In this document: piece by piece, positions 1-64,000 of the stretch
How positions within the stretch are numbered: the stretch's first letter is position 1
Layout of the letters: every line of letters begins with the position of its first letter
DNA from: an uncultured delta proteobacterium
GTDB taxonomy: Bacteria > Myxococcota_A > Polyangia > Polyangiales > Houyiibacteriaceae
DNA: 64,000 nucleotides
Reading direction: 5' to 3'
Assembly: GCA_963817725.1 (NCBI GenBank)
Contig: CAWFPD010000004.1
Location: 330,425 to 394,424 of the forward strand
The notes under the pieces: generated by a model
Seen by the model: only the letters and a program-made list of their open reading frames with translations
What the model was told of the DNA's origin: nothing
Database searches by the model: none
Made by a program: the position numbers and the translations under genes

Positions 1-1
1 G

Positions 2-694
2 CTGGTGAGCTTCGTATTCGTGGATACGGACAGGGCGATCGCAGAGTACGTCCAGGAGGCCAAGCGCGTGGTAGCCGACCGGGTCGACCTTCCCGCGGGC
101 GTGTGGCTCGGATGGGCTGGACAGTTCAAGTATTTCGAACGAGCCAAGGAAAGGCTCAAGCTGGTCGTTCCCATCACCTTGCTCTTGGTGATGATGCTCC
201 TCTACTGGAACACCAAATCCTGGACCGAGACGGCTATCGTCATGCTCGCAGTGCCTTTTTCACTCATCGGTGCGATCTGGTTGCTGTTCCTCCTCGACTA
301 CAACCTGAGTGTGGCGGTGTGGGTGGGCATGATTGCGCTCGCTGGCCTGGACGCCGAGACCGGCGTCGTGATGCTGCTCTACTTGACGCTGGCGCATCGC
401 AAACGGCGAGAGCAAGGCAACCTTCGTAATCGTTCGGATCTCACCGAAGCCATCGTCGATGGCGCGGCACGCCGCGTCCGGCCCAAGCTGATGACCGTAC
501 TGACCACGACGATTGCCCTCTTACCCATTTTGTGGAGCACGGGGACGGGGGCAGACGTGATGAAGCGTATTGCGGCCCCCATGGTCGGTGGCCTCGTGAC
601 GTCGTTTTTGCTCGAGCTCACGGTGTATCCAGCAATTTTCTCCGTGTGGAAGGGCCGCTTCCTTCCCGCACCGCAGGCCGAGGCGGTACAGTAG
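2..694 (+). CDS. Heavy-metal efflux RND pump (CusA/CzcA family), C-terminal part; open at the 5' window edge
   Basis: The ORF runs from the window edge. The translation (VPITLLLVMMLLYWNTKSW...AVPFSLIGAIWLLFLLDYNLSVAVWVGMIALAGLDAETGVVMLLYL...LPILWSTGTGADVMKRIAAPMVGGLVTS) looks like the last TM bundle of HME-RND transporters. Confidence 0.85.
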   Translation: MVSFVFVDTDRAIAEYVQEAKRVVADRVDLPAGVWLGWAGQFKYFERAKERLKLVVPITLLLVMMLLYWNTKSWTETAIVMLAVPFSLIGAIWLLFLLDYNLSVAVWVGMIALAGLDAETGVVMLLYLTLAHRKRREQGNLRNRSDLTEAIVDGAARRVRPKLMTVLTTTIALLPILWSTGTGADVMKRIAAPMVGGLVTSFLLELTVYPAIFSVWKGRFLPAPQAEAVQ

Positions 695-707
695 AAAGGA
701 GATGACA

Positions 708-1244
708 ATGACTCGTATACAATCAATCCCGCGTCTCATATGGACAGCAATCGGAGTTTGTAGCCTCCTCTGCGCATGCTCCAAGAGCGAGCCGGTGGCA
801 CCCGAGACGCAGCCGCCGGTGCCCGCCGTGACGCTCGAAGGCATCGAGAAGGCGATCTCCTCGTACGAGGAAATCGCCAAGGCGCTCGCAGAGGATCGCG
901 CGAACGTGAGAGTACAGGCGCTCACACTCGCGGGGGCGGCACAGGCGGCTTTGACGACGGCTCCAGAAGCCCTGCAGAAGCCACTCGCGGATCTCTCGGC
1001 CGCTTCTCAACACCTAGCGACGCTCGCGGTCGATGACGTAGCCGAAGCGAGAGACGCTTTTGGCGACGTCAGCCAGGCGATGATCTCGCTCCTGTCCGCA
1101 GCTCCCAGCCTTCGGGAGGGTCTGCACGTCTTCGAATGCCCGATGGCGAAGGGCTACCAGAAGTGGGTGCAGAGCGATGAAGCCGTCTCGAACCCATACA
1201 TGGGAAGCGAGATGCCTCAGTGCGGCACTCCCGCGCACTTCTGA
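708..1244 (+). CDS. DUF3347-like metal-associated lipoprotein
   Basis: AAGGAG (696-701) lies 6 nt before the ATG at 708; the alternative ATG at 702 is too close to it. Lipobox LLCAC. The C-terminus, HVFECPMAKGYQKWVQ...NPYMGSEMPQCG, is typical of DUF3347 proteins found next to Cus/Czc pumps. Confidence 0.7.
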   Translation: MTRIQSIPRLIWTAIGVCSLLCACSKSEPVAPETQPPVPAVTLEGIEKAISSYEEIAKALAEDRANVRVQALTLAGAAQAALTTAPEALQKPLADLSAASQHLATLAVDDVAEARDAFGDVSQAMISLLSAAPSLREGLHVFECPMAKGYQKWVQSDEAVSNPYMGSEMPQCGTPAHF

Positions 1245-1258
1245 GCTCAGCCGGGCCG

Positions 1259-1606
1259 TCAGCGCAACAGCAACACATAGAGGATGGACCCAGCGACTAC
1301 GAGCAAAGCTCCGATCGCCACCGCCACGGGCCCGCGTCTGGCCACGGGAAACGTCCCCTCCTCTAGGTTCTTGGAGACTCGAAGGTAACGAGCGACCGCG
1401 TAGAGCAGAGCCAAGCCGCCGAAGCTGATGAACCCCACACCGGCGGCCACGGTAATCACCCGTTCACCGCCTGCACCTAGGCGTTCCAGCAGAACACCGA
1501 GTCCCACCAGGCCAAGCGCGGTCCGAACCCAGGCTAAATACGTCCGCTCGTTGGCCAGATGGTCGCGGGCGGTGCTCTCGCGATTCTCCACGACGGGTCG
1601 AGGCAT
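1259..1606 (-). CDS. DUF202 (YidH-like) small membrane protein
   Basis: Carries the LANERTYLAWVRTALGLVGLGV motif followed by two further hydrophobic helices. The start is placed at the internal Met (MPRPVV); the longer 148-aa ORF is also possible. Confidence 0.65.
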   Translation of the reverse strand: MPRPVVENRESTARDHLANERTYLAWVRTALGLVGLGVLLERLGAGGERVITVAAGVGFISFGGLALLYAVARYLRVSKNLEEGTFPVARRGPVAVAIGALLVVAGSILYVLLLR

Positions 1607-1673
1607 TGGATGGTTTGATAGCACACCTCGCACCGGCCAGCGCCTCCGAGTATTCTCCGGACCGAGGGACGAC

Positions 1674-2424
1674 ATGACTCTGGAACGCATGAGCCCGGTC
1701 GACACGGCCTGGCTTCACATGGATGAGCCGGGCAATCCGGCGGACATCGTGACGCTCTTGACGCTCGACGAGCAGCTTCCGTACAACGCGCTCAAGGACA
1801 CCATCGAAGACAGACTCTTGAAGTAAGAGCGCTTCAAGCAGCGCGTGACGGACTGCGACGGCCATCCGAGCTGGCAGCACGACGAGGCGTTCCATATCGA
1901 GCGCCATGTCACTCATCAGGTGTTCGATGCACCCCTGACGACGGAATCCCTGAGAGAGCTCGTGGGCAACCTCGGCAACCAATCGCTCCGCAAGGATCGT
2001 CCATCACCCGACCCAAGCTTTGGACCTGGCGAAACAAGGCAGAGCCTTGGCTCTGAGCCATCCGCTCGATCGAAGAGATGGATGATTCGATGGGAAATCG
2101 GTTCGGGCTCGTCTTCCTCGACGTTCCCATCAATCAAAGGACGACCGAGTCGAGGTATTCGGGAAAAAGGCGAGCCTGGTGGTCACCAACGTGCCGGGGC
2201 CTCGCGAGGCGCTTTAGATCGGAGGGAAGCGCCTGCAAGATATGATGTTTTGGGTGCCGCATCCGGCACGCTTGGGTGTTGGCCTGAGTATCCTGAGCTA
2301 CGCCGGAAAGGTGATTGTGGGCGTCCGGGTCGACGAGGCTGTGAGTAAACACCCCGGCCGGCTCGTCGAGCTATTCGAGGAACAAGCGTCTGGAATGCTC
2401 GGAAAGGCAGATACTTCGTATTGA
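1674..2424 (+). pseudogene. Decayed wax-ester synthase/diacylglycerol acyltransferase (WS/DGAT) remnant
   Basis: An N-terminal WS/DGAT-like stretch (MSPVDTAWLHMDEP...) ends at an in-frame TAA (1824-1826), after which the homology continues (ERFKQRV...PSWQHDEAFHIERHV). The central HHxxxDG region is missing. A GNRFGLVFLDVP segment lies in another frame, and there is a frame change in the A-run near 2163. An in-frame TAG (2215-2217) falls inside VVTNVPGPREAL*IGG. The C-terminus reads LSILSYAGKVIVGVRVD. Confidence 0.75.
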
Positions 2425-2477
2425 CGAGGACGAGGTTCCCTGTGAATCTCGGCTCCCACGACGGAAAGGGTTTTGGA

Positions 2478-3479
2478 ATGTATCGTCGCTTTGTACCAAT
2501 TTTGCTACTTCTGGCTGCTGCTCTCGTGCTTCCCGGAACCAGCACGACCACCCACGCGGAGGCGGCGTATACCTTCCGCATCGCTTCGCTCGCGCCAGCC
2601 GGCTCTTCGTGGATGAAGATCCTCAACGCGTGGAATTCGACGCTTCAAGCGAAGACCGACGGGAAAGTGAAGATGCGCTTTTACCCGGGCGGCTCCCAGG
2701 GCGATGAGCGGGACTTCGTCCGCAAGATGCGCGTGGGACAGCTCGACGGGGGCGTTGTCACGATGACTGGGATGAGCCTGCTCCTTCCGGCGATGAACGT
2801 GCTGGTCTTACCAGGCTTGCTCGACACCTACGAAGAGCTCGACCGAGTCCGAGAGAAGATGGCCGACAAGTTCGCAAGCATGTTCGAGCAGGAAGGCTTC
2901 AAGCTGGTCGGCTGGGGTGATGCAGGCAAGACGCGGCTTTTTTCGGTGAAGCCGATCAAGTCGCCTTCGGACATCAAGTCGATGCGCCCATGGGTTTGGA
3001 AAGACGACCCGATCTTCATCGAGTTCTATCAAGTGATTGGCGCGAGCCCCGTTCGTCTGGGCGTGCCCGAAGTCTATCCAGCTCTGCAGACGCGAATGGT
3101 GGACGTCATCTCGTCTTCCGCGCTCACCGCGGTGGCCCTGCAGTGGTACACGCGGGTCGGCTACATGACCGCGCACAACTCGGCCATCATCGCCGGCGGC
3201 ACCATGATGCGCAAAGACAAGTACGACGAGCTGCCGCCCGACCTTCGAGAGATCTTCCAGAGCACCGCAGATCGGGCACACGAGCTCCTAAACAAGACAA
3301 TCCGCAGGGATGATCAAAAAGCGTACGACGTGGTGGTAAAAAAGGGCATCGTTCCCGTCGAAGCCGGCGATGCGAAGCCCGAGTGGGACGCCGCCGACAA
3401 GAAGGTACGGGACAACCTGACGGGACGTATGTTCTCGAAGAGCCTGGTCGAAGCCGTCGAAGCGGCCGCCAAGCCCTAG
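2478..3479 (+). CDS. dctP: TRAP-type transporter substrate-binding protein (DctP family)
   Basis: Signal peptide MYRRFVPILLLLAAALVLPG, then a DctP-like region: FRIASLAPAGSSWMKILNAWNSTLQAKTDGKVKMRFYPGGSQGDERDFVRKMRVGQLDGG. Confidence 0.75.
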   Translation: MYRRFVPILLLLAAALVLPGTSTTTHAEAAYTFRIASLAPAGSSWMKILNAWNSTLQAKTDGKVKMRFYPGGSQGDERDFVRKMRVGQLDGGVVTMTGMSLLLPAMNVLVLPGLLDTYEELDRVREKMADKFASMFEQEGFKLVGWGDAGKTRLFSVKPIKSPSDIKSMRPWVWKDDPIFIEFYQVIGASPVRLGVPEVYPALQTRMVDVISSSALTAVALQWYTRVGYMTAHNSAIIAGGTMMRKDKYDELPPDLREIFQSTADRAHELLNKTIRRDDQKAYDVVVKKGIVPVEAGDAKPEWDAADKKVRDNLTGRMFSKSLVEAVEAAAKP

Positions 3480-3493
3480 CCACCATTCGAACG

Positions 3494-5113
3494 CTACGCG
3501 TGGAACTGGCCGGCTAACTTCGTGGAAAGCTTGTACACGAGCCCGTAAATGGAGAGCTGCGGGTTGGCTCCGACGCTGGTTGGGAAGAGGGAACCGTCCA
3601 TGATGTAGAGGTGCTCCAGGTGGTGGAACTTGCCGTCGCAATCGGTAACGCTTCGGGTTTCGTCATCTCCCATCGGGCAACCGCCCATGACGTGGGCACT
3701 CCCCACCGTAGCCTTGTACGGCGCCACCCCGAGCGCCGCGATTGCGGCTTTGGCTTCGTTCCATGACGAGTAATGCGTGGCTTGCTTGTGCGCGGGTCGG
3801 ACAGTTTTCGCTCCGGTCGCGAACTGCATCTCGGTCATGATGTTCCAAGCACGTTGCACGCCTTCGAGCAGGTAATCGTTGAGTGGATAGTCGAGCAACG
3901 GACGCCCCTGATCGTCAATCTCGACCGTTCCGCCCTGACTTTGCTCGTGAAAGCCGTCCCGCAACAGCGCGATCATGCACTGCGTCCGATTGAGCCGGTC
4001 CATGCTCCGCGTGAGCTCCTCACCCGAAGCGCCGTAAAACCCGGCCGCAAACGCCGGCTGAAGCGGCGGCACCTCCAACTTGAAGTTGACCGGCCCTTGG
4101 TCGACGTTTTGCCATTGAAAATGGTCCGAGTAGATCGATTGGGGTGCTCCATAAAACGGATCGATCACCTCGTCGTAAATCGCAATCGTCAATGTGGTGG
4201 GGTGCAAAAAGGTCCTCTTACCGATCCGGCCGTAGGGATCGGGAGCCTCGGACCGAAGCAAGATGGCAGGCGTGTTGATCGCGCCGCCTGCCAACACGGT
4301 CCGGGTGGCGCGCACCGTGACCCTCTGACCGGTCGTGCCGCGTACGTTTGGAGTCAGTGCTTCGGCTTCCACGCCTTTGACGGCGTCGCCCTCGCGTAAG
4401 AGGCGCACGACCCGCGCATGGTGGACGAGCTTGGCTTTGTTGTTTAATGCGCCCGGAATGGTCGTGGTCAGCATGGACTGCTTGGCATCGACCGGGCAGC
4501 CGAGACCGCAATAGCCGAGGTTCAAACAACCACGCACGTTGCGGCGAATCTTTGCCCATGAATAACCGAGCTTCTCCGCAGCTCGTTGCAACATGGCATT
4601 GTTTGGATTGGGTGGCTCGGCCCATTCCTGAATGTTGAGGCGATGCTCCATGTGTTCGAAAAAGGGCGCCATTTCGTCAACGGAGCATCCGCTCACGCCC
4701 ATGTGCTCGGACCAGAACTTCAAGGTCTCTGGAGGCGTGCGGAAGCTGGTGGTCCAGTTGACCGTCGTCGATCCGCCGACGGCGCGACCCTGCAGAATCA
4801 CGATCCCGCCATCCTTGGTTCCGCGCCCCGTTCCCTCTTGGTAGAGGTCGCGGTATGCTGCCCGCTCCTGCATATCGAACTTCGTCGATGTCTTGAGGGG
4901 TCCGGCTTCGAGCAGCACCACGCGCAAGCCTGCCTCGCTCAATGTTTCAGCTGCCGTCCCGCCTCCAGCCCCGGTTCCCACGACGACCACGTCCGCCTCG
5001 ATCTCGAGGGGAGAAGTGAGCGCGCTGGCGTCGGTGATGTCCCAACCGCGTGCAGCGGCATCGTTGTATGGATCAGTCGTGCTGCCCAAGGTCAGCTTGG
5101 AAAGATCTCTCAC
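3494..5113 (-). CDS. GMC-family FAD oxidoreductase (catalytic subunit)
   Basis: Has the dinucleotide fold VVVVGTGAGGGTAAETLSEAGLRVVLLEAG and a GMC-type C-terminus (GSAHVMGGCPMG...LYIMDGSLFPTSVGANPQLSIY). Its GTG start overlaps the upstream stop (GTGA at 5110-5113). Confidence 0.85.
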   Translation of the reverse strand: MRDLSKLTLGSTTDPYNDAAARGWDITDASALTSPLEIEADVVVVGTGAGGGTAAETLSEAGLRVVLLEAGPLKTSTKFDMQERAAYRDLYQEGTGRGTKDGGIVILQGRAVGGSTTVNWTTSFRTPPETLKFWSEHMGVSGCSVDEMAPFFEHMEHRLNIQEWAEPPNPNNAMLQRAAEKLGYSWAKIRRNVRGCLNLGYCGLGCPVDAKQSMLTTTIPGALNNKAKLVHHARVVRLLREGDAVKGVEAEALTPNVRGTTGQRVTVRATRTVLAGGAINTPAILLRSEAPDPYGRIGKRTFLHPTTLTIAIYDEVIDPFYGAPQSIYSDHFQWQNVDQGPVNFKLEVPPLQPAFAAGFYGASGEELTRSMDRLNRTQCMIALLRDGFHEQSQGGTVEIDDQGRPLLDYPLNDYLLEGVQRAWNIMTEMQFATGAKTVRPAHKQATHYSSWNEAKAAIAALGVAPYKATVGSAHVMGGCPMGDDETRSVTDCDGKFHHLEHLYIMDGSLFPTSVGANPQLSIYGLVYKLSTKLAGQFHA

Positions 5114-5718
5114 GGCGTCACCTCTTCGACTGGGACGGCTGCGGGAGCCGCGCCCACCACCTTCCGCGGAGGCCCCGGATACGCAGCCGTCGCCGCGTTC
5201 TCGGGGATGAGATACCAGGCGCTGATGACGAGCCGGATCGTCGCCCCGTAAATGGCATTGAGAAGCCCGATGCCGCTGTCACGAAGCCGGGCGAGGGCAT
5301 TTTCGGCATCTTGGACCGAAGCCTTGGACCAGGACGACCATTGTCCCGTCGTCAACCCCCGCGTGGGCCCGAAGCTGAGCACGTCGAACGCTTGCTGCAC
5401 GCCCTCGATGACCAGGCTGGAGAGATCGCCCATCAGCGTATCGAAGGAGTGCAACGTTTGATCGATTCCCGCCGTGTCGGAAGAAGCGACCTTCCCTTTC
5501 ATGACCGCCGGAATCAATGCACGCAGAAGCTCGACGTCTTCCGCTCGCAAGTATTTCATGCCCGTTGCGGGCGTGCTGGAGGTGCAGCCCGAAAGCGTGG
5601 CGCCCGCGCTGATCGTAGAAAGCGCTGCAGCTCCCGCGACGGACACCTTGAGAAAATTGCGTCGATCGGTTCGCATTGGACGGGGAGCATCGCCAGAAAG
5701 ATCGTGCTCGTCCAGCAC
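5110..5718 (-). CDS. Tat-signal small subunit (gluconate 2-dehydrogenase subunit 3-like)
   Basis: Twin-arginine signal RRNFLKVSVAGAAALS. Size (about 200 aa) and position directly upstream of a GMC flavoprotein fit this subunit family. Confidence 0.7.
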   Translation of the reverse strand: MLDEHDLSGDAPRPMRTDRRNFLKVSVAGAAALSTISAGATLSGCTSSTPATGMKYLRAEDVELLRALIPAVMKGKVASSDTAGIDQTLHSFDTLMGDLSSLVIEGVQQAFDVLSFGPTRGLTTGQWSSWSKASVQDAENALARLRDSGIGLLNAIYGATIRLVISAWYLIPENAATAAYPGPPRKVVGAAPAAVPVEEVTP

Positions 5719-5730
5719 AAAATCCTGCTG

Positions 5731-6459
5731 CTACCGGTGCGCGCTCCGGACGAAGTACTCGCTCATGGTGACGCTGGTGATCTTCCATAACGGAAGGAAG
5801 GCGGAGACGCTTCGCGCCATGATCGCCATGTTCTTGACGAGCTCCAGGCGGTTCCGCGCCCCATAGAAAAGAAAAGGATCCGTCATGTGCTCGGCGGACG
5901 GCCAAGACTCCTCCACGATCCCCTCGTATGGGACCGCACCGGGTGTCAGCACCTCGTCGACCACGTTGCGAACATACCGACTTCGCGGCTGCATGGCCTC
6001 GGACATCGGCCCTTGTCGATTGAACCAATGTTTCATCCACCGATCCTTCGGAATGCGTCTAGGACGCTCCAAGGGCGTAACGGAGACGACGCCGGGCGAC
6101 CTTTCGCCGTCCGGCCAGTCCCGCGCCCTGCCGTGGGGATTTCCGCCGTACTCCGTGTATAGATGCTCGGTCACTCGGTATCCTGCAAGGTCGAAGTCGG
6201 CATCGAGCAAGATTTCCTCCAGCGTGCCGCGAAGAGCTGGCTCGCCGATCCAGATGCTCACCTCGGCGATGAATGGATCGGTCATCTTCGTCGTGGGCGT
6301 CGGCGACGGCACGTCGGCGAAATCGTCGTCGATGTTCATCGCGAGATACCGGGCGCCCGCATCGAGAAGTTGGGGAGCGCAACGTTCGAGCAGCCTGGTG
6401 CGGCGCTCTGGTCGCGGCATCGGATTCCGCGGCCACAGAAGGTAAATCAGCTTGATCAT
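5731..6459 (-). CDS. Conserved hypothetical protein (possibly a tandem EthD/dimeric alpha-beta-barrel fold)
   Basis: The ATG (MIKLIYLLWPR) overlaps the upstream stop as ATGA at 6456-6459. No diagnostic catalytic motif was recognised. Coding is supported by this coupling and by its position within the operon. Confidence 0.5.
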   Translation of the reverse strand: MIKLIYLLWPRNPMPRPERRTRLLERCAPQLLDAGARYLAMNIDDDFADVPSPTPTTKMTDPFIAEVSIWIGEPALRGTLEEILLDADFDLAGYRVTEHLYTEYGGNPHGRARDWPDGERSPGVVSVTPLERPRRIPKDRWMKHWFNRQGPMSEAMQPRSRYVRNVVDEVLTPGAVPYEGIVEESWPSAEHMTDPFLFYGARNRLELVKNMAIMARSVSAFLPLWKITSVTMSEYFVRSAHR

Positions 6460-7520
6460 CGGGCTGCCTTGAACCGGTCGTGTGTGGCGCGAAAATCGTC
6501 CATGAGCTGCGGCAACCCTCGCGCTGAGCTGGTTCGCGGCGCATAGCCGAGATGTGCGCGGGCCTTGTCGATCCGGAACGAGGCGTCTTGCGTGACCGCC
6601 AGCACCCCGCGCCGAGTGAGCATCGGAGATGGACCCCCCAGATAGTGAATGAGCTCCCCGAGATAGGCGAAGGCGTACGCGAGAGGGCGTGGAATGTGCA
6701 GCTTGGGCCAAGAATACCCGAGCCCCTCGACGATCGGTCGATACCAGGTGACGGGATTGGTAGGCTCGTCGTCACTGACGAAGTACGCCTGGCCCCCCAC
6801 TCGCTCCGGTTGTTCCGTCAGCTTCTGAGCGACCAGGAAATGCGCGTCGACCACCGAATCGACATGCACGTTGTCCGTAACCGACCGGCCACTGCCGATC
6901 ATCGCCCTGAACTGCCCCATCGCAAGATGCTCGAGGAAGTCCTGCACCACGATCGCGCCTTCCCCCGGACCCCACACGCCGCCAGGACGGACAGCTGCCG
7001 TGCGAAGCCCTTCCGGATCGTCGGCCTCCAAGACCAGCTTTTCGGCCATGCTCTTGGTCTGCGAGTAGAGGTCGGGCAGGCCATTGGCGCCGACGTATGG
7101 AGCTGACTCGTCACCTCCGCGGATCGGCCCGTCGACCGCCACGGTGATCGAGCTGGTGAAGACGAGCTTCTTGACGCCTGCAGCGCGGCAGGCTCGGATG
7201 ACGGATTGGGTTCCCAAGACGTTGACGCCATAGACTTGCCGGCGGACGCTCGGCCGCGCGAGGGTCAACGTGTTGATGATCGCAGCGGTGTGAAACACCG
7301 TGTCCCCGCCCTCGCACGCAGGACGAATATCGCTCATCCGCCGGATGTCCCCCACGATGCTCGTCACGCGTGAGTCGCCTTCGAACGGAGCCAGGTCGAG
7401 CGCTCGAACCTCACAGCCGACCTCGAGCAAGCGGCGGATCAGGTGCTTGCCGACATAGCCGTTTCCGCCGGTCACCAGGCAGACGGGACCGACTCCATTT
7501 CGATCGACGGGAAGCTCCAT
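6456..7520 (-). CDS. NAD-dependent 3-beta-hydroxysteroid dehydrogenase/isomerase-family (extended SDR) protein
   Basis: Motifs seen: VCLVTGGNGYVGKHLIRRLLE, VFHTAA, YSQTK (YxxxK), and a 3beta-HSD-type C-terminus (AYFVSDDEPTNPVTWYRPIVEGLGYSWP...KARAHLGYAP). The start could instead be at 7547 or 7586. Confidence 0.75.
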   Translation of the reverse strand: MELPVDRNGVGPVCLVTGGNGYVGKHLIRRLLEVGCEVRALDLAPFEGDSRVTSIVGDIRRMSDIRPACEGGDTVFHTAAIINTLTLARPSVRRQVYGVNVLGTQSVIRACRAAGVKKLVFTSSITVAVDGPIRGGDESAPYVGANGLPDLYSQTKSMAEKLVLEADDPEGLRTAAVRPGGVWGPGEGAIVVQDFLEHLAMGQFRAMIGSGRSVTDNVHVDSVVDAHFLVAQKLTEQPERVGGQAYFVSDDEPTNPVTWYRPIVEGLGYSWPKLHIPRPLAYAFAYLGELIHYLGGPSPMLTRRGVLAVTQDASFRIDKARAHLGYAPRTSSARGLPQLMDDFRATHDRFKAAR

Positions 7521-7567
7521 CAGTCGCTGCGGACCTTGAACCGCCATGCTAGCTTGCGCAAACACCG

Positions 7568-9256
7568 ATGGGCAGCGTGACACCACTGTTGATCGAAGAC
7601 GTGGAGGGCGCGCGCTGGGACGACGACACCGACGTAGTCGTAGTGGGTCTCGGAGCGGCCGGCGTGACTACGGCGATCGAGGCCCGCGAACGGCGTGCCG
7701 ACGTGGTCATGCTGGACCGCTTCGAAGGAGGCGGGGCAACGGCCATCAGCGGAGGAGTGTTCTACGCGGGTGGCGGCACGCACATTCAGAAAGAAGCGGG
7801 CGTCGAAGACACGGTCGACAACATGCACCGCTATCTATCGATGGAGGTACAGGATGCCGTCTCGGACGAAACACTTCGGCATTTCTGCGAGACGAGCGCA
7901 GCCAACGTGAAATGGCTCACCGACCGGGGCGTGCCCTTTTTCGGAACTCTGTGTCCGGTGAAGACGTCGTATCCAACCAACGACTACCACCTCTATTACT
8001 CGGGCAACGAGGCCGTTCCTCCCTACCGCGACCAGGCAGTTCCAGCGCCTCGAGGCCACCGAACGGACGGAGGCGCATTCCCCGGCGCCAACTTCGTGGA
8101 GCCGCTTCGTAGGTGGGCAACCCAGATCGGGGTGCGCATCGTGCTCCAAGCCCGCGTCAGCCGGCTCATCGTGGATCCAACCGGCCGGGTGGTCGGCGCT
8201 GAATACAAGACAATCGAAGGAAGAGCGTGGCAGGAGCTGCATCGCCAACTGCATCGCCTGGAGACGGCCGTTGCCAAGGTCGCGCCAGCCATGGCGGGCC
8301 TGCTGCGACGGTGGTGCGATGCAATCGAAGAGAGACATTCGTCCTCGCGACGAATTCGCTGTCGTCGCGGCCTCGTCCTTTGCGCAGGAGGTTTCGTGTT
8401 CAATCGTGAGATGGTAGCCCAATACATCCCGGAGTTTCTCCCGGGGCTCGCATTGGGAACTGCGGGGGACGACGGCTTCGGCATTCGGCTGGGACAAAGC
8501 GTCGGTGGCAAGGTTGACCAGATGCACCGGGCTTCGGCGTGGCGCTTTTTGTACCCACCCAACGCCTTTGCCCAGGGAATGCTGATCAACGACAGGGGCG
8601 AACGCTTCGTCAATGAGCTTTGGTACGGAGCGAAAATCGGTGAAGCCATGGTGGAGAGCAATCACGGGGTGGCTACGCTCATCATCGACGAGCACCTTAG
8701 GAAGGTTGCGCTCGAGCAGTCGAGACCCGGTCAGCTTCAGTGGTTCCAACGCGGCACGGCGCTCATGAACCTCTATTTCAACAGCAAAAGAGCCCGTGAC
8801 ATCGACGAGCTGGCGACGATGCTAAAAGTGCCCATCGCCACGCTACGAAGCACCTTCGAAGCGTATAATGCCGCCGCAGACGGGCAGCGCTCCGATCCTT
8901 TCGGCAAAGATCGTGACAGCATGCACGTCATGCAAGAGGGTCCCTTCTACGCGATCGATTGCTCACTCGGATCCAAGCGTCACCCATGTGCAGTGATGAC
9001 CCTGGGGGGACTTGCCGTCGATGAAAAGACGGGTCAGGTGCTGAGCGAGCAGGGCAGCGTCGTGCCTGGGCTCTTCGCTGCAGGCAGGAACGCGGTCGGC
9101 GTCTGCTCACGCCAGTATGTGAGCGGCCTCTCGATCGCGGACTGCGTTTACTCGGCTTTGCGTGCCGCACGCCACGTCACACGGACGGCAAAGATGCGGC
9201 TTTCAGCAACCGGTGACCTCGAGGGTGCCGGAGGTGGTGTCGTAGGTGACGTCTAG
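7568..9256 (+). CDS. FAD-binding dehydrogenase (FAD_binding_2 type; 3-ketosteroid-1-dehydrogenase / fumarate-reductase flavoprotein-like)
   Basis: N-terminus reads DVVVVGLGAAGVTTAIEARERRADVVMLDRFEGGGATAISGGVFYAGGG; C-terminus reads GLFAAGRNAVGVCSRQYVSGLSIADC. Confidence 0.75.
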   Translation: MGSVTPLLIEDVEGARWDDDTDVVVVGLGAAGVTTAIEARERRADVVMLDRFEGGGATAISGGVFYAGGGTHIQKEAGVEDTVDNMHRYLSMEVQDAVSDETLRHFCETSAANVKWLTDRGVPFFGTLCPVKTSYPTNDYHLYYSGNEAVPPYRDQAVPAPRGHRTDGGAFPGANFVEPLRRWATQIGVRIVLQARVSRLIVDPTGRVVGAEYKTIEGRAWQELHRQLHRLETAVAKVAPAMAGLLRRWCDAIEERHSSSRRIRCRRGLVLCAGGFVFNREMVAQYIPEFLPGLALGTAGDDGFGIRLGQSVGGKVDQMHRASAWRFLYPPNAFAQGMLINDRGERFVNELWYGAKIGEAMVESNHGVATLIIDEHLRKVALEQSRPGQLQWFQRGTALMNLYFNSKRARDIDELATMLKVPIATLRSTFEAYNAAADGQRSDPFGKDRDSMHVMQEGPFYAIDCSLGSKRHPCAVMTLGGLAVDEKTGQVLSEQGSVVPGLFAAGRNAVGVCSRQYVSGLSIADCVYSALRAARHVTRTAKMRLSATGDLEGAGGGVVGDV

Positions 9257-11746
9257 CGCTCCGGTCGATTGATCATAGGACCATTCCTCGGCGGAAATCG
9301 AGGTCCCGTCGAGTGAAACACCGCAGACATCGAAAGGCCCCTCGAGCGTTCGCATCGAAGCTTCGAGGTGAATGGTTCTTTGCGTGCCATCTTGCAGGGT
9401 GAGCTTCCAGCTTTGGTTGTCCTCCGTGCTGCTCCACTGCCCTTCCGCGAAAAACGTACCCGCGGTCTCACCGCGTGGAAACGCGAGCACGTGCAGCAGG
9501 TCGTCCCGATCGGAAGCATGGATGATCGCGGGATCATCGCCGTACTCCGCCAGCGTAAAGACGTCGGGCCAGAGCATGGGAATCACGGCTCCTGTTCGCA
9601 CGAACATCGGAATTTCAGGCGAGGGTGCCGAGACCGTGAGAGACGCGCCGCCCTCGCGGAGCACGGGCGACGTCATGCTGAAGGCGCCGTTCTCCTCGGC
9701 GTAGCTTATCGAGCGCCACCACTCGACCCACGTGCCTTCCGGTAGGTAGAGCTCCCGCTCGGTTGCGCCCTCCACGTAAACAGGGGCGACGAGGATGTCC
9801 GGACCGAACATGTATTGATCGTCACGGCCGGTCGCTTCCACATCGTCCGGATGCGTGAGCACGTGATGCTGCATGATCGGCCTTCCCGTGGAGTAATACG
9901 TCTCAGCGGCTGCCTGGATGTAGGGGTAGAGCTGCGTATGGAGCTTGGCGTACAAGCGCCAAACCGGTTGGTGCGCCGGATACCAGGGTTGCGGGCGATC
10001 ATATTCCGGGACCTGGACCCCGTTCTTTTCGCTCCGCATGATCACCGAAAGGCCCCCATAGGCGATCCAACGATCGAAGAGCTCGTCGGAGAGGGTACGG
10101 GCAATTTGGAAGAAGCCGCCGATGTCAGAGCCCCAAATCCCGACGCCGGAGGTGCCCATCGAGAGCGCACGATAGATCGAGGATTGCAAACCATCGTAGT
10201 CCCATCCGGATGTCGGGTCTCCGCCCCATACGATGGGTGTGCACGCCGGCGAGCCGGTCCATCCCGAGCGCGTAAACCGAGCCAAGGGGCGATCCGTGTC
10301 CGCTGTCGCTTCATACGCTCCGCAGTGATAGTCGCGAACATAGCGATTGTGAAACTCCGTGCCCGTCGCTCCGCTCGCCGAGACCGCGTCGAGTGGAGTG
10401 TACTCGCCGAAGTCCTCCATCCAACCGTCGTATCCATGCGCGATCGCTTCACCCGTCAAGGACTTGTATGTGGAGACACCGCTCGGTGCGGCGAAATCGA
10501 ACTGGCTGACCTCGAAACAGCTGTTCACGTTGCTGCAGTAGTCGTAGATGTAGGTATCGCCATCTCCGTTCATGATGAGCGCGCCTCGAGCCTCCGACTC
10601 GCTGAACACGGGCTCGTAGGAACGGCAAATCATCGGATTGAAATAGGTATGGATTGCGACCCCCATGGCGTGATTGTCAGCGGTTCGGACCTCCTGATCC
10701 TGTTCTCGGCCCTGCTGGCTTCCGCACGGGAGATAGTGCAGATACGTGGCGTTGAGCGAGGTCGGCACGTCGGCTAGGCGGGCCTCTTCGATCTGGTCGT
10801 CGGATTCGGTTTGCAGCCACGGACCGAAGAACCAGGGTGCATAGTCATCGGGCTGCCGGCCGACCGCCTCGGTGTAGCGGCTCAGCGCCTGCGCCGGCGT
10901 GGGTCCACCAAACACGCGAAAACGCAGCTCAGTTGCTTCGACTTCGAGGCTCCACGCATCTGCACTCTCCGAACCGACCCGGTGATAGCTCATCTCGTCG
11001 TTGTCGATGAGGACGCCGTAACCGCGAGAGGACAGCAGCCAAGGAATCGGGAAATAGGTGGTGTCCGGCCGCCACCGCGTTCCCCACTTGGGGAGCAACG
11101 CGCCCATGATGATGTACTCGGCCTCATCGTAGTAGGGACCGTCGGCGACATAGTGCTCGAGCGCCCATCCCGCCTGGTCAACGGCGTTGCTGCGTTCTCC
11201 AAACCCTACGAAGCGCTCGTCTTCGACCGCCACGAAGCCGATGCCTAGGGCCTGAACCCCATCGCTGCGAGTCGGGCGAACCGTGAGCTCGATTACGCCG
11301 TCCGATTGCGGCGCAGCGATGAGCTCGAGCGTTCGATCCGGGTCGGAGGTGGCAATCGTCGCCACATACGATTCGCCTTCGTAGCGGGAGGTCTCGAGGG
11401 CGACGGCATGAATCCAGCCCGTGTCGTGTCCGGGGGGTGTGGCCGGCTGGCCGTCCTCGAGCGGTGGCAGGGCCGGCTCTTGCCCGCTGCCTGCAGGTGG
11501 GGGGCCGAGATGCATCGCAACGCTTCCGGTAGGTCCGCCGTCAGTCGCTCCGTGCTCGATGAGCACTTCGTTTCCATCGGCATCGAAGAACGTCATGTTC
11601 CATGGTGACTCGGTCACGCGCAGCTTCAGCGCCCCCGCATCGACCGTCCACTCTTGCGTCCCGGTGCTGTCACCATTGCTGCAACCCGCCATGACGAAGG
11701 TCATCGCGAAACCAATCAAAACGAAGCTCGACGAGCGCATGGTCAA
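9203..11746 (-). CDS. Glycoside hydrolase family 31 lipoprotein (alpha-glucosidase/alpha-xylosidase-like)
   Basis: Lipobox VMAGCS. GH31-type motifs: HGYDGWMEDFGEYTP and IVWGGDPTSGWDYDGLQSSI. Confidence 0.8.
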   Translation of the reverse strand: MTMRSSSFVLIGFAMTFVMAGCSNGDSTGTQEWTVDAGALKLRVTESPWNMTFFDADGNEVLIEHGATDGGPTGSVAMHLGPPPAGSGQEPALPPLEDGQPATPPGHDTGWIHAVALETSRYEGESYVATIATSDPDRTLELIAAPQSDGVIELTVRPTRSDGVQALGIGFVAVEDERFVGFGERSNAVDQAGWALEHYVADGPYYDEAEYIIMGALLPKWGTRWRPDTTYFPIPWLLSSRGYGVLIDNDEMSYHRVGSESADAWSLEVEATELRFRVFGGPTPAQALSRYTEAVGRQPDDYAPWFFGPWLQTESDDQIEEARLADVPTSLNATYLHYLPCGSQQGREQDQEVRTADNHAMGVAIHTYFNPMICRSYEPVFSESEARGALIMNGDGDTYIYDYCSNVNSCFEVSQFDFAAPSGVSTYKSLTGEAIAHGYDGWMEDFGEYTPLDAVSASGATGTEFHNRYVRDYHCGAYEATADTDRPLARFTRSGWTGSPACTPIVWGGDPTSGWDYDGLQSSIYRALSMGTSGVGIWGSDIGGFFQIARTLSDELFDRWIAYGGLSVIMRSEKNGVQVPEYDRPQPWYPAHQPVWRLYAKLHTQLYPYIQAAAETYYSTGRPIMQHHVLTHPDDVEATGRDDQYMFGPDILVAPVYVEGATERELYLPEGTWVEWWRSISYAEENGAFSMTSPVLREGGASLTVSAPSPEIPMFVRTGAVIPMLWPDVFTLAEYGDDPAIIHASDRDDLLHVLAFPRGETAGTFFAEGQWSSTEDNQSWKLTLQDGTQRTIHLEASMRTLEGPFDVCGVSLDGTSISAEEWSYDQSTGALDVTYDTTSGTLEVTGC

Positions 11747-11894
11747 CTCCCTATGATTGCCCGGGCCGGCGCAACCCTGGCACGTCGGCGCTGCGCGCGC
11801 ACGAGAAAACGAGGCTGATCAGCGCGGTTTCGACAGCCATGGACGGACGCGCCGCACTTCCCTTATGCTGATTTCTCGTTCGAGGAGGTATCCG

Positions 11895-12161
11895 ATGTCC
11901 GCAGCAAAGACATTCACAGTGAACGTGAAGATCGTCGAGGAGGGCCACGCGACGGATGCAACGGCTCGCCTCACGATAGACGGCGATGAGCTAGTCGGCG
12001 TGGGCAAGGCCCGCCGCAATCCCGAAGACCCGAATCGTCCCATGATCGGAGATGAGCTTGCCATGGCACGGGCGCTGGTCGTGTTGGCGCGAAAGCTCGG
12101 CGAGAAGGTCGACGAAGGCATCGAAGCCTACGAAGGCCATGTGGTTCACGTTACGATCTAG
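11895..12161 (+). CDS. DUF1876 domain protein
   Basis: GAGGAGG lies 6 nt upstream of the ATG at 11895. The pattern TFTVNVKIVEEGHATDATARLTIDGDELVGVGKARRNPEDPNRPMIGDELAMARAL matches what I recall of DUF1876. Confidence 0.7.
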   Translation: MSAAKTFTVNVKIVEEGHATDATARLTIDGDELVGVGKARRNPEDPNRPMIGDELAMARALVVLARKLGEKVDEGIEAYEGHVVHVTI

Positions 12162-12207
12162 CCTAAATTTAGAGGGAATGCGGACTCATTGAATCGGCGT
12201 CGGGGTC

Positions 12208-12235
12208 GAACGTCTATCTCGATGAGGAGACGTTC
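12208..12235 (+). promoter_or_regulatory. Stem-loop overlapping the Shine-Dalgarno sequence of the downstream lipoprotein gene
   Basis: The arm GAACGTCT (12208-12215) is perfectly complementary to AGACGTTC (12228-12235), with a 12-nt loop. GGAG (12226-12229) lies at the junction of the loop and the 3' arm. The ATG is at 12239. Confidence 0.35.
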
Positions 12236-12238
12236 ACC

Positions 12239-12673
12239 ATGCCACTTCGACTCAATCTGCCCCTGACATGGTTTGCTGCCGCGTTTTGCGCTTCGCTTTT
12301 TTCGGGATGCATCTTCGTAGGAGACTACGAGGACTTCTACGAGCCGCAGCCGAAGTCGATCATGTACGAAACCTGCTACTCGGACGTGGACTGTTTCGCA
12401 GGCCGCTACTGCGAGGAGCTGGCACTCCCGGCCGACCGTTACACGGACTACGTCAACGCGATTTGTACGGTCGGATGCTTCGACGACCTCGATTGTCCCA
12501 TCTCCGAGTTCAATGGCCTTCCTGGAGCCTGCATCGACCACGTGCTCCTCGGCGGGCCGGTCACCTCGCGAATCTGCGTCGAGCGTTGCATCATCGATGC
12601 AGACTGCGACGTGGCGGCGGGCTTTGGTTGCGAGCTCATCGCTGGCGAGCGGCTTTGTGTGCCGATCCGCTGA
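12239..12673 (+). CDS. Cys-rich secreted lipoprotein, unknown function
   Basis: Lipobox LFSGC. Contains about a dozen Cys in DCxxxxxC-type spacing (YSDVDCFAGRYCEE, TVGCFDDLDCPI, ERCIIDADCDVAAGFGCE). Confidence 0.6.
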   Translation: MPLRLNLPLTWFAAAFCASLFSGCIFVGDYEDFYEPQPKSIMYETCYSDVDCFAGRYCEELALPADRYTDYVNAICTVGCFDDLDCPISEFNGLPGACIDHVLLGGPVTSRICVERCIIDADCDVAAGFGCELIAGERLCVPIR

Positions 12674-12731
12674 CCGAGGGACTGGACAACGACTCCACAG
12701 CGCTATGATCCTCCAAAAGAGAGGAAGCATC

Positions 12732-13391
12732 ATGGCCAAGGTCCTCATCACAGGAGCGAATCGGGGCATCGGTCTAGAGCTCGTCCGACAGCTCGCCAAG
12801 CGCGGTGACGAAGTGATCGCATTGTGCCGGAAGGCGAGCCCGGAGCTGACCAAGCAGGGTGTTCGAGTGTTCGAGGGCATTGACGTGACAGACGACGCGG
12901 CGCTCGCGACGGTATCCCGCGAGCTCGGCGACACCAAGATCGACGTTTTGATCAGCAACGCCGGGGTCATGCTCGATGAGCCGTTTCCGAACCTCGATTT
13001 CGACGGAATACGAAGGCAATTCGAGGTCAATACGCTCGGCCCCCTGTTGGTAACCTCCACCTTGCGAGACCATCTGCAGCCCGGATCCAAGGTGATTTTG
13101 ATTACGAGCCGAATGGGGTCCATCGGCGACAACGAGTCGGGCGGGTACTACGGATATCGGATGTCAAAAGCAGCGCTCAACATGGCCGGCGTCAATCTCG
13201 CTCACGATCTGAGGAGTGGGCGAATCGCCGTGGCAGTGCTGCATCCTGGGATGGTTGCGACGCGCATGACTGGCAATCATGGCATCCCGGTAGAGGAGGC
13301 GGCCGAGGGGCTCATCGCGCGCATCGACGATCTCACGCTCGCGACCTCAGGCGGGTTCTGGCACGCCAACGGCGAGCGGCTGCCATGGTGA
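12732..13391 (+). CDS. Short-chain dehydrogenase/reductase (classical SDR)
   Basis: Motifs MAKVLITGANRGIGLELVRQL, NAGV, and YGYRMSKAALN (YxxxK). Confidence 0.85.
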   Translation: MAKVLITGANRGIGLELVRQLAKRGDEVIALCRKASPELTKQGVRVFEGIDVTDDAALATVSRELGDTKIDVLISNAGVMLDEPFPNLDFDGIRRQFEVNTLGPLLVTSTLRDHLQPGSKVILITSRMGSIGDNESGGYYGYRMSKAALNMAGVNLAHDLRSGRIAVAVLHPGMVATRMTGNHGIPVEEAAEGLIARIDDLTLATSGGFWHANGERLPW

Positions 13392-13443
13392 ACCCTAAAC
13401 AATCGTTGTCGTGAGCGACTAGATCCTTCAAGCTGCACGCGTC

Positions 13444-14460
13444 GTGCCCGTCGCTTGGGAAAGCCTGCCAACCGAGGAGCTGCTGGACGTTCGACTGTCT
13501 GATCTGGGCCTGAGTCTATCGGGCACGTGGCTCGAGGATTGCACGGAACGTCTGCGCGAAGAGCTCCACGCAAGAGGGCTGCTCCATTTCCGCCTCCACA
13601 CGTGGCTGGCAGACGAGTGGTGCTCGCCAGACGGTATCCCCGGCATCGGGCTTCCGTTCTACTTGGCGCATCCACGCCTCATCCGTCTCGAGCGGCAGAT
13701 GATGTTCGAGGTCGAGGGCGGAACGCGCGCCGAGTGCATGCGACTGCTGCGCCACGAGGCGGGTCACGCCTTGCAACACGCTTACAACCTGCAACGCCGC
13801 AAGGGGTGGCAGCGCGCTTTTGGGCACGCAAGCGAGCCCTACCCCGAGTTCTACCGACCCAACCCGGTGAGCAAGAGCTTCGTCGAGCATCTGGACGGCT
13901 GGTATGCGCAAGCTCACCCCGTCGAGGACTTCGCCGAAACGTTTGCCGTCTGGCTCGCTCCGCGTTCCCAGTGGCGCAAACAATACGAGGGGTGGCCAGC
14001 GCTAAGAAAGCTGAAATACGTCGACGAGCTGGCCTCGGACCTTGCAGACAAGAAGCCTCCCGTGAAAACCCGGGCTCGGCCCTACTCTCTTTCCCAACTT
14101 CGATACACGCTACGAACCCACTACGAGCGACGCCAAGCGCACTACAGCCCAGGCTTCAGCAACGAGTACGACCGCGACCTGTTGAAGATCTTCAGCGAGT
14201 CACCCCGGTACCGGAACAACGAGACGGCCGCTTCGTTCTTGCGTCGCAATCGGCGTCAAATTCGAGAGCAAATCGCGCTCTTCACGGGCGAATATCAGTT
14301 CACCGTCGATCAGGTGCTTCGTGATATCATCGGAAGGTGCCGCGAGCTCAGGCTGCGGCTCACCAAAGGGGAGCGTCAGACGAAGCTCGACTTTGCCATC
14401 ATGTTGACGGTGCACACCGTGCACCTTCTGCACCGGCGGGACACATGGCACCCACTATAA
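13444..14460 (+). CDS. Putative zinc metallopeptidase (HExxH)
   Basis: Contains LLRHEAGHALQH (HExxH). GTG start. The 3' end overlaps the next gene by 16 nt. Confidence 0.6.
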   Translation: MPVAWESLPTEELLDVRLSDLGLSLSGTWLEDCTERLREELHARGLLHFRLHTWLADEWCSPDGIPGIGLPFYLAHPRLIRLERQMMFEVEGGTRAECMRLLRHEAGHALQHAYNLQRRKGWQRAFGHASEPYPEFYRPNPVSKSFVEHLDGWYAQAHPVEDFAETFAVWLAPRSQWRKQYEGWPALRKLKYVDELASDLADKKPPVKTRARPYSLSQLRYTLRTHYERRQAHYSPGFSNEYDRDLLKIFSESPRYRNNETAASFLRRNRRQIREQIALFTGEYQFTVDQVLRDIIGRCRELRLRLTKGERQTKLDFAIMLTVHTVHLLHRRDTWHPL

Positions 14461-15476
14461 AGCGACGCCGAATCATCGTTCTCGTCCACGAAAATCTCAT
14501 CCCGCCCGAAGACATCAGCAATCTTTCACCTGCTCAAATCGCACCGTTTCAGACGGAGTTCGACGTGCGTGAGTCCTTGCGGTTCCTCGGTCACGAGGTG
14601 CTCATGGTCGGCCTCGGCGACGAGCTGACACCGCTGCGAACCGCCCTCGAAGAGTTCAAGCCGCACGTCGTTTTCAACCTCCTCGAGGAGTTCGGAGGCG
14701 AGGCGATGTTCGACACGCACGTGGTCGGATACCTGGAGCTCAAGCGTACCCCTTACACTGGGTGTAATCCGCGCGGGCTCCTGTTGGCGCGCGACAAAGC
14801 CCTATCGAAGAAGGTGCTGACGTACCACCGCATCCACGTGCCCCGGTTCCGGGTATTCCCCCGGTACCGAAGAATCAAGCGGCCCAAGGACTTGGAGTTT
14901 CCTCTGATCGTCAAGTCGTTGATCGAGGAGGGCAGCTACGGCATCTCGCAAGCGTCCGTCGTCTACAACGACAAGGCGCTCGAGGAACGGGTCGCCTTCA
15001 TCCACGAGAAGATTCAGACCGACGCGGTCGTGGAACAGTACATCGAAGGACGCGAGCTCTATGCGGCCGTGTTCGGCAATCACAGGCTCCAAGTGCTTCC
15101 CACCTGGGAGCTGTTTCTCGACAAGATCCGCGAGGACGCTCCGAAGATTGCGACTCGCAAAGTGAAGTGGGATCTGAGCTACCAGGAGAAGTACGGCGTG
15201 CGGATCGGCCGTGCCAGAAAGCTCCCGGAAGAGGTGGAACGAGCCATCGCTCCCTTGGCGCGCCGGATTTGCAGGCGGCTCCGGACCGACGGCTACGTGC
15301 GCATCGACTTCAGGCTCCACGAATCGGGTCGACTCTACTTTCTAGAGGCCAATCCCAATCCCGACATCGCGGAGGAAGAGGAGTTCGCGGGCGCCGCCAA
15401 GGCGGCCGGGATCGACTACCCCACCCTACTCCAGAAGATCGTCAACCTCGGCATTCGGCGCGCCGAGCATGGCTGA
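14445..15476 (+). CDS. ATP-grasp enzyme, D-alanine--D-alanine ligase-like
   Basis: Ddl-like layout: RIIVLVHENLIPP...KPHVVFNLLEEFGGE...ARDKALSKKVLTYHRIHVPRF...PLIVKSLIEEGSYGISQ...VEQYIEGRELY...RIDFRLHESGRLYFLEANPNPD. Confidence 0.75.
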   Translation: MAPTIKRRRIIVLVHENLIPPEDISNLSPAQIAPFQTEFDVRESLRFLGHEVLMVGLGDELTPLRTALEEFKPHVVFNLLEEFGGEAMFDTHVVGYLELKRTPYTGCNPRGLLLARDKALSKKVLTYHRIHVPRFRVFPRYRRIKRPKDLEFPLIVKSLIEEGSYGISQASVVYNDKALEERVAFIHEKIQTDAVVEQYIEGRELYAAVFGNHRLQVLPTWELFLDKIREDAPKIATRKVKWDLSYQEKYGVRIGRARKLPEEVERAIAPLARRICRRLRTDGYVRIDFRLHESGRLYFLEANPNPDIAEEEEFAGAAKAAGIDYPTLLQKIVNLGIRRAEHG

Positions 15477-15486
15477 TCACGGCAAC

Positions 15487-15981
15487 TTACTGCGGGTACA
15501 ACTCGTGCAGATACGATCGAAAGCAGTCCGCCTCTGCGCTGGACCAATAGTCGCTCGGATTCCCGGTATTCGGCATACGCACGAGGCCAATGGGCTTGCT
15601 GGTAACCTCAGCTAGCATTTGACTGCAATCGGGATCGACGTCGTCTACGAGGAAGTAGGGGCTCCCGTCCGCGAAGGTCGTGAGCGAAGACAGCGCCTCC
15701 TCGACCGATCCGGACAGGTCGACCGTCCAGGTGGTGATCGCCGACATCCCGTGACACCCGGTCAGGGCGCAGCCCTCGAGCTTGGTGCGAAGCGCCGAAT
15801 CGTCGGCGAGCGAATAGCCGGTCAGCGAGCAGGAGGGCGCAGCCACCTCCGGGTTATCGCAGTAGACTAGCGCTGCCTCCCGAGGTGGCGGGCTGGCATC
15901 CGTCCCTCCGCAGGCGCCCAGAATCGAGCCACAAGCGACCACGAGCATCGTTCGAACCAAGTTCATCCGTGTGTAAAGCAT
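15487..15981 (-). CDS. Secreted lipoprotein, unknown function
   Basis: Lipobox ILGAC. No recognisable domain. The start is ambiguous (15966, 15981 or 15996). Confidence 0.5.
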   Translation of the reverse strand: MLYTRMNLVRTMLVVACGSILGACGGTDASPPPREAALVYCDNPEVAAPSCSLTGYSLADDSALRTKLEGCALTGCHGMSAITTWTVDLSGSVEEALSSLTTFADGSPYFLVDDVDPDCSQMLAEVTSKPIGLVRMPNTGNPSDYWSSAEADCFRSYLHELYPQ

Positions 15982-15996
15982 GTCTCTCCCATTCAC

Positions 15997-16231
15997 CTTC
16001 GATGCAAAATTGCCTTCTCATTTCACATCATGAGCAAAATTTTTCAACCGTTTCAAAGGAAAATTTCAGCTCTGTTTATCGCGAGATCATTGCATGGGCG
16101 CGTACCGATGCAAGATCCATCACAAAATCAATGCACCCGCAAGGCGCAAAATTTGCACTTTAAGTGTTCTATTGTACTGAAAACATAGTCCCCTCGGGTT
16201 GTTTTCGCATGTTAACCTGTCGTTTGTGCAA
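15997..16231. promoter_or_regulatory. AT-rich divergent control region
   Basis: A marked AT-rich island between two divergent lipoprotein genes. It holds near-palindromes GCAAAATTGC (16004-16013) and GCAAAATTTGC (16146-16156). The 12-mer CTGAAAACATAG (16177-16188) recurs at 63267-63278. Confidence 0.5.
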
Positions 16232-18421
16232 ATGAGTCACAGGTGCATCAATAGCAACCTCAAAGCTGGATTGTTCGTCTTGCTCCTAGGCTCGGCACTT
16301 TGGGTGTCCGGCTGCAAGGACGAGCCGACGCTTTTTTCCGGTTGCTCCACGCAAAACATCGATGCCTGTCCGCAGTCGGAGGGGTTCGCCAATCCATATG
16401 AAGGTCAGCTCGAGCTGCTCAGTTGGACGGAGACCTTGCGCAAGGCCAGTCTCGAGCTGACAGGCAAGCTTCCAACCGAGCGGCAGCAGCAAACGACCGC
16501 GCAGCAGGGGCAGCTCGGCTTGGAGGCTTCCCTCGCCGAGATCATGCGCGACGATCGTTTCCTCGATCGCGTGATGGAGCTCTACAACGACCATTTCCTG
16601 ACCGACAAGTACCTCGGCCGGGAAAACGCGATCGACCTTCTCGATGAAGACGTGTACCCGAACCTCCGCTGGTTCGAAAAGAAGTATCCCAACGACGACC
16701 AAAAGGCGGAGGTCACCAACGACTCTCTCGCGCGCGAGCCGCTCGAGCTGATTGCACACGTCGTGAAAGACGAGCGACCGTTCACGGAGATCCTCACTGC
16801 CAACTACACGATGGCGAACGGATACTCGGCCCTGTCGCTGATCGGTCTGCCGGACGTGCCACTCGGGGTAGGAGAGAATCCGGATACCTTCCATGAAGTT
16901 CAGATCCCAGGTATTCCGCACGCGGGGATTCTGACTTCCTCGATGTTCCTGAACCGCTTTCCGACGAGTGATACGAACATCAATCGCCATCGCTCACGCA
17001 TGGCGTACTCGTTTTTCCTCGATATCGACATCAATCAATTTGGAAGCAGGCCCGTCGACGCCAGCGCAGACTTTGGGGAGAATCCAACGCTCACCAATCC
17101 GAACTGCACGGTTTGTCACACCACGATGGATCCCGTCGCCGGCCTCTTCATGAACTGGAACGAGAAAGGCGAATACAGCGGGCGGGGTGAGTGGTTCGAT
17201 GCCGATTACATCTTGCCTCCCGGCTTCGCTGGACAAGAGTTGCCCGACGGCGACCGCAAGCATGCGCTGCAATGGTTCGCGCAACGTCTCGCTCAGAATC
17301 CGCTCTTTGCACAGGCAACCGTCAAGACGGTGTTCGAGGGTCTGACGGGACAGAAGATCCTCGACATCACGACCGCAATGACGCCAGAGATGGCGGCGCA
17401 GGCGCTGCAAGAGCCCGACCCCATCGTCGATCCCGCACCCCTCGATGGACTCGGCGGGATGGGCGGCTCGGCTGGCTCGGCCGGGAGCGATGGCATTGGC
17501 GGGATGGGCGGCTCGGCTGGCGCAGGCGGTGCAGGCGGTGCGGGCGGCATGGGCGAGCCTCCTCCTCCACCCCCACCTCCCCCGCCGCCTGAGACCGATC
17601 CACCGGTCGATCCACAGGTCGATCCAGCGCTCGAGCGTGCCTACAACCTCCAGCAGCAGATTCTTCGAACCATCCAGCGTCGATTCATGGACAGCGGCTA
17701 CAACTTCAAGCTGCTGGTCCGCGAAATCGTTCTGAGCCCCTATTTCCGAGCCAAGAACGCGACACCGCTCACCTCCGAGATGGAGACCGAGTTGTCGACC
17801 TTCGGCACGGCACGGCTGCTCACGCCCGAGCACCTGTCTCGCAAGATCGAGGCGACCACGGGCGTGCGTTGGCGACGCCGACCCGGTCAGACCGATTACC
17901 TGCTGAGTCAGTATCGCATCTTCTACGGCGGTATCGATTCGGACTTGGTCACCAAGCGCGTGACGGAGCCAAACGGAGTCATGGCGAGCCTCGCCCAGCG
18001 CATGGCGTACGAGGTGGCGTGCTCCGCCGTCCCCTACGATTTTTCGAAGCCGGCCGATCAGCGCCTGCTGTTCCCCTACGTCGACCGGGATACGCCGCTT
18101 TCCGAAGGGTCCACTCAGGTGCGGGACAACGTGCGGCATCTGCATGCGCAGCTCTTGGGCGAAGATCTCGCGAGCGACGATCCGGAGATCGACGCCACCG
18201 TGGGTGTCTTGATGCAGGCTTACAACCTCGGCGCAGATGGCTTGGCCGATGGAACGGTCTCAGAAGACCTGGCTGATCAGTGCCGGCTCTTCAACGATCG
18301 AAATACGGGCGACTCGCTGCCGGACGGGCGTCGCATCAGTCGAGATGGAGACTACACGTTGCGCGCCTGGATGGCGGCGGTGAGTTATCTCCTGTCTGAT
18401 TATCAATTCCTGTACGAGTGA
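16232..18421 (+). CDS. DUF1588/DUF1585-like lipoprotein with an internal Gly/Pro low-complexity linker
   Basis: Lipobox WVSGC. DUF1588/1585-like motifs as I recall them: ILTANYTMANGYSAL, HAGILTSSMFL, NRHRSRMAYSFFL, NCTVCHTTMDPVAGLF. Confidence 0.55.
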   Translation: MSHRCINSNLKAGLFVLLLGSALWVSGCKDEPTLFSGCSTQNIDACPQSEGFANPYEGQLELLSWTETLRKASLELTGKLPTERQQQTTAQQGQLGLEASLAEIMRDDRFLDRVMELYNDHFLTDKYLGRENAIDLLDEDVYPNLRWFEKKYPNDDQKAEVTNDSLAREPLELIAHVVKDERPFTEILTANYTMANGYSALSLIGLPDVPLGVGENPDTFHEVQIPGIPHAGILTSSMFLNRFPTSDTNINRHRSRMAYSFFLDIDINQFGSRPVDASADFGENPTLTNPNCTVCHTTMDPVAGLFMNWNEKGEYSGRGEWFDADYILPPGFAGQELPDGDRKHALQWFAQRLAQNPLFAQATVKTVFEGLTGQKILDITTAMTPEMAAQALQEPDPIVDPAPLDGLGGMGGSAGSAGSDGIGGMGGSAGAGGAGGAGGMGEPPPPPPPPPPPETDPPVDPQVDPALERAYNLQQQILRTIQRRFMDSGYNFKLLVREIVLSPYFRAKNATPLTSEMETELSTFGTARLLTPEHLSRKIEATTGVRWRRRPGQTDYLLSQYRIFYGGIDSDLVTKRVTEPNGVMASLAQRMAYEVACSAVPYDFSKPADQRLLFPYVDRDTPLSEGSTQVRDNVRHLHAQLLGEDLASDDPEIDATVGVLMQAYNLGADGLADGTVSEDLADQCRLFNDRNTGDSLPDGRRISRDGDYTLRAWMAAVSYLLSDYQFLYE
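17453..17590 (+). repeat. In-frame low-complexity repeat (Gly-rich 45-nt duplication followed by a poly-Pro run)
   Basis: GGCGGGATGGGCGGCTCGGCTGGC occurs at 17453-17476 and again at 17498-17521. It is followed by codons for 11 consecutive Pro. Confidence 0.8.
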
Positions 18422-18434
18422 GGGAGGACTAGCG

Positions 18435-19730
18435 GTGGATCGTCGTGATTTTTTGCGAATGGCAGGCTGGGCTGGGCTGACATGTGTGTTGCCATCGGTC
18501 GTGGATCCCTTGCGGGCCCGTGCGCAGTCGATCGCTAGCTCGGCCTACACGGGAACCTACTGGATAATCATGCATGCCGGCGGTGGCTGGGACCCAACCC
18601 ATCTATGTGATCCGAAGGGCCAGACCAGCGAAAACGAAAGCAACCCGATGGGGCACTTCCTGAGGGACGACATTCGAAGCGCCGGCAACATTCGCTACGC
18701 GCCGCTCGGGGATGACCAGACGGCGCTCGACGCGTTTTTTCAGTCGAATTACCAGCGGCTGCTGGTCATCAATGGGATGGACACGGGAACCAATGGTCAC
18801 GACCAGGGAACCCGCGGTACCTGGAGCGGCCGTACGGCCGAGGGACATCCCCCGATCGGTGCGCTGATCGCCGCGACCTACGGTCCGACCCTTCCGATGC
18901 CCCTGATCGGTTATGGCGGATACCTGGATACCCAGGGCGTCACCAATGCAGTACCTCTGGGTGATGGGGGTCTTCTACACAATCTAGCCTTTCCCGCACG
19001 CCCGAACCCGACGGAATCGGAGGAGAACTATTTCGGCCAGGCGGACGTACCGGGGATCGTGCAGCGCGAGCAGCAGCTTCGTCTTCTTCGGCTGCAAGGC
19101 AAACAGCGCCTGCCGCGCATTTGGGACGGACAGAACGAGCTCATGCTGGCACGTCTCGGGCAAGACGACCTCAAGCGAGTCTCCGAATCGCTGCCGACGG
19201 AGTTTTCAGATAACCAGATCGAACGGCAGATTCAGGTCGCGTTGGCCGCGTATCAGGCAGGGCTCTCGGTGAGCGTAAGCGTCAGCATGGGTGGGTTCGA
19301 CACCCACGGAAACCACGACGCCAATCACCTCCCGCGCCTGATCGATTTCGTCAACGGCGCGAACTTCGCGATGCAGGAAGCGGAGCGCAAAGGGATCGCG
19401 GATAAAATCGCCATCGTCATGGGCTCGGACTTCGGCCGCACGCCCGGATACAACAGCGGCAACGGCAAGGATCATTGGCCCATCAGCAGCATGATGATGA
19501 TGGGGCCGGGGATACCGGGCAACACCGTGATCGGCGGAACGGACGATCGCCACGGGCTGTACTTGATCGATCCGGTGACCCTCCAACCGACGGGCTCGCC
19601 AGACTCGGCGGAAGGCACCAGGCTTTCGATCGCGCACGTCCATCGCGCCCTGCGCAATCTCGCCGGTGTACCGGACGAGTACAAGGCCGCGTTTCCGCTA
19701 GCGGGCGAGGACCTTCCGATCTTCGGCTGA
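18435..19730 (+). CDS. DUF1501 (sulfatase-like fold) protein with a Tat signal
   Basis: GTG start. Tat signal RRDFLRMAGWAGL. DUF1501-like motifs HAGGGWD, MGGFDTHGNHD, MGSDFGRTP...GKDHW. Confidence 0.8.
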   Translation: MDRRDFLRMAGWAGLTCVLPSVVDPLRARAQSIASSAYTGTYWIIMHAGGGWDPTHLCDPKGQTSENESNPMGHFLRDDIRSAGNIRYAPLGDDQTALDAFFQSNYQRLLVINGMDTGTNGHDQGTRGTWSGRTAEGHPPIGALIAATYGPTLPMPLIGYGGYLDTQGVTNAVPLGDGGLLHNLAFPARPNPTESEENYFGQADVPGIVQREQQLRLLRLQGKQRLPRIWDGQNELMLARLGQDDLKRVSESLPTEFSDNQIERQIQVALAAYQAGLSVSVSVSMGGFDTHGNHDANHLPRLIDFVNGANFAMQEAERKGIADKIAIVMGSDFGRTPGYNSGNGKDHWPISSMMMMGPGIPGNTVIGGTDDRHGLYLIDPVTLQPTGSPDSAEGTRLSIAHVHRALRNLAGVPDEYKAAFPLAGEDLPIFG

Positions 19731-19740
19731 TGGCGTTGCG

Positions 19741-20643
19741 TTAAAACGCAGCGCCGCCGCCGATTCGCAGACCCCAAACCTGTCGTTTGTCGAACGAAAA
19801 GCCGTTCGGGTTGTCGATGTTGATGTTCAACCGAATCGCGCCAAACGCATTGTCGTTGCCGAATCGCATGAAGGGCTCGACCGCAAGCTGGGTCTTCTCC
19901 TCATTGAACTTGGGGATCAAGACCAAGCTGAACCTGGACCCGACCCGCAGCCAATCGGTTGCCTGGTAACCCATCATGGCGGCCATCTGCATGATGAAGT
20001 CCACCTTCGACGTTCGGGCGTTCTTGTCGTTGATCTTGATCAAGGCGCCGGTGTCGAGATAGGCGCCCCACAAGAAGCCGCTCGGTTTGGTCCGCTCGAG
20101 CGCCACCGGAACGATGACGCTCACCGTGTGGGGGTCCCAAAGCCAATACATGTTGTTTCCGCGTATCGCGGCCGCCAACTGATAGGCCTGTGCCGCGGTC
20201 ACCTGATCCTGATCGGGGATGTCGCCAGGAAGGGTAGCTACCGGAATGGTCGCGCCTAACCCGACCCGATAGGAGAACTGATTCTTTTTTCCCTGGTAGT
20301 GAAAGACGATGTAGGGATTTCCAAAGCGGAACGCGTTGCGCTTGTCGGCATTTTCGAAATCTACGTTGGCATACGCCATGCCCCAGACGACCTGCATGAG
20401 AACGCTGTAGGCGAGTTGCAGACGCATCTCGATGAGCGGGCTGACTAGCACCGAGCGTTGGTCTCCCTCGAGCTTGCCGGCGAATAGACCTATCTCGCCC
20501 AGAACGTGAAACCGCTGGGTATGGGCCTTCGCTCCGTCATCGAGGCTGTACGGCTCGTCCGGAAAAGCGCGCGCCTTTCCTGGCGCCAGCCACACTGCCG
20601 CAAAGAACAGACCAAGGACTCCCCACCGTCGAAGAACAGACAT
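19741..20643 (-). CDS. Predicted outer-membrane beta-barrel protein
   Basis: Has a signal peptide (LAPGKARAF) and alternating amphipathic strands. It ends in GGGAAF, with a terminal Phe. Confidence 0.55.
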   Translation of the reverse strand: MSVLRRWGVLGLFFAAVWLAPGKARAFPDEPYSLDDGAKAHTQRFHVLGEIGLFAGKLEGDQRSVLVSPLIEMRLQLAYSVLMQVVWGMAYANVDFENADKRNAFRFGNPYIVFHYQGKKNQFSYRVGLGATIPVATLPGDIPDQDQVTAAQAYQLAAAIRGNNMYWLWDPHTVSVIVPVALERTKPSGFLWGAYLDTGALIKINDKNARTSKVDFIMQMAAMMGYQATDWLRVGSRFSLVLIPKFNEEKTQLAVEPFMRFGNDNAFGAIRLNINIDNPNGFSFDKRQVWGLRIGGGAAF

Positions 20644-20719
20644 CGATCAACCCCCAAGTGAAAAGAGACCCCCTCTTTTCCTGCTCTTCAATATAGACAG
20701 CTGGGCCGAACATGGCCCA

Positions 20720-20740
20720 CGTTCCGTCGTGAACGGAACG
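20720..20740 (-). terminator. Possible transcription-terminating hairpin downstream of the CarH-like gene
   Basis: CGTTCCGT-cgtga-ACGGAACG forms a perfect 8-bp stem. A second hairpin, GGGCC-N6-GGCCC, lies adjacent. There is no clear U-tract. Confidence 0.3.
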
Positions 20741-20811
20741 GCGGCGTCAGAGAAGGGAGCGTCGGTTCAGGGCTGGACTGCGACGTGGGAGGGTTCGGCC
20801 TCGGTGAGCCC

Positions 20812-21747
20812 TCATGCCAAGCGCTGGGTCGACTCCAAAGGACGCCTGGTGAGAGCGGCGTCCAGCTCTTCGTAGTGGTGCATCATGCGGGCAGGAAGCC
20901 GCTGGGTCGATAGAACATGCCCTTCAGGAAGGCCCAGCCAGACTTCGTGGTCTTCGGCCAGGCGTTCGATACCCGCGCCCAAGGCCTCGCGTTCGCCCGG
21001 TTCGCAATCCCGCGCGATGCTCAATATGATGAGCTCGGCGCCGCTCTGGTCAGCCGCTTCGGCGATGTCGTCAAATGGCATGTGCGTGCCCAGATAGATG
21101 GGTTCGAAGCCCCGACTCGCGGCCATGAATGCACCGATGATCGCACCGAACTCGTGCAAGTGATTCGGAGGAGTCGCCACGATCACCCGAGGCGCGCCCG
21201 ACACCGGATCGGTATGTCGCATCAGCGCGCCCAGCAAGCTTCGCAGTTGGCCCGAGATGATGTGCTCATGAGAGATCCGAAACTGGTCTGAGCTCCACGC
21301 ATCCCCGACACGGCGCATGAGTGGCACGATCACCTCGAGTGTGAGCGTCATGGCCGGCAAAATGGCTGCCGTCCGGGTCAATATCGACTCTGCGCGCTGC
21401 ACGTCGTACTCGAAAACGGCCTCTAGGTAGTCCTCCACGACGGCTGCATACAGCGAAACCTTGCTTCCGATGTCCGATCCAGTCTCTCCGATCAGCCGCC
21501 GGAGCTCATCATCGCGCAGCCGTGCGACCTGACCGATCGAATGCCCAAGCTCGGTGGCACGCCGCAAGAGGACCAATCGTTTCACCTGAGCGCCGGAGTA
21601 TCTCCGCTTGTTGCCTTCGGTTCGATCTGGCTCGACCGCGGCATATCGACGCTCCCAAACACGGATCGTATCCGCGGTCAGACCTGTGAGACGCGCCACG
21701 ACGCGCATTGGATAGAGTCCGCTCATTTCTTTGACGTTGTTGCTCAT
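20812..21747 (-). CDS. carH: MerR-family, cobalamin-binding light-sensor-type regulator (CarH/LitR-like)
   Basis: N-terminal MerR HTH (YPMRVVARLTGLTADTIRVWERRY...RRYSGAQV). Has the Wx9EH motif (W-SSDQFRISH-EH). The B12-binding domain reads VIVATPPNHLHEFGAIIG...AELIILSI. Confidence 0.75.
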   Translation of the reverse strand: MSNNVKEMSGLYPMRVVARLTGLTADTIRVWERRYAAVEPDRTEGNKRRYSGAQVKRLVLLRRATELGHSIGQVARLRDDELRRLIGETGSDIGSKVSLYAAVVEDYLEAVFEYDVQRAESILTRTAAILPAMTLTLEVIVPLMRRVGDAWSSDQFRISHEHIISGQLRSLLGALMRHTDPVSGAPRVIVATPPNHLHEFGAIIGAFMAASRGFEPIYLGTHMPFDDIAEAADQSGAELIILSIARDCEPGEREALGAGIERLAEDHEVWLGLPEGHVLSTQRLPARMMHHYEELDAALTRRPLESTQRLA

Positions 21748-21833
21748 GATTGGCCGTTGATTAGAGGTACGGAAGCGGGTACCCGTTACGCGGGATCACT
21801 CGATTCGCCTGAAGATGAATGGGGTGGTGGTGC

Positions 21834-23285
21834 TTACATCCATCTTTCGTGTTCCTGTGTTGGGTACCCGCCTCGTACCGGAAGGGTTAGGGTTCCGGCG
21901 AAGCTCGTGTCTGCGCTGCGAGACAGATGCTTGGCGAAGCGACTCATCAACCAACGGTGAAAAATCGCCTGCGAAAAAATGTAGACGAGCCAAGGCAAAC
22001 GAGGCTCGTAGTCGTGCACGACGGTCAGTAACGTCCGGCCGCCCAACACCTGACGAAGCTCGAACCGAGGCCTGCCATTGCGGCGCGAGAGAAGACCACC
22101 GGTCACGTAAAAAAGCTGTCGATCGGGGCTGCTGCGGCCCGGCGCTCGCGTCAGCTCGAGAAGAGGCGACCGGAGCGGTGTCAAAACGAAGCGGAAACGA
22201 TCGGCCGACTGGATGTCTACGCGCAACAACGACCGCAAGAAGCGCGGCAGCCACTGAAGATATTCGGACGCAGCCCGCTGGGCGGTCCAGCCTGCGGGCA
22301 ACTGCATGCGCTGCACGGACCGAACCAAGCGTTGCCTCGAGCTCGTGCCTCGGAACGCATGAGGGGCCGATCCATCGGTCTGCGCTACGGCCCGGCGGAT
22401 CGCCTCGCGAATCGGGGTGCGTTCGACGCCCAGCCGCTCCGCAAGACCATCGTCCCGAATGACCATTTCGTGCCGGAGGCTCTGAACGAGCGGCCCCACC
22501 AGCGCCCTTGGCGCGCCCGTGATCAGTGTGATCCACAGACGGGACAACCCAGGCGACATGATTCGGGAAGGAATGAACAGACGACGCTTGCCAAGTGACG
22601 AAGCCGTCATGGCCATCATCTGCTTGTAGGTCACGATATCGGGAGCTCCGATGTCGTAGACCCGATCATAGTGCTCTTCGCTGCCGATCACTCCGCCGAT
22701 CATCCGTACGACATCCTCGAGCGCGACGGGTTGCGTTCGGATGTTCGTCCAGCGCGGGCACACCATGATGGGCAGGCGCTCGACCAATCGCGCCATGATT
22801 TGGAACGAGGAGCCGCGACCGCCCAAGATGAGACCCGCCCGCAACGTGGTCACAGGCACCACGTGGCCCGCAAGCACCTTTTCCACCTCGCTGCGGCTCT
22901 GGAGGTGCTTCGATAGCTCTGCTCCCTCGGGAATCAGCCCGCCAAGAAAAATGATCTGCTTCACACCCGCAGCGGCCGCCGCTCTTGCAAAGTTGTCAGC
23001 GCACACCACGTCGAGGTCCGCGAAGTCACCCTGCGTGAACCGCGTCGAGGGCATCATGTTGTGCACGAGGTACACCGCGTACTCCGCCCCTTGCAGCGCC
23101 TGCTCGGCCTCCTTCAACGAAAACAAATCGCAGGAGCGGTACTCGTCGAAGCCGCCGCCAGGCGTCCGAACCGATCGGGACAAGCCGATCACGTGGAAGG
23201 ACTCGGCGAGCACCGGCGCAAGCGCTTGCCCCACGAACCCTGAGGCTCCAGCGATCACCACCTTGGGCCGACGCGGCTCTTTCAT
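21834..23285 (-). CDS. NAD(P)-binding SDR-like protein with a C-terminal DUF2867-like domain
   Basis: N-terminus PKVVIAGASGFVGQALAPVL. Length is about 480 aa. It is the first gene of the operon that ends with the CarH-like gene. Confidence 0.65.
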   Translation of the reverse strand: MKEPRRPKVVIAGASGFVGQALAPVLAESFHVIGLSRSVRTPGGGFDEYRSCDLFSLKEAEQALQGAEYAVYLVHNMMPSTRFTQGDFADLDVVCADNFARAAAAAGVKQIIFLGGLIPEGAELSKHLQSRSEVEKVLAGHVVPVTTLRAGLILGGRGSSFQIMARLVERLPIMVCPRWTNIRTQPVALEDVVRMIGGVIGSEEHYDRVYDIGAPDIVTYKQMMAMTASSLGKRRLFIPSRIMSPGLSRLWITLITGAPRALVGPLVQSLRHEMVIRDDGLAERLGVERTPIREAIRRAVAQTDGSAPHAFRGTSSRQRLVRSVQRMQLPAGWTAQRAASEYLQWLPRFLRSLLRVDIQSADRFRFVLTPLRSPLLELTRAPGRSSPDRQLFYVTGGLLSRRNGRPRFELRQVLGGRTLLTVVHDYEPRLPWLVYIFSQAIFHRWLMSRFAKHLSRSADTSFAGTLTLPVRGGYPTQEHERWM

Positions 23286-23287
23286 GT

Positions 23288-23320
23288 CTGTCTATATACT
23301 GTCTATATTTTTATGGTCAA
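23288..23320 (-). promoter_or_regulatory. Putative sigma-70-type promoter with two tandem 11-bp CarH-operator-like direct repeats; possibly a leaderless transcript
   Basis: The bottom strand reads TTGACC-16nt-TATATA-7nt-ATG, with the ATG at 23285. The tandem repeats AATATAGACAG and TATATAGACAG (23309-23288) both fit nAnnTnnACAn. They cover the spacer and the -10 hexamer. Confidence 0.45.
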
Positions 23321-23359
23321 TACATGGACATCTTTTCTTGTTTGCCAGAGCCCCAGAAT

Positions 23360-23389
23360 TGAAACATGTTCTAGTGAAACATGTTCTAG
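23360..23389 (+). repeat. Perfect 15-bp tandem direct repeat (TGAAACATGTTCTAG x2) upstream of the Rieske oxygenase operon
   Basis: Read directly: unit 1 at 23360-23374, unit 2 at 23375-23389. Each unit contains the palindrome AACATGTT. The repeat lies 49-78 nt upstream of the ATG at 23438. Confidence 0.85.
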
Positions 23390-23437
23390 TTTGGCGGTCC
23401 GTACTCGAATGGCCGCCCGACCAGAAGGAGCTCCCTC

Positions 23438-24412
23438 ATGACGGACGATGCGAAGACGAACCCCTGGGCAGGCTTTGCCAGAGGCTGGTTCGTGTTGATG
23501 TTCTCGGACGAGTTGGCAGCTGGCCAGGTGGTGCCGATGAAGCGCTTCGGCCAAGAGCTCGTCTTGTTTCGCACCGAGGCGGGACAAGCCAAAGTGTTCG
23601 ACGCCTACTGCCCCCACATGGGCGCGCATCTCGGACACGGAGGCAAGGTCCGAGGCGAGGCCATCGTCTGTCCGTTCCACGCTTGGAAGTTCGACGGAAC
23701 GGGCAAGTGCGTCGAGATTCCGTATGCAAAGCGCATCCCACCCAAGGCAGCCGTGGCGTGTTGGCCGGTGCGCGAGCGCAACGGGATGATCTTCGTCTGG
23801 CACGATCGGGAAAAGAGCCAGCCCGACTGGGAGATCCCCGAGCTCGAAGAGTGGGACGATCCGGCGTTCCTTTCCTGGCGGTATGCCAAGCTCGAGATCA
23901 AGACGCCGCCGCTAGCCATTGCGGAGAATTTGGCGGACGCGGGCCACTTCATTCCGGTCCACAATACGCATCCTGTTCCTGGCTCCTTCAGCAACACCTA
24001 TCAGGGCCACGTCGGGCAACAGAAGATCAAGGCGGTCGCGTACCCGGTGCACGGCGGCAAGGACGAGTTTGAGTCCACCGCGACTTACTACGGGCCTGGA
24101 TATCAAGTCACGAAGATGCACGGAAAGGGCCTGGGTGTGATCATCAATGCCCACACGCCGATCGACGACGAGCGCGTCATGCTGCGATTTGGGGTGTCGA
24201 TGAAGGCAACCAAGGACATGACGGAAGAGCTCATCGATCATTTCATCGACAACATGCGCGATGGATACCTCCAAGATGTCCGCATTTGGGAGAACAAGAT
24301 CTATCTCGATCGGCCGATTCTGTGCGACGGTGACGGGCCCATCGGCGAGTTTCGCCGGTGGTACGCCCAGTTCTATGCTCCGCGCCGGGAAGCTGCCGAC
24401 GCGGCGGAGTAA
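23438..24412 (+). CDS. Rieske [2Fe-2S] oxygenase, KshA-like (3-ketosteroid 9-alpha-hydroxylase oxygenase family)
   Basis: Rieske motif CPHMGAHLGHGG...CPFHAWKFDGTGKC, then IPYAKRIPPKA. The C-terminal GYLQDVRIWENKIYLDRPILCDGDGPIGEFRRWYAQFY closely parallels the KshA sequence as I recall it. GGAG RBS. Confidence 0.8.
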   Translation: MTDDAKTNPWAGFARGWFVLMFSDELAAGQVVPMKRFGQELVLFRTEAGQAKVFDAYCPHMGAHLGHGGKVRGEAIVCPFHAWKFDGTGKCVEIPYAKRIPPKAAVACWPVRERNGMIFVWHDREKSQPDWEIPELEEWDDPAFLSWRYAKLEIKTPPLAIAENLADAGHFIPVHNTHPVPGSFSNTYQGHVGQQKIKAVAYPVHGGKDEFESTATYYGPGYQVTKMHGKGLGVIINAHTPIDDERVMLRFGVSMKATKDMTEELIDHFIDNMRDGYLQDVRIWENKIYLDRPILCDGDGPIGEFRRWYAQFYAPRREAADAAE

Positions 24413-24424
24413 CGGGAGCGTTGC

Positions 24425-25381
24425 ATGGGCAGACCGACGACTTCCTCGCCTGAGCGACCCGTAGCCTCCGGCGTCCATAGCTTGGGATATTTTCTCTTCG
24501 AGGTGTCGGATCTCGACGCGTGGGATCGCTTCTTGACGAAGGTAGTCGGCGTCGAGCGGGGTGCAGAGCTAGGTGAGGGGCTGATTCCGTATCGAACCGA
24601 CGAGCGCGCTGCGCGAATCCTGCTGCAAGAGGGTCCAGCCGACGACTTGATCGCTTTGGGCTTCGAGATGACCAGTGAACCCGCCTTGCACGGTCTTGCA
24701 GAACGCATTCGAGAGGCAGGTCATCCGGTCGCGACGCTTTCGAGCGAGCAGGCAAAGGCGCGGGGCGTCTCAGGCTCGTTCCGCACAGTCGAGCCCGGCG
24801 GAGTCGCCATCGAGCTCTGCCACGGGCCGTTGGCCGCCGACACGCCGTTCCAACGAAAATTGGTCAAGGCGGGTTTCATCACGGGAGAGCAAGGCATCGG
24901 CCATCTCGCGCTTCGCGCTGATGACGTCGCGCGGACTCGGTCGTATTTCGAGGAGTTGCTGAGCTTTAGCCTGAGCGACCAGATCCGCTGCACCCTCCCC
25001 GGCAACTTCGAGGTGGATGTCACGTTTCTACACGTCAATCCTCGGCATCACACGGTGGCGCTCGGCTCGGGGATTCCAAAGCACCTTCATCACTTCATGC
25101 TGCAGATGAGCTCGCTCGACGACGTGGGGGCTGCGCTCGACCGGGCGTTCAGCCACGAGGTGAGGATCGTTCAGGGACTGGGCCGGCACCCCAACGATCA
25201 GATGGTGAGCTTTTACTGTGTCACGCCTTCAGGCTTCGAATGCGAGCTCGGCTGGGGCGGACGCACCGTGGACGAGTCCAGGTGGAACCCGGTGACATAT
25301 GACCGAATCAGCGATTGGGGCCACCAGTCTCCGTACCGAAGGCCGCCGAAGCAAAAAGTCGAAATGGGAGAACGAACATGA
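24425..25381 (+). CDS. Type I extradiol ring-cleavage dioxygenase (BphC/HsaC-like, VOC superfamily)
   Basis: Shows SLGYFLFEVSDLDAWDRFL...GEQGIGHLALR...FLHVNPRHHTVAL...HLHHFMLQMSSLDDVG...GRHPNDQMVSFY. This is collinear with 2,3-dihydroxybiphenyl 1,2-dioxygenases. Confidence 0.85.
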   Translation: MGRPTTSSPERPVASGVHSLGYFLFEVSDLDAWDRFLTKVVGVERGAELGEGLIPYRTDERAARILLQEGPADDLIALGFEMTSEPALHGLAERIREAGHPVATLSSEQAKARGVSGSFRTVEPGGVAIELCHGPLAADTPFQRKLVKAGFITGEQGIGHLALRADDVARTRSYFEELLSFSLSDQIRCTLPGNFEVDVTFLHVNPRHHTVALGSGIPKHLHHFMLQMSSLDDVGAALDRAFSHEVRIVQGLGRHPNDQMVSFYCVTPSGFECELGWGGRTVDESRWNPVTYDRISDWGHQSPYRRPPKQKVEMGERT

Positions 25382-26421
25382 GTAACAAACCGCGATTTCC
25401 AATCCCCCGTTACCCGAGAGGATGGTTCCAGGTGGCGTACGCGGACGAGCTGAAGCCCGGGGACGTCATGCCGCTACGGTACTTCGGCGTCGACCTCGTC
25501 ATGTTCCGGACCGACGACGGTCAGGTGAACGTTCTCGATGCATTTTGCCCTCACATGGGCGCGCATCTAGGCCACGGGGGCAAAGTCGAAGGCGATGGAA
25601 TCGTCTGCCCGTTCCATGCATGGAAGTTCGATGGATCGGGCCGATGTACTCACGTTCCCTACGCCAAGCATCTTCCTCGCAAGGCCAACGTCACGGCCTG
25701 GCCGTCGCAGGAGGTCAACGGCGTCATCATGGTCTGGCACGACATCGAAGGCAGGGAGCCTGAGTGGGAGATCCCGGCGATCCCAGAATGGAACAACGAA
25801 GCGTGGACCCCATATTGGCGGCAGCGCTGGAAGCTGCGTACGCACAATCAAGACATGTGCGAGAACGTGGTCGACAAAGCCCACTTTCGATACGTGCATG
25901 GCATGAACATCGTCCCGCAACCGCACACCATCAAGCTCGAATACCCGCACATCAACATGATCACCGACACGGTGTACGAAACCCCGCAGGGCGTGGTGAA
26001 GGGCGAGCTCGACGTCGAGGTGCATGGCTTTGGCTTCTCGGTGAGCCGCTTCCGTGGCATCATCGAGACCACGAACATGGCTTCCGTCACGCCCATCGAT
26101 GACGAATACTGCGACGTGCGGTTTTCATTCACCGTCAAGAAGATCGGTGGCGCCGACATCACGGCTGGAGTCGGCAAGGCGTTCACCAAAGAGATCGCGC
26201 GGCAGCTCGAGGAGGACGCGCCAGTCTGGGAAAACAAGGCCTTTTTCGAGCATCCCATGCTGTGCGACGGGGACGGCCCGATCGCCGAATTTCGCAAGTG
26301 GTGTAAGCACTTCTACCCGGACTGGTACCACAAGCAGGCGCAAGACGAGTATGATGGGCTCAAGGAGGTCAGCAAGCCACCCACATTGGCCGAGCGGCGC
26401 AGGCGGCTTGCCGCAGCATAG
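25378..26421 (+). CDS. Rieske [2Fe-2S] oxygenase, second KshA-like paralogue
   Basis: The ATG overlaps the upstream stop (ATGA at 25378-25381). Motifs CPHMGAHLGHGGKVEGDGIVCPFHAWKFDGSGRC and CDGDGPIAEFRKWCKHFY. Confidence 0.8.
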   Translation: MSNKPRFPIPRYPRGWFQVAYADELKPGDVMPLRYFGVDLVMFRTDDGQVNVLDAFCPHMGAHLGHGGKVEGDGIVCPFHAWKFDGSGRCTHVPYAKHLPRKANVTAWPSQEVNGVIMVWHDIEGREPEWEIPAIPEWNNEAWTPYWRQRWKLRTHNQDMCENVVDKAHFRYVHGMNIVPQPHTIKLEYPHINMITDTVYETPQGVVKGELDVEVHGFGFSVSRFRGIIETTNMASVTPIDDEYCDVRFSFTVKKIGGADITAGVGKAFTKEIARQLEEDAPVWENKAFFEHPMLCDGDGPIAEFRKWCKHFYPDWYHKQAQDEYDGLKEVSKPPTLAERRRRLAAA

Positions 26422-26859
26422 ATGGAAAGCAGGATCGATACTCGAAGCTCCGCCGGGCTGGAGGAGATCAGCGCGCGAATCAGAAGCGAGCACGCCCAGA
26501 TCTCTGCGCTGGTCGCGCGCGTAGAAGCCCTGACCGAGCGCCTAGGAACGGCCGAGGACGAGGGCAAGACCATCATCGCGCTTCGGGAAGAGCTCCAAAG
26601 GCTCGGGACGGCCTTGCTCGAGCATCTGCACTATGAGGAATACCAACTGCCCACCTTGGCGACGGGCGGGGAGACCGGACAGGTGGCCGAAGACATGCGT
26701 CGCGAGCATCGAGCTCAGCGGGAGCTCTTCGACCGCGTGATCCAGGAGCTCGATGAGACGGCCGTCGGTGCCAAGCTCGTCGTCGGAGTGCGCGAGCTGG
26801 CGCGCGCCATCCGCGACGACATGGATCACGAAGAACGGCAGCTACTCGGCAACAGTTGA
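26422..26859 (+). CDS. Hemerythrin-like (HHE cation-binding) domain protein
   Basis: His/Glu pairs spaced as in a hemerythrin four-helix bundle (RSEHAQI, LEHLHYEE, RREHRAQ, DMDHEE). It starts immediately after the upstream TAG. Confidence 0.55.
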   Translation: MESRIDTRSSAGLEEISARIRSEHAQISALVARVEALTERLGTAEDEGKTIIALREELQRLGTALLEHLHYEEYQLPTLATGGETGQVAEDMRREHRAQRELFDRVIQELDETAVGAKLVVGVRELARAIRDDMDHEERQLLGNS

Positions 26860-26873
26860 ACTGGAGGGAAGTC

Positions 26874-27068
26874 ATGAAGCTCATGTACAACGCAGCCACG
26901 TGCAACCACTATGGCGTGTGCATCGAGGAAGCCCCCGAGGTCTTCTCGTTCGCCGAGGATGGGAGCCTCTTGATTCAAACATACGCCGTGCCGCCAGACC
27001 TCGAAGACAAGGTGCGGGACGCTTGCATGATGTGCCCCACCCAGTCGATCCAGATCGAAGATGAGTGA
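26874..27068 (+). CDS. Small single-cluster ferredoxin (3Fe-4S/4Fe-4S type)
   Basis: GGAGGGA RBS. Has a C-x5-C ... C-x2-CP pattern (CNHYGVC ... ACMMCP), as in small actinobacterial-type ferredoxins. Confidence 0.7.
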   Translation: MKLMYNAATCNHYGVCIEEAPEVFSFAEDGSLLIQTYAVPPDLEDKVRDACMMCPTQSIQIEDE

Positions 27069-27083
27069 ACGCGCGGGCCTCGG

Positions 27084-28613
27084 TTAGATTCGGCTCAAGA
27101 GCTTGCCGGTGAGCATGCGGGACGCCGCGATGATGGGCGTCATCGTGTGGCTGGAAGCGCTAGTCGGGAAACCGGAGGAATCGAAGACGTACACATCACG
27201 GGTGCCGAAGACGCAGCCGTCCAGATCGGCCCCTCCTTCCCGCTCGTCCGCGGCGAAGCGCACCGTGCCTTGCTGGTGGGCGCTGATCAAAGGAGCGGTC
27301 GCGGGCTCGAAGGTGAGCTCTCGAGCCCGCTTCGCCTCCGCTGCCGAGCGGATGACCAACGGCGGCAAGGTCGGGACTAGAACCTCCCGTGCGCCAGCCT
27401 CCAAATAGATCCGCGCGGTGCTCTCGACGGCACGACGAAGCCGCTCCTGATGGTCGCGTCGTTGCTCGTATCGAATCGTGAGACGGCCATCACCAGATAC
27501 CTGAACCCGCCCGGATGGCGCATCGGGGACGAGTAACAGCGACGCAGCCATGTGGTCGTACTGCGCCATTCCACGCATCGCCTCGGGGCCGGAGAAAGGG
27601 AGGAGGGTCGAGACGATCCCAGGCGTGCCCATGATGCCCTCGATGCGGTAACCCCAGAGCCCGAACTCGGGGTTGTCCTCTTGTTCGAACTCGGTCACCG
27701 CGTAAGACTGGGGGATCCCATCGAACGCGGCGATGCGTTCATCGAAGATGCCGATGACCGGCAACTGCGGTTGGAGCGTGAGGTTGCGGCCCACGTGCTC
27801 GTTTCCGATCCCCGAGCGCAGCAGCAGCTGGGCGGAGGCGATTGCGTTCGCCGCGACGACGACGACCTTGGCGCGGACCTTGAGCGCTTTGCCCTCGTGG
27901 TAGCCTTTAGGATCGAGTGTTCGGACCTCGATCTCCTTGATCTCCTTGTCGGCCTTGCCGATTTTGACCGCCCGCGACCTCGTGTAGATGCGCGTGCCTG
28001 CGGCGAGGGCTTTGGGCAGGGCCACCATCCGCGGGTTGCGCTTGGCTTGAATGGGACAGCCGATCAGGCACGTTCCGAGGCCCTGACAACCGACTCGGTT
28101 GTGGCGCATCACCTCACCACGCAGCCCGAGCGCGGCAGCGCCCTGACGAAGCTTGTCGTTGGCTGCGTTGACCATGCTTGCCGGAATGCGGCTGGCAGAA
28201 AGATCTCCGAGCGCATCCTCTTGGAATGGGCGAAAGCGCTCCGGCGCGAAGTCTTCCAAACCGTACTTGCTGGCCCAGTGATGGAGCACCGCATCTGGCG
28301 ATGGGACGACATCGCAGGCATTGATCACGCCTCCCCCGCCCAGCACCCTTCCCTGCAGGACACTGACCGAAAGGTCGTGTGTCGCTCTTCCGCCGCGATC
28401 CATGTAGAGCTGGTCGTACATCGCCCGGTCGCGCTGGGTGCGCTCGGGTCCGATCAGGTCCCGACCCTCCTCCAACACGACGACCTCGTGTCCGGCTTCG
28501 CTCAAGAGACGCGCCGCCGTCGCACCCCCGCAACCCGAGCCAATGATGCAGATCTCGGTCGAAACCGAGCCGGGCACAGACTGCTTGGACAAGTCGACGA
28601 CCGCCCCGCTCAT
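27084..28613 (-). CDS. GMC-family FAD oxidoreductase, second copy
   Basis: Motifs ICIIGSGCGGATAARLLSEAGHEVVVLEEG and the C-terminal VYVFDSSGFPTSASSHTMTPI. The ATG overlaps the upstream stop (28610-28613). Confidence 0.85.
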   Translation of the reverse strand: MSGAVVDLSKQSVPGSVSTEICIIGSGCGGATAARLLSEAGHEVVVLEEGRDLIGPERTQRDRAMYDQLYMDRGGRATHDLSVSVLQGRVLGGGGVINACDVVPSPDAVLHHWASKYGLEDFAPERFRPFQEDALGDLSASRIPASMVNAANDKLRQGAAALGLRGEVMRHNRVGCQGLGTCLIGCPIQAKRNPRMVALPKALAAGTRIYTRSRAVKIGKADKEIKEIEVRTLDPKGYHEGKALKVRAKVVVVAANAIASAQLLLRSGIGNEHVGRNLTLQPQLPVIGIFDERIAAFDGIPQSYAVTEFEQEDNPEFGLWGYRIEGIMGTPGIVSTLLPFSGPEAMRGMAQYDHMAASLLLVPDAPSGRVQVSGDGRLTIRYEQRRDHQERLRRAVESTARIYLEAGAREVLVPTLPPLVIRSAAEAKRARELTFEPATAPLISAHQQGTVRFAADEREGGADLDGCVFGTRDVYVFDSSGFPTSASSHTMTPIIAASRMLTGKLLSRI

Positions 28614-29185
28614 CGCGCGACTCTCCCTGGGCGGGTCAACGACGGCCCTGGGTACCCGATGTACGGCCACACCTGCTCGTGGTCGAAGTAGACCAAGTTG
28701 AAGAATTTCCGCATGGCGATGCTGACCTGCCGCCTCACCAACTTGTCACTGAGCGCCCACTCGCTCCAATGTTGCGCACGTTCGTCGGGCGCCAACCGCG
28801 AAAAGGTCGTGAGCCTTCCGTCGAACACCAAGGGACCGAACTCGATCAAAACGAGCGCCTTTTGTAGATCCTCGACATTGTGCTTGGGCTCATCGGCAAG
28901 AAAGACGTCGAAGGCGCGTGGTAGGTCCATCGAAGCCGGATCGATCGGGATCGCATCGGTCGAAGGCAACATCACCTCCACGAGGCTTTGAAGCGTCCGG
29001 TACTCGTGCGCGTCGAGCACGCGAAGGCCATCGACGGCGGGCGCACGCCCACGAAGCACCAGCAGTCCGCCACCACCCACGCCCAAGATCGCCCCACCCG
29101 CCACCAGGCTCGCCTTGAGGAAGCGGCGCCGCGAAAGAAAGCTGAAAAGACCCTCCCGTGTGGCTTCGCTCGGAGTGTCCATCAT
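28610..29185 (-). CDS. Tat-signal small subunit, second copy
   Basis: Twin-arginine signal SRRRFLKASLVAGGAILG. The ATG overlaps the upstream stop (29182-29185). Confidence 0.7.
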   Translation of the reverse strand: MMDTPSEATREGLFSFLSRRRFLKASLVAGGAILGVGGGGLLVLRGRAPAVDGLRVLDAHEYRTLQSLVEVMLPSTDAIPIDPASMDLPRAFDVFLADEPKHNVEDLQKALVLIEFGPLVFDGRLTTFSRLAPDERAQHWSEWALSDKLVRRQVSIAMRKFFNLVYFDHEQVWPYIGYPGPSLTRPGRVAR

Positions 29186-29463
29186 GCTCCGCCCTTGCGC
29201 CTCCGAGTCTCTTCGGATTCTTCGGGCGCATCTTCGTAGTCCACGCGGATACGATCTTCGCCGAGCGTGGCTATCGTTTCGAGTGCCTGCAGGCGGGCTT
29301 CCGTGTCTTTGCGGTAGGCCCGCAGCTCCGAGAGCTCTTCGCGCATTCGATCGGCCTCCTCCGCCCTTGCCAGCTTGAGCTTGTATCGAAGCCAGAACGC
29401 CCAGCCAATTAGTCCGACGACAGCCAGAGGAATTAGCAACTCGACGAGGACCGCCACGCCCAT
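29182..29463 (-). CDS. Small single-pass membrane protein with a coiled-coil tail (weak PspB-like resemblance)
   Basis: One N-terminal TM helix (VLVELLIPLAVVGLIGWAFWL) followed by a charged helical tail (ELSELRAYRKDTEARLQALETI). It is translationally coupled to the Tat-subunit gene. Confidence 0.5.
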   Translation of the reverse strand: MGVAVLVELLIPLAVVGLIGWAFWLRYKLKLARAEEADRMREELSELRAYRKDTEARLQALETIATLGEDRIRVDYEDAPEESEETRRRKGGA

Positions 29464-29532
29464 CTTGTGCCCCTCTCACGCCACGGCCGCAAGTCAATCC
29501 TGCATCGGCGTGGTATATTTGCAAAGCGTGCA

Positions 29533-31084
29533 ATGCAAGACAGGGACCATGAGCTGGCAGTATTTCGAGAGCTCCAGTCCCATCTCCGCCGCCGCTGGGC
29601 CTTGGCCGATGGCGACGGGCCCGAGCCGCGCGACATCGTCGTGGTGCCCTCGCTCTCGTTCGATGGCATCGACACGGTTTCGATCGATGGCGTGCTTCAC
29701 TACGAAGAGCGGATGCTTTTCGCGCTGAACCTCCTCAGGCATCCGCGTGCCCGCCTCGTCTACGTCACTTCTGCGCCCATTCATCCGGCGGCCGTCGACT
29801 ACATGCTCTCTCTCATCAGTGGCATCCCGAACGAGCACATGCGGGGCCGGCTGACCGTCATTTCGCTGTACGACAACTCGCTAGTACCGCTCAGCCAAAA
29901 GCTCCTTCAAAGGCCGCGCGTGATCGATCGCATTCGCCAATTGATTCGACCGGAGTGTGGGTTGATGACGTGCTTCACCGTATCGGAGTTGGAGCGTTCT
30001 CTCGCGGTCGCGCTAGGCATCCCGCTTTACGGGGTCGACCCGGATCTGCGCTGGCTCGGCACCAAGAGCGGCTCGCGCTGGGCGTTCCGCAAAGCAGGCA
30101 TCCCGATGCTTCCAGGCGTGGAGGACCTGAAGACCGAAGCCGATGTGGTAGATGCAATCGAAGGCCTGTGGACCGAATACCCCGATCTGGAGCGCATGCT
30201 CGTGAAACAAAACACGGGCTTCAGCGGTCAGGGCAACGCGATCCTCGACCTGCGGCCGCTGGCCGAGGTTTCGCCGACAAGCCCTGCGAGCCGGAACGAC
30301 CGCGTCTCCGCGCTGGTCGACGCGCTCCGCGCGATGCGCTTCGTCGACCCCCGCCAGACTTGGGACAGCTTCAAGGCGAAGCTCGAACGAGAAGGTGGAA
30401 TCGTGGAAACATTCGTCGATGCGGCGAGTAAGCGGGCTCCGAGCTGTCAGCTCCGCATTTCGCCGGAAGGAAGCCTCGATCTGATTTCCACGCACGATCA
30501 GCTCGTCGAAGGCGTGGATGGGCAGATCTATGCAGGTTGTAGATTTCCCGCCGATGCTTCCTATCGGTTAGCCATTCAACAGGACGCTCTTCGGGCCGCC
30601 AAGATTCTTCAGGACCAAGGAGCCGTCGGAAGGCTGGCGGTCGATTTCATCTGCGTCCAGGTCGATGACGGCTCATGGCGACACTACGCGATCGAAACCA
30701 ACCTTCGATTGGGTGGAACCACACACCCGATGATGCTCTTGCGGATGATGACCGACGGTCGATACGACCCGAGCACCGGCCTCTACCTCACGCCAAGGGG
30801 CGAGCCTGCAATTTTACGTCGCCACCGATTCGATGTGCTCCGACAGCTATCGGGGCCTGCTGCTCGAAGACCTGCTGGACATCGCTGCAGTGAATGGCTT
30901 GCACTACCAAGCGTGGTGCGAATCGGGGGTGCTCTTCCATTTTACCGGAGCGTTGAGTGAGTTCGGAAAGCTCGGGATCACCGCGGTGGGCAAAAGCTCG
31001 GCCGAGGCGGATCGCTGGTTCGAGCAAACCAAGCGCGTGCTAGACCGGGAAACCAGGGGCGCGAATTGTACATCGACGAGCTAA
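29533..31084 (+). pseudogene. PGM1-like ATP-grasp peptide/carboxylate-amine ligase, interrupted by a +1 frame change near 30808-30812
   Basis: The homology-bearing frame (VVVPSLSFDGIDTVSIDGVLHYEERMLFALNLLRHPRARLVYVTS...) runs to ...LTPRGEPA. It then continues in the +1 frame as FYVATDSMCSDSYRGLLLEDLLDIAAVNGLHY...FHFTGALSEFGKLGITAVG and ends at 31084. This is either a true frameshift or a sequencing error in the T-run. Confidence 0.6.
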
Positions 31085-31935
31085 AACCTGGTTTGAGACG
31101 GTTATCGTCATCCGCGGATTGGCCGCGGCCCCACGTGGGGATTTGCGGAGCCGTGCACGGCAACGAGCCCTGCGGCGCGGATGCGATCCAGCGGCTCACT
31201 CGCAACTTCGAAGAAGGCCAGTTGGTGCCGGCCGGCGGAACCGTATTCTTGATTCTCGCGAACCCCGCGGCGACCTCGCAGCGGCGTCGGTATACGCCAG
31301 GCGGAGCAGATCTAAACCGCCTTTGGGATTTCGCGTTCGTCGACACGCTGCGGGAGGACGCGTGGGGATACGAGCATCGCCGCGCCCTCGAGCTGAAGGA
31401 GACGCTTGGCGATCTCGACGTTTTCTTGGACCTCCATTCCGCAGCCACGGCGACCCCTCCATTCGGCGTGAGCAATGGGGAGGCTCCCATCGACGAAATC
31501 GCCAAGCACGTTGGGATCTCCTATCTCGTCGAGTCTTGGTACGGCTTGGCCGACAAGGTCATCATCGGATTCCTGAAGTTATCCGGTGTGCCGGCTCTCT
31601 CGGTCGAGTGCGGCTCACACGACGACCCCGAGATTTCGGACAAGGCCTACCAGATTGCCACGAGCTTCCTGCGCGCAACCGGAGCAATCGACGATGACGA
31701 GGAGCTCGCCGGCAACGACGTGCAGACGGTGCACGTCGTCGAAAGGATCACCAAGCCGAGCCACGAATTCAGCTTCGGCTCTCCATGGACTGGCTTCCAA
31801 CTGCTCGAGCCCGGTGCGCTCATCGGTCGAGACCGCGTGACCGAGATTCGGGTCAACCGACGTTGTTACGCCGTGCTTCCAAACGAGCACGTCGAGGTCG
31901 GAGACGACGTGATCTATCTGGCCGTGGATGCATAG
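31066..31935 (+). CDS. Succinylglutamate desuccinylase/aspartoacylase-family zinc deacylase
   Basis: Motifs ICGAVHGNEPCG, ADLNRLW and DLHS. TTG start, overlapping the +1-frame end of the upstream ligase gene. Confidence 0.7.
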   Translation: MYIDELKPGLRRLSSSADWPRPHVGICGAVHGNEPCGADAIQRLTRNFEEGQLVPAGGTVFLILANPAATSQRRRYTPGGADLNRLWDFAFVDTLREDAWGYEHRRALELKETLGDLDVFLDLHSAATATPPFGVSNGEAPIDEIAKHVGISYLVESWYGLADKVIIGFLKLSGVPALSVECGSHDDPEISDKAYQIATSFLRATGAIDDDEELAGNDVQTVHVVERITKPSHEFSFGSPWTGFQLLEPGALIGRDRVTEIRVNRRCYAVLPNEHVEVGDDVIYLAVDA

Positions 31936-31993
31936 TCGGTGACGCTGTCACTGACGCCGACACTGGCGCTGGTGCTGTCACTGTCGCCGCCGC
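31936..31993. repeat. Hexamer-periodic intergenic repeat (CTGNNN-like units), copy A
   Basis: Fills the gap between two convergent stop codons. It contains CACTGACGCCGACACTGGCGCTGG (31949-31972), identical to 42317-42340. Confidence 0.8.
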
Positions 31994-33505
31994 TCACTCG
32001 ACCAGATCGAAACGGATCGTTTTGCGGTCACCTGCGCGCAAACGAATCGTTCGACTCGCGGTAGGTTCCCCCTGGCCAGCGCTAATCTTATACCTGCCCG
32101 GTTTGAGCGTTGCGCGCTTGAGGGGCGCGGCGCCTTGGGGCTTTCCGTTGATCCAAACATTCCCCCAGGGAGAGACCAGCACCGTGAGATGTGCCGGGGC
32201 GGCCGGTGCTGCGGCGGGCGAAGTGGCGTCCCCGCTCGATTCGGATCGACGAGCGGCGGCGCTCGCGACGCTCGCGTCTGCAGGATTCGGAGCGATGGTC
32301 TGGACGGTCGTGTCTACCCCTCGGTTGGCTGAGCTCACGACGCCGCTAAGGCTATTTTTCTCCTCCGTCTCTTCAGGCGGCGTTTGGCCCTTCCGACGTG
32401 ACCACAACGCGAATGCGCCCGCGGTGCCACCGAGCGCGAGCAGCAGCCAGGAGGCCTTCTTGCCAAGCTCGCGCCTCGACCAATGGTTCGACTGCGGCTC
32501 CTCGGCCCCGCTAGAAATGTGCACGGACGGTGCCGGTGAAGGCTCTACGCTGCGATCGGCGCCCCGCGCCATGTAGCCCGGCGTGGCCACCACCATCTTG
32601 CCCAACTTCCGGCGCGCATTGGGTGGTGGGACAAACGCCTCGAGCTGCTCGACCAACGCACCCGCGCTTGGCGGCCGCCGCTCGCGGTGGGGGGCGATCA
32701 GCCTCTCGACGATCGCACACAGCCCTTCCGGCGTATCGGGTGCAAGCTCGCGCAGCGCGGGATGATCGCCCTCGACGATCAACATGATGGTCGCGGGATC
32801 GTGAGCACCCTCGTACGGACGGCGCCCGGCCAACGCTTCATAGAGGACGACACCCAGCGAAAACAGGTCGGAACGGGCATCGAGCGGCTCGTCGCGAAGC
32901 CGCTCGGGTGCCATATAGGGGAATTTCCCTTTGACGGTGCTTTGACGCGAGCCCTCCACCGCCACGTTGGCCAAGCCAAAGTCGGTGAGCTTGATCTCGC
33001 CATACCGGCTGATGAGAACGTTCGATGGCGAGATGTCCCGATGGAGGATCCCGCCCGCACCGAGGCCGTCGGTACCTTTGCTCGCTGTTGGATTGTGCGC
33101 ATGCTCTACGGCGGCGGCTAACTCGTAGCCGAGCAGGGCCACGTGAGCCGGCGATAGTTTCCTGCGTGCGTCCAACAATTTCCGGAGATCCACCCCCTCC
33201 ACGAGCTCGAGCGCCATATAGAGCGTTCCCTCGACCTCGCCGAAGTCGATGACCCCCACGATGTTGCTGTGGTGCAACTTCGCGGCAAGCCTCGCCTCCC
33301 GCTCGAAGAGTTGAATCGATATCGCATCCTCGCGAAATGCGGGGCGCACGAGCTTGAGACACACATGCTGCGAAAAACCGCTCCGGCCATAGCGAATCGC
33401 TTCGAACGTCTCGGCCATACCACCCAAGCCCAGCCGGCGTACGATCCGATAGGGTCCGAAGTCTTGAGCGGTGATATCGCCGGGGGATGTGTCCAAGCCG
33501 ACCAT
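31994..33505 (-). CDS. Ser/Thr protein kinase with a TM segment and a C-terminal PEGA-like domain
   Basis: Hanks motifs (GLGGMAETFEA, HRDISPSNVLI, DFGLA, YMAPE). The C-terminus reads LTVLVSPWGNVWINGKPQGAAPL...LKPGRYKISA. Confidence 0.85.
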   Translation of the reverse strand: MVGLDTSPGDITAQDFGPYRIVRRLGLGGMAETFEAIRYGRSGFSQHVCLKLVRPAFREDAISIQLFEREARLAAKLHHSNIVGVIDFGEVEGTLYMALELVEGVDLRKLLDARRKLSPAHVALLGYELAAAVEHAHNPTASKGTDGLGAGGILHRDISPSNVLISRYGEIKLTDFGLANVAVEGSRQSTVKGKFPYMAPERLRDEPLDARSDLFSLGVVLYEALAGRRPYEGAHDPATIMLIVEGDHPALRELAPDTPEGLCAIVERLIAPHRERRPPSAGALVEQLEAFVPPPNARRKLGKMVVATPGYMARGADRSVEPSPAPSVHISSGAEEPQSNHWSRRELGKKASWLLLALGGTAGAFALWSRRKGQTPPEETEEKNSLSGVVSSANRGVDTTVQTIAPNPADASVASAAARRSESSGDATSPAAAPAAPAHLTVLVSPWGNVWINGKPQGAAPLKRATLKPGRYKISAGQGEPTASRTIRLRAGDRKTIRFDLVE

Positions 33506-33512
33506 CTGTGCG

Positions 33513-35066
33513 TCACCCGAGCTTGGTCTTGAACTTCGATGAATCGATCTCGAGCGTGGCCATTCGACTCAGCAAGCCCGACCGCGACACCGCCAACTCC
33601 CGGGCGGCTCTCAAGACGACGCCACCACACGCCGCGAGTGTCTCTTCGATGACTTCCTTTTCGAGGGACTCCAAATTCTGCTTTCGATCCGTCAGCAGCT
33701 TCCACTTGTCGCGAAGCTCCTCAGGAAAAGGCTCGCCGCGGGGACGGGAAGTCGACTCGCCGCCTGACGATCCACGCTCGAGGTCGAGGTGCATTCCCTC
33801 GATAACCATCTCTCGAGAGCCACGGACGCGGGCGCGATTGCGGGCTCGCTCGATGACGGCCTCGAGCTCCCGGATGTTTCCCCTCCACTCGAGACGGGGC
33901 GAGGTGAGCTGTTCAATGGCGCCACTATCGAGATCCCATCCCGCTCGAGCGTCGGTGCGGTTGAGATACGAAAGCGCAATCGCCGGGATCTCATCCCGTC
34001 TTTCCCGAAGGGGCGGAAGCGCGATGGGCACGGTAGCCAGCCGGTAGTAGAGATCCTCGCGGAAACGCTCCTCCTCGACGGCCTTCGCGATGTCGCCATT
34101 TGTCACCGAAATCAGCCGGACGTCGGCGCGTTTGGGCTCTCGCCCTTCATACCCGAGCGGGCGATATGAGCCGAACTGGGTAAAATCTAGCAGCAACTGT
34201 TGCGCGTGAGGCGGTAGTGCCAAGACCTCGTCGAGGATGAGCGTTCCGCCCTTCGCATACTCGACGAGGCCCTTTCTCTTGGACACCGCTCCCGAAAACG
34301 CACCGCGCTCATGGCCGAAGAGCTCGGAGGTGATCGTGTTCAGGTCGTCGGCGCGCCCGAGCGTGACGCGCACGATCGGCTCCCTGCCACTCGTCCGCGC
34401 AATCGCGCTCGCCAGCTGGGTTTTTCCGGTCCCCGATTCACCGAGGAGCATGATGGAAGCGGCGCTCATCAATGCAGCGTCCACCTCGTCACGAATTGTC
34501 GACCAGCTCTCGTAGGCCAAAAGCTCATCGAGGCGAAGACATGGGTCATTGCGCTCCTTCGACCGTTCGACGAGGAGGGCTTCGTCTTTGGCCTCGATCA
34601 GACACTGCTGGACGATGGCGCCGCCAAGGAGCGAGCCCACGCATTCCACGAATTCCACGACCGAGCCCCGCGTTCCGTCGTCGTTTGGAAACTCGAGATA
34701 GAGCGCGCCGATCAGGTTCCGCTGCGAGCCGGACGGATGCGACCAAAGGGGCACCGCGACGAAGGAGCCTTCAGGCGTGTATGGAACACGACCCGCAACC
34801 GTCCGACGCTCACGCTGCACCTGTCCCAAGACCTCGGTCACATGCTCCGCGAGGACCGCCGGGGAGACGGCAAGAGTGGCTGTACGCGATCGATGAATGC
34901 GGCCACCGCCCTTCGTCTCGAGCGTGCTCCATGCCGAGCTCGCACCGAGCTGCATGCACAACGACTCGAGCGTCTCTTCGATGAAGCTGCCGCTGCGCAG
35001 ACTGGAAACGACAGCGTCCACCACGCCGCGCATCCGGGGCCATGGATCTACAGTGTCCTTGGTCAT
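33513..35066 (-). CDS. Sigma-54-dependent transcriptional activator (GAF-like N-terminus, AAA+ domain, C-terminal HTH; no receiver domain)
   Basis: Motifs GESGTGKTQLA, ELFGHERGAFSGA (GAFTGA-like), ILDEV and RELEAVIERA. C-terminal Fis-type HTH (ACGGVVLRAARELAVSRSGL). Confidence 0.85.
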   Translation of the reverse strand: MTKDTVDPWPRMRGVVDAVVSSLRSGSFIEETLESLCMQLGASSAWSTLETKGGGRIHRSRTATLAVSPAVLAEHVTEVLGQVQRERRTVAGRVPYTPEGSFVAVPLWSHPSGSQRNLIGALYLEFPNDDGTRGSVVEFVECVGSLLGGAIVQQCLIEAKDEALLVERSKERNDPCLRLDELLAYESWSTIRDEVDAALMSAASIMLLGESGTGKTQLASAIARTSGREPIVRVTLGRADDLNTITSELFGHERGAFSGAVSKRKGLVEYAKGGTLILDEVLALPPHAQQLLLDFTQFGSYRPLGYEGREPKRADVRLISVTNGDIAKAVEEERFREDLYYRLATVPIALPPLRERRDEIPAIALSYLNRTDARAGWDLDSGAIEQLTSPRLEWRGNIRELEAVIERARNRARVRGSREMVIEGMHLDLERGSSGGESTSRPRGEPFPEELRDKWKLLTDRKQNLESLEKEVIEETLAACGGVVLRAARELAVSRSGLLSRMATLEIDSSKFKTKLG

Positions 35067-35153
35067 CAGGCGCCTACCAGGCTACCCGCTCGCGTGATTT
35101 CCTTCTAGCGGAGACTGTTGCCCGAAATCGCAATAACCTCGATAGTGTGCGCA

Positions 35154-36872
35154 ATGCGACGTCTGGCGCTTGCCGTGGTCCTCAGTGCCTCGTTTGTTCA
35201 GGGGGCCGCCGCACAAACCGGGGACCGCTGGCTGATCATCCCAGTGGCGACGTCCGCCGACGCGTGGGTCGCGCCGACGACGGCCCGTCTCTACGACGAG
35301 CTGGCTGCGCGTGGGGTCGGCGTCTGGGCGCAGGAGCTCGCCGCGCAACGGTTCGAAGCGGAAGGGTCAGCCCCGGCGCCAGCGCTGACGGAAGCCGAAG
35401 AGGTGCGCTGGAGGGAGCGGTCTAGCGCGGTCCTCGAGAGCTTGGTTCGCGGAAACCCAGGTGAGGCGTATACGCGGTTGCGCGAGACCGAGTTGCTTTC
35501 ACTCCCAACGATCGTCGCCCTCGATCGCGAGCCTCAACACGCGCAAGACACGCTCGATACCTGTCTGCTAGGGGTCCGTGCCCTGCTCGAAACCGGATCG
35601 ACCGAGCAAGCAGAAGCGATGGCCCGAGAGTGCCGGCGGCTCGTGATCGCCGGAGAGCCGAACGCGCAGATGCATCCCCCTCGCGTGACCAAGCTCCTCG
35701 CGGAAGCCGATGCGGAGCGCGTCGAACGAGGTGCGGTGCTCCAAGTCGGTAGTCAACCCTCTCAGTGCGCGGTCCGTATCAACGGTCTGCGGTTGGGGGA
35801 AACGCCGCTAGAAGCCCCCGACTTGCTTCCGGGCCACTATGCCGTGCAAGTCGAATGCGACCCGAGCGGGCGCGGGCGGGCTCACTACATCGAAGTGCAA
35901 GGGTTCACGGCGCTCGAGGTCGACGCGCGGTTCGATAGCGCAGTCGTCACGAGGCCAACACTGGGCTTGCGCTATCCATCGGAGATCGAGGCCGCAGAGC
36001 ATCGGGAAGCCGACGCTTCGAAGATCGCGCGAACCGTGTCGGCTGGTACCGTCGTTCTGGTCTTGGCGCCCGAGACGGCCACCCTCGAGATCGCGCTCCT
36101 GCGCGGGTCCGCATCCGACAAACCCACGTTCGCACGAATCAAAGGTAGCCCGGGCGGCCCGACGCGCGGCGACGTCGCGCTGGCGGCCCGAACCCTGATC
36201 GACGGCAAGTGTATGGACCTCACGACCTTGCCTGCAACGGTGTTGCCATGCGGCGATGAGGTCGCTTCGACCGAGGTGCCCTCCAAGGACGTCCGGCCCG
36301 CCACACGAATGCCGCGAGGCAAGCTCATCTCGGGAATGACGCTGTTCGGAGCCGGTGCGGCCAGCCTTCTGACAGGCTACGTGCTTCTCGGCCCTCGCGC
36401 ACGAGCTTCCGAGGACTGGGTGGGCGCTCTCGATGCCGGGCAAGAGAGCGCCGCGCTCCAGCAAAAGTGGTTCAACACGGGCAACGGACTCATCGTCACG
36501 GCGTCGGTCGGTGGTGGCGCGCTGGTGACCGCCATGCCCTTGGCGCTACCGAAACGCGCAAAGACGCCCTGGTGGGCGTGGCTCTCGGGAAGCCTCGGGG
36601 TCGGTTTGGCCGTGTTCTCGGTCACCTACGGTGTCACCGCCGACACGGAGCCGGACACCTCGTGCTCGGACTTCATCACGGACTCCAACGATGCCCGAAC
36701 GTGCGTCAATCGCTCCGAGCAAATCAGCGGCGCCATCTTGGCCGGCGCAACCGCTGCACCGCTATTGGCCATGCCCCTGGTCTATCTGCTGAGACCCAGC
36801 AAGTCGAAGCTCGCGCCGGAGGTCGAGATATCCCGCGCAGGCGGATACGTCGGGGTGTGCGGCGAGTTCTAG
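35154..36872 (+). CDS. Secreted/membrane protein with a PEGA-like domain and C-terminal TM segments
   Basis: Signal peptide MRRLALAVVLSASFVQGAAA. The PEGA-like stretch is QCAVRINGLRLGETPLEAPDLLPGHYAVQVEC. There are several C-terminal hydrophobic helices. Confidence 0.6.
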   Translation: MRRLALAVVLSASFVQGAAAQTGDRWLIIPVATSADAWVAPTTARLYDELAARGVGVWAQELAAQRFEAEGSAPAPALTEAEEVRWRERSSAVLESLVRGNPGEAYTRLRETELLSLPTIVALDREPQHAQDTLDTCLLGVRALLETGSTEQAEAMARECRRLVIAGEPNAQMHPPRVTKLLAEADAERVERGAVLQVGSQPSQCAVRINGLRLGETPLEAPDLLPGHYAVQVECDPSGRGRAHYIEVQGFTALEVDARFDSAVVTRPTLGLRYPSEIEAAEHREADASKIARTVSAGTVVLVLAPETATLEIALLRGSASDKPTFARIKGSPGGPTRGDVALAARTLIDGKCMDLTTLPATVLPCGDEVASTEVPSKDVRPATRMPRGKLISGMTLFGAGAASLLTGYVLLGPRARASEDWVGALDAGQESAALQQKWFNTGNGLIVTASVGGGALVTAMPLALPKRAKTPWWAWLSGSLGVGLAVFSVTYGVTADTEPDTSCSDFITDSNDARTCVNRSEQISGAILAGATAAPLLAMPLVYLLRPSKSKLAPEVEISRAGGYVGVCGEF

Positions 36873-36892
36873 CCGCGGTCCGCTTGCTACCA

Positions 36893-37939
36893 TCACGGCA
36901 CGTAAATCGGAAACCGGATGAGTGCGATGTCTGGCGTTGGGCTGGGCAGCGAGTCTCGGCAATTGGTGCCGTATGGGCCTCTGCAGTCGATACCCATGAT
37001 GCACTCCAATGCAATCTCCAAATCTCCGACGCGGGCGCGGAGCCCGATGGGTCCAACCGGGTCGTCGAACGCGGGCGGTGGGATGATCCACGTGCCATGG
37101 TTGGGGCCACCGCTTTGATCGATCTCTGCGCTGGTGCTCGCATCATCCCAACCGAAGAGGACCTCTCCTTCCGTGGCCGCGATGTATACCTCCCTGCTCC
37201 CCTCCAACAGCAGGTCCAGCGGGCCGGTCGCGCAGAATCCGTTTGGCTCGCATTGAGAGTCGAGCTTGCCCAACAGGTCACAATTCCCGCCAGGGAGGCA
37301 ATCGGTGCTCGTGGGAATGTTGACGAACTGCGCGCAACGGTTCTCGGGCCGGGGCTCCCCTCCGAGACCGGTGCAGTCTTCGTTGGAACCATCGAGATTG
37401 TCCCTGCTTGGATCACAGGCCGGGAACGGACCCGCGGCCAAGCCACTCATTCCGCGGTCGTCGTACGCACAAGTAGCCTCAATCGGTACGTGGTGGAGAA
37501 CGGCGTCGGGCGTGTCCACAATGCCCTTCCGAGCGTGGACAGTCGCCTTTAGCTCGACGAGCCCGATCCGATGCACTCCACCAGACACGGCTTGCTGTGC
37601 ACCGTCCAGGAACGACTCCCCGAATGTGGCGACACCCCGAAATTCCGCGCCGAAAGGCTCACCGCTGACAATGGGCCCGGGATTGACCGTCAGGTCCCAG
37701 ACCAAGTTGGTCGCGATGTCATACGTGAGGTTGTTGGCGCACCCCAGGCGGAGTCCCTTCGTTTGCTCTTCCGGATCGGGAAAGCGGATCGATCCTCCCG
37801 TTCCACCCGTCGCCGATCCGACGCAAGCGCCATCGACTAGGGACTGGCCCTGTACACAGCTAGCGGAACCCAGATCCGAGCAGCCCACCAGCAGCGCCGG
37901 CGTGACAGGCAACACTAGGACGAAGAGAGCACGGGGCAT
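36893..37939 (-). CDS. Cys-rich secreted lipoprotein, unknown function
   Basis: Start at MPRALFVLVLPVTPALLVGCS (lipobox). No recognisable domain. Confidence 0.55.
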   Translation of the reverse strand: MPRALFVLVLPVTPALLVGCSDLGSASCVQGQSLVDGACVGSATGGTGGSIRFPDPEEQTKGLRLGCANNLTYDIATNLVWDLTVNPGPIVSGEPFGAEFRGVATFGESFLDGAQQAVSGGVHRIGLVELKATVHARKGIVDTPDAVLHHVPIEATCAYDDRGMSGLAAGPFPACDPSRDNLDGSNEDCTGLGGEPRPENRCAQFVNIPTSTDCLPGGNCDLLGKLDSQCEPNGFCATGPLDLLLEGSREVYIAATEGEVLFGWDDASTSAEIDQSGGPNHGTWIIPPPAFDDPVGPIGLRARVGDLEIALECIMGIDCRGPYGTNCRDSLPSPTPDIALIRFPIYVP

Positions 37940-38107
37940 GGTGCGACCTCCGCAAATCGAGAGATTCACGCAGCCGTCAAGCGATATTCGAACCTCTGCC
38001 AAGACGGAAAGACTGTCAAGCGAAAGGTTTGCGTGGTGTCCCACCGTGGGTTGACAATGCTGCGGATCGGCGCGTTGATCGTCGTTGGTTGGGCACGAGC
38101 AGCGGCC

Positions 38108-39502
38108 ATGACTCGCCGTCGACATTCACACTCCGAGCCAGTGACTTCGTTGGCGGCCGTGTGCCTGTGCGTGCTCGCTCTCGCCAAGTGTGTTGCCTTC
38201 GACGAGAGCGACAGCGCAGCGACCAAAGCGTGGGGCGCGCCCGAGCGACTGCACGATCGGGGCGGTTTCCCCGAGATCGCCATGGACTCGAAGGGAAATG
38301 CAATCGTGCTCTTCGGGCACTGGCTGACCTTCGGCGAGACCAGCACGACGCGGGCGGCCCGGTTCACGCCAGGCAGCGGCTGGAGCGAGGCCGAGCAGAT
38401 CGACCTCGGCGTCATCAACGGCGGCAGGGCGGGACCCCGCCAGATTGTGTTGACACCAGACGGCAACGCAATCGCTGTGTGGCACCAAACGGTCGACGAA
38501 CGCGAAAGCATCTTCGCAAACCACTATGCCGTCGGGAGTGGATGGGGAACCGCCGAGCCGATTGGACGTGATGGCGGGGGCAGCGCGAGGGACCCGGACG
38601 TCGCGGTCGACGCCGAGGGTAGCGCGCTTGCCGTGTGGCATCAGTCTGACGGCACACGCGAAGACGTTTGGTTCAATCGCTTCACGCCCACCGACGGATG
38701 GGGCCGCGCAGCGCTCGTCGAGCACGATGACGTCGGTGATGCCCTGGGGCCCCGGATCGCCATGGCGCCCGATGGCACCGCGACTGCGGTGTGGCACCAG
38801 TTCGATGGATCCCACGAGAACGTCTGGTCCAATCGTTTCACTCCCGGGATCGGATGGGGCATTCCCCGAACCATCGAAGACATGAGCGCTGGCGACGCGC
38901 TAGAACCTAAGGTGGCCATGGATGCAGACGGCAACGCGATTGCGGTGTGGCACCAGTTCGACGGGACACGCTTCAACGTGTGGTCAAATCGCTATGACTC
39001 GGACGGCGGCTGGACGGAGGCTCACCGCCTCGAAGAGTCAAACGCCGGCGATGCGATCGACCCTCACGTCGCGATGAATCCCAAAGGAACTGCCGCGGCC
39101 GTGTGGCAGCAGTTCGACGGAAGGAGCTTCGGCATCTGGTGCAGTCGCTACACGCCAAGCGCCGGGTGGCGGACGGCTGAACCGGTGGAAACGCACGAGC
39201 TGGGCGACTCACTAGAACCACGCGTCGCAATCGACCCCGCGGGGAACGCGATGGCAGTCTGGTACCGGAATGATGGAGCTCACGACAACATTTGGGCCAA
39301 CCACTACCGGGCGAATCGCGGCTGGGGCGAGGCGCAGCGTATCGACCACTACGATGGCGGTATCGTGCACCAACCTCGGGTCGCGATGGATCCGGATGGC
39401 AACGCGATCGCCGTCTGGTTGGTGTGGACAGACGTCGGTGATGGGGTCTTCGGGCTGTGGTCCAGGCGTTTCGCGGACGAAAAACCGGCCCTGGGAAACT
39501 GA
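38108..39502 (+). CDS. Secreted repeat protein: about 8 tandem 52-aa units (beta-propeller-like), unknown family
   Basis: Signal/lipobox-like N-terminus (LAAVCLCVLALAKC). The repeating consensus is P-x-VAMD-xx-GNAIAVW-x-Q-x-DG-xxx-NVWSNRF-x-P-xx-GWG-x-A. Confidence 0.65.
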   Translation: MTRRRHSHSEPVTSLAAVCLCVLALAKCVAFDESDSAATKAWGAPERLHDRGGFPEIAMDSKGNAIVLFGHWLTFGETSTTRAARFTPGSGWSEAEQIDLGVINGGRAGPRQIVLTPDGNAIAVWHQTVDERESIFANHYAVGSGWGTAEPIGRDGGGSARDPDVAVDAEGSALAVWHQSDGTREDVWFNRFTPTDGWGRAALVEHDDVGDALGPRIAMAPDGTATAVWHQFDGSHENVWSNRFTPGIGWGIPRTIEDMSAGDALEPKVAMDADGNAIAVWHQFDGTRFNVWSNRYDSDGGWTEAHRLEESNAGDAIDPHVAMNPKGTAAAVWQQFDGRSFGIWCSRYTPSAGWRTAEPVETHELGDSLEPRVAIDPAGNAMAVWYRNDGAHDNIWANHYRANRGWGEAQRIDHYDGGIVHQPRVAMDPDGNAIAVWLVWTDVGDGVFGLWSRRFADEKPALGN

Positions 39503-39587
39503 CGCTCGCCACCGCTGATTGTTGTTGCTCGACGACAATCCACCCGCCCAACGGCGATCCGCGAACGAAATCATTGTGGGTTTTCGT

Positions 39588-39603
39588 TGGCACGACGCGT
39601 GCT
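39588..39603 (+). promoter_or_regulatory. Sigma-54 (-24/-12) promoter candidate
   Basis: TGGCACG-ACGC-GTGCT against the consensus TGGCACG-N4-TTGCW, with correct GG/GC spacing. It lies about 60 nt upstream of the ATG at 39664. Confidence 0.55.
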
Positions 39604-39663
39604 CGGTAGCCCGCTCAGGAGCACGCGCTCAATTGCGGAGCGCATGGCTCCGAGGAGGTTGCC

Positions 39664-41082
39664 ATGAGGTATGGTTTTTCATCTTTGATCTGCGCTCTCG
39701 GGATTGTGGTGTTTCCGGTCGTGGGATGCAGTGATGTAGCAGGCGACGGCACGGGCGGTACAGGCGGCACAGCCGGTACAGGCGGTACAGGCGGCACAAC
39801 TGGAGGCCAAACCGTCGAGATCACGCTGACAATAGTCGAGGGCGTCACCGGAGGGACTGCGCGACCGCGGGTCGAGGGCGTGCGCGTTTGCGAAACGGAT
39901 ACGGACAACTGCGCTGACACCGACGCCAACGGCGAGGTCACGATCGAGATCCCCGTTCCTGACGACGGCCGAATCAGTTACACGTATCGGAAAGACGAGT
40001 ACGTCGGAGTGCTCCGCACCGACGTCGTCGACGGCTTGTTTTTCCCAGTGAAGACGCATTACATCATCAACGACGCGGATGCACAGGTTTGGGCCGACCT
40101 CATCGGGACGCCGTACCCCATGAAAGAAACCGGACTGGCGACGGTAAACGTCTCGACCGGGGGTAATGCCCTCGAGGGGGCGACGTTCGAGCTCGTCGGA
40201 GCGACCGGTAAGCCGTACTACCTCGACCCGTCGGGTTTGCCGGACCCGGCGCTCACCAGTACGACCACAGGTCGTGAGGGCGGCTTCGCCGAGGTCGAGC
40301 CAGGAATGGTCGAGATCAAAATCGCAGGCTCGGCCAAAGACTGCATTCCGCTCTCGGGCTGGCCGGGGAGCGCGCCGAGCACCGTATCGATGCCTGTGAG
40401 AGTTGGCTTCGTGTCTTGGACGGACGTGGCCTGCGGTACCGCAACCGTGCCGCTTTCGGTGACGGTTACGGAGATCGACAACTTCGTACCGGCCGGGGGA
40501 ACGCCCCTGGAAGGAGCCGAGCTATGCGAAACCGACACCACCAACTGCGATACGACCGATGCAGATGGCCTCGCTAGCATCATGCTGCCGGCCAACCAGG
40601 AAGTCAGTTACACGGTCACGAAAGAGGGATACGGGTCTTACTTGGTCGCGGATGTGACCGACGAGACCTTCTCGTATGCCACCTTCTGGCCAATGTTGAG
40701 CGACGCGCTGTGGGAAGACGCGTTCGAGCCGCTTGGGGCAACGCCCGTGGAAGGTGGGCACATCCTATTGAGGGTAAGAGCCGGAGGTGCCGACCCACTC
40801 GACAACATTGCAGGCGTGACGTACGAGCTCATCGGCGAGACGAACCAGGCGTTCTACGAAGCAGTCGACTGGACGGCCTCGTATGAACTAGACGCCACCA
40901 CGTCGAACGGAACGGGCGGCTTCGTCGAGCTCCCCGCAGGCACGTACCAAGCAGAGTTCGGGGGAGTTGCGACGAACTGCGCACCTCAGATCGGCTGGCC
41001 AGGCAATGCACCACACCGCCTTCGAGTGCCCGTCAAAGAGGGGTACGTCACATATAGCAGCATGTGGTGTGACGAGCCGTGA
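39664..41082 (+). CDS. Lipoprotein with a Gly/Thr linker and two internally duplicated CarboxypepD_reg-like modules
   Basis: GGAGG RBS. Lipobox VVGCS, then the linker GDGTGGTGGTAGTGGTGGTTGG. The duplicated modules are GVRVCETDTDNCADTDANGEVTIEIP...SYTYRKDEY and GAELCETDTTNCDTTDADGLASIMLP...SYTVTKEGY. Confidence 0.6.
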   Translation: MRYGFSSLICALGIVVFPVVGCSDVAGDGTGGTGGTAGTGGTGGTTGGQTVEITLTIVEGVTGGTARPRVEGVRVCETDTDNCADTDANGEVTIEIPVPDDGRISYTYRKDEYVGVLRTDVVDGLFFPVKTHYIINDADAQVWADLIGTPYPMKETGLATVNVSTGGNALEGATFELVGATGKPYYLDPSGLPDPALTSTTTGREGGFAEVEPGMVEIKIAGSAKDCIPLSGWPGSAPSTVSMPVRVGFVSWTDVACGTATVPLSVTVTEIDNFVPAGGTPLEGAELCETDTTNCDTTDADGLASIMLPANQEVSYTVTKEGYGSYLVADVTDETFSYATFWPMLSDALWEDAFEPLGATPVEGGHILLRVRAGGADPLDNIAGVTYELIGETNQAFYEAVDWTASYELDATTSNGTGGFVELPAGTYQAEFGGVATNCAPQIGWPGNAPHRLRVPVKEGYVTYSSMWCDEP

Positions 41083-41085
41083 CAC

Positions 41086-42273
41086 ATGCGATTTGGTAAT
41101 CCAGCCCTGATAGTCCTCTTCGTCTTGTTCATAGGTTGTGGCGAAACCGGCGGCACGGACGGGAGCGACACAGGCGGAGTAGCCGGCACCGGCGGGACAA
41201 GTGGCACCGCCGGTGCCGGTGCGATCGGTGGTGCGGGCGGCCAGATGATTTCGATCTCCGATTCGATTGCGAATCCCCGAATTTTGACTCGGCGGGTGGT
41301 CAGGGATGCGGCGAGTCGTGATGCGGTCTGCAACGATGGGACCGAGGCGGTGTACTATTTCGAAGCCGAATCCGAGAGTGCTCAGGGCAAGTGGATCATC
41401 CTTCTTCAAGGCGGTGGCGGTTGCGCGAATCCCGAGCGTTGCATGGAACGGGCGCAGGATGAGCCGCACCTGACGAGCTCGACGGACGCTCCAGAGACTA
41501 TCGAGCTCAACGGCATCCTCGCGGCGGATGCGGAGCTCAATGCAGACTTCTTCGACTGGAATGCGGTTCAAATCAAGTACTGCTCTTCAGACAACTGGCA
41601 CGGAAGCAAGGCCGCCACCGAAGAACCCGGAGGCTTTCATTTTCGGGGCCACGACATCATTGGGGCCGTGCTCGAAGATCTGCAGAGCGAGTCGGATTTC
41701 GGTAGCGACCACTTGGGAAACGCTACCAAGGTCATCTTGGCAGGAGTTTCCGCCGGCGCGAACGGTGTGAAACACAATCTCGATCGGGTTGCGAAGCTGT
41801 TGTCATGGGCAGATGTACGAGGGCTCGTCGACTCGGAGTTTCATGATCGCGTGGTGCTCGGGTACCCGCCGGCCGAAGAGACCGATTTCAGCGAGCGTAT
41901 TGCCTACCAAGGCCTCGTCCCCGATGCATCGTGCGCCGCGGATGAGCTCGACCCCAACATCTGTGGCTCAGGCATGCACGTGGTGCTCCACCATGTGACC
42001 ACGCCCTTCTTCGTGGTCATGGACCAGTCGGATTTCGTGGTTTTCGGAGCCGCCGTCGATCAAACACCGGAGCGCGCGGCAGCCTTCGCCGAATCCGTGC
42101 GGAAGCTGGTGCAGGATCATGGCGCGGGGTTTTCATCTAGGACAGGTCGGCACGGTTGGATGCTCGATTCGATGGCCTATCGCTACGAAATCGACGGAAC
42201 GTCCCCGCTCGACAGCTTCGCCAACTGGTACTTCGATCGCCCGGGGCCGAAGCTCGTGGTGCAGGAGCCGTGA
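41086..42273 (+). CDS. Pectin acetylesterase (PAE/Notum-like) family esterase lipoprotein
   Basis: Lipobox FIGCG plus a Gly/Thr linker. PAE-like motifs as I recall the family: AVCNDGTEAVYYFE, WIILLQGGGGCANPERC, NADFFDWNAVQIKYCSSDNWHG, FHFRGHDIIGAV, ILAGVSAGANG (GxSxG). Confidence 0.65.
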   Translation: MRFGNPALIVLFVLFIGCGETGGTDGSDTGGVAGTGGTSGTAGAGAIGGAGGQMISISDSIANPRILTRRVVRDAASRDAVCNDGTEAVYYFEAESESAQGKWIILLQGGGGCANPERCMERAQDEPHLTSSTDAPETIELNGILAADAELNADFFDWNAVQIKYCSSDNWHGSKAATEEPGGFHFRGHDIIGAVLEDLQSESDFGSDHLGNATKVILAGVSAGANGVKHNLDRVAKLLSWADVRGLVDSEFHDRVVLGYPPAEETDFSERIAYQGLVPDASCAADELDPNICGSGMHVVLHHVTTPFFVVMDQSDFVVFGAAVDQTPERAAAFAESVRKLVQDHGAGFSSRTGRHGWMLDSMAYRYEIDGTSPLDSFANWYFDRPGPKLVVQEP

Positions 42274-42291
42274 CCGCCGCTGCTCGTCCCG

Positions 42292-42370
42292 TCACAGACT
42301 CTGACTCTGACTCTTGCACTGACGCCGACACTGGCGCTGGCGCCGACACTGGCACTGGCGCTGATGCCCC
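42292..42370. repeat. Hexamer-periodic intergenic repeat, copy B
   Basis: Reads CAGACT CTGACT CTGACT CTTGCA CTGACG CCGACA CTGGCG CTGGCG CCGACA CTGGCA CTGGCG CTGATG. It shares an exact 24-mer (42317-42340) with copy A and also lies between convergent genes. Confidence 0.8.
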
Positions 42371-42379
42371 CTCGCCAGC

Positions 42380-42850
42380 TCAGCCGTCGATCACAGTCGC
42401 GACCTGCTCACTGCGGCCGCGCGCACGTCCATCACGGACCCGCATGAAGATCTGATAGCCCCCGACCCCGGCCAGCATGGCAAACCCGAAGATCAATGCC
42501 TCGTGAGAGCCCGCCCCGACCGAGGTGAGCGCGGGACCCGGACAATAGCCGCCGAGGCCCCAACCGACGCCGAAGATTCCGGAGCCCACGATCAGCCGCC
42601 CGTCGATGTCCTTGCGCGTGGGAAGCGAAAACGACGGCGCCCAAATCGGCCGTTGCCACGTTCGAATCGCCCATCGATAGACCGGAGTGTAGACCAGGAG
42701 CGCGCCGCCCATCACGAATGCAAGGCTCGGGTCCCAGCTGCCGAAGAAATCGAAAAAGCCGACGACCTTGGCAGGTTGGGTCATCCCGCCGATGGCGAGA
42801 CCAATGCCGAACACCGTACCGCCCAGGAACGCGCCGATCCGGATCTTCAT
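42380..42850 (-). CDS. YeeE/YedE-family sulfur-compound transporter half (DUF395-type), second gene of the pair
   Basis: Sequence MKIRIGAFLGGTVFGIGLAIGGMTQP...GVGWGLGGYCPGPAL. The ATG overlaps the upstream stop (42847-42850). Confidence 0.75.
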   Translation of the reverse strand: MKIRIGAFLGGTVFGIGLAIGGMTQPAKVVGFFDFFGSWDPSLAFVMGGALLVYTPVYRWAIRTWQRPIWAPSFSLPTRKDIDGRLIVGSGIFGVGWGLGGYCPGPALTSVGAGSHEALIFGFAMLAGVGGYQIFMRVRDGRARGRSEQVATVIDG

Positions 42851-43281
42851 ATCGAGCCTCCGAGCAGCTCGTTCACGATGAACACGGTGACGGCCGCGGT
42901 CGCCATGAAAGACACGGTAGCGACCATGGAGCGTTTGGAGAGACGCCCGATGCCGCACACCCCGTGACCGCTCGTGCATCCGCTTCCGAGCTGCGTGCCG
43001 ATGCCGACGGCCAAGCCGGCGATGATCAACGCCAGCGTCGATCGATCGATTGCAACCTGGTAGTCCATGGGCCGAAAGAAGTGCCAAACGAGCCCGGCGG
43101 TGAAGAGGCCGACCAGGAACATGACCCGCCATTCCGTGTCGCCCGCCTCCCGACGCCGGAAGATGCCGCCTGCGATACCGCTGATACCGGCGATCCGGCC
43201 GTGGAACAGGAGCAGACCGGCGGCTGCGATCCCGATCAGCACGCCGCCAATCGAAGACGCGATGGGTGTGAAGGATTCCAT
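42847..43281 (-). CDS. YeeE/YedE-family sulfur-compound transporter half, first gene of the pair
   Basis: Sequence IGGVLIGIAAAGLLLFHGRIAGISG...GTQLGSGCTSGHGVCG. Confidence 0.75.
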   Translation of the reverse strand: MESFTPIASSIGGVLIGIAAAGLLLFHGRIAGISGIAGGIFRRREAGDTEWRVMFLVGLFTAGLVWHFFRPMDYQVAIDRSTLALIIAGLAVGIGTQLGSGCTSGHGVCGIGRLSKRSMVATVSFMATAAVTVFIVNELLGGSI

Positions 43282-43303
43282 GGCCCATTCAAAGCAGCAC
43301 CGG

Positions 43304-43341
43304 CCGCAAACTGCCAGCGCTTTCTACCAGTGGGTTTGCGG
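43304..43341. promoter_or_regulatory. Inverted repeat in the divergent promoter region of the sulfur cluster
   Basis: CCGCAAAC (43304-43311) and GTTTGCGG (43334-43341) are perfect 8-bp arms separated by a 22-nt spacer. Confidence 0.35.
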
Positions 43342-43414
43342 ATGGGCCCGAGTCCTGTTAATTCGCTAACTTAGGCCGGCAAAACCGGCGCCCAAAGACC
43401 GCTGGAGGCGACCG

Positions 43415-44464
43415 ATGTTACTGCGTCAACTCTTCGATTACGAAACATGGACCTATACGTACCTGCTCGCTGACGAAGAAACCGGCGAGGCGGTATTGAT
43501 CGACCCCGTCATCGATCAGGTCGAGCGCGACATCAAGCTTCTCGACGAGCTCGGGCTCAAGCTCGTGTACACCCTCGACACCCACGCGCACGCCGACCAC
43601 ATCACGGGCTCCGGGCTCTTGCGAAAGCGCCTGGGAAGCAAAGCCGTGGTGAGCGCCAAGGTGGGAGCGGAGGGCGTCGACGTAGCGGTCCAAGACGGGG
43701 ACAGGCTGAAGTTCGGCTCGGTCGAGCTCGAGGTTCGCGCGACGCCCGGCCACACCGACGGTTGCGTCACGTATGTCACTGGGGATCACAAGCACGCGTT
43801 TACTGGCGATGCGCTCTTCATTCGCGGTACGGGTCGAACGGATTTTCAGCAAGGGAGCGCGCAGACGCTCTATCGCTCGATCCACGACAAGCTCTTCACG
43901 CTGCCTGACGACACGATCATCTGGCCGGGGCACGACTACAAAGGGATGACGTTCACCACCGTGGGCGAAGAGAAGCAGCACAACCCTCGCGTCGGCGACG
44001 GGAAGACCGAGCCGGAGTTCGTCGAGATCATGGAGAACCTCCACTTGCCTGCTCCGAAGAAAATCGCCGTGGCAGTGCCCGCCAACCTACACTGTGGAAT
44101 CGTGCCCCCCACCTCGATGTCCGGCGAGCCTCTTCCCGAGCGAGGCTGGGCTGCGATCGAGCGAAGCCCCGAAGGTATCCCCGAGGTCACGACCGATTGG
44201 GTCGAAGACAACATGGGCGCAATTCGCATGGTCGACGTTCGAGAGTTCGACGAAGCCGAAGCGGACGGCATGATCAACGGGGTCGAGGTCGTCCCCATGG
44301 GGACGGTGGATCGAGCCTCGAAGGGCTGGGACAAGGAAGAGCCGGTCATCACGATTTGCCGCTCCGGCCGGCGGTCGGGGCGTGTCGCGCTCGAGCTCGA
44401 GAAGCTCGGATTCAAACGCATCGCGTCGATGCGTGGCGGCATGGTTGCCTGGAACAACCGCTAG
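43415..44464 (+). CDS. Persulfide dioxygenase (ETHE1-like MBL fold) fused to a C-terminal rhodanese domain
   Basis: MBL motif TLDTHAHADHITG and ETHE1-like LRQLFDYETWTYTYLL. The rhodanese active-site loop is ICRSGRRS. Confidence 0.8.
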   Translation: MLLRQLFDYETWTYTYLLADEETGEAVLIDPVIDQVERDIKLLDELGLKLVYTLDTHAHADHITGSGLLRKRLGSKAVVSAKVGAEGVDVAVQDGDRLKFGSVELEVRATPGHTDGCVTYVTGDHKHAFTGDALFIRGTGRTDFQQGSAQTLYRSIHDKLFTLPDDTIIWPGHDYKGMTFTTVGEEKQHNPRVGDGKTEPEFVEIMENLHLPAPKKIAVAVPANLHCGIVPPTSMSGEPLPERGWAAIERSPEGIPEVTTDWVEDNMGAIRMVDVREFDEAEADGMINGVEVVPMGTVDRASKGWDKEEPVITICRSGRRSGRVALELEKLGFKRIASMRGGMVAWNNR

Positions 44465-45114
44465 CGTAGGCGATTGGCCGTGACGGGCACCGCCTTCCAC
44501 CTGGCCAAGTCGTCTGGCTGCGCGGGATCCTCGCCACGTAGATAGCGCTCGAGGTGCTCGAAGCTGTCCGTACCCCAAAACAGCTCGCCCTCCACGATCA
44601 TCGTGGGCACGCCAAACACACCGAGCTCGATCGCTTCGCGGCTTGCATCATGCAGGCACTGCTTGACGGAAGGGTCCTGAATTCGTTCGAGCGCATCGGG
44701 GACGCCCGCGTCGGTGCAGATGCGCGCCACCACTTCTGGAGAGCCGACATCGAGGCCCTCCGCCCACGTCGCGGCAAACAAGCGGGTCACGAGATTTTGG
44801 CGTGTGCCGTCGTCCATCTCGAGGAGCGTGGCCCGTAGCGACGCCAATGGATTGAAGGGGTGCGAACACGGAGGCGAAAAAGGAATACCCCAAGCGGCCG
44901 CGGCTCGAAGACAGTCCTTGAACATGTAGATCCGCTTCGATGGAATCTCACCGGGACCTCTGTGGCCCCAATGATTGAGCAATGCGGCCAACAGCGTGGG
45001 CTTGAGATCGACGCGAAGATCGTGACGGCGCGCCACGTCACCCAAGCGTTGCCACGCCAGGTAGCTGTAGGGTGAGATGTAGTCGAAATGGAATTGAAGG
45101 CGCCGCATCGGCAT
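44461..45114 (-). CDS. 2-hydroxychromene-2-carboxylate isomerase / DsbA-like thioredoxin-fold protein
   Basis: Sequence LQFHFDYISPYSYLAWQRL...GVFGVPTMIVEGELFWGTD. Confidence 0.75.
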   Translation of the reverse strand: MPMRRLQFHFDYISPYSYLAWQRLGDVARRHDLRVDLKPTLLAALLNHWGHRGPGEIPSKRIYMFKDCLRAAAAWGIPFSPPCSHPFNPLASLRATLLEMDDGTRQNLVTRLFAATWAEGLDVGSPEVVARICTDAGVPDALERIQDPSVKQCLHDASREAIELGVFGVPTMIVEGELFWGTDSFEHLERYLRGEDPAQPDDLARWKAVPVTANRLR

Positions 45115-45177
45115 TTCCTTGCCGCATACCGACGATGGCGATGGAGCACAAGCGGAAACGAATGCTAGCCTGCGCCC

Positions 45178-45909
45178 GTGTTCGAGATGACCACCGTAGT
45201 CGTGCTGGTCCTGGCGTGCTTCGTCACGGCCACCATCTCCGGCATTCTCGGAATGGCCGGCGGCGTGACTCTACTCGGGGTGATGGCGGCGCTGCTCCCC
45301 GCCGCCATCGTGGTCCCGATTCACGGGGTGGTGCAGCTCGCCTCGAATTGGACGCGGACGTGGGCCTTTCGGCGTCATGTCCGGTGGGCGATTTTCTTTG
45401 CCTTCATGGTTCCCGCGATCGCCGGCGTGGCGCTCGCAGCCCACATCTGGGCCGACCTGAAGCTGACCTGGTTTCGAGCATGGATCGGCGGGTTCATCCT
45501 GTTCTTCCTCGTATGGCGCCGGTACAAGCCCACGCTCCGCAATCCGCCGATGTGGGCTTATGCGGTCTTGGGCTTCGCTGCCGGCATGCTCGGGATCTTC
45601 GCCGGCGCCACAGGACCGCTTTTGGCGCCGTTCTTTCTCAGAGATGACTTCGACAACGAGGAGGTCATCGCCACCAAGGCGGTCTGTCAGACCTGGATCC
45701 ATCTTCTCAAGATCCCGGCGTTCCTCGCCCTCAGCTTCGACTACACCCCGTACGCTCCACTGCTCGGGGCGTTGGTGGCGGCCGTCATCGGGGGCACGTA
45801 CTTCGGTAAGCACTTATTGAGCATGATCTCGAAAGAGCGCTTCATATTCTGGTTTCAGCTCGTCCTGGTCCTCCTGGCTCTGTACCTGATCCTTTCCGCC
45901 ATCGTGTGA
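45178..45909 (+). CDS. TauE/SafE-family sulfite/anion exporter
   Basis: Polytopic, with ISGILGMAGGVTLLGVM. GTG start; an alternative ATG is at 45187. Confidence 0.75.
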   Translation: MFEMTTVVVLVLACFVTATISGILGMAGGVTLLGVMAALLPAAIVVPIHGVVQLASNWTRTWAFRRHVRWAIFFAFMVPAIAGVALAAHIWADLKLTWFRAWIGGFILFFLVWRRYKPTLRNPPMWAYAVLGFAAGMLGIFAGATGPLLAPFFLRDDFDNEEVIATKAVCQTWIHLLKIPAFLALSFDYTPYAPLLGALVAAVIGGTYFGKHLLSMISKERFIFWFQLVLVLLALYLILSAIV

Positions 45910-45980
45910 GACGAGGGTCGCAACTCGGCGCGGGGCCCGGTGGCACCTGGCCGGGATACGACTACAACTCGAGAGGGGGA

Positions 45981-46730
45981 ATGAATCTCGAGGGACGAAC
46001 GGTCTTGTTGACGGGTGGGGGCACCGGCATCGGACGCGCTCTCGCAATGGAGCTCGCAGACAAGGGCAACGTGGTTTTGATCTGCGGACGCCGACTCGAA
46101 CCCCTCGAAGAAACCGCATCCGCGTCCCCGCAAATTCATCCATACCGATGCGATTTGACCCGCTCCGAGGACATCCAACGGATGATCGACCGCATCGGCC
46201 GTGATGGTCATCGCGTCGATACGCTGATCAGCAATGCGGCGATTCTCGGCTTCGATTCTTTGGCAGGGGGCCTCGACTTGAACCAAGCGAAGCAGATCAT
46301 CGACGCCAATCTATTCGGCCCGATTGAGCTCACGCAGCGCATGCTCGACGATCTGCGACGAGCACAAGACCCGACGATCATCATCGTGGGTTCCGCGGCT
46401 GGGCTCGGACCGCTTGCGGATACACCGATCTACAGCAGCAGCAAGGCCGGGCTGCACGCCTACACGCTCTGCCTTCGCCATCATCTCGACGGCGAAATCC
46501 GCGTGATCGAAGTCTTCCCACCGACCGTCGACACGCCGATGTTGGCCGACAAGAAGTGGAAGATGATGAGCGCCGAGGAGTGCGCGCGACGCATGGTGCG
46601 CGGCATCGAGCGCGGTCAGGAACAAGTCTGGATCGGTGAAAGCCGCTTGTTTCGTTTTTTGCAGTTGGTGCTGCCTCCGGGCCGTTTGTTTCGGGTCGTC
46701 AACGATTGGTCCCCGCCAGAACGCGAGTAG
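45981..46730 (+). CDS. Short-chain dehydrogenase/reductase
   Basis: Motifs GRTVLLTGGGTGIGRALA, NAA and YSSSKAGLH. Confidence 0.8.
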   Translation: MNLEGRTVLLTGGGTGIGRALAMELADKGNVVLICGRRLEPLEETASASPQIHPYRCDLTRSEDIQRMIDRIGRDGHRVDTLISNAAILGFDSLAGGLDLNQAKQIIDANLFGPIELTQRMLDDLRRAQDPTIIIVGSAAGLGPLADTPIYSSSKAGLHAYTLCLRHHLDGEIRVIEVFPPTVDTPMLADKKWKMMSAEECARRMVRGIERGQEQVWIGESRLFRFLQLVLPPGRLFRVVNDWSPPERE

Positions 46731-46736
46731 GCTTGC

Positions 46737-47954
46737 TCACGAACGCTTTGGTTTGAGGAGGCTGGCGCTCTCCTCGACCAACGCAGCCAGCACCGCACTG
46801 AGCCCCCCAAACCGCAGCGTCGGGCTCTTGCCCTTGGCGAGGAGCCCCATCTGCGCCACGCTCATCATCGCTTGCGAAGCCCCGCCCAGACGTCCGAGAC
46901 CCGGCATCGTGGGAGGGTCGGCGGCTCGCACGGCTCGTCCCTCGAGTAAGTCGCGAGCGACGTGCGGATTGTTGGTGAAGGGCCGTGCCATGCCGATGAC
47001 GTCGAGCGCACCGTTCGCAAGCGCTCTTTCCATGGCGGCGCGTTCCCGGAAGCCACCCGTGACCATGAGAGGGATGTCCACCTCGGCCCGCGCCTTCTTC
47101 GCGTAGTCCAAAAAGAACGCGTCCCGATGTGTGTCCGGCCGGTTCAACATCACCCGTGACTCGTAGCTGCCACCCGAGATCTCGACCAGGTCGACACCAT
47201 CTTCCTGCAGCATTCCGAGGACACGCATCGAGTCGCTTTCGGTGAAGCCACCTCGCTGAAAGTCGGCAGAGTTGAGCTTGATGCCGATCGGAAAGTCAGC
47301 TCCTACCGCCCTACGAATCTCCCCAAGAACGCTACGTGCGAAACGCGCGCGATTTTCGAGCGAACCGCCCCATCGGTCGGTCCGCCGATTGGTGAGCGGC
47401 GAGAGGAACTGGCTCACGAGGTAGCCGTGGGCTCCATGCACCTGCACGCCGGTGAATCCCGCGGCCTTGGCAAACGACGCGGCGCTCGCAAAGCTACGGA
47501 TCGCTGCTCCGATCTCGGCTTCGTCCATGGCGTGAGGTCTCCCGAATGCCTTCGCACGCCGAAATAGATTCACCGGTTCGATGGCAGACGGGGCAGCGGG
47601 ACTGGGGTTGATGTGCCGCGGCGTCTGCCGACCCGGATGATTGAGCTGCATCCACAGGTGATTGCCATGGCTCGTTCCTGCCGCGGCCCAGTCGACGAAT
47701 CGATCGATGCTCGAGTCCGTCCCGATGGCGACGTTGCGGACAGCCTCGAGGTGGCCCTTGTCGATCATCACGTTCCCCGTGATGAGCAGCCCTGCCCCAC
47801 CGGCGGACCAAGCTTCATAGAGCCGGGCCAGCCCTCTGGTAGGCGACTGCTTTGGCGAGCCCAGATGCTCGCTCATCGCCGCTTTGGCGACTCGGTTGGA
47901 AAGGATCGCCCCACAGGGCAGGGTCAACGGATCACTCAGCCTGGCTGCGCTCAT
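46737..47954 (-). CDS. NADH:flavin oxidoreductase (Old Yellow Enzyme family)
   Basis: Motifs LSNRVAKAAMSE, LWMQLNHPGRQ and HGAHGYLVSQFLSPLTNRRTDRWGGSLENRARF. The start is placed at MSAARLSDP. Confidence 0.8.
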   Translation of the reverse strand: MSAARLSDPLTLPCGAILSNRVAKAAMSEHLGSPKQSPTRGLARLYEAWSAGGAGLLITGNVMIDKGHLEAVRNVAIGTDSSIDRFVDWAAAGTSHGNHLWMQLNHPGRQTPRHINPSPAAPSAIEPVNLFRRAKAFGRPHAMDEAEIGAAIRSFASAASFAKAAGFTGVQVHGAHGYLVSQFLSPLTNRRTDRWGGSLENRARFARSVLGEIRRAVGADFPIGIKLNSADFQRGGFTESDSMRVLGMLQEDGVDLVEISGGSYESRVMLNRPDTHRDAFFLDYAKKARAEVDIPLMVTGGFRERAAMERALANGALDVIGMARPFTNNPHVARDLLEGRAVRAADPPTMPGLGRLGGASQAMMSVAQMGLLAKGKSPTLRFGGLSAVLAALVEESASLLKPKRS

Positions 47955-48050
47955 TTTCTGCCGGATCGATGACGTCAGGGCTCGACCGCCGCGACGGAAT
48001 GACGTAGATGACAGAGCCGCGCGGCGAGTCAAACGCGTACGAGAGCAGGC

Positions 48051-49127
48051 ATGGGTTTCGAGGACGACGAGAGGGATCTCGACGAGACTGCAGAGCAGCT
48101 GATTCGCTGGCTGGCCCCCAAGCTTTCCCTGTCCTCGCAGGACATCCGCATCGAAGATCTGGAAGCTCCACTAGGCACCGGCTTTTCGAGCGACACCCTC
48201 CTCTTCGACCTCGTTCATGCGCATGAGGGACAAGAGCGTCGCCAATCGTTGGTCGCGCGGCTGGAGCCAACCGAGTACATCGTCTTTCCGAGCTACGACA
48301 TTGCCCTTCAATGTCGCGTCCTCCAACTGCTCGAAGATACCGACGTTCCGGTACCTCGGGTGCGATGGTTCGAACCCGATCCCGCCGTGGTCGGGGTTCC
48401 CTTCTACCTGATGGATCGCATTTCGGGACAAATCCCGAGCGACAACCCACCGATGTACGACGAGGGGTGGATCGCCGACGAGCTCTCCGCAACGGAACGG
48501 GAAAAGGTCTGGTGGAGCGGGCTCGAAGCGATGTGCAAAGTGCACCGCCTCGATTGGAAGAAGCTTGGTTTCGAATTCCTGCTCGAGCCAGAGCGCGGAG
48601 CCACGCCGCTCGAGCAGCAGCTGCACTACTATCGGGAGTATTTCGATTGGGGCATGCCTCGGGACCGCCATCGGGACATCGTGCAGGGGCTCGACTACCT
48701 GGAGGCCAACAAGCCTGCCGAAGATCAGAACCGCCTCTGCTGGGGTGACTCGAGGTTGGCGAATCAAATCTTCGACGATCTCGAGTGTGTTGCGGTTCTC
48801 GACTGGGAGATGGTCCGCATCGGCGACCCCGTGCAGGATCTCGCCTGGTGGTTGGCTTCCGACCGTTGCTTTTCGGAGGGCCTCGAGCTCGAACGACTGC
48901 CTGGGATGCCAAGCCACGAGGCCACGGTCGCACGCTGGCGCGAGTCCACGGGCTTGAGCACCGCCAACTTGAGCTATTACTCGATTCTCGCCCTCACCCG
49001 CTTCTCCATGCAGATGGCCCGCATCGCACAGCACATGAAGAAGCTCGAAATCATCGATGAAGACAACGAATTCGACTACGAAAACCTCGCCTCTATCACG
49101 TTGCGACGCGCACTATCGGAGCTTTGA
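48051..49127 (+). CDS. Aminoglycoside-phosphotransferase-fold (APH/ChoK-like) kinase family protein
   Basis: Has GTGFSSDTLLF, and LCWGDSRLANQIF in place of the HGD catalytic loop, then VLDWEMVRIGDP. Confidence 0.7.
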   Translation: MGFEDDERDLDETAEQLIRWLAPKLSLSSQDIRIEDLEAPLGTGFSSDTLLFDLVHAHEGQERRQSLVARLEPTEYIVFPSYDIALQCRVLQLLEDTDVPVPRVRWFEPDPAVVGVPFYLMDRISGQIPSDNPPMYDEGWIADELSATEREKVWWSGLEAMCKVHRLDWKKLGFEFLLEPERGATPLEQQLHYYREYFDWGMPRDRHRDIVQGLDYLEANKPAEDQNRLCWGDSRLANQIFDDLECVAVLDWEMVRIGDPVQDLAWWLASDRCFSEGLELERLPGMPSHEATVARWRESTGLSTANLSYYSILALTRFSMQMARIAQHMKKLEIIDEDNEFDYENLASITLRRALSEL

Positions 49128-49129
49128 AC

Positions 49130-50242
49130 ATGGGTCCACTCGACGAAATACGAATCATCGAAATTGAAGGAATCGGTCCCTGCCCTTTCGCCGGAATGCT
49201 ACTGGCCGACCTCGGCGCCGAGGTGATTCGAGTCGGCCGCCCCGAGCCGTCTTTTCTGCAGGCGAGCTTCGACGTCATGAGCCGCGGCAAGAAGAGCATC
49301 ACGCTCGATCTCAAGAAACCCGAGGGCAAGCAAGCGCTGCTCAAGGTGATCGAAACCGCGGATGCCCTCATCGAGGGATTTCGGCCCGGCGTCATGGAAC
49401 GCCTGGGCATCGGGCCTGAGGCGTGCATGGAAGTCAACCCGCGCCTGGTGTTCGGACGCATGACCGGCTGGGGTCAACAAGGGCCGCTGGCGCCGCGCGC
49501 CGGACACGACATCAACTACATCGCGCTGGCAGGCGCGCTTCATGCGATCGGCCGCAAAGGTGAGCGACCCACCGTGCCTCTCAACTTGGTCGGCGATTTC
49601 GGTGGTGGTGGGTTGCTGTTGGCCTTCGGCGTTCTTGCGGCGCTTCTCGAAACCCAGAAGTCAGGGAAGGGACAGGTCGTCGATGCCGCGATGGTGGACG
49701 GTGTCGCGGCGCTCATGGCCAGTGTGTATGCGGGCATGCAGCAGGGTTTTTGGTCGGACAAGCGCGGAGAAAACCTGCTCGATTCCGGAGCCGCGTTTTA
49801 CGACGTGTACGAAACCAGCGATGGCAAGTACGTGTCCATCGGGTCGCTCGAGCCGCAGTTCTACAAAGAGCTGCTCGACAGGCTCGGCCTACAAGGCAAG
49901 GCACCGGGGCCAGGTGAGCACCTGAACCCCGCAAAATGGAATGAGCTACGCCCCGCGCTCGAAGAGCTCTTCCGCCAGAAGACACGCGAACAATGGTGCG
50001 AAGTCTTCGAGGGCAGCGATGCCTGCTTTGCACCGGTGTTGTCGGCCGCAGAGGTGTTCGAGCACGAGCACCACGTCGCGCGGGGCTCGTTTTTCGATCT
50101 CGACGGCGTCAAACACGCGGTTCCGGCGCCCCGCTTTTCGAGAACGAAACCACCCCATCCCAAACCAGCCAAAGAACGCGGCGCCGACACGGAAGCCATT
50201 CTGCGGGAATGCGGAGTGGCCGTTCCCTCCGAGACAAAATGA
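49130..50242 (+). CDS. Family III CoA-transferase (CaiB/BaiF; alpha-methylacyl-CoA racemase-like)
   Basis: Sequence IRIIEIEGIGPCPFAGMLLADLGAEVIRVGRP...DLKKPEG...ADALIEGFRPGVMERLG. Confidence 0.8.
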   Translation: MGPLDEIRIIEIEGIGPCPFAGMLLADLGAEVIRVGRPEPSFLQASFDVMSRGKKSITLDLKKPEGKQALLKVIETADALIEGFRPGVMERLGIGPEACMEVNPRLVFGRMTGWGQQGPLAPRAGHDINYIALAGALHAIGRKGERPTVPLNLVGDFGGGGLLLAFGVLAALLETQKSGKGQVVDAAMVDGVAALMASVYAGMQQGFWSDKRGENLLDSGAAFYDVYETSDGKYVSIGSLEPQFYKELLDRLGLQGKAPGPGEHLNPAKWNELRPALEELFRQKTREQWCEVFEGSDACFAPVLSAAEVFEHEHHVARGSFFDLDGVKHAVPAPRFSRTKPPHPKPAKERGADTEAILRECGVAVPSETK

Positions 50243-50243
50243 C

Positions 50244-51374
50244 ATGATTACCGACTTCGACGACTACCTGATCCATCAGGTACCGCTCCCCATCAACCAA
50301 ACCGGGATCGTCAACCGCAACGCGTACGACCGCTATTGGTTCAACGGACTCGACAAGTCGGGCGCGTTCCTCTTCGAGATCGGATTCGGACGTTATCCAA
50401 ACCGTTTCGTTCAGGACGGGCATTTCAGCGTCTCGGTGGATGGGGTGCAGCACTCGTTCCATGCCTCCCGACGAATCGCAGACAATCCGATTGACTCGAG
50501 CGCGGGCCCCCTGCGGATCGAGGTCGTGAAGCCGATGCGCATCGTCCGCGTAGTCATCGAACCCAACGACACGGACGTCGAATGCCACCTGACCTTCCAC
50601 GCCAAAGCGCCGCCCATCCAAGAGCCCAAAAACGTAATGTATGACGGTAACCGCCTCATCATGGACGCCCAGCGGTTTACGCAATACGGGACGTGGGAAG
50701 GGTTCTTTTCGATCCGGGGCCGCCGATTCGAGGTCGAGCGAAGCCAGGTTCTCGGAACCCGGGACAAGTCCTGGGGTATGCGTCCGGTGGGTGAGTACGA
50801 GGAGGGGGCCCCGAGCCGTTTGACCACTGACCCCGCGGTCTATTGGATCTGGTCACCGATCCATTTCGAAGGATTCTGCACACACTTTCTCACCCGGGAG
50901 ATGCCGGATGGTCATCCGCAAGAGCTTTCGGCGTCGATCGTGAAGACATTTGGCGACGATGAGGAAGTCCCTGACACCGCCCTCGAGGCCGACCAAGAGA
51001 CCATGTCGAGCGCACGTCACGAGATCCGATGGTTGAGCGGAACCCGATGGCCCAAGAACGCCGAGCTTCACTTCGAAGCCCGCGATGGCACCAAATACGA
51101 CCTCGAGCTCGAGCCCCTGCTCCGATTCCAGATGATGGGCATCGGGTATCAGCATCCCGAGTGGGGACACGCGGTGTGGCGCGACGAGCTCGATACCGGC
51201 TACGAAAGCTGGAAGCTCGATGAGGTCGAGCCGGACGAGTTTTGCACCATCCACGTCCACAACATCGTTCGCGCCAAGATGGGCGGACGGCACGGGATTG
51301 GGATCCTGGAGACCCTGGTGTTCGGAAGGCACCTGCCGAGCGGGTTTCAGGATCTGTTCGACGGAGCCCCGTAA
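50244..51374 (+). CDS. Conserved hypothetical protein
   Basis: The ATG lies 1 nt after the upstream stop. The ORF is long and uninterrupted, with no diagnostic motif recognised. Confidence 0.5.
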   Translation: MITDFDDYLIHQVPLPINQTGIVNRNAYDRYWFNGLDKSGAFLFEIGFGRYPNRFVQDGHFSVSVDGVQHSFHASRRIADNPIDSSAGPLRIEVVKPMRIVRVVIEPNDTDVECHLTFHAKAPPIQEPKNVMYDGNRLIMDAQRFTQYGTWEGFFSIRGRRFEVERSQVLGTRDKSWGMRPVGEYEEGAPSRLTTDPAVYWIWSPIHFEGFCTHFLTREMPDGHPQELSASIVKTFGDDEEVPDTALEADQETMSSARHEIRWLSGTRWPKNAELHFEARDGTKYDLELEPLLRFQMMGIGYQHPEWGHAVWRDELDTGYESWKLDEVEPDEFCTIHVHNIVRAKMGGRHGIGILETLVFGRHLPSGFQDLFDGAP

Positions 51375-51409
51375 AACGGCGCTTTGCACGGTCACGGGGC
51401 TTGGGCTCC

Positions 51410-52066
51410 TCAGAAGGAGTAGCCGGCGCCGACCGAGATGATGGGGAACGCGTCGGGATAGTAAGCGTTCCTGAAGACCGCGAACTTCAGGGAGGTCGCG
51501 ACGAATGCGCCCCGCCCCACCCCCAAGAGAAAACCACCGCCGAGCAGCAGGTTTCCGTAGTTCGTCCTTCCCGAACGAAAGTCACCTTGGCGAAAGCCCG
51601 CGTTGATGATCTCGCCCTCGACCAAGAAGAACAGCATCTGGATCGGGTAAAGCCGCACGAATAGCGACCCACCGTAGGTATTCCACTTCACCTCTGGAAC
51701 CGCGACGCTGTCCTTGGTGAACTCGTAGCGGAAGGCGACTCCCGGCTCGACGATCCGCTTGAAGATATACGACACCTGCGGCGAAACGCCGACGGAGACG
51801 AATCCGGTGGCGAAGCCAAATCCGAGACCTCCACCGACGCGAAGATGGCCGGGCGGCTCTTTGCGGGACGGGGGCTTGCCGGGCTCGGCCGGTGGCGGTT
51901 CCGACTCCAATGGCACCGGTTCGGGGGGTGACGCCGCCGGCTCCGAGGGAGGCTCGGTGATGACCTCGACCCCGGGCTCCTCCTGGGCAGCCGCATGGTG
52001 TTCCGCGTCCAACGAGAGCGCTCCCCCCACGACCACGAGCGCTCCAAGCCAACGAAGGCAAGGCAC
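51410..52066 (-). CDS. Small predicted outer-membrane beta-barrel protein with a Pro/Glu-rich N-terminal linker
   Basis: Has a signal peptide, a PEP-rich linker and alternating beta-strand-like segments. It ends in GAGYSF. Confidence 0.5.
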   Translation of the reverse strand: MPCLRWLGALVVVGGALSLDAEHHAAAQEEPGVEVITEPPSEPAASPPEPVPLESEPPPAEPGKPPSRKEPPGHLRVGGGLGFGFATGFVSVGVSPQVSYIFKRIVEPGVAFRYEFTKDSVAVPEVKWNTYGGSLFVRLYPIQMLFFLVEGEIINAGFRQGDFRSGRTNYGNLLLGGGFLLGVGRGAFVATSLKFAVFRNAYYPDAFPIISVGAGYSF

Positions 52067-52073
52067 CCCTTCT

Positions 52074-53180
52074 TTATAACAGAAAGACGTCCTCCAAGTC
52101 GTCGAAGGCGGTGGCGCGCCACCGGGCGAGCGGGCTCTGCCCTTCGAGAAGGTCTTTGGTGGCAGCTAGCACGGCGGGGAGATCCACGAGGTAGCAATAC
52201 GGATCGGCCGAGGCGCGCACGCCCACACCGGGTGGAAGATCCATCGGTGGAAGCCAGGACACCATTTTTCGGTGCTCGCCGTCGATGACGGCTCGTACTG
52301 CGACGTTGCCCAAGCGGCTGCCGAGCAGACGATCGAATGCGCTCGGTCGACCGCCGCGCACGACATGCCCGAGGACCGTTACCCGGGTTTCGACGTCTTC
52401 CTGATCCTCCCCCGTCGCTTCGCGAAGCTGGGAATCGACCAGTGACTTCAAACGATCGGTAGACGTCGGAACGCCCTCGGCCTTGATCGCCACCACTTTT
52501 TGGTTTTCTTGGTGCCGCTCGCGCACGGTGAGAATCGTATTGACGACGGATCGGACCAACTCTTCTTCGGTGCGCACGGCCTCGGGGAACAGAACCATGT
52601 TGGCGCCGGAGGCAATGGCAGATGTCATGGCGAGGTAGCCGCAATCGCGCCCCATGACCTCGATGATGAACGTTCGACCGTGTGCGGTGGCGGTGTCCGC
52701 AATGCGGTCGCAGGCTTCGACGATGGTATTCATGGCCGTGTCGACACCGATGGCGAGCCCCGTCAGGGCGACGTCGTTGTCGATCGAAGCCGGTATGCCG
52801 ATGCACCGCACGGGCCAGTCCTTGGCTTCGTGCGGATCGCTCAGGAGGGTAAGCCCGGTGAGCGAACCGTTTCCCCCGATCACGATCAGGCCGTCGACCC
52901 CCTGCTCCGTCAAGAATTCACGCGCCTGTTGGCGCGCAGCCGTCTCGTAAAACCTCTTGCAACGGGCGGAATGCAAGATGGTGCCGCCCTCTCGAAGGAT
53001 GTCGTGCACGTCATTCGCGGTGATCGGACGGACATTCCCATCCATGAGGCCTCGGTAGCCGTATCGCACACCTAGGACCCGGTGCCCCTTGGCCAGGGCG
53101 ACCATCGTCACGGCCCGAATCGCGGCGTTCATTCCGGGGGAGTCGCCGCCGCTGGTGAGAATCGCGATCGTCTTCGACAC
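52074..53180 (-). CDS. pfkA: 6-phosphofructokinase
   Basis: AGGAGG lies 4 nt before the GTG at 53180. Motifs TIAILTSGGDSPGMNAAIRAV, VIGGNGSLTG, IGIPASIDND and MGRDCGYLA. Confidence 0.85.
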   Translation of the reverse strand: MSKTIAILTSGGDSPGMNAAIRAVTMVALAKGHRVLGVRYGYRGLMDGNVRPITANDVHDILREGGTILHSARCKRFYETAARQQAREFLTEQGVDGLIVIGGNGSLTGLTLLSDPHEAKDWPVRCIGIPASIDNDVALTGLAIGVDTAMNTIVEACDRIADTATAHGRTFIIEVMGRDCGYLAMTSAIASGANMVLFPEAVRTEEELVRSVVNTILTVRERHQENQKVVAIKAEGVPTSTDRLKSLVDSQLREATGEDQEDVETRVTVLGHVVRGGRPSAFDRLLGSRLGNVAVRAVIDGEHRKMVSWLPPMDLPPGVGVRASADPYCYLVDLPAVLAATKDLLEGQSPLARWRATAFDDLEDVFLL

Positions 53181-53288
53181 CGGTCCTCCTGACAGAGCTA
53201 CTCTTATCTCATGGGACCCGGACCTCCGCCAAGCCGGATTCGACGCCGTGCGGCTGTTGACTACGCTGAACTGCGGTAAGCTCCGTAG

Positions 53289-54530
53289 ATGGATGAACCC
53301 GCGGTGGTGTCTCGGATCGTGCACGATTCGTACGAGCGATCTGCTCGGCTGATGCCCAATGGGCCCTGGTGGGAGCATCTCGACGAAGATTTCGCGCGCA
53401 GTCCCGAGAAATTCGACTTGGCGCGCGCCGATCGATTGCAGATCGGCGCTGCTGCTGCATTTGATCACCTGGTACGGGCGGCGGTCGGCACCGTGGTGGG
53501 CGCCACCGCCATTCCCGTTGGCTTCAATCCGATCGAGCTCCGCCGCTCCATGCGAAGCGTGGGCCTATACGCCGAGATCGCGGAGTCCGGCGATGCGAGC
53601 CGCTTTTTTCACAATCCGCCGTCCGGAGTCCGAGTGCGCTTGAAGAAGGGGCGATGGTTTCCGCGTTTCGAGCCGGAAGACGGCATGTGCGAGGTTCTGC
53701 GCTTCGACAGTCCCTTCCAGCCGGTGCACCCCGCCCAACACCGGCCCTATCTTCGCCACGATCGAAACCGCATCGCGTACGCGCGGCTCATTCGGCACCG
53801 TGACGGACCGCGACCGACGATCGTGGCGATTCATGGGTTCATGGCCGAAGGCTACCTGATCAACGAATGGTTTTTCGCCTTGCCTTGGTTCTACCGAATG
53901 GGTTGTGACATCGCGCTATTCACGTTGCCATTCCACGGACCGCGCCAAACACGCTTCTCCCCCTTTTCGGGCCATGGCTTCTTCGCGGGCGGCTCGGCTC
54001 GCTTCAACGAGGCGGTTGCGCAATCGGTTTTGGACTTTCGGATCTTGTTCAATTGGCTTCAGCGCGAGCAGGGCGTCGAGCAGGTGGGCGTCACGGGCTT
54101 GAGCCTCGGTGGCTTCATCTCTTCGATGTTGGCAAGCGTCGAGAGCAGACTGGCATTCGCGCTACCGAACGTGCCGATCATCAGCGTGGCGGATCTGATG
54201 CTGGAGTGGCAGCCGATCGGTGCCCTGATGCGTGCTGCGCTTGCCGTCTCCGGGCTCGGCCCTGCCGATGCACGGCGCCTGGTGGCGGCCAGCTGTCCGC
54301 TCACGTATCCGCCCGTATTGCCCCGCGAACGGTTGATGATCGTCGGTGGCGCGGGGGACCGGCTGGCCCCTCCCAAGCACTCCCGGCTGCTGTGGGATCA
54401 TTGGCAGCGCTGCAGGATTTACTGGTTTCCCGGAAGCCATAGCATCCATCTCGACCGCGGAAAGTACCTGACCGAGATGGCTCGCTTTATGGTGGGCTTG
54501 GGTTTCTTACAGGCAGGGAGCGCACGATGA
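53289..54530 (+). CDS. Alpha/beta-fold hydrolase
   Basis: Oxyanion region IVAIHGF and nucleophile elbow GLSLGG. The 3' end overlaps the WS/DGAT start (ATGA). Confidence 0.7.
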   Translation: MDEPAVVSRIVHDSYERSARLMPNGPWWEHLDEDFARSPEKFDLARADRLQIGAAAAFDHLVRAAVGTVVGATAIPVGFNPIELRRSMRSVGLYAEIAESGDASRFFHNPPSGVRVRLKKGRWFPRFEPEDGMCEVLRFDSPFQPVHPAQHRPYLRHDRNRIAYARLIRHRDGPRPTIVAIHGFMAEGYLINEWFFALPWFYRMGCDIALFTLPFHGPRQTRFSPFSGHGFFAGGSARFNEAVAQSVLDFRILFNWLQREQGVEQVGVTGLSLGGFISSMLASVESRLAFALPNVPIISVADLMLEWQPIGALMRAALAVSGLGPADARRLVAASCPLTYPPVLPRERLMIVGGAGDRLAPPKHSRLLWDHWQRCRIYWFPGSHSIHLDRGKYLTEMARFMVGLGFLQAGSAR

Positions 54531-55960
54531 TCCCCGTAGCGACACTCGACGCCGCCATGCTCTACGCGGAGACGAAGGAGATGCCCATGCACACCATGGG
54601 CGTTTTGATCCTCGAACTGCAAGACGAGTCACAGGCAGCCATCGAGGGACGGTCGCCCTTCGAAGTCGTACAGCAGCGGTTCGCCGAGCGCATCCACTTG
54701 ATCCCCGCGTTTCGGCGACGGTTGGTGCAAGGGCCGCTCCAGATCGGCGACCCTCATTGGATCGAGGACCCATCGTTCGATCTCGACAAGCACCTGGTGC
54801 GCATCACGCTGCCCTCTCCGGGCACGATGCGCGACCTTTGTGAGCTCGTCGGCACTTTCGCGGCGAGCTGCCTCGATCGGGATCGTCCGCTGTGGAAAGC
54901 CGCGCTGGTCGAAGGCCTCGAGGACGGCAAGATCGCATTGATCATGAAGATTCACCACGCGGCGATGGATGGCGGCCGCGCTGCGGCCATCGCCAGCCAA
55001 CTGCTCGATACGAGCCTCGAAGGCGGAGAAGATCCGCCCCCCGGCGAGCCATGGATCCCCGACCGAGAGCCTTCCGTTTCTTGGCTAGCCGCCGACACGG
55101 TCAAAACGTTGGTTGGCAAGCCGCGACGCGCCGCACAGGCGGCAGCAAGAGTGGCCTCCGCAGTCCGGGCCCGGGGCCGCGCTCCGCAAGCACCGAAAAG
55201 CGACAGGCCCGCGCCGCCGTCCTTGTTCGACTCCCCTCCGACGCCTTTCAACGGCGCCCTCACATCGAACCGCTCCGTGGCGCTCGCCGATGTGGCGTTC
55301 GACGACGTGAAAGCGATCAAGCGCGCTTTCGGAACCACGGTGAACGACGTGGTGCTTGCGGCCTGCACCGCGAGCCTGCGATCTTGGCTCCTTGCCCACG
55401 GCGGACTTCCCGACCGTCCCTTGGTCGCGACGGTTCCCGTATCGGTTCGGCATGAAGGGGAGGACGCAGGCAACCGGGTGTCGGTGATCCGAGTGCATCT
55501 TCCCATCCAAAGCGAGGATCCCGTAGCCCGACTGATGAGCATCCACGAGGAGACGGCTCAGCGGAAAGAGCGACACAACCTCGGAGGCGGAGGCGGAGGC
55601 GACGTGCTCAGGAACTTCGCCGACGTGGTCAGCAACATCAGCGTGCCATGGATTCTGACCCACGTAATGAGCTTGTATTCGTCCTGGCATCTCGCCGATC
55701 GAGTTCCCCCGCTCTGGAACCTCGTCATCTCGAACATCGCGGGACCTCCGAAGCCGCTGTACTCACAGGGGGCGTTGCTCACGCATCTCTTTCCCCTGGG
55801 CCCGGTGCAACAAGGGTCGGGCCTCAACATCACGGTCATGAGCGTCGTGGATCGCCTCTGCTTTGGAGCATTGGCGTGCGCGGACTTGGTGCCCGACGTG
55901 GAGGATCTCGGTACTGGCTTCGTAGATGAAATCGAGCGGCTCTGCTCGATCTCACCATGA
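54527..55960 (+). CDS. Wax-ester synthase/diacylglycerol acyltransferase (WS/DGAT), intact
   Basis: Has the N-terminal LDAAMLYAETKEMPMH, the catalytic HHAAMDGG (HHxxxDG), NVAGP-like ISNIAGPPKPLY, and VMSVVDRLCFG. Confidence 0.85.
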   Translation: MIPVATLDAAMLYAETKEMPMHTMGVLILELQDESQAAIEGRSPFEVVQQRFAERIHLIPAFRRRLVQGPLQIGDPHWIEDPSFDLDKHLVRITLPSPGTMRDLCELVGTFAASCLDRDRPLWKAALVEGLEDGKIALIMKIHHAAMDGGRAAAIASQLLDTSLEGGEDPPPGEPWIPDREPSVSWLAADTVKTLVGKPRRAAQAAARVASAVRARGRAPQAPKSDRPAPPSLFDSPPTPFNGALTSNRSVALADVAFDDVKAIKRAFGTTVNDVVLAACTASLRSWLLAHGGLPDRPLVATVPVSVRHEGEDAGNRVSVIRVHLPIQSEDPVARLMSIHEETAQRKERHNLGGGGGGDVLRNFADVVSNISVPWILTHVMSLYSSWHLADRVPPLWNLVISNIAGPPKPLYSQGALLTHLFPLGPVQQGSGLNITVMSVVDRLCFGALACADLVPDVEDLGTGFVDEIERLCSISP

Positions 55961-57628
55961 CGGCCGCCAGGTCAGGTTTGATCCCAGCACCAGAACCCGC
56001 ACGTCTGAACCGAACATCCCGTCGGCTCGAAGGCCGAAATCCAAGTCGTCTCGCAGCGACAAGTAGAGGACTCCGCCAGCCGATTGCTGGAAATAGCTGT
56101 CCGGCGAAGCGTCATACTGATTGATCGACGCCCGATAGTACGCCGAGAGCTCGGCGATTCGGCCGATGTCGACACCGAGACCGAGACGAGCCGCATAATC
56201 CGCGACGAACGATTGGGCATAGGCCGCCACCGACACGTCAGCCCAACCGATCTCGCCGATGCGCAGGAAGCGCGCCTGCAGATAGCCGGTGATCTGGTCG
56301 TATTGATCGTCCGTTTGGCTGTGGACGATGCTGGCGCCTCCATAGAGCGCTACCCGCGAGAACGTGAAGCTCAAGTCGACGCCTCCGAAATAGCGATGGT
56401 CGTAGCTGTTCACGCATACGAGGGCATCGCCCGTGCTGGTCGTCGGGTCGGGCGCGGTGTTGCAAAGATACCCGAGCGGCAAATACGCGGTGAGCCAAAG
56501 CGATCGCTCCGGCAGACGCATGTCGAAACGGCCCGATATCTGGAAAAGCCCGAAACGTATCGAGGCATCCAGCCCTGCCATGCTCACCTCGGCCCGCGGC
56601 GCGAGCCAGGGGTTGTTCGCATCGTGTAGGGATAGCTCGAAATGCCCGGAGACGCGGGCTGTTCCTGGAAACACGTCGAATTCAGCATTCAAACGGCGCT
56701 CGTCGATTTCCCCCATGAAGATCGATCCATGGGCCGAGAGCGCCACGTACGGGTGGGAATCGAGCGTGTCGTTTTGATAGGCGAGCTCGGCGCCAAAACG
56801 GGCGGTATCGAGGGATGGGTAGTTGTCGAGTGGCTTGGGGACGGTGCCCCCAAAGGCGCCGATCGAAAAGCCCGCCCACGAAGGCGAGCGCACTCGAACG
56901 CCATCGAGCTGCCCCACACCCACCGCCACGTAAGGAAGCCTTCCGAGGGCGGCTTGCGGGGTCAGCGCGTTACCATAGCCAAACTGGAGCTCGCGCACCC
57001 GAACGATCGGCCGCGAGGAGCTTCCCGGACGATTCTGAATGTCGCCCCCGAACCAGGACTGCACCGCGACATCGACGTCGAAGAATACGGGTTGCTCGAA
57101 GGGCTCGGCATGAAGCCCCGCTCGCAGGGCCGCTCTGCCGAAGGAATTGCCTTCGCTGAGCGCGATGGTGCCTCCCACGTCGGTAGAGAGGAAGAGATCG
57201 ATCTTCTCTCCATCCGACCAAGTCCCGAGGGGTACGTAGTCCGGTTCTTGTTTGGTCGCCGGCAGCACGGGCTCGGGCCACTGGTCTTGGTAGGCGCTCA
57301 ACGGCTTCGGCTTGGGCAGCGCAGCAGCGACCTTGACTTCCCTCGACGCCTGCGAACGTCCCGTGGCGCCGGGCCGCAGCTCGCGTCCGCGCAACTCTAC
57401 TACGGAGTTCGTGCGGGTGACCGCAACGACTTGGTAGCGGCGATTGCGGAACACCACAACCGAGCCGATCTCGATCCCGGCATCCTGACCTGGCCGGAGA
57501 TAGGCCCGCCCGCCAGCCACCTCGACCACCTTGACCGTGACCGACTGCCGGGACTCTGCGTTCGCTCCCGACGTCAAGGCCACGATCCACATGAGCGCGC
57601 CGCAAGCTCGGAGGCAAACCTTCCTCAT
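55952..57628 (-). CDS. Predicted large outer-membrane beta-barrel (porin-like) protein; last gene of the multihaem cytochrome operon
   Basis: Signal peptide (ALTSGANA-ES). There are many alternating amphipathic strands, for example AEVSMAGLDASIRFGLFQISGRFDMRL and GGVLYLSLRDDLDFGLRADGMFG. The C-terminal residue is aromatic (TWRPSW). The ATG overlaps the upstream stop (57625-57628). Confidence 0.6.
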   Translation of the reverse strand: MRKVCLRACGALMWIVALTSGANAESRQSVTVKVVEVAGGRAYLRPGQDAGIEIGSVVVFRNRRYQVVAVTRTNSVVELRGRELRPGATGRSQASREVKVAAALPKPKPLSAYQDQWPEPVLPATKQEPDYVPLGTWSDGEKIDLFLSTDVGGTIALSEGNSFGRAALRAGLHAEPFEQPVFFDVDVAVQSWFGGDIQNRPGSSSRPIVRVRELQFGYGNALTPQAALGRLPYVAVGVGQLDGVRVRSPSWAGFSIGAFGGTVPKPLDNYPSLDTARFGAELAYQNDTLDSHPYVALSAHGSIFMGEIDERRLNAEFDVFPGTARVSGHFELSLHDANNPWLAPRAEVSMAGLDASIRFGLFQISGRFDMRLPERSLWLTAYLPLGYLCNTAPDPTTSTGDALVCVNSYDHRYFGGVDLSFTFSRVALYGGASIVHSQTDDQYDQITGYLQARFLRIGEIGWADVSVAAYAQSFVADYAARLGLGVDIGRIAELSAYYRASINQYDASPDSYFQQSAGGVLYLSLRDDLDFGLRADGMFGSDVRVLVLGSNLTWRPSW

Positions 57629-58542
57629 CGCGCCGTGCCTCCAGGATGGCATCCCAAGCAAGCGTGGGCGCTACCCGAGACGCGCTGCTTGTGTTGCTGT
57701 TGCAGCACGACCGCGTTGTGTGCGTGGCATCCCGTGCACCGGACGAATCGAGGCGTCTGCGCGGAGGTGTGGCAGCTGTTGCAACTCGCTCCACGATGGG
57801 GACCACGCGAAATGGGGAACGATCGATCGTGATTGGCGGGGACTGCCATTCCCCCCAGTCCGCCACGCACGGCGGCCGTCGTTGCGGCCGCAAGCGCGGT
57901 GGGGTCGATGAATGCAGGGCTCCAGGCGTGCGCCGTATGACATTGCGAGCAGTTCTGCGAAAACGGAGCGGTCGTTGCGGTTCCGCGATGGTCTGGATGA
58001 ACGTCGGGATCCAAATAGTCACTGGCGTGGCACGCAAAGCAATTGCTTTGTACCGTGGTCCATTGCCGTTCTCCGTTGCGCAGATGGCACTCGGTACAGG
58101 CCGCCAATGCGTGCATGCCCGTCAGCGGGAAGCGGGTTCGCCGATGGATTTCGAATGCCTCCATGTCGTTCCACCGCTTCGACGAATGACAGCTGTCGCA
58201 GCGGGCGCTCAGCCGCGACTGGTGCGGGTCCTTGTGGCACATGCTGCACTCACGTGTGACTCGCCGCTCGCCCTGGTGGCAACCGTTGCAAGCCACCGAC
58301 TCGTGCCTTCCGGTCAAGGGGAAACCCGTGCGGGAGTGGTCGAAGCCCTCCCCTTGCTTGCCGCCCGCCATGTTCCATCCAGCCGGTGTGTGGCAGTTGG
58401 CGCAATCGAGTCCCTCGGTGATCGAGTTGTGCCGGGACGCGACAGCGCTCGCCTTGCCCCGATCCGGATCCTTGGCCAGCGCAATACCCACAGCCCCTGC
58501 GAGGCCGGCTGCGACGACCGTGAAGAGCAAAGCCCGCTTCAC
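57625..58542 (-). CDS. Decahaem c-type cytochrome (10 CxxCH), secreted
   Basis: Ten CxxCH motifs counted: CANCH, CNGCH, CSMCH, CDSCH, CTECH, CFACH, CSQCH, CNSCH, CTGCH, CLGCH. Has a signal peptide. The GTG start overlaps the upstream TGA (GTGA at 58539-58542). Confidence 0.85.
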   Translation of the reverse strand: MKRALLFTVVAAGLAGAVGIALAKDPDRGKASAVASRHNSITEGLDCANCHTPAGWNMAGGKQGEGFDHSRTGFPLTGRHESVACNGCHQGERRVTRECSMCHKDPHQSRLSARCDSCHSSKRWNDMEAFEIHRRTRFPLTGMHALAACTECHLRNGERQWTTVQSNCFACHASDYLDPDVHPDHRGTATTAPFSQNCSQCHTAHAWSPAFIDPTALAAATTAAVRGGLGGMAVPANHDRSFPISRGPHRGASCNSCHTSAQTPRFVRCTGCHAHNAVVLQQQHKQRVSGSAHACLGCHPGGTAR

Positions 58543-60176
58543 CTTCCCCCCTTTCGCCGCGCGTGCGGATTGGCATGACAATCGGCACATTCCGTGTAAC
58601 CAAGACGGTATCGAATGACTTTGGACCCGCTACGAAGACGTTCCTTTCGATGGCACGCCACACACTTGAGATCCGCATGCACCCCTTCGAGGGGGTAATC
58701 GGCCAGCTCCGCATGGTCGAAGGATTCGATCTCGAACGAAACGGTCACATGACATGCGTCGCACTCTCGCTCGGGCGGTGTGAGGCGGAACTGCCCAGCA
58801 TGTACGTCGGTATGACAGCCGGAACATTCGCGTGGAGCTCCGCGGTATGTTGCGCCACTACCGCGGGCGCGGTCGCCCGGCGAGGCTTGATGACAGCTGT
58901 CACACGGCGTGCTGGCATGAACCCCGGTCAACGGCCACGAGCTGTGATCGATTTTGGGCGCATCCCATCCGCTCGAGGAATGACAGCTCGCACAGCCTCC
59001 CTCGGCCATTTCCTTGGCGAACTGGTCACCATGCGGGTTCTCGTGGCAATCGGCGCACTGCCTGCTCTTGACCCGGAGGTCGTACCTAGGCCGCTTGCCA
59101 CTGTGGCAGCTGCTGCAGGGAACTGCCTGGTGTTTCCCCTCCAGAGGAAAGTCCGTGCGGCCGTGTTGGGCTACGGAGAAGGAAGTCGGCCAAAAGCCCT
59201 GCTCATCGTGGCAGGTCGCGCAGTCCGTAGAGCCGAATTCGCCTCGGTGCGCATCGCGGTGGCAATCGGTGCACGCGGAGTACTTTAGACCCCGATAGCG
59301 ACGCGCTACGGGAAGCTTCGGAAGATGGCAGCGATTGCACGCGACCTCGGAGTGCATCCCTTCCAGTGGAAAGGCGGTCATCGGATGCGCGCGAAGACCG
59401 ACTCGTCGTGGCAAACCGAACCAACGAATGTTGGCGTGGCAGTTCTCGCACCGGTCGCCGAACTTGGCTTGGTGCACCTGTGCGTGGCAGGCGACGCACT
59501 CCGCGCCCGCGCTCGGCGGGTTGGTGTTGCCTTTGTCGTGACAGGCCTCGCACTTCGTCTTGGCATGACCCCCGGCCAGGCTCAGACCGGGATGATTGCT
59601 CCTGGCGTTCGTGACCTGGCTCCAGTCGGTTTCGTTGTGGCACGAGGTGCATTCGGCGTTGGCGAACCTGCCTTCGTGGGGATCCTCGTGGCAGGACACG
59701 CAGTCGGTCTTCAGACCGAGAAACGTCGCATGACCGCGCCGGTTCTTGCGATCATGGCAATCATCGCATTTCACCGGCGCGTGAGCGCCCTTGAGCGGCC
59801 AACCCGCTTGGCGATGGTCGAAGCGCTCGCGCGTGCCACCTGGCCACCGAACCAGCTTGGCGTTTCTTCCGAGATGCTCGACGTGGCATTGGCCACAGTC
59901 CTGCCCTCGATACTCGCGACCGTGCAGGCCTGCTTGCTGCCGTATCCGAGCGCGCAAGTCATCGTGGCAGCCGAGACAGGCGTCGGTATCGAGCCGCTGA
60001 CCGGTCGAATGGCACTCGTTGCATTTCGCATCTCCCTCGAGGTCCGCGTGGGCGTTGGTCAGCTTGCCCGGCGACAGGAACTGGGCGCCGGTTGACCGAG
60101 GCACAAGCACGCCCGTGACCGCGGCCGCGATCATCAGCGAGCCCAGCAACGCCATGGCTTTCGTGCGCCCGCTCAT
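58539..60176 (-). CDS. 20-haem c-type cytochrome (c7/c3-type repeated modules), secreted
   Basis: Twenty CxxCH motifs counted, with the recurring module FxH...PLxGxH....CxxCH. Has a signal peptide. The ATG overlaps the upstream stop (ATGA at 60173-60176). Confidence 0.85.
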   Translation of the reverse strand: MSGRTKAMALLGSLMIAAAVTGVLVPRSTGAQFLSPGKLTNAHADLEGDAKCNECHSTGQRLDTDACLGCHDDLRARIRQQAGLHGREYRGQDCGQCHVEHLGRNAKLVRWPGGTRERFDHRQAGWPLKGAHAPVKCDDCHDRKNRRGHATFLGLKTDCVSCHEDPHEGRFANAECTSCHNETDWSQVTNARSNHPGLSLAGGHAKTKCEACHDKGNTNPPSAGAECVACHAQVHQAKFGDRCENCHANIRWFGLPRRVGLRAHPMTAFPLEGMHSEVACNRCHLPKLPVARRYRGLKYSACTDCHRDAHRGEFGSTDCATCHDEQGFWPTSFSVAQHGRTDFPLEGKHQAVPCSSCHSGKRPRYDLRVKSRQCADCHENPHGDQFAKEMAEGGCASCHSSSGWDAPKIDHSSWPLTGVHASTPCDSCHQASPGDRARGSGATYRGAPRECSGCHTDVHAGQFRLTPPERECDACHVTVSFEIESFDHAELADYPLEGVHADLKCVACHRKERLRSGSKVIRYRLGYTECADCHANPHARRKGGR

Positions 60177-61060
60177 TGGGAAAAAATCCATCGGTAGCCG
60201 TAGATCCAGGCGACGGCGATGTGCACGGGAACGAGCAACACCAGGATGAGCGCGAGCAAGCGGTGGAACCCTCGCCACGACTGAAGCAGAGACGAGGCGC
60301 CCACCGCGACGACCTCGCGAGTCGCATACTTACGAACGGCGCGCTTGGCCTTTCGAAAGCGCCGGCGTTCCTTGCGGCCAAGAACACCAGCTACCGGGGC
60401 ATCTTCGATGACGTAGCTGACGATGAAGCCGCGGGACCGCGCGTCGCGCGCCCACTTTGGGACGGCGGCGAGCTTGGCAAGCAACCACCGGTGCGTATCG
60501 ACCTGGGTGACCTTGTGGATGGTGAGCGCGTGGTACACCCGCGTGCTGCATCCGGGAGCCAGCTCGTCCAACGATGCAAGCGCCCGCTCGAGCCCGGCGC
60601 GATCGGGACGCGGCGTGAGGGCGTAGAGGTATCGGCCCGCAACGCCCGTCGCCACCACGACCCCGAGACTGACCGCCGTGACCTGGGCGATGGGCGTTCG
60701 AAACTGGAAAGCGGAGTGAAATAGGATGAGAAGCGAGCCGATGAGGCCGGTAAAGACGTGTAGGTGTAGCCAACTCGCCATCGAACCAAGAGACCACCGA
60801 GCCAAACGGCGGCGCGCCAGGTAAAGAAGGTTGGCGAGGATCAGAACCGTGCCCACGATGCCGTACCCGTGCCCCACCAGGCCACCTGGCCGCAGAGAGT
60901 CGTACGCGCGGTGCTCGACCCGCGATTCGAGATCCGACAAGTAGAAGTCTTTGCCGACATCCCAAAGCACGTACGCCAGCACGCACAGCGCGAGCAGCAC
61001 GAGCAGAACGGCGGTTCGATCCGCACGGCGCTTCCCAGCACTCTTGGTTTGCCTCGCCAC
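60173..61060 (-). CDS. Polytopic inner-membrane protein with His in TM helices (possible haem-b/quinol-interacting partner)
   Basis: About five hydrophobic helices. His residues sit in WLHLHVFTGLIGSLLILFHSAF and FHRLLALILVLLVPVHIAVAW. GTG start. It is the first gene of the coupled operon. Confidence 0.55.
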   Translation of the reverse strand: MARQTKSAGKRRADRTAVLLVLLALCVLAYVLWDVGKDFYLSDLESRVEHRAYDSLRPGGLVGHGYGIVGTVLILANLLYLARRRLARWSLGSMASWLHLHVFTGLIGSLLILFHSAFQFRTPIAQVTAVSLGVVVATGVAGRYLYALTPRPDRAGLERALASLDELAPGCSTRVYHALTIHKVTQVDTHRWLLAKLAAVPKWARDARSRGFIVSYVIEDAPVAGVLGRKERRRFRKAKRAVRKYATREVVAVGASSLLQSWRGFHRLLALILVLLVPVHIAVAWIYGYRWIFSQ

Positions 61061-61169
61061 AGGCCCCCTACGGCACGACCCCTACAGACGGCGGGTCCCC
61101 CGCCCCCCCTGCATGTTAGACTGGCACCATACCAGACGGCCAATATTGATACAAAAGGGTCGATATCCG

Positions 61170-62483
61170 ATGACCACATGGACCGTACTTGCTTTCTTCG
61201 TCGCAGTCGCATTTGCCTTGAACCTCTATTGGAGGCGCCAGGAGCAGGCGCGCACTGAGACGGGCCGCCAGGAGCTCGAAGAGCTACGCGCGATGGGGGA
61301 CCTGGTCCCGGCCAGCATTCACCCTGAGATCGACCCGCTCCGATGTATCGGCTCGGGGGCTTGCGTCTACGCCTGCCCCGAGAAGAGCGTGCTGACCGTG
61401 GTCAATGGCAGGGGCGTGCTGACCAATCCCCTCGGTTGCATCGGACACGGCGCTTGCGCATCGGCGTGCCCCGTGCAGGCGATCTCCCTCGTGTTCGGCA
61501 CCGTCCAGCGCGGGCTCGAGCTCCCGCAGGTCGATTCCAACTTTCAGACGAACCAGCCCGGCGTCTACATCGTCGGCGAGCTCGGCGGGATGGGGCTCAT
61601 CCGCAACGCGGTGTCCCAGGGGCGGCAGGCCGCGGAGCATATCGTGGCGAGCGATCGAAGGGGAGCGGGTGAGTGCCTGGACGCGTTGGTCGTCGGCGCA
61701 GGCCCGGCCGGCACCAGTGCGACGCTTCGTCTCATGGAAGCGGGACTACGGGTGTTGTTGCTCGAACGCGAAGCCTTTGGCGGCACGATTGCGCATTATC
61801 CCCGGGCAAAGGTCGTGATGACGGGATCCCTCGACTTCCCGATGTACGGGCGCGTATCGAAGCGAAAGATGAGCAAAGAGCAGCTGGTCACGCTTTGGGA
61901 AGATATTCGCGACAAGACCGACCTGCATGTCGCCGTGGGCGAGCTCGTCCAAAAGATCGAGCCTGCAAGCGATGGCAGCTGGATGGTCCATGCCACGACC
62001 GGTGTCTTTCGAGCTGCTAACGTGCTCCTGGCGCTCGGGCGCCGTGGCTCTCCACGCAAGCTCGATGTACCCGGTGAGGAGCGCGCCAAAGTGGCGTACC
62101 GGGTCATCGAGCCGGAGGTGTTCAGAGACCAGCACGTGCTCGTGGTGGGAGGCGGCAATGCAGCCGTGGAGTCGGCTTTTGCGTTGATCGACGAGGGGCA
62201 ATGCGCCTCGGTGAGCATCAGCTACCGGAAAAACAGCTTTGCCAGGTGCCGTCAGCCGAATCGAAAGCGGGTCGAAGCGGAAATCGAAGCGGGTCGGCTG
62301 ACCGCGTTGATGGGCACAGAGGTCGAGGAGATCCTCGAAGATCGAGTCACGCTTCGCAATGGGTCCGCAGAGCGGATCTCCATCCGGAACGACGCCGTGG
62401 TGGTTCAGATCGGCGGGACAGCACCAACCGATTTGCTTCAGGGCATCGGTGTCGAGATCGTGACCAAATACGGAGAGGCCTAG
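61170..62483 (+). CDS. Membrane-anchored ferredoxin-like / FAD-NAD(P) pyridine-nucleotide-disulfide-type oxidoreductase
   Basis: N-terminal TM helix (WTVLAFFVAVAFALNLYW). Two three-Cys ferredoxin-like motifs, CIGSGACVYACP and CIGHGACASACP. Dinucleotide folds ALVVGAGPAGTSATLRL and VLVVGGGNAAVESA. Confidence 0.7.
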   Translation: MTTWTVLAFFVAVAFALNLYWRRQEQARTETGRQELEELRAMGDLVPASIHPEIDPLRCIGSGACVYACPEKSVLTVVNGRGVLTNPLGCIGHGACASACPVQAISLVFGTVQRGLELPQVDSNFQTNQPGVYIVGELGGMGLIRNAVSQGRQAAEHIVASDRRGAGECLDALVVGAGPAGTSATLRLMEAGLRVLLLEREAFGGTIAHYPRAKVVMTGSLDFPMYGRVSKRKMSKEQLVTLWEDIRDKTDLHVAVGELVQKIEPASDGSWMVHATTGVFRAANVLLALGRRGSPRKLDVPGEERAKVAYRVIEPEVFRDQHVLVVGGGNAAVESAFALIDEGQCASVSISYRKNSFARCRQPNRKRVEAEIEAGRLTALMGTEVEEILEDRVTLRNGSAERISIRNDAVVVQIGGTAPTDLLQGIGVEIVTKYGEA

Positions 62484-63169
62484 TCGCCGCGATTGATGCC
62501 GTCTGCATGGCAGTCGAGGCAGAAATTCGGCGGCGCCGCTCCACTCGGATAGTTACCGACCTCGTTGTGCTTTGGATCCATCCGGGCCCGCGTGTGCGCA
62601 CCGTCGTGGCAACCGACACAATCGGCGTTCTCGCCATTCACAGGTGAGCCGAGATCCGGGTTGTGACAGGATACACAGTCATTGCGGTAGGGCGAGTGCG
62701 GCCCGCTTTGAATCGGGAAGGCGTTTTCCGGATGCGTGCCACCGGTCGCGGGTGTCCAAGCGGTCGTAGTGTGACAGTTCTGGCAGGTCGTGGGGAACTC
62801 CGAATGGCCCGGGAATGGGCTCGAATCGTAGTCGGCTTGATGACAACCCACACAAGCCGTCGGCGTGCCCGCGTACACCGGCGGATCGCCCACGTGACAC
62901 GAGCCGCAATCGAGACTCTCGTGTGCGCCGGTCAGCGGCCATTGATGCTGGAACTCGGCCGGCGACCAAGCATCGCTGTTGTGGCAGGTCCCGCAGGTAT
63001 CTGGGAAACCCTCATGCGGCGGGTTCAGCGCGTGCTGCACATCGGCTGCGTGGCACACGATGCAATCGCTGCTGCGAACCTTCATCCGCTCGTGGTCCTG
63101 CGCGCTGCCCCCAATGCAGGCGTGAATGAACCACACCACGACGATCAACCCGATCCTCAACGCTCGCAT
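62480..63169 (-). CDS. Octahaem c-type cytochrome, secreted (possibly lipidated)
   Basis: Eight CxxCH motifs: CIVCH, CGTCH, CGSCH, CVGCH, CQNCH, CVSCH, CVGCH, CLDCH. The start is placed at MRALRIGLIVVVWFIHAC. Confidence 0.8.
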   Translation of the reverse strand: MRALRIGLIVVVWFIHACIGGSAQDHERMKVRSSDCIVCHAADVQHALNPPHEGFPDTCGTCHNSDAWSPAEFQHQWPLTGAHESLDCGSCHVGDPPVYAGTPTACVGCHQADYDSSPFPGHSEFPTTCQNCHTTTAWTPATGGTHPENAFPIQSGPHSPYRNDCVSCHNPDLGSPVNGENADCVGCHDGAHTRARMDPKHNEVGNYPSGAAPPNFCLDCHADGINRGD

Positions 63170-63350
63170 CGACCCTCTCGAAGAAGAAAAAGCCAGATCT
63201 TCAAGATAGCAGTCGTAGCGTAATCCAGGTAGTCGAGCGTGGATACTTTCTAGATTACATAAGATGCTGAAAACATAGCGTTTTAGTTGATTGACATTCC
63301 GTGACAAGATTAATCTATCAGGGTTATATAATTAAGATAGATTATAACCC
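63170..63350. promoter_or_regulatory. AT-rich divergent control region between two multihaem cytochrome genes
   Basis: A strong AT island. Repeated AAGATAG (63203-63209, 63334-63340) and TAGATTA (63251-63257, 63338-63344). The inverted repeat GGTTATA-N14-TATAACC (63322-63349) ends 1 nt before the ATG. The 12-mer CTGAAAACATAG (63267-63278) is shared with 16177-16188. Confidence 0.55.
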
Positions 63351-64000
63351 ATGAGGGTGAGTACGGGTATCCTGCTGATGGCGGTTGGCGCCAGCGCCCT
63401 GATCGGCGTCGGGTGCAGTGGGGACACGGGCGCCTCGCATGAGCCAGGGACGGTCCGTCAAGCCGAATGCATCACGTGCCATGAGGCGGACCGCAAAGGA
63501 GCGCTCAGTCCACCGCACGACAGCCTGCCAACTACCTGTCAGGACTGCCACTCTGAGCATCAGTGGATCCCCGCGCTGTCGACCACGATTCACACGCCAC
63601 TTCCGGCATCGTGCTTGACGTGTCACGAAGACGAGCCGCGGCCCGAGACGATCTTCCACACGCAGATGCTCGACCCGGAGTGCGCCCGCTGCCATCGAAG
63701 CTTTCCCGATTGGACACGGGCTGACTTCCTTCACGCCCCGGTGCCTGAAACCTGCAACGCTTGCCACAGCGATCTCAGACCCGACACGCCGACTCATCAA
63801 TCCGCCGCGGGCCAGGGCGATTGTGCCTCGTGCCACATCGTCACCGACTGGTCCGTCACCGACCCAGCGGAGCTCCACACGCCACTTCCGGCATCGTGCT
63901 CGACGTGTCACCAAAACGAACAGCGTGAGCAGACGGTCTTCCACACCCAGGTGCTCGAGCCGGAGTGCGCCAGCTGCCACCAGAACTATCCGGATTGGAC
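63351..64000 (+). CDS. Modular multihaem c-type cytochrome lipoprotein; 5' part, open at the 3' window edge (not in the supplied ORF track)
   Basis: My own translation from the ATG at 63351 reads MRVSTGILLMAVGASALIGVGCSGD..., has no stop through 64000, and carries lipobox IGVGC. Eight CxxCH so far: CITCH, CQDCH, CLTCH, CARCH, CNACH, CASCH, CSTCH, CASCH. A 285-nt module begins to repeat at 63591 and 63876. Confidence 0.8.
   Translation, partial: MRVSTGILLMAVGASALIGVGCSGDTGASHEPGTVRQAECITCHEADRKGALSPPHDSLPTTCQDCHSEHQWIPALSTTIHTPLPASCLTCHEDEPRPETIFHTQMLDPECARCHRSFPDWTRADFLHAPVPETCNACHSDLRPDTPTHQSAAGQGDCASCHIVTDWSVTDPAELHTPLPASCSTCHQNEQREQTVFHTQVLEPECASCHQNYPDW

Follow-up and report, generated by a model that had tools for sequence, protein, structure and literature searches.

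A probable class I LitR/CarH repressor, its candidate regulon and a structured RNA leader in an uncultured Polyangiales genome

The SDR-carH operon and its neighbours

We analysed a 64,000-nucleotide stretch of an uncultured delta proteobacterium genome of the order Polyangiales (assembly GCA_963817725.1, contig CAWFPD010000004.1), hereafter called the window. The locus contains the following genes:

20812..21747, minus strand: carH-like gene with an ATG start, 311 aa (ORF list, Pfam, TtCarH match and structure model)
21834..23285, minus strand: gene of an SDR-like NAD(P)-binding protein, first gene of the operon, 483 aa (Pfam on residues 9-117)
from 23438, plus strand: Rieske/BphC/Rieske/hemerythrin operon, divergent from the SDR-like gene

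The SDR-like gene lies 86 bp upstream of carH on the same strand, and by gene arrangement carH is predicted to be co-transcribed with it. Of 30 related loci, about 17 have an SDR-like gene upstream of carH. In relative L006 it has shrunk to a 27-codon remnant, and in relatives without it the repeat-bearing promoter immediately precedes the leader described below, at a distance of 188-230 bp from carH. The first-pass annotation had placed carH as the distal gene of an operon led by an SDR-DUF2867 gene. The distal position is borne out by the gene geometry and by the promoter placement in the SDR-less relatives. The DUF2867 label is dropped, since the SDR-like protein gives no Pfam match to this family even at E<=10. 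Its Pfam matches are of the Epimerase/NAD_binding_10 type and cover only residues 9-117, the N-terminal third, and the C-terminal ~180 aa matched no known family in Pfam. The synteny of carH with the Rieske operon is kept in relatives L004/L005, L006 (despite the loss of the SDR gene) and L008; in relative L007, carH adjoins a CMAS/amine-oxidase/DUF1365 cluster.

Domains and B12-motif residues of the CarH-like protein

The 311-aa protein contains, in order, a MerR-type DNA-binding domain, a four-helix bundle and a Rossmann-like B12-binding domain, with these elements:

21511..21714, minus strand: MerR winged-helix DNA-binding domain, residues 12-79 (Pfam MerR_1)
21262..21297, minus strand: Wx9EH motif, W151-SSDQFRISH-E161-H162, the cap over the adenosyl group in TtCarH (TtCarH alignment)
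21145..21162, minus strand: lower-axial-ligand motif H196-L-H198-E-F-G201, a D/ExHxxG variant (TtCarH alignment)

Pfam assigns MerR_1 to residues 12-79 (E 1.4e-14) and B12-binding_2 to residues 104-175 (E 5e-9), and B12-binding (PF02310) scores 21.2 bits on residues 187-244, below its cut-off of 32.1 bits. In the AF2 model (pLDDT 84.9), the helices of the four-helix bundle at residues 95-179 have a pLDDT near 90, and residues 187-301 form a five-stranded alpha/beta domain. The best PDB match is TtCarH (5c8d; phmmer, E 4e-26, residues 8-251, 29% identity), and the top 50 Foldseek matches of the model are all TtCarH/LitR, with a TM of 0.82 and an rmsd of 2.9 Å between the predicted CBD and that of TtCarH. 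TtCarH (LitR; PDB 5C8D/5C8E/5C8F) has the same MerR wHTH, Wx9EH four-helix bundle and axial-His Rossmann domain. The recognition helix carries the motif RVWERRY at residues 29-35. This motif does not vary among the aligned homologues (118/118) and corresponds to RxWERRY, the DNA-recognition motif of CarH and CarA (PMC9304148). The NCBIfam model NF052513 (TransRegCarH) scores 130.9 bits and misses its equivalog cut-off of 400, although positions 3-272 of its 274 align with residues 8-297 of the protein; as this model is narrow, the low score weakens the assignment as an equivalog of the modelled CarH and not the family membership.

The segment W-SSDQFRISH-EH (residues 151-162) matches TtCarH WHRGEIGVAEEH in every column of the phmmer alignment, and W151, E161 and H162 correspond to W131, E141 and H142 of TtCarH. 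These three residues are invariant in 120 close homologues and nearly so among 150 distant representatives of the family (W in 143, E in 149, H in 145). The classic B12 motif is D/ExHxxG-x41-SxT/V-x22-27-GG, in which the His serves as the lower axial ligand (PMC9304148). Here PPNHLHEFG stands opposite PPGERHEIG of TtCarH, so that H198 falls on the axial H177 and His196 takes the place of Glu175. The protein retains the His and the Gly, the x41 spacing up to the Ser and a stretch of 26 residues before the next Gly; the changes from the classic motif are Asp/Glu to His (HxHxxG), T/V to Ala (SIA, that is SxA for the SxV of TtCarH) and GG to G-L-P. HLHEFG, the SxA and the GxP are all invariant in the 120 close homologues, and these substitutions are frequent among distant family members too. 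In the wider family, position -2 to the axial His is E 57 times, H 46 times, Q 39 times and D 3 times. HLHEFG, being invariant in the clade and common family-wide, is thus a subfamily trait and no oddity, and we ruled out HxHxxG as a clade-specific peculiarity. The frequent occurrence of H or Q at -2 alongside an intact Wx9EH argues, at the level of sequence, that such variants are compatible with function.

Other TtCarH residues are not conserved in the alignment. L197 and H222 stand at the positions of the dimer salt bridge R176-D201; of the interface glycines, G160 is replaced by D180 and only G192 (G213) is kept; and H132, which forms the light-state bis-His adduct, corresponds to S152. 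The loss of the salt bridge, G160 and H132 suggests that the protein may differ from TtCarH in its oligomeric state and in its light-state chemistry. We note that Cystobacter CarH proteins are dimers (PMC9304148).

Two related protein types were compared as well. Class II LitR proteins have a four-helix bundle without a Rossmann B12 domain and need a LOV partner, whereas the 311-aa protein keeps the full B12-binding domain, its alpha/beta domain being present at residues 187-301. M. xanthus CarA is a CarH paralogue with a common DNA-binding domain and operator type, but it lacks the Wx9EH Trp and is B12-independent (PMC9304148). The Trp and the full spacing of Wx9EH are present here, and the protein is therefore no CarA.

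The first-pass annotation had described a CarH-type, AdoB12-photoreceptor-like regulator with a MerR HTH, an intact Wx9EH, a Rossmann-like B12-binding domain and an axial-ligand motif of the form HLHEFG, and had proposed an alignment with TtCarH. When this alignment was run, the Wx9EH and axial His positions proved homologous, and the description as a whole agrees with the full-length sequence and the predicted fold, the Rossmann-like domain being recognised from the model and falling below the Pfam cut-off. Judged by sequence and model, the protein is a genuine, ordinary CarH-family member, an already known kind of repressor.

Operator sites, candidate regulon and RNA leader

CarH operators are tandem 11-bp repeats of the form nnnnTnnACAn that overlap the -35/-10 elements (PMC9304148). 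Such a site precedes the SDR-like gene:

23288..23309, minus strand: two tandem 11-bp direct repeats, aATATAGACAG tATATAGACAG, over the spacer and -10 (sequence, genome scans)
23293..23320, minus strand: promoter-like TTGACC-N16-TATATA, 7 nt before the SDR ATG (sequence reading)
23310..23331, plus strand: inverted repeat pair TTTATGGTCAA TACATGGACAT, one degenerate and one full, covering the -35 hexamer (PWM scan)

Both tandem repeats match nnnnTnnACAn perfectly, and the two pairs form a 44-bp two-plus-two site; G000:C7:579033-579076 has a site of identical arrangement, with 22+22 bp back to back. The tandem repeats are conserved in L005, L006, L007, L008 and further relatives, down to 64% protein identity, and the full repeat of the inverted pair is conserved in L005 and L006. 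Like TtCarH, the protein has an operator of 11-bp TnnACA repeats over promoter elements and predicted autoregulation; the TtCarH operator consists of three tandem repeats, whereas two repeats and an inverted pair are found here. CarH operators that combine one or two full repeats with degenerate ones are functional, and L. luteola has two tandem repeats and one degenerate repeat upstream of carH (PMC9304148). The TTGACC-N16-TATATA layout is repeated in L005, L006 and L008. Its distance of 7 nt from the SDR ATG would imply a leaderless mRNA. A sigma-70 consensus scanner did not call this promoter because the last -10 base is A, and we therefore keep the leaderless mRNA only as a reading that we infer from conservation. 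Separately, a lone exact copy of repeat 1 (AATATAGACAG) lies at 20690..20700 (plus strand), between the carH stop and the downstream gene of a 300-aa secreted protein; in the 4.75-Mb genome this 11-mer occurs only there and in the operator.

A genome-wide scan for T[ATG]GACA pairs at 11/22-bp spacing gave 13 observed against 1.1 expected. A strict scan for two adjacent full repeats missed the crt operator, which was found with the relaxed 11- or 22-bp spacing. CarH-type repeats are present at about six further promoter regions. At another genomic location they lie upstream of a canonical crt cluster (crtE/crtI/crtB/lycopene cyclase). Further repeats lie upstream of an amine oxidase-DUF1365-CMAS operon of the furan/cyclopropane-fatty-acid type, an SDR/Coq4-like/DUF427 gene pair, a gene of the sigma-70 family and carH2, which encodes a second, canonical CarH paralogue. 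The hits at C10:78696 (a palindrome beside a TetR gene) and C10:6275 are probably due to chance or to other regulators. The crt site, at C7:1009258-1009300, resembles M. xanthus Pcrt, with four repeats and TTGACA inside one of them. Other candidate sites are located at C7:122283 and C8:52858/52912. The second paralogue, on contig C5, carries the canonical EDHELG, SVT and GG, and may act as the principal light switch at some sites or at all of them. The genome is 100% complete; it carries a PduO-type adenosyltransferase, which makes AdoCbl, and four genes of the AdoCbl-dependent methylmalonyl-CoA-mutase family, and neither a photolyase (PF00875) nor a CobA-type adenosyltransferase (PF02572) was found in it.

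Class II LitR proteins of Pseudomonas (PplR/PmlR) exert light-responsive control of SDR, FAD-oxidoreductase and furan-fatty-acid synthase genes (PMC9758184). They are MerR-type, autoregulating repressors of the LitR/CarH family, with a CMAS-like furan-fatty-acid synthase among their targets, and the CFA/furan-fatty-acid synthase cluster and SDR genes with repeats here are gene types of known LitR/CarH light regulons. The earlier proposal of a non-canonical regulon, next to an oxygenase operon rather than carotenoid genes, is thus only partly supported. It describes the immediate neighbourhood correctly and fits the conserved carH-Rieske synteny, but CarH-type repeats mark the crt cluster elsewhere in the genome and the promoter regions of CFA/furan-fatty-acid and SDR genes, and the Rieske operon has boxes of its own. 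In S. amylolyticus, L. luteola and N. exedens, carH is unlinked from crt (PMC9304148), and the same unlinking is seen here, in the phylum of the Sorangiineae/Nannocystineae CarH proteins (Sorangium cellulosum, Haliangium ochraceum, Labilithrix luteola). Unlike in those systems, carH comes after an SDR-like gene and a structured RNA leader, and the candidate regulon adds fatty-acid-modifying genes and a sigma-factor gene. Compared with the myxobacterial CarH/CarA pair, two or three CarH-like paralogues are present, with an intact Wx9EH in both CarH proteins.

The region directly before carH holds a further conserved element:

21748..21890, minus strand: structured RNA leader of ~140 nt, spanning the last SDR codons and the SDR-carH gap (alignment, folding, covariation)

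The leader has an outer helix P1 of ~19 bp, an inner hairpin AUGGAUG/CAUUCAU with loop CACCACCACCCC and a conserved block GUCAGGCGA. It folds at -40 to -65 kcal/mol (RNAalifold and single-sequence folding). In its helices 84% of cells are paired, against 33-46% with slid partners, and the covariation was matched by 0/500 shuffles. A covariance model scores 112.9 bits at 21748..21890 (minus strand), and the structure is present in 34/36 genomes of the genus, including loci without the SDR gene. A second copy adjoins an AraC-family gene and precedes a DEAD/DEAH-DUF3516 helicase gene; the DNA at this copy is non-coding, and a terminator follows it. An Rfam search of the entire window with gathering thresholds, and a looser one (E<=10) of the leader and four second-copy loci, returned nothing relevant, and no cobalamin riboswitch was among these results. 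We rejected a reading of the leader as an intrinsic terminator (a U-run follows P1 in several relatives and is absent in the window), and also one as a peptide-coding stretch (the frame across the conserved core varies among loci). The leader probably adds post-transcriptional control of carH.

Proposed mechanism, alternatives and significance

We assign a probability of about 0.8 to the reading that the protein is a class I LitR/CarH repressor that uses AdoCbl as its light chromophore and in the dark represses its own operon and other promoters, among them those of the carotenoid genes and of a few genes for photo-protection. AdoCbl binding, the light response and the oligomeric state are predicted properties of the 311-aa protein, and any assignment of the two CarH paralogues to individual sites would be presumptive. 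In the dark, an AdoCbl-bound oligomer, either a tetramer or a pair of dimers, would bind the TnnACA repeats over the -35/-10 of the SDR-carH promoter and those at the carotenoid cluster, the CFA/furan-fatty-acid-type operon, the SDR/Coq4-like and DUF427 pair, the sigma-70-family gene and the region of the second CarH paralogue, thereby blocking RNA polymerase. Upon illumination, the Co-C bond would be cleaved, the oligomer would disassemble and the genes would be derepressed. Transcripts that reach carH would pass through the structured RNA leader.

The protein might instead bind DNA as CarH does without being a photoreceptor, either independent of B12 like M. xanthus CarA with an antirepressor or as a sensor of B12 availability, with the C5 paralogue as the light sensor. 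Such a role would suit the non-classic B12 motif (HxHxxG, SxA, GxP), the Pfam B12-binding score below the cut-off, the existence of a canonical paralogue (EDHELG, SVT, GG) and the Myxococcus precedent of a CarH/CarA pair with one common operator (PMC9304148). We consider it quite improbable: CarA lacks the Wx9EH Trp, whereas W, E and H are invariant here, the axial His and EFG are invariant, the Rossmann fold is well predicted, and H or Q at -2 is common in the family beside an intact Wx9EH. With the class I repressor as the preferred reading, it can also be asked whether its main local job beyond autoregulation is light control of the divergent Rieske/extradiol-dioxygenase operon, which is steroid-ring-opening-like. 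The operon carries tandem 15-bp KstR-like boxes of its own at 23361-23390, which fit TnnAACnnGTTnnA and lie 48-77 bp before the start codon, the CarH repeats ending 30 bp further upstream. No oxygenase-operon promoter could be placed under the repeats, and the CMAS/DUF1365 neighbourhood of carH in L007 also speaks against this role, which we regard as unlikely, even though the inverted pair at 23310-23331 faces the Rieske operon, the synteny is kept in L004/L005, L006 and L008, and one Sorangium CarH site can control divergent promoters (PMC9304148). This precedent and the conserved synteny suggest, by analogy, that a secondary light input into the oxygenase operon may exist.

The block upstream of carH could also be a short coding uORF or a conserved SDR C-terminus rather than an RNA element. 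A frame of 15-31 codons starts at an ATG (within ATGGATG), which in several relatives has AGGAG in front of it, and in many loci the end of this frame overlaps the carH ATG (ATGA). The frame over the conserved CCACCACC core, however, varies by locus (HHH, TTT or PPP), the element is also kept in loci without the SDR gene, G-U pairs and compensatory changes favour sense-strand helices, and the second copy is non-coding with a terminator behind it; a coding origin thus appears very doubtful to us. Returning to the RNA leader, we tentatively propose, at odds somewhat below even, that it represents an undescribed class of cis-regulatory RNA that gates expression of the B12 photoreceptor after transcription via a factor or ligand, as a second layer on the CarH switch. 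The leader, common to carH and the helicase gene, is the sole element here that could be new biology.

The class I reading would extend B12-based light sensing to an uncultured, sediment-dwelling (marine) Polyangiales lineage. It comes with a concrete candidate regulon of genes for carotenoids and fatty-acid modification, SDR/Coq4-like/DUF427 genes, a sigma-factor gene and the genes of both CarH paralogues. The HxHxxG and QxHxxG forms of the B12 motif are widespread beside an intact Wx9EH, and their prevalence is relevant to the annotation of CarH homologues and to the engineering of CarH-based optogenetic tools.

Family assignment of the carH product

The gene under study, carH, encodes a 311-aa protein, and the ORF listing places it exactly where the first-pass annotation had it (window 20812..21747, minus strand). 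Pfam assigns MerR_1 to residues 12-79 (E 1.4e-14) and B12-binding_2 to residues 104-175 (E 5e-9), and a B12-binding match at residues 187-244 is sub-threshold (21.2 bits; cut-off 32.1). When all PDB chains were searched with phmmer, the best matches were the Thermus thermophilus CarH/LitR (TtCarH) entries 5c8d and 3whp (E 4e-26, residues 8-251). In this alignment, VGDAWSSDQFRISHEH of the carH product pairs with VGEAWHRGEIGVAEEH of TtCarH, with W151, E161 and H162 corresponding to W131, E141 and H142. TPPNHLHEFGA pairs with TPPGERHEIGA, with H198 at the position of the axial ligand H177 and His196 at that of Glu175. The Wx9EH and axial-His motifs reported in the first-pass annotation are therefore correct and homologous to those of TtCarH, not accidental, and its reading of the protein as CarH-type holds. 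The AlphaFold2 model, built on 42 homologues (mean pLDDT 84.9), predicts a winged helix, with residues 95-179 folded as a helical bundle and residues 187-301 as a five-stranded alpha/beta domain. Its top 50 Foldseek matches in the PDB are TtCarH/LitR entries only, and its cobalamin-binding domain superposes on TtCarH/LitR with a TM score of 0.82 and an rmsd of 2.9-3.0 Å. The alignment to the NCBIfam CarH equivalog model runs from end to end and scores 130.9 bits, where the cut-off is 400. Judged by these matches, the carH product is a member of the CarH family and not an equivalog of the proteins modelled by NCBIfam.

The closest named relatives are proteins from Polyangiales MAGs, such as "Myxococcales bacterium SG8_38" (87% identity). 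Residues W151, E161, H162, H196, H198, E199, F200, G201, S243, G272, and P274 are invariant in 120 homologues with identities of 54% or more, and so is the RVWERRY recognition helix. The classic B12 motif is D/ExHxxG-x41-SxT/V-x22-27-GG (PMC9304148). Since HLHEFG, S243, G272, and P274 never vary in these homologues, the clade carries a fixed variant of it, H-L-H-E-F-G ... S-I/V-A ... G-[ILV]-P. When 1.8 billion cluster representatives were searched exhaustively with HMMER, 11,977 relatives were returned at E<=1e-3. In the best 150 of these (33-48% identity), the position two residues ahead of the axial His holds E in 57, H in 46, Q in 39, and D in 3, and 'G-x-P' stands in place of 'GG' in 58. 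Wx9EH is kept (W in 143, E in 149, H in 145), as is the axial His (146). HxHxxG is a widespread subfamily trait, not a mark of decay.

Several residues differ from TtCarH in the alignment. The dimer salt bridge R176-D201 is replaced by L197-H222, G160 by D180, and H132, the upper ligand in the light state, by S152, whereas G192 is retained. The S152 position is variable within the clade (H 28, N 25, I 16, R 12, S 11). Because R176-D201, G160, and H132 are replaced, the carH product may differ from TtCarH in its oligomeric state and in what becomes of the cofactor after photolysis. Both tetramers and dimers are known among myxobacterial CarH proteins (PMC9304148).

The host genome (4.75 Mb, 15 contigs, 100% complete) also encodes a CarH paralogue, carH2.

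C5:207168-208055 (L002:1123-2010), minus strand: carH2, CarH-like, 295 aa
C5:208101-208122 (minus) and 208200-208232 (plus): 11-bp repeats, three plus two (three tandem)

The carH2 motifs are fully canonical (Wx9EH as WENGTLRIAHEH, EDHELG, SVT, GG). The two products share 37% identity and are equally similar to TtCarH. carH2 and a DUF4397 lipoprotein gene are divergently oriented, with the repeats between them. Genomes of the same genus contain one to four CarH-like matches, mostly two or three. The host also encodes MetH, a PduO-type ATP:cob(I)alamin adenosyltransferase, and four methylmalonyl-CoA-mutase-family genes; the predicted adenosyltransferase and mutases show that the host both makes AdoCbl and uses it.

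Predicted promoter and operator of the SDR-carH operon

The operon begins with an SDR-like gene, for which the earlier 'DUF2867' label was not borne out.

21834..23285, minus strand: SDR-like gene, same strand as carH and 86 bp upstream of it
23288-23309, upstream of the SDR-like ATG: two perfect tandem 11-bp repeats, aATATAGACAG tATATAGACAG
23310-23331, plus strand: adjoining inverted repeat pair (PWM scan)

The sequence directly before the SDR-like ATG reads TTGACC-N16-TATATA-gacagac-ATG, from which we infer a leaderless mRNA start. This promoter was not called by the sigma-70 consensus scanner because its -10 has a final A. The tandem repeats match the CarH repeat 5'-nnnnTnnACAn-3', which has been experimentally defined in Thermus, Bacillus, and several myxobacteria (PMC9304148). 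Together with the adjoining pair they form a 44-bp two-plus-two site, and this back-to-back layout recurs at C7:579033-579076 (PWM scan). Among the carH loci of relatives, promoter and repeat block are kept in SG8_38 (L005) and L008, and are found at -230 relative to carH in L043-L045. In L006, where the SDR gene is deleted to a 27-codon remnant, the block is now 188 bp before carH. This conservation, including the L006 deletion, gives good comparative support for transcription of carH from the SDR-carH promoter. L006 carries a natural deletion that separates the promoter/leader/carH unit from the SDR gene. The remnant in this relative (L006:5800-6000, 70% CarH identity) retains the leaderless-type start, the repeats, and the RNA leader.

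Downstream, operator repeat 1 recurs as a single exact copy, AATATAGACAG, at 20690-20700 (plus strand), between the carH stop codon and a gene for a 300-aa secreted protein; this 11-mer occurs only twice in the host genome. The latter gene (19741-20643, minus strand) encodes a protein with a signal peptide and zero Pfam or NCBIfam matches, and one or two such family-less genes occupy the same position in L004-L008.

Candidate regulon and the divergent oxygenase operon

Paired T[ATG]GACA cores with 11-/22-bp spacing occur 13 times in the host genome, compared with 1.1 expected from density. The sites and the carotenoid genes are as follows.

SDR-carH operon: paired cores in the promoter region
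carH2 and divergent DUF4397 lipoprotein gene: paired cores in the region between them
Amine-oxidase/DUF1365/CMAS operon: paired cores in the promoter region
SDR-Coq4-like pair, divergent from genes for a small membrane protein, a no-Pfam protein, and DUF427: paired cores
C8:52858-52879 (minus) and 52912-52933 (plus): two paired-core sites upstream of a sigma-70-family gene, 278 aa
C7:1004345-1010977: carotenoid cluster (lycopene cyclase, polyprenyl synthase, CrtI-like, crtB; divergent second desaturase-like gene)
C7:1009258-1009300: carotenoid operator, four tandem 11-bp CarH-type repeats including TTGACA, in the divergent intergenic region

The two repeat pairs at the sigma-70-family gene suggest a light-induced sigma-factor cascade. 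In one relative (L007), carH adjoins the CMAS/amine-oxidase/DUF1365 cluster. Characterised Pseudomonas LitR light regulons include SDR, FAD-oxidoreductase, and furan-fatty-acid synthase genes (PMC9758184). Given these parallels and the crt, CMAS, and SDR sites, the candidate regulon, carotenogenesis included, looks like a conventional photo-oxidative-stress regulon, within which each site may be bound by the carH or the carH2 product.

The operon divergent from SDR-carH encodes KshA_C-type Rieske, BphC/HsaC-like dioxygenase, Rieske, and hemerythrin proteins, and is preceded by boxes of its own.

23361-23390, minus strand: two identical tandem 15-bp boxes, ACTAGAACATGTTTC twice, before the Rieske/BphC/Rieske/hemerythrin operon

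The first base of these boxes is 30 bp past the CarH repeats, and both fit TnnAACnnGTTnnA, a KstR-type pattern of the mycobacterial literature. They are conserved in relatives (two in L005, one in L006) and are probably a TetR/KstR-type operator. The synteny of carH and the oxygenase operon is also conserved, and in Sorangium one CarH site is able to serve divergent promoters (PMC9304148); light input to the oxygenase operon may therefore be possible, although it is not required by any present finding. The non-canonical regulon around the oxygenases proposed in the first-pass annotation was not upheld, since the operon has its own KstR-type boxes and the candidate regulon is largely conventional. 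carH is a genuine CarH-family gene with a conventional operator.

A structured RNA leader upstream of carH

When the 150-nt regions upstream of carH in about 30 relatives were aligned, a conserved block emerged, present with or without the SDR gene. A covariance model built for this RNA recovered the leader in the host genome at 112.9 bits, together with one further copy.

21748-21890, minus strand: RNA leader, ~140 nt, directly upstream of carH
C11:48780-48915 (L051:1501-1636), minus strand: second RNA copy (covariance model)

The leader contains an outer helix of ~19 bp, whose 5' strand lies within the last SDR codons, an inner hairpin (AUGGAUG/CAUUCAU, loop CACCACCACCCC), and a conserved stretch, GUCAGGCGA. 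Single-sequence folding energies are -40 to -65 kcal/mol. In the alignment, 84% of cells are paired compared with 33-46% with slid partners, both-sided changes occur in 14 of 36 pairs, and the covariation score was reached by 0 of 500 shuffles. The G-U pairs indicate that the structure sits on the carH sense strand. Zero matches were found in Rfam 15. A short frame opens at a conserved ATG and often terminates on that of carH (ATGA). A peptide-coding reading of the leader was rejected: the frame over the conserved core varies between loci (HHH, TTT, or PPP), which argues for conservation at the RNA level.

In the host genome, the second copy is followed by a clean intrinsic terminator. Across relatives, this copy lies ~105 bp from a divergent AraC-family gene in 22/22 loci and, in at least six, immediately precedes a DEAD/DEAH-DUF3516 helicase gene. 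Of 36 genomes of the genus, 34 carry the motif, mostly in two copies, and a search of 24 other genera in the order found none; genomes without a carH orthologue retain the second copy. The leader may act as a translational or termination gate on carH, and it is the sole feature described here that may be new.

Follow-up and report, generated by a model that had tools for sequence, protein, structure and literature searches.

A 44-bp element ahead of an SDR-carH operon in an uncultured sediment member of the Polyangiales is probably the operator at which a CarH-type, B12-dependent light sensor represses its own operon in the dark, with transcription starting at the start codon and yielding a leaderless mRNA. 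The sequence anatomy of this site, its conservation, its association with carH operons, and the domains and signature motifs of the regulator were established by computation. All positions refer to the window, which is the whole 64-kb stretch of DNA that was analysed, and the features are collected in Table 1.

Table 1. Features of the SDR-carH operon, its promoter and candidate operator, and the neighbouring OMP gene
Feature	Position in window	Strand	Remarks
Unit A, inverted repeat	23321..23331	+	reads TACATGGACAT on this strand; 5/5 to nAnnTnnACAn
Unit B	23310..23320	minus	TTGACCATAAA; carries -35 hexamer TTGACC; pseudo-repeat (3/5) on opposite strand
Unit C, direct repeat 1	23309-23299	minus	AATATAGACAG; in promoter spacer, about -24..-14
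Unit D, direct repeat 2	23298-23288	minus	TATATAGACAG; begins with the -10 hexamer TATATA
-35 hexamer TTGACC	23320-23315	minus	read from sequence
Promoter spacer	23314-23299	minus	16 nt
-10 hexamer TATATA	23298-23293	minus	conserved as TAnnTA
GACAGAC	23292-23286	minus	7 nt between -10 hexamer and ATG
ATG of SDR gene, predicted transcription start	23283..23285	minus	7 nt past -10 hexamer
SDR gene, first in operon	21834..23285	minus	483 aa; NAD(P)-binding, YbjT type
carH-like gene	20812..21747	minus	311 aa; MerR-type winged-helix and B12-binding module
Lone repeat	20690..20700	+	AATATAGACAG; inverted relative to minus-strand OMP gene
Putative outer-membrane protein (OMP) gene	19741..20643	minus	300 aa; syntenic with carH across the clade

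Promoter and operator

The original prediction had described a promoter consisting of TTGACC, 16 nt, TATATA, 7 nt, and the ATG at 23285, overlaid by two adjacent 11-mers fitting nAnnTnnACAn, and all of these elements were confirmed in the sequence. Each of the two 11-mers (units C and D) matches nAnnTnnACAn at 5/5 positions, and they lie 11 bp apart over the spacer and the -10 hexamer. The pattern given in the original prediction is the published consensus for the 11-bp repeats of CarH (PMC8156234). The tandem at 23309-23288 is far beyond chance. With at most one mismatch, WATATAGACAG occurs three times in the window against 0.26 expected, a number reached in none of 100 shuffles; for the tandem pattern AnnTnnACAnnAnnTnnACA there is one occurrence where 0.01 would be expected; and only five TAGACA hexamers are present in the whole window on both strands, three of which belong to these sites. 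The TAGACA at 32316 lies within GC-rich coding sequence.

The promoter was not called by a sigma-70 consensus scan because its -10 hexamer ends in A and not in T, and the assignment was kept on comparative grounds because TTGAC-N17-TAnnTA is the only conserved element. The -35 hexamer was also considered as an in-phase direct repeat comparable to DR4 of M. xanthus, and this was rejected: a distance of 15 bp separates its T from that of repeat 1, and the hexamer ends in A in just 5 of 56 sequences. When further operators were sought in the window using direct and inverted pair patterns, the site at 23288-23331 alone was found, and an Rfam search of 19000-24000 returned nothing relevant.

A third conserved repeat, in 11-bp register with the others, had been overlooked in the earlier reading. 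This is unit A, which is located immediately upstream of the -35 hexamer at about -46 to -36 and matches the consensus at 0/5 positions in direct orientation and at 5/5 when inverted; the direct-orientation match of unit B is 1/5. Among 68 unique related operators, unit A fits the consensus in reverse orientation at 4/5 or better in 51 and at 5/5 in 34, and flanking control units have such inverted matches in at most 3/68. Its columns are conserved as tGTCtAnGta and those of unit C as AAcnTAGACAn (position 2 is A in 52/56 sequences); repeat positions A2, T5, and ACA 8-10 are conserved in the 56 unique sequences. The predicted operator consists of four 11-bp units in register, 44 bp in all (23331-23288), and covers about -46 to -3. 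Three or four units in one orientation were not found here, units C and D being the only direct ones. In the promoters of relatives termed SDR-342-type, unit B is a full inverted repeat (TGTCAA), all four units match, and the inverted-inverted-direct-direct layout forms a dyad.

The regulator

The carH-like gene is the second gene of the operon, after SDR. In its 311-aa product, Pfam MerR_1 scored 54.4 bits (cut-off 21.6) and B12-binding_2 scored 36.6 bits (cut-off 23), whereas the Rossmann part, B12-binding PF02310, reached 21.2 against a cut-off of 32.1, which marks it as divergent. The best PDB match was Thermus CarH (5c8d, E 4e-26) over residues 8-251, which include both domains. The N-terminal domain aligns with the DNA-binding domain of Thermus CarH, including the WERRY and R-x-YS segments, and in the B12-binding module the alignment with 5c8d/5c8a extends through residue 251. 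The Wx9EH motif, which caps the adenosyl group, is kept as W151-SSDQFRISH-E161-H162, and 18 relatives (53-87% identity) all share W151, E161, and H162, along with H198xxG201 (H198-E-F-G201, H198 being the axial His) and S243. Wx9EH defines CarH homologues, and its absence explains the B12 independence of CarA (PMC8156234). Relative to the published cobalamin motif, ExHx2G-x41-SxV/T-x22-27-GG (PMC8156234), H198, G201, and S243 are present with the exact x41 spacing; the deviations are H196 for E (HxHxxG), SIA for SxV/T, and LG (271-272) for GG. The NCBIfam CarH model (NF052513) was the best-scoring family at 130.9 bits, far under its equivalog cut-off of 400. Judged by these domains, motifs, and scores, the regulator probably belongs to a divergent CarH clade.

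The operon and its start

The first gene had been labelled SDR-DUF2867. This agrees with the JGI, COG-style naming of its homologues as 'YbjT (DUF2867 family)', but Pfam gave no DUF2867 match in the 483-aa protein, even when the C-terminal half was searched to E up to 10; the Pfam matches, Epimerase and NAD_binding_10, are confined to the N-terminus. No significant structure or terminator was detected in the SDR-carH spacer (z = 0.43), which is consistent with co-transcription of the two genes.

The leaderless transcript that the original prediction had proposed is strongly supported by comparative sequence evidence, because the spacing of the start codon is invariant and an in-frame stop lies inside a repeat. 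All SDR orthologues have the start codon, either ATG or GTG, exactly 3 nt past the last repeat core, a position that it keeps in 19 genome loci and in 19 metagenome contigs, and an in-frame TAG is located within unit D (23294-23292). The SDR ATG lies 7 nt past the -10 hexamer, within the 6-8 nt expected of a transcription start, and no Shine-Dalgarno sequence precedes it. At locus L042, it is carH itself that has the start codon at +3. The conserved K/R-P-K/R residues at the N-terminus of the SDR protein argue against a start codon further downstream.

Conservation and association with carH operons

Of 36 orthologous loci examined in Polyangiales metagenome-assembled genomes, at least 33 have the promoter/operator module ahead of the carH operon, with the tandem repeats kept; a lack of such conservation upstream of orthologous operons had been named in the original prediction as a refutation. 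The consensus of the module, seen in 19 SDR-first loci and 56 unique sequences, is tGTCtAnGta-TTGACn-naanAAAAnn-TAGACA-nTAnn-TAGACA-nnn-ATG. In 412 kb of orthologous loci, 32 strict tandems were counted, where 2.5 would be expected. The genome loci were gathered by carH homology, and an independent test of the association between motif and carH is provided by the metagenome scan only, which used the motif alone. It returned 61 matches, 31 of high and 30 of low GC content. SDR and/or carH were present on 28 of the 31 high-GC matches and on 0 of the 30 low-GC matches, and the scan thus picks out carH operons specifically. About half of the pattern matches in the metagenomes are unrelated low-GC contigs.

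Such a module is always found upstream of carH, the only DNA-binding gene in the conserved neighbourhood. The same repeats in relatives also precede a fasciclin lipoprotein gene, a second epimerase-type SDR, a divergent amine-oxidase/lycopene-cyclase pair, and an SDR adjoining a cyclopropane-fatty-acid-synthase-like gene, a gene set that resembles a photoprotection regulon.

The further copy of the repeat noted at 20690-20700 is present, but it lies on the + strand, inverted and alone, and is only partly conserved. It overlaps a putative OMP -10 hexamer, TATATT (20695-20690, minus), which is 47 nt upstream of the OMP ATG (20643). All loci keep its CTATAnTGA core. The TGTC part survives unchanged in about 14 of 26 loci and has degenerated in the most closely related ones (L001-L004). 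Partner repeats in register were sought around 20690-20700 and none were found, and the sequence may be a weak CarH site. The 300-aa OMP protein gave no family match. An ECF-type promoter (GGAAC ... GTC) for its gene was considered and rejected, since the spacing would be 22 nt.

Proposed switch

What the model says of binding to DNA, of the roles of B12 and light, of the oligomeric state, and of the transcription start is drawn from the characterised family. The operator at 23331-23288 would be bound by the CarH-family protein encoded in the second gene of its own operon. In the dark, the regulator loaded with adenosylcobalamin would oligomerise, as a tetramer or as two dimers, and its MerR-type domains would occupy the repeats from about -46 to -3, closing the promoter to RNA polymerase. 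In the light, cleavage of the Co-C bond would dissociate the oligomer and allow the YbjT-like SDR and carH to be transcribed, most probably from the A of the ATG and as a leaderless mRNA. The operon would be transcribed only once its own regulator had dissociated, and this would constitute negative autoregulation. Promoter occlusion with autoregulation, as first suggested, is supported by the coincidence of the repeats with the spacer and -10 of the only conserved promoter-like element, and the CarH-type nature of the operator by the alignment with Thermus CarH, by Wx9EH, and by the loci in which the module is conserved.

Alternative explanations

Several features were counted against the CarH reading: the presence of only two direct units, where characterised CarH operators have 3-4 in one orientation; the non-canonical -10; the deviant B12 motif; the PF02310 and NCBIfam scores below cut-off; and the organism being known from a metagenome-assembled genome only. 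The motif and the scores would suit a constitutive repressor that acts at this operator as described and answers to an antirepressor or another signal in place of B12 and light, like CarA or a class II LitR. Such a regulator is improbable given that Wx9EH is invariant in these proteins, that they also retain the axial His and the Gly as well as the Ser at +42, and that the conserved neighbourhood showed no carS-like gene. It is very improbable that the repeats serve the promoter alone, or bind an unrelated factor, and fit the CarH consensus by coincidence. Unit D being the -10 and unit B the -35, promoter function does explain part of the conservation, and the genome loci were chosen by carH homology; yet the GACA parts and unit A, which a sigma-70 promoter does not require, are conserved, the same repeats stand before unrelated genes with different -35 arrangements, the motif-only scan recovers carH operons, and no DNA-binding gene other than carH occurs in the neighbourhood. 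The DNA-binding domain belongs to the MerR family, and activators of that type remodel promoters with over-long 19-20-bp spacers that contain a single dyad. Activation of this kind is the least probable alternative, as the spacer here is 16 nt and the sites cover the -35 and -10 and extend to -3; moreover, the characterised CarH proteins are all repressors (PMC9304148, PMC8156234).

For the 5' end, an mRNA that is not leaderless, with transcription starting further upstream and translation initiating without a Shine-Dalgarno sequence, or with the true start codon downstream at V9 or V10, is unlikely, if less so than any of the above. The 5' end is predicted from sequence, next to a non-canonical -10 hexamer, and a GTG at +3 is not universal in SDR-342-type promoters. 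At L095 the codon there is CTG, so the operator by itself does not imply a leaderless start. Against an upstream start, no conserved promoter-like element is found upstream of unit A, and the start position is fixed although the codon alternates between ATG and GTG. SDR residues 4-8 are conserved as protein, and the first Rossmann strand would be truncated if translation began at V9 or V10.

Comparison with known systems and implications

The CarH operator at Pcrt of Haliangium ochraceum resembles the one proposed here in having four 11-bp units, two of them good TnnACA repeats and the other two pseudo-repeats; the units overlap the putative -35 and -10, carH lies within the operon, and binding needs AdoCbl and darkness (PMC9304148). 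There, all units are described as tandem in one orientation and the target is a carotenoid cluster (PMC9304148), whereas here the outermost upstream unit is a full inverted repeat and the YbjT-like SDR comes first, on an apparently leaderless mRNA. With Thermus thermophilus CarH (PDB 5C8E), the system shares the domain architecture, Wx9EH, the axial His, the 11-bp consensus nAnnTnnACAn, and, as proposed, repression by covering a promoter element (PMC8156234). The Thermus operator has three direct repeats, which cover the -35 and contact three of the four DNA-binding domains (PMC8156234), as opposed to the two direct and one or two inverted repeats here; by alignment, the interdomain linker is about 17 residues longer than in Thermus CarH, and the B12 motif starts with H and not E. 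Upstream of carH in Labilithrix luteola, which belongs to the same broad group (Sorangiineae/Polyangiales) and is likened here by description only, two tandem good repeats and one pseudo-repeat were predicted in a supplementary figure, and that carH is unlinked to carotenoid genes (PMC9304148).

The CarA/CarH operator at PB/Pcrt of Myxococcus xanthus is also long, includes the -35, and serves MerR-type domains. Inverted repeats were noted there and are not conserved in relatives, and its authors regarded direct repeats as the elements recognised; the inverted unit described here, in contrast, is conserved clade-wide and in 11-bp register. In Bacillus megaterium, CarH operators also have four 11-bp units and overlap the -35 or -10, but all four, engaged by a tetramer, are in tandem orientation. 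Literature searches on leaderless CarH/LitR targets in myxobacteria and on light regulation of DUF2867 proteins returned nothing relevant. The kind of switch is already known; this one has an additional inverted repeat and probably an mRNA that begins at the start codon.

Among B12-based photoreceptors CarH serves as the model, and it is widely used as an optogenetic part; the 'grammar' of its operators is still under study. Opposite-orientation repeats kept clade-wide in strict 11-bp register would widen the published plasticity of these operators and predict that the DNA-binding domains are arranged differently on the oligomer; they may also explain why searches limited to three same-orientation repeats came back empty in some Sorangiineae. 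If the inverted unit is irrelevant, the site is simply another CarH operator. It is possible, and offered tentatively, that the Polyangiales CarH clade uses a dyad-symmetric 44-bp operator, in which two inverted and two direct repeats join at a central axis, to control a largely non-carotenoid, partly leaderless envelope/redox regulon that would include the YbjT-like SDR, the fasciclin lipoprotein, and possibly the outer-membrane protein. Such an operator would engage either a tetramer through all four of its DNA-binding domains or two outward-facing dimers, a geometry that would depart from the all-tandem operators solved or footprinted to date. The site may offer a compact (about 50 bp) light-switchable leaderless promoter, and it would extend B12 and light control to uncultured sediment Polyangiales and to non-carotenoid targets.

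Probable operator and promoter in the window

The minus strand at 23331-23283, from a Polyangiales metagenome-assembled genome, reads A-TGTCCA-TGTA-TTGACC-ATAAAAATA-TAGACA-GTATA-TAGACA-GAC-ATG (sequence read directly). The -35 hexamer, spacer, -10 hexamer, start codon and both 11-mers, which the original prediction had matched to the CarH repeat consensus nAnnTnnACAn, lie exactly where it placed them. The window contains three copies of the 11-mer when at most one mismatch is allowed (0.26 expected) and one copy of the tandem consensus (0.01 expected); only five TAGACA hexamers are present on both strands, three of them within the repeat sites. The -10 hexamer doubles as the opening six bases of unit D, and the regulator would therefore compete with sigma for them. 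Its final base is A in every orthologue, for which reason a consensus promoter scanner misses this promoter; in the comparison of related loci, TTGACn-16 nt-TAnnTA was the only conserved promoter-like element.

Coordinates of the operon, its promoter and operator units, and features of related loci
Feature	Position	Strand	Details
NAD(P)-binding SDR-type protein	21834-23285	minus	483 aa; first gene
carH-like MerR/B12-binding protein	20812-21747	minus	311 aa
Putative outer-membrane protein (OMP)	19741-20643	minus	300 aa; no family match; after two hairpins
-35 hexamer	23320-23315	minus	TTGACC
Promoter spacer	between TTGACC and TATATA	minus	16 nt
-10 hexamer	23298-23293	minus	TATATA; 7 nt, then ATG at 23285
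Unit A	23331-23321	inverted	TACATGGACAT at 23321-23331 on +; 5/5 match
Unit B	23320-23310		holds -35 hexamer
Unit C	23309-23299	minus	direct repeat 1, AATATAGACAG
Unit D	23298-23288	minus	direct repeat 2, TATATAGACAG
Beta-propeller-like lipoprotein, ~370 aa (relatives)	L004 6988-8100; L012 6927-8081; L020 9371-10519
Extra tandem-repeat sites (relatives), before the carotenoid gene pair, the SDR gene beside the methyltransferase gene, or the 342-aa SDR gene	L028 ~9336; L028 ~4840; L025 ~1494; L027 ~1989

Four-unit architecture of the probable operator

The operator proved larger than the tandem pair originally claimed. Across 56 unique sequences, the ten bases 5' of the -35 hexamer (tGTCtAnGta) are as conserved as the repeats, and on the opposite strand they read nACnTAGACAn, which matches the extended consensus of direct repeat 1 (AACnTAGACAn) down to the A and C at positions 2 and 3. 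Exactly one 11-bp unit, holding the -35 hexamer, separates this inverted repeat from repeat 1; the operator thus consists of four 11-bp units in register. Unit A matched the inverted consensus at four or more of the five positions in 51 of 68 unique operators and at all five in 34, versus at most 3 of 68 at the four-position threshold for any of four flanking control units. No conservation was found upstream of unit A in the alignment of related operators. In a second operator type of the relatives, before a 342-aa epimerase-type SDR, A and B are both full inverted repeats (ATGTCGATATT GTGTCAAGCTT TTTTTAGACAT TATATAGACAA), giving a fully symmetric, four-repeat 44-bp dyad of two tandem pairs; unit B of the window's promoter is degenerate because it is occupied by the -35 hexamer.

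Published CarH operators are all described as same-orientation tandems, with three repeats in Thermus, four in Bacillus, and good and pseudo-repeats combined in myxobacteria, whereas the operator in the window has an inverted unit A; the myxobacterial survey concluded that recognition depends on direct and not on inverted repeats (PMC9304148). The interest of this operator would rise if binding to inverted unit A were shown.

Conservation and specificity

A profile of the regulator was used to retrieve 71 genomic loci, of which L001-L036 are orthologous (66-89% identity) and keep the gene order (SDR and/or fasciclin lipoprotein)-carH-(beta-propeller lipoprotein)-OMP. The arrangement TGTCyA-N4-TTGACn-N9-TAGACA-N5-TAGACA-N3-ATG precedes the SDR gene, with the same spacing, in all 19 loci containing its start. 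The strict tandem T[AG]GAC-N6-T[AG]GAC occurred 32 times in 412 kb of orthologous loci (2.5 expected; shuffle maximum 7, n=200), and preceded the carH operon in 27 of the 36 loci, or in at least 33 of 36 when two mismatches were allowed; loci lacking it have truncated or rearranged SDR regions.

Since the 36 loci had been picked via carH, metagenomes were scanned with a DNA pattern alone (TTGAC-N10-TAGACA-N5-TAGACA). SDR and/or carH accompanied 28 of 31 matches on contigs of 0.57 GC or higher, versus none of 30 low-GC matches (61 in total), so this promoter/operator module marks carH operons specifically.

One genome, MFD09779.bin.2.182, carries two paralogous carH loci (L005 and L008), one fasciclin-first and one SDR-first; both have an operator and an OMP gene of their own. 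The beta-propeller-like lipoprotein, which has no Pfam match, lies between carH and OMP in many relatives and is absent from the window.

Probable leaderless start

The start codon, ATG in most cases and GTG in seven, lies 3 nt past the last TAGACA in 19/19 genome loci and 19 further metagenome contigs, and carH itself shows the same repeat-to-start geometry in locus L042. The SDR reading frame cannot extend upstream, because unit D contains an in-frame TAG (23294-23292). The amino acids at residues 4-8 (K/R-P-K/R) are kept while their codons vary, moving the start to V9 or V10 would remove part of the first Rossmann strand, and the layout leaves no space for a Shine-Dalgarno sequence. On the most economical reading, the SDR mRNA is probably leaderless and begins at the A of the ATG. 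Fasciclin-first operons combine the same operator with a leader of 36-70 nt that bears a GGAGG-type ribosome-binding site; leaderlessness thus belongs to the SDR gene and not to the operator.

Genes of the operon and the regulator

The operon comprises two minus-strand genes, with a third further downstream. Pfam detected an N-terminal Rossmann domain only in the 483-aa SDR and no match to DUF2867; the DUF2867 label of the original prediction agrees with the name of JGI homologues, 'YbjT (DUF2867 family)', but is source naming only. The 86-nt SDR-carH spacer has no significant structure, and no terminator was found in it. No recognisable Shine-Dalgarno sequence precedes the carH ATG (21748-21765, minus strand, …CAACGGCCAATC-ATG).

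The best solved relative of the regulator is Thermus thermophilus CarH 5c8d (E 4e-26; residues 8-251, both domains aligned). The motifs W151-x9-E161-H162, H198-x-x-G201 and S243, the last exactly 41 residues past the Gly of the second, are present and invariant in 18 relatives; Wx9EH and the cobalamin motif together define CarH homologues (PMC8156234). The best NCBIfam family, CarH, scored 131 bits versus an equivalog cut-off of 400. In the cobalamin motif the first residue is H instead of E, and SIA and LG replace SxV/T and GG; the protein is therefore classed as a divergent member of the CarH family and not as an equivalog.

OMP upstream region

Relatives keep, in order, a hairpin (20740-20720), a second GC hairpin, the block cTGTCTATAnTGA, a ~40-nt leader with a stem, and a GGGGG ribosome-binding site. 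The third repeat copy (20690-20700) is real, but it lies on the + strand, opposite in orientation to the genes, all of them minus-strand, and is weakly conserved. It is the reverse complement of TATAnT (20695-20690), a good -10 hexamer for OMP, plus TGTC, the latter being intact in ~14 of 26 loci, distant ones among them, and degenerate in the four nearest relatives. A search around the copy gave no partner repeat in register. One good repeat with pseudo-repeats can weakly bind a CarH chimera at Sorangium PcrtSc1 (PMC9304148), and by this analogy the copy was rated a possible weak CarH site, somewhat less likely than not.

The hairpin region between carH and the OMP promoter (20740-20703, minus strand) reads CGTTCCGT-TCACG-ACGGAACG, then GGGCC-ATGTTC-GGCCC. 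Its ACGGAAC arm is more conserved than the partner arm and stays with the OMP gene even across an intervening gene; the hairpin may act as a terminator or bind a protein. A conserved stem-loop in the OMP 5' UTR, GAAAAGAG-GGGGT-CTCTTTTC (~20680-20660, minus strand), lies at the predicted mRNA 5' end before the GGGGG site, shows compensatory changes across loci, had no match in Rfam, and may be a 5' stabiliser or regulatory hairpin.

Divergent neighbour

Two tandem minus-strand copies of TAGAACATGTTTCA (23360-23373 and 23375-23388), kept exactly in 28 related loci, occupy part of the gap separating the CarH operator from the divergent gene at 23438. Each fits TnnAACnnGTTnnA, the operator consensus of KstR, the mycobacterial TetR-type repressor of steroid/lipid catabolism (PMC1995591). 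The divergent genes encode two KshA-like Rieske oxygenases, a BphC/HsaC-type extradiol dioxygenase, hemerythrin, ferredoxin and a GMC oxidoreductase; along with the 14-mers, this gene set suggests that a myxobacterium has a cluster of the steroid-ring-degradation type under KstR-like control.

Possible regulon and proposed mechanism

Tandem repeats in relatives also precede the fasciclin lipoprotein gene, the 342-aa SDR gene (transcribed away from a small membrane protein gene), a divergent pair of flavin amine-oxidase-family and lycopene cyclase genes, and an SDR gene adjoining a cyclopropane-fatty-acid-synthase-like methyltransferase. A light-stress regulon would be expected to contain carotenoid and lipid-modification genes. 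The original interpretation was supported overall, with amendments to the operator architecture, the third copy and the DUF2867 label. The anatomy, conservation, specificity and signature motifs come from sequence analysis; DNA binding, cofactor, light response and stoichiometry of the regulator are assigned by analogy with its family. In the dark, the AdoCbl-loaded regulator would oligomerise and occupy about -46 to -3, excluding RNA polymerase; in the light, AdoCbl would be photolysed and the oligomer would dissociate, after which the SDR and the regulator itself would be expressed.

What the first reader, a model, noticed from the sequence alone, without database searches (positions are those of the whole stretch)
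23438..27068. Unusual five-gene oxygenase operon: two KshA-like Rieske oxygenases flanking a BphC/HsaC-like extradiol dioxygenase, plus hemerythrin-like protein and ferredoxin
Both Rieske proteins align by eye along their length with 3-ketosteroid 9-alpha-hydroxylase (KshA), including the C-terminal ...LQDV.IWE.K....P.L...DG....R.WY.QFY block. The middle gene is a textbook type I extradiol dioxygenase. The genes are ATGA-coupled or separated by no more than 14 nt. The canonical partners are all absent from the operon: KshB reductase, HsaAB hydroxylase and HsaD hydrolase. Instead there is a small 3Fe/4Fe ferredoxin and a hemerythrin-like protein. With the KstD-like/3beta-HSD-like genes (6456-9256) and AMACR-like/APH-like genes (48051-50242) in the same window, a dispersed, non-canonical steroid or polycyclic ring-opening pathway is plausible. 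It is possibly light-controlled. This is unproven.
Basis: partly seen in the sequence, partly recalled or inferred. Interest (0 to 1): 0.7.

Follow-up and report, generated by a model that had tools for sequence, protein, structure and literature searches.

The report
Steroid ring-opening operon in uncultured myxobacterium
This five-gene operon from an uncultured marine myxobacterium most likely opens steroid rings, because its promoter carries two copies of the operator of the mycobacterial cholesterol repressor KstR; it points to sterol degradation in a phylum not known for it.

Summary
The five genes are real and tightly coupled: Rieske oxygenase RO1, extradiol dioxygenase (EDO), Rieske oxygenase RO2, hemerythrin, and a small ferredoxin.

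- **Operator.** Two tandem KstR-type operators (TGAAACATGTTCTA; motif TnnAACnnGTTnnA) lie 50-78 nt upstream of RO1. They are the only two matches in the 64 kb window and are conserved in about 38 related loci.
- **hsaA.** Sister lineages carry an HsaA-like gene between RO1 and EDO. The window keeps a roughly 30-nt relic of its 3' end, now used as the EDO start.
- **Wider regulon.** More distant RO1/RO2 relatives in Myxococcota sit in clusters with KstR-like, P450, FadD, EchA19-like, Ltp, KstD-like and HsaA/EDO/HsaD genes, behind the same operator.
- **The two oxygenases.** RO1 groups with true KshAs and keeps much of their pocket. RO2 belongs to a separate clade with a different pocket.

Not supported: the "KstD/3beta-HSD/AMACR" context elsewhere in the window, and light control of the operon. 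The CarH-type repeats belong to the divergent promoter. The ferredoxin, the hemerythrin, the lack of a reductase and the host phylum are the unusual parts.

Verdict: a new variant of a known kind, with no biochemical test.

The parts
23342..23347 (+). Putative -35 hexamer (TTGCCA) of the RO1 operon promoter. This is inferred, not shown.
   Evidence: 'cTTGCC' is conserved at a fixed distance upstream of the operator pair in about 27 related loci. The simple sigma-70 scan found no canonical promoter, so the assignment rests on inference only.
23360..23373 (.). KstR-type operator box 1 (TGAAACATGTTCTA)
   Evidence: It matches TnnAACnnGTTnnA perfectly. The window holds only 2 matches against 0.29 expected. 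The motif and the near-identical M. tuberculosis cyp125/fadA5 site TGAAACGTGTTCTA are described in PMC1995591. The box is conserved upstream of RO1 in about 38 loci.
23375..23388 (.). KstR-type operator box 2 (TGAAACATGTTCTA), 15 bp from box 1 and 50 nt upstream of the RO1 ATG
   Evidence: The same motif precedes RO, P450, FadD, KstD-like, KstR-like and ALDH genes in distant Myxococcota loci. It also precedes a second hsaA operon in a MAG of the same clade.
23438..24412 (+). RO1: a KshA-type Rieske oxygenase and the candidate steroid 9alpha-hydroxylase
   Evidence: Pfam gives Rieske plus KshA_C at 180 bits, and the best KshA structure scores 225 bits. All Rieske and Fe ligands are kept. At KshA pocket positions 176/204/232/238/240/257/301/308 RO1 has L,Q,Y,Q,T,N,Y,W. 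It groups with actinobacterial and proteobacterial KshAs at 91% bootstrap.
24425..24455 (+). Relic of the 3' end of a deleted hsaA gene, now forming the first ~10 codons of EDO
   Evidence: A DNA alignment with the hsaA end and EDO start of L005 and L041 shows that ATGGGCAGACCGACGACTTCCTCGCCTGAGC is homologous to the ...LMGEQTTDFFL* tail of HsaA. Intact hsaA lies between RO1 and EDO in sister loci.
24425..25381 (+). EDO: a type I extradiol (meta-cleavage) dioxygenase, functionally HsaC-like
   Evidence: Pfam finds BphC_D1 plus Glyoxalase. The BphC model scores 280 bits and the HsaC model 197 bits, both below their cut-offs. The Fe and catalytic His/His/Glu/His/Tyr align with BphC 1han. Homologues at 42-52% identity sit between hsaA and hsaD in other Myxococcota, and they show the same BphC>HsaC score pattern.
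25378..26421 (+). RO2: a divergent KshA_C-family Rieske oxygenase whose substrate position is unknown
   Evidence: KshA_C scores 137 bits and the best KshA structure 187 bits. The metal ligands are intact, but the pocket reads V,N,V,S,S,A,L,W. It belongs to a separate clade with 84% bootstrap. RO2-type genes lie directly downstream of KstR-like genes in 27 of about 80 loci.
26422..26859 (+). Hemerythrin-like (HHE) di-iron protein
   Evidence: PF01814 scores 43 bits against a cut-off of 25. There are weak hits to the RIC/YtfE Fe-S repair models. No solved relative was found by sequence. It follows RO2 in about 31 loci of this clade only.
26874..27068 (+). Small single-cluster ferredoxin with a CxxYxxC...CP motif (3Fe-4S type predicted)
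   Evidence: Fer4_13 and Fer4_15 match. In the alignment to the 4Fe-4S ferredoxin 1iqz the second Cys is replaced by Tyr, and other hits are P450-associated ferredoxins. Homologues occur in 13 KstR-like loci, in one of them directly after an RO2-type gene (L113).
23288..23331 (-). Neighbouring element, not part of the operon. CarH-type operator candidates: two tandem 11-bp repeats (23288-23298 and 23299-23309, minus strand) and one inverted copy (23321-23331, plus strand). They flank a TTGACC -35 (23314-23319, minus strand) of the divergent operon.
   Evidence: The sequence is. Each copy fits nAnnTnnACAn, the consensus given in PMC8156234. The repeats are conserved wherever the 483-aa gene and the MerR-B12 gene are adjacent.
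20812..23285 (-). Neighbouring divergent operon: a 483-aa NAD-binding (epimerase-like) protein (21834-23285) and a CarH-like MerR/B12 regulator (20812-21747)
   Evidence: Pfam finds MerR_1 plus B12-binding_2. The NCBIfam CarH model scores 131 bits, below its cut-off of 400. T. thermophilus CarH scores 95 bits, with Wx9EH and the lower axial His aligned.

Best explanation
The operon is a steroid ring A/B oxygenase module. It belongs to a KstR-type (TetR repressor) regulon in an uncultured marine Polyangiales-like myxobacterium.

**Shown**
- Two KstR-type operators sit in its promoter.
- Both Rieske proteins and the extradiol dioxygenase have intact metal sites.
- hsaA was recently deleted from between RO1 and EDO.
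- Relatives of every gene except the hemerythrin occur in other Myxococcota in clusters that look like actinobacterial cholesterol catabolism and carry the same operator.

**Inferred mechanism**
1. A KstR-like repressor encoded elsewhere in the genome is released by a steroid-CoA intermediate.
2. RO1 hydroxylates C9alpha of a 3-keto-1,4-diene steroid. Ring B then opens and ring A aromatises to a phenol.
3. An HsaA encoded elsewhere makes the catechol. A second hsaA locus of this kind is seen in a MAG of the same clade.
4. EDO meta-cleaves ring A. HsaD and HsaEFG, also encoded elsewhere, finish the job.
5. RO2 hydroxylates a steroid at another position, possibly on side-chain-bearing intermediates.
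6. The 3Fe-4S-type ferredoxin carries electrons from an unidentified reductase to one or both oxygenases. That would make a three-component system instead of KshA/KshB.
7. The hemerythrin binds O2 or protects the iron centres under the low or fluctuating oxygen of sediments.
For: **Operator**
- Two perfect TnnAACnnGTTnnA sites are the only ones in 64 kb, against 0.29 expected.
- The motif definition and near-identical M. tuberculosis sites come from PMC1995591.
- The sites are conserved at the RO1 promoter, and essentially nowhere else, in about 38 related loci.
- The same motif lies upstream of RO, P450, FadD, KstD-like, KstR-like and ALDH genes in distant loci.

**Regulator**
- The best solved match of the myxobacterial TetR is M. 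tuberculosis KstR (78 bits, full length), with a near-identical recognition helix.
- The NCBIfam KstR model is its top hit at 127 bits.

**Partner genes**
- HsaA-like scores 415 bits (cut-off 450).
- EchA19-like scores 337 bits; the enoyl-CoA hydratase model PRK07799 passes its cut-off at 353.
- The lipid-transfer-protein model PRK07937 (505) and the acyl-CoA synthetase model PRK07798 (693) pass their cut-offs.
- HsaD-like scores 206 and KstD-like 305 (all).

**Same clade, second locus**
- L205 comes from the same MAG as L020. It has hsaA-hsaE-hsaG-hsaF-fadE-fadE-SDR behind a perfect TAGAACACGTTCTA box.

**The oxygenases**
- Ligands and pocket residues.
- Trees.

**hsaA relic**.

**EDO orthology by context**.

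**RO2-ferredoxin adjacency in another lineage**.

**Precedent in Sphingobium sp. Chol11** (bioRxiv 10.1101/2021.06.24.449856)
- A divergent KshA homologue hydroxylates at a position other than C9 and is linked to side-chain degradation.
- KshA homologues there also lack a cognate KshB.
Against: - There is no biochemical or expression evidence.
- No KstR-like gene, reductase, HsaB, HsaD or KstD was found in the window or in the flanks of close relatives. Completeness of the pathway in this genome is therefore unproven. My scans for KstR-like genes did not reach this clade.
- The operon content varies among close relatives: with or without hsaA, and with or without EDO. EDO and HsaA are therefore dispensable here or duplicated elsewhere.
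- EDO scores higher on the BphC model than on the HsaC model and passes neither cut-off.
- RO1 is only about 36% identical to characterised KshAs, and 4 of its 8 pocket residues differ.
- The roles given to RO2, the ferredoxin and the hemerythrin are inference only.
Confidence: 0.7

Rival explanations
1. The operon degrades a non-steroid aromatic or polycyclic compound, such as biphenyl or PAH-like compounds, diterpenoids, or lignin-derived biaryls. Rieske oxygenases would make or modify a catechol, and a BphC-type dioxygenase would cleave it.
For: EDO scores best on the BphC model (280 against 197 bits) and on BphC structures (226 against 155 bits). From my own knowledge, Rieske oxygenases served by 3Fe-4S/4Fe-4S-type ferredoxins are known from aromatic and diterpenoid degradation. 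No other steroid gene lies in the window.
Against: - The BphC>HsaC score pattern is shared by dioxygenases that sit between hsaA and hsaD in clear steroid-type clusters, so it does not discriminate.
- The promoter carries KstR-type boxes.
- The deleted gene was an HsaA near-equivalog.
- RO1 groups with KshAs, not with aromatic ring-hydroxylating enzymes, whose solved structures score at most about 87 bits.
Confidence: 0.1
2. The operon is a light- or oxidative-stress-linked module. It would modify endogenous sterols or other lipids, for example by a Neverland-like desaturation or hydroxylation, under control of the adjacent CarH-like B12 photoreceptor, rather than serving catabolism.
For: - A CarH-like regulator with Wx9EH and the axial His lies next to the operon in at least 23 related loci, even where the intervening gene differs.
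- Three nAnnTnnACAn sites lie 11-54 bp upstream of the putative RO1 -35.
- A hemerythrin could serve oxidative-stress functions.
- From my own knowledge, the KshA_C family includes eukaryotic cholesterol 7-desaturases.
Against: - The CarH-type repeats overlap the -35 and spacer of the divergent promoter, not the RO1 promoter.
- Close relatives that lack the adjacent regulator keep the KstR boxes.
- The synteny with the CarH-like gene is confined to one clade.
- The same operator in the same clade controls hsaA-hsaEFG, which is a catabolic lower pathway.
- The B12-binding motif of the regulator deviates from the CarH definition: HxHxxG, SxA and GL in place of ExHxxG, SxV/T and GG (sequence compared).
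Confidence: 0.1
3. The operon is an eroding remnant of a steroid cluster. It is no longer a working pathway in this organism, and the genes persist for a reduced or different role.
For: - hsaA has been deleted, leaving a relic.
- Close relatives have lost EDO, hsaA or both in different combinations.
- One complete chromosome (CP070713.1) shows only RO1 plus a truncated hsaA match at this site.
- No hydrolase or reductase is nearby.
Against: - All five ORFs are intact with complete metal ligands.
- RO1, RO2 and the ferredoxin are 85-97% identical in protein across lineages whose intergenic DNA has diverged.
- The operator pair is strictly conserved.
- A MAG of the same clade keeps further KstR-boxed catabolic genes.
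Confidence: 0.08

Closest known systems
KshA/KshB 3-ketosteroid 9alpha-hydroxylase of Mycobacterium and Rhodococcus (class IA Rieske monooxygenase)
   Same: RO1 and RO2 have the Rieske plus KshA_C architecture and all cofactor ligands. RO1 keeps Q204, Y232, N257 and W308 of the KshA pocket. It clusters with actinobacterial and proteobacterial KshAs.
   Different: - Identity to characterised KshAs is about 36% for RO1 and 31% for RO2.
- Both proteins are shorter (324 and 347 aa against about 390).
- RO2 has a different pocket and lies in a separate clade.
- There is no KshB. The operon encodes instead a small 3Fe-4S-type ferredoxin, and the KSH review states that no ferredoxin has been detected for KSH.
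hsaA-hsaC-hsaD (and hsaB, hsaEFG) ring-A degradation genes of the 9,10-seco pathway
   Same: The order RO1-hsaA-EDO in sister loci, and [RO1]-hsaA-EDO-hsaD in other Myxococcota, mirrors hsaACD. The HsaA homologue scores 415 bits on the HsaA equivalog model and 311 bits against RHA1 HsaA.
   Different: In the window hsaA is deleted. HsaD and HsaB are absent from the operon. EDO passes neither the HsaC nor the BphC equivalog cut-off. RO2, the hemerythrin and the ferredoxin occupy the place where hsaD normally follows.
KstR regulon of Mycobacterium tuberculosis and M. smegmatis (Kendall et al. 2007, PMC1995591)
   Same: The 14-bp operator is identical in form: TnnAACnnGTTnnA, with TAGAAC/TGAAAC half-sites. 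Sites occur in tandem in promoters, as at M. tuberculosis hsaA/kshB. The regulon content matches too: cyp, fadD, fadE, echA, ltp, kstD, hsa and ksh-like genes.
   Different: The host phylum is Myxococcota. Genome and metagenome surveys found steroid degraders only in Actinobacteria and Proteobacteria. The repressor is only KstR-like: 127 bits against a cut-off of 280, and 78 bits to the KstR structure. It was not found in this window or clade.
Divergent KshA homologue Nov2c228 and the KshB-less KshA homologues of Sphingobium sp. Chol11 (bioRxiv 10.1101/2021.06.24.449856)
   Same: There is one deep-branching KshA-like oxygenase beside KshA-proper paralogues. It is linked to side-chain degradation genes and there is no dedicated reductase. 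The RO2 clade includes a Novosphingobium member (L219_20338, 39% identity) that is separate from that genome's KshA-proper genes.
   Different: The reaction of Nov2c228 is also unknown.
CarH (AdoCbl-dependent light sensor/repressor) of Thermus thermophilus and Myxococcus xanthus
   Same: The neighbouring regulator has MerR and B12-binding domains, Wx9EH and the axial His. Its promoter carries 11-bp nAnnTnnACAn repeats.
   Different: It is below the NCBIfam CarH cut-off (131 against 400). The B12 motif deviates. Only two repeats are tandem and a third is inverted. The sites belong to the divergent promoter, not to the oxygenase operon.

Membership tests
KshA (3-ketosteroid 9alpha-hydroxylase oxygenase) | Rieske CxH...CxxH plus a KshA_C catalytic domain, with the Fe ligands His181, His186 and Asp304 and the bridging Asp178 | tested here: met
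   Both RO1 and RO2 meet this. Pfam is above the cut-offs, and all eight ligand positions are conserved in the alignment with M. tuberculosis KshA. Residue numbering was checked against PMC4064121.
KshA (3-ketosteroid 9alpha-hydroxylase oxygenase) | Substrate-pocket residues V176, Q204, Y232, M238, N240, N257, F301, W308 | tested here: inconclusive
   RO1 has L,Q,Y,Q,T,N,Y,W: four identical, with V-to-L and F-to-Y as conservative changes. Q, Y, N and W are invariant in 44 RO1-type sequences. RO2 has V,N,V,S,S,A,L,W, with two identical, so RO2 does not meet this feature.
KshA (3-ketosteroid 9alpha-hydroxylase oxygenase) | Phylogenetic placement with characterised KshAs | tested here: inconclusive
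   Neighbour-joining trees with 100 bootstraps place RO1-type sequences with actinobacterial KshAs and proteobacterial KshA-like proteins at 91%. The RO2-type forms a separate clade at 84%. RO1 therefore meets the feature and RO2 does not.
KshA (3-ketosteroid 9alpha-hydroxylase oxygenase) | Two-component system with a KshB reductase (FAD plus plant-type 2Fe-2S) | tested here: not met
   No such gene is in the operon or the window. A small ferredoxin is encoded instead. The rest of the genome could not be searched.
KshA (3-ketosteroid 9alpha-hydroxylase oxygenase) | 9alpha-hydroxylation of 3-ketosteroids | not testable with these tools
   This needs an enzyme assay.
HsaC / type I extradiol dioxygenase | Two-domain vicinal oxygen chelate fold with the 2-His-1-Glu Fe site and catalytic His and Tyr | tested here: met
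   BphC_D1 plus Glyoxalase. The GHxA, RHHT, HHFM and SFY...E positions align with BphC 1han.
HsaC / type I extradiol dioxygenase | NCBIfam equivalog score (HsaC 450; BphC 366) | tested here: not met
   HsaC scores 197 bits and BphC 280 bits. Dioxygenases in genuine hsaA-EDO-hsaD contexts also fail both cut-offs, with the same ranking.
HsaC / type I extradiol dioxygenase | Genomic position next to hsaA (and hsaD) | tested here: inconclusive
   The hsaA relic abuts EDO in the window, and intact hsaA precedes EDO in sister loci. hsaD is absent in this clade's operon but follows the homologous EDO in other Myxococcota.
KstR regulon | Operator TnnAACnnGTTnnA in the promoter region | tested here: met
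   Two sites lie 50-78 nt upstream of RO1 and are the only ones in 64 kb. The motif is defined in PMC1995591. The sites are conserved in about 38 loci.
KstR regulon | A KstR (TetR-family) repressor in the genome | tested here: inconclusive
   None was found in the window or in the flanks of close relatives. KstR-like genes are abundant in other Myxococcota MAGs: 210 relatives were found, and the best solved match is KstR. The scans did not reach this clade, and the full genome is not available here.
KstR regulon | Other steroid-catabolic genes behind the same operator in the same lineage | tested here: met
   L205 comes from the same MAG as L020, whose RO1 is 88% identical to the window's. It has TAGAACACGTTCTA 55 nt upstream of hsaA-hsaE-hsaG-hsaF-fadE-fadE-SDR.
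CarH-type B12 photoreceptor (neighbouring regulator) | Wx9EH motif plus ExHxxG...SxV/T...GG B12-binding motif (PMC8156234) | tested here: inconclusive
   Wx9EH and the axial His align with T. thermophilus CarH. The B12 motif reads HxHxxG-x41-SxA and GL instead of GG (sequence). The NCBIfam CarH model scores 131 bits against a cut-off of 400.
CarH-type B12 photoreceptor (neighbouring regulator) | Operator of 3-4 tandem 11-bp repeats nAnnTnnACAn controlling the target promoter | tested here: inconclusive
   There are two tandem copies and one inverted copy at 23288-23331. They overlap the divergent promoter, not the RO1 promoter.
Hemerythrin (HHE cation-binding domain) | Four-helix HHE domain with His/Glu di-iron ligands | tested here: met
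   PF01814 scores 43 bits, above its cut-off of 25. H23, H67/H69/E70, H95 and H134/E135 are visible in the sequence. O2 binding is not testable here.
Single-cluster 3Fe-4S/4Fe-4S ferredoxin | CxxXxxC...CP cluster motif | tested here: met
   CNHYGVC...CP is present, with Tyr where 4Fe-4S ferredoxins have the second Cys (alignment to 1iqz). Cluster type and redox partner are not testable here.

The most novel reading that the evidence does not exclude
Uncultured sediment and soil Myxococcota would be an overlooked guild of aerobic sterol degraders. They would use an actinobacterial-type KstR regulon with new enzymology:
- a second deep-branching clade of KshA_C Rieske oxygenases (RO2-type, the commonest neighbour of the KstR-like gene) that hydroxylates steroids at a position other than C9;
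- electron supply from a 3Fe-4S ferredoxin rather than KshB;
- in this clade, a dedicated hemerythrin that supplies or buffers O2, or repairs the iron centres, so that an oxygenase pathway can run at very low oxygen.
Probability: 0.35. Interest if true: 0.72.

Novelty: new variant of a known kind. Interest (0 to 1): 0.6.

Why it matters
Sterols are among the most abundant and persistent eukaryotic lipids in sediments. Large genome and metagenome surveys found the aerobic 9,10-seco pathway only in Actinobacteria and Proteobacteria (PMC4810484, PMC5790920).

If the reading is correct, it would have three consequences:
- It adds a phylum, and many uncultured marine, freshwater and soil lineages, to the steroid degraders.
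- It shows that the KstR operator and repressor pair is shared across phyla. The operator then becomes a usable genomic marker for finding regulon members.
- It points to untested biochemistry: a Rieske steroid oxygenase clade of unknown regiochemistry, ferredoxin-dependent KshA-type enzymes, and a hemerythrin tied to an oxygenase operon. Steroid-hydroxylating Rieske enzymes also have biocatalytic value.

Tried and rejected
- **Steroid context elsewhere in the window: rejected.** The 7568-9256 protein is a PRK07121.1-4 FAD-binding protein, not KstD. The 6456-7586 protein scores best on OleD or HpnA. The APH-like gene has no NCBIfam match. None has a KstR box.
- **Search of the window for other pathway genes: negative.** tblastn with 15 representative steroid-cluster proteins gave only one weak KstD-like hit at 23% identity. 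A profile built from 12 KstR-like proteins found nothing in the window or in the 46 closest loci.
- **Attempts to find the clade's KstR gene: unsuccessful.** Two genome scans, one with a single protein and one with an alignment, returned other Myxococcota only. Only the best 80 of 210 hits are listed, so this clade may have been cut off.
- **SdmA (bacterial sterol C4-demethylase) identity for RO1/RO2: rejected.** Only the Rieske domain matches, at 70-82 bits against a cut-off of 600.
- **The tandem 15-bp repeat as a CarH operator: rejected.** Its spacing and sequence fit KstR, not the 11-bp CarH repeat.
- **The BphC>HsaC score as evidence against a steroid role: rejected as non-discriminating**.
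- **Canonical sigma-70 promoter scan of 23200-27200:** found nothing, so the promoter positions are inferred from conservation only.
- **Solved relatives of the hemerythrin:** none found by sequence.
- **Literature on steroid degradation or KstR in Myxococcota or Deltaproteobacteria:** searches found nothing relevant.

Full report
**What is there**

The region 23438-27068 holds five co-directional, tightly coupled genes:
- RO1, 23438-24412
- EDO, 24425-25381
- RO2, 25378-26421
- a hemerythrin-like protein, 26422-26859
- a 64-aa ferredoxin, 26874-27068

The junctions are TAA, 12 nt, ATG; an ATGA overlap; TAGATG; and TGA, 14 nt, ATG. The best solved relatives of both Rieske proteins are KshA structures, at 225 and 187 bits over the full length. 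For EDO they are BphC at 226 bits and M. tuberculosis HsaC at 155 bits.

The window comes from an uncultured Myxococcota lineage. Identical genes occur on a 470-kb ENA contig and in GCA_049288685.1. The nearest genome records are titled 'Myxococcales bacterium SG8_38', Polyangiales and Sandaracinaceae MAGs.

**The promoter**

The 152-bp region between the operon and a divergent gene holds two kinds of repeat.

The first is a pair of TGAAACATGTTCTA copies at 15-bp pitch (23360-23373 and 23375-23388), 50-78 nt upstream of the RO1 start.
- Each copy is a perfect match to TnnAACnnGTTnnA. This is the operator of KstR, the TetR-family repressor of cholesterol catabolism in mycobacteria.
- A proven M. 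tuberculosis site in front of cyp125/fadA5 reads TGAAACGTGTTCTA. The hsaA/kshB intergenic region there also has two copies (PMC1995591).
- These are the only two matches in the 64-kb window, against 0.29 expected.
- The pair is conserved at the same place in essentially every related locus that includes the RO1 upstream region (about 38 loci). It occurs almost nowhere else in those 8-17-kb loci.

The second kind of repeat belongs to the other promoter and is described under 'Light control' below.

**Relatives show what the operon was**

In lineages whose RO1 is 84-91% identical, the cluster is modular: RO1-[X]-[EDO]-RO2-hemerythrin-ferredoxin. All four combinations of X and EDO occur.

X is a 393-aa flavin monooxygenase. 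It scores 311 bits against HsaA of R. jostii RHA1 and 415 bits on the HsaA equivalog model, whose cut-off is 450.

A DNA alignment shows that the window still carries the last ~30 nt of that gene. ATGGGCAGACCGACGACTTCC... is homologous to the ...LMGEQTTDFFL* tail of hsaA. A 1-nt change has shifted its frame, and its internal ATG now serves as the EDO start. The 'missing HsaA' is therefore a recent deletion, not an ancestral feature.

**The wider family**

More distant homologues of RO1 and RO2 (42-57% identity) occur in Kofleriaceae, Polyangiaceae, Nannocystaceae, Bradymonadia and other MAGs. They lie in clusters with the following genes:
- a cytochrome P450
- an acyl-CoA synthetase (PRK07798, passes its cut-off)
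- paired acyl-CoA dehydrogenases
- an EchA19-like hydratase
- a lipid-transfer-protein-type thiolase (PRK07937, passes its cut-off) together with a 321-aa protein that I took by eye for a DUF35-type protein; it had no NCBIfam match
- KstD-like flavoproteins
- HsaA, EDO and an HsaD-like hydrolase
- a TetR regulator whose top NCBIfam hit is KstR

The best solved match of that TetR is M. tuberculosis KstR, aligned over its full length with an almost identical recognition helix. The KstR-type box precedes the RO, P450, FadD, KstD-like, ALDH and TetR genes in those loci, often in tandem.

A scan with an alignment of these TetRs found 210 relatives. In the 80 loci returned, an RO2-type gene directly follows the regulator in 27.

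A scan with HsaA showed that the usual myxobacterial arrangement is [RO1-type]-hsaA-EDO-hsaD. It also pulled in known steroid-degrading Proteobacteria at similar identity.

One hit, L205, comes from the same MAG as L020, which is a close relative of the window with RO1 88% identical. L205 carries hsaA-hsaE-hsaG-hsaF-fadE-fadE-SDR behind a perfect TAGAACACGTTCTA box. The window's clade therefore does have a dispersed regulon of this type.

**The two oxygenases are not equivalent**

Both keep every Rieske and mononuclear-iron ligand. The eight pocket residues of M. tuberculosis KshA were taken from PMC4064121.
- RO1 has L,Q,Y,Q,T,N,Y,W. Q204, Y232, N257 and W308 are invariant in 44 RO1-type sequences.
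- RO2 has V,N,V,S,S,A,L,W. The RO2-type clade as a whole lacks Q204, Y232, N257 and F301.

In neighbour-joining trees, RO1-type sequences group with actinobacterial KshAs and with KshA-like proteins of proteobacterial steroid clusters (91% bootstrap). RO2-type sequences form a separate clade (84%) that includes a Novosphingobium member.

This resembles Sphingobium sp. Chol11. There, one divergent KshA homologue hydroxylates at an unknown position other than C9 and is tied to side-chain degradation, and no cognate KshB serves the KshA homologues.

I therefore read RO1 as the 9alpha-hydroxylase candidate. RO2 is a second steroid oxygenase of unknown regiochemistry.

**EDO**

Its active-site residues align with BphC. 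It scores higher on the BphC model than on the actinobacterial HsaC model. So do the dioxygenases that sit between hsaA and hsaD in other Myxococcota and in a sphingomonad. The ranking therefore says nothing against a steroid catechol as substrate.

**Ferredoxin, hemerythrin, reductase**

The ferredoxin has CxxYxxC...CP, with Tyr in place of the second Cys of 4Fe-4S ferredoxins, so it is predicted to be of the 3Fe-4S type. Its weak solved relatives include P450-associated ferredoxins. Homologues occur in 13 KstR-like loci, in one of them directly after an RO2-type gene.

KSH is described as a two-component system for which no ferredoxin has been detected. This is therefore a real difference from KSH. 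No reductase is encoded nearby.

The hemerythrin passes the Pfam cut-off. It is confined to this clade's operon. Its role, whether O2 buffering or delivery, or protection and repair of the iron centres, is inference only.

**Light control**

The neighbouring regulator aligns with T. thermophilus CarH, including Wx9EH and the axial His. It is below the CarH equivalog cut-off, and its B12 motif deviates from the published definition.

Three sequences fit the CarH repeat nAnnTnnACAn. Two are tandem on the minus strand (23288-23309) and one is inverted (23321-23331). They flank a TTGACC -35 of the divergent 483-aa-protein/CarH-like operon, and they are conserved wherever that operon is adjacent.

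These sites fit autoregulation of the divergent operon. Nothing ties them to the RO1 promoter, and relatives without the adjacent regulator keep the KstR boxes.

**Other window context**

The rest of the window holds unrelated functions and no further box.

**Verdict**

The steroid interpretation is supported by independent regulatory, comparative and phylogenetic evidence, but not by any experiment.

The kind of system is known: KstR-controlled 9,10-seco steroid catabolism. The variant is new in four respects:
- the host phylum, since the surveys found degraders only in Actinobacteria and Proteobacteria;
- the second oxygenase clade;
- the ferredoxin in place of KshB;
- the hemerythrin.

Confidence in the overall assignment is about 0.7. 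Confidence in the individual roles of RO2, the ferredoxin and the hemerythrin is much lower.

Noticed in passing
window 20812-23331: A divergent operon encodes a 483-aa NAD-binding (epimerase-like) protein and a CarH-like MerR/B12 regulator. Three nAnnTnnACAn repeats flank its own TTGACC -35. It looks like a light-responsive autoregulated unit, and the function of the 483-aa protein is unknown.
   Followed up: partly
L005:7800-7870, L006, L007, L041, L043, L010, L008, L018 (between the two divergent promoters): Many close relatives carry one or two GCGCA-N5-6-TGCGC palindromes in a ~100-bp segment upstream of the RO1 promoter. The window lacks this segment. It is probably the site of a further, unidentified regulator.
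   Followed up: no
L011 and L031 (contigs CAVOVB010000007.1 and CAVOVB010000001.1 of one MAG): The same MAG carries two paralogous copies of the operon, each with its own CarH-like neighbour and KstR boxes. One copy has hsaA. In the other, a fasciclin-like gene takes the place of the 483-aa gene.
   Followed up: partly
window 27084-29185 and 3494-5718: There are two pairs of a GMC flavoprotein oxidoreductase and a small TAT-signal subunit. One pair is convergent with the operon and is syntenic in most close relatives. Similarity to cholesterol oxidase is weak (51-72 bits), and there is no KstR box.
   Followed up: partly
L173 / L008 (CP070713.1, complete 3.5-Mb chromosome): At this site only RO1 and a truncated hsaA match (residues 1-269) are found, with the operator pair. 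RO2, the hemerythrin and the ferredoxin are not within 8-10 kb. This could be real erosion or masked sequence.
   Followed up: no
L121:~10000-14000, L107, L114, L128 (KstR-like loci): Homologues of the small ferredoxin follow a ~390-aa thiolase-like (Ltp-type) ORF in L107, L114 and L128, and an unidentified 423-aa ORF in L121. The same ferredoxin type may therefore serve other enzymes in the myxobacterial regulon as well as the Rieske oxygenases.
   Followed up: no
window 49941-51374, 54527-55960, 57625-60278: Other genes seen in the window are an Rv3169-family protein (358 bits), a wax-ester synthase/DGAT (426 bits) and two large multihaem c-type cytochromes. None is linked to the operon.
   Followed up: no
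L139, L167, L170 (Candidatus Binatia), L184 (Dadabacteria), L204 (Pseudobdellovibrionaceae), L104/L106 (Spirochaetales-labelled MAGs): KstR-like, RO2-type or hsaA-EDO-hsaD genes also turn up in MAGs assigned to other little-studied phyla. Steroid-type clusters may be spread more widely, or the binning may be wrong.
   Followed up: no
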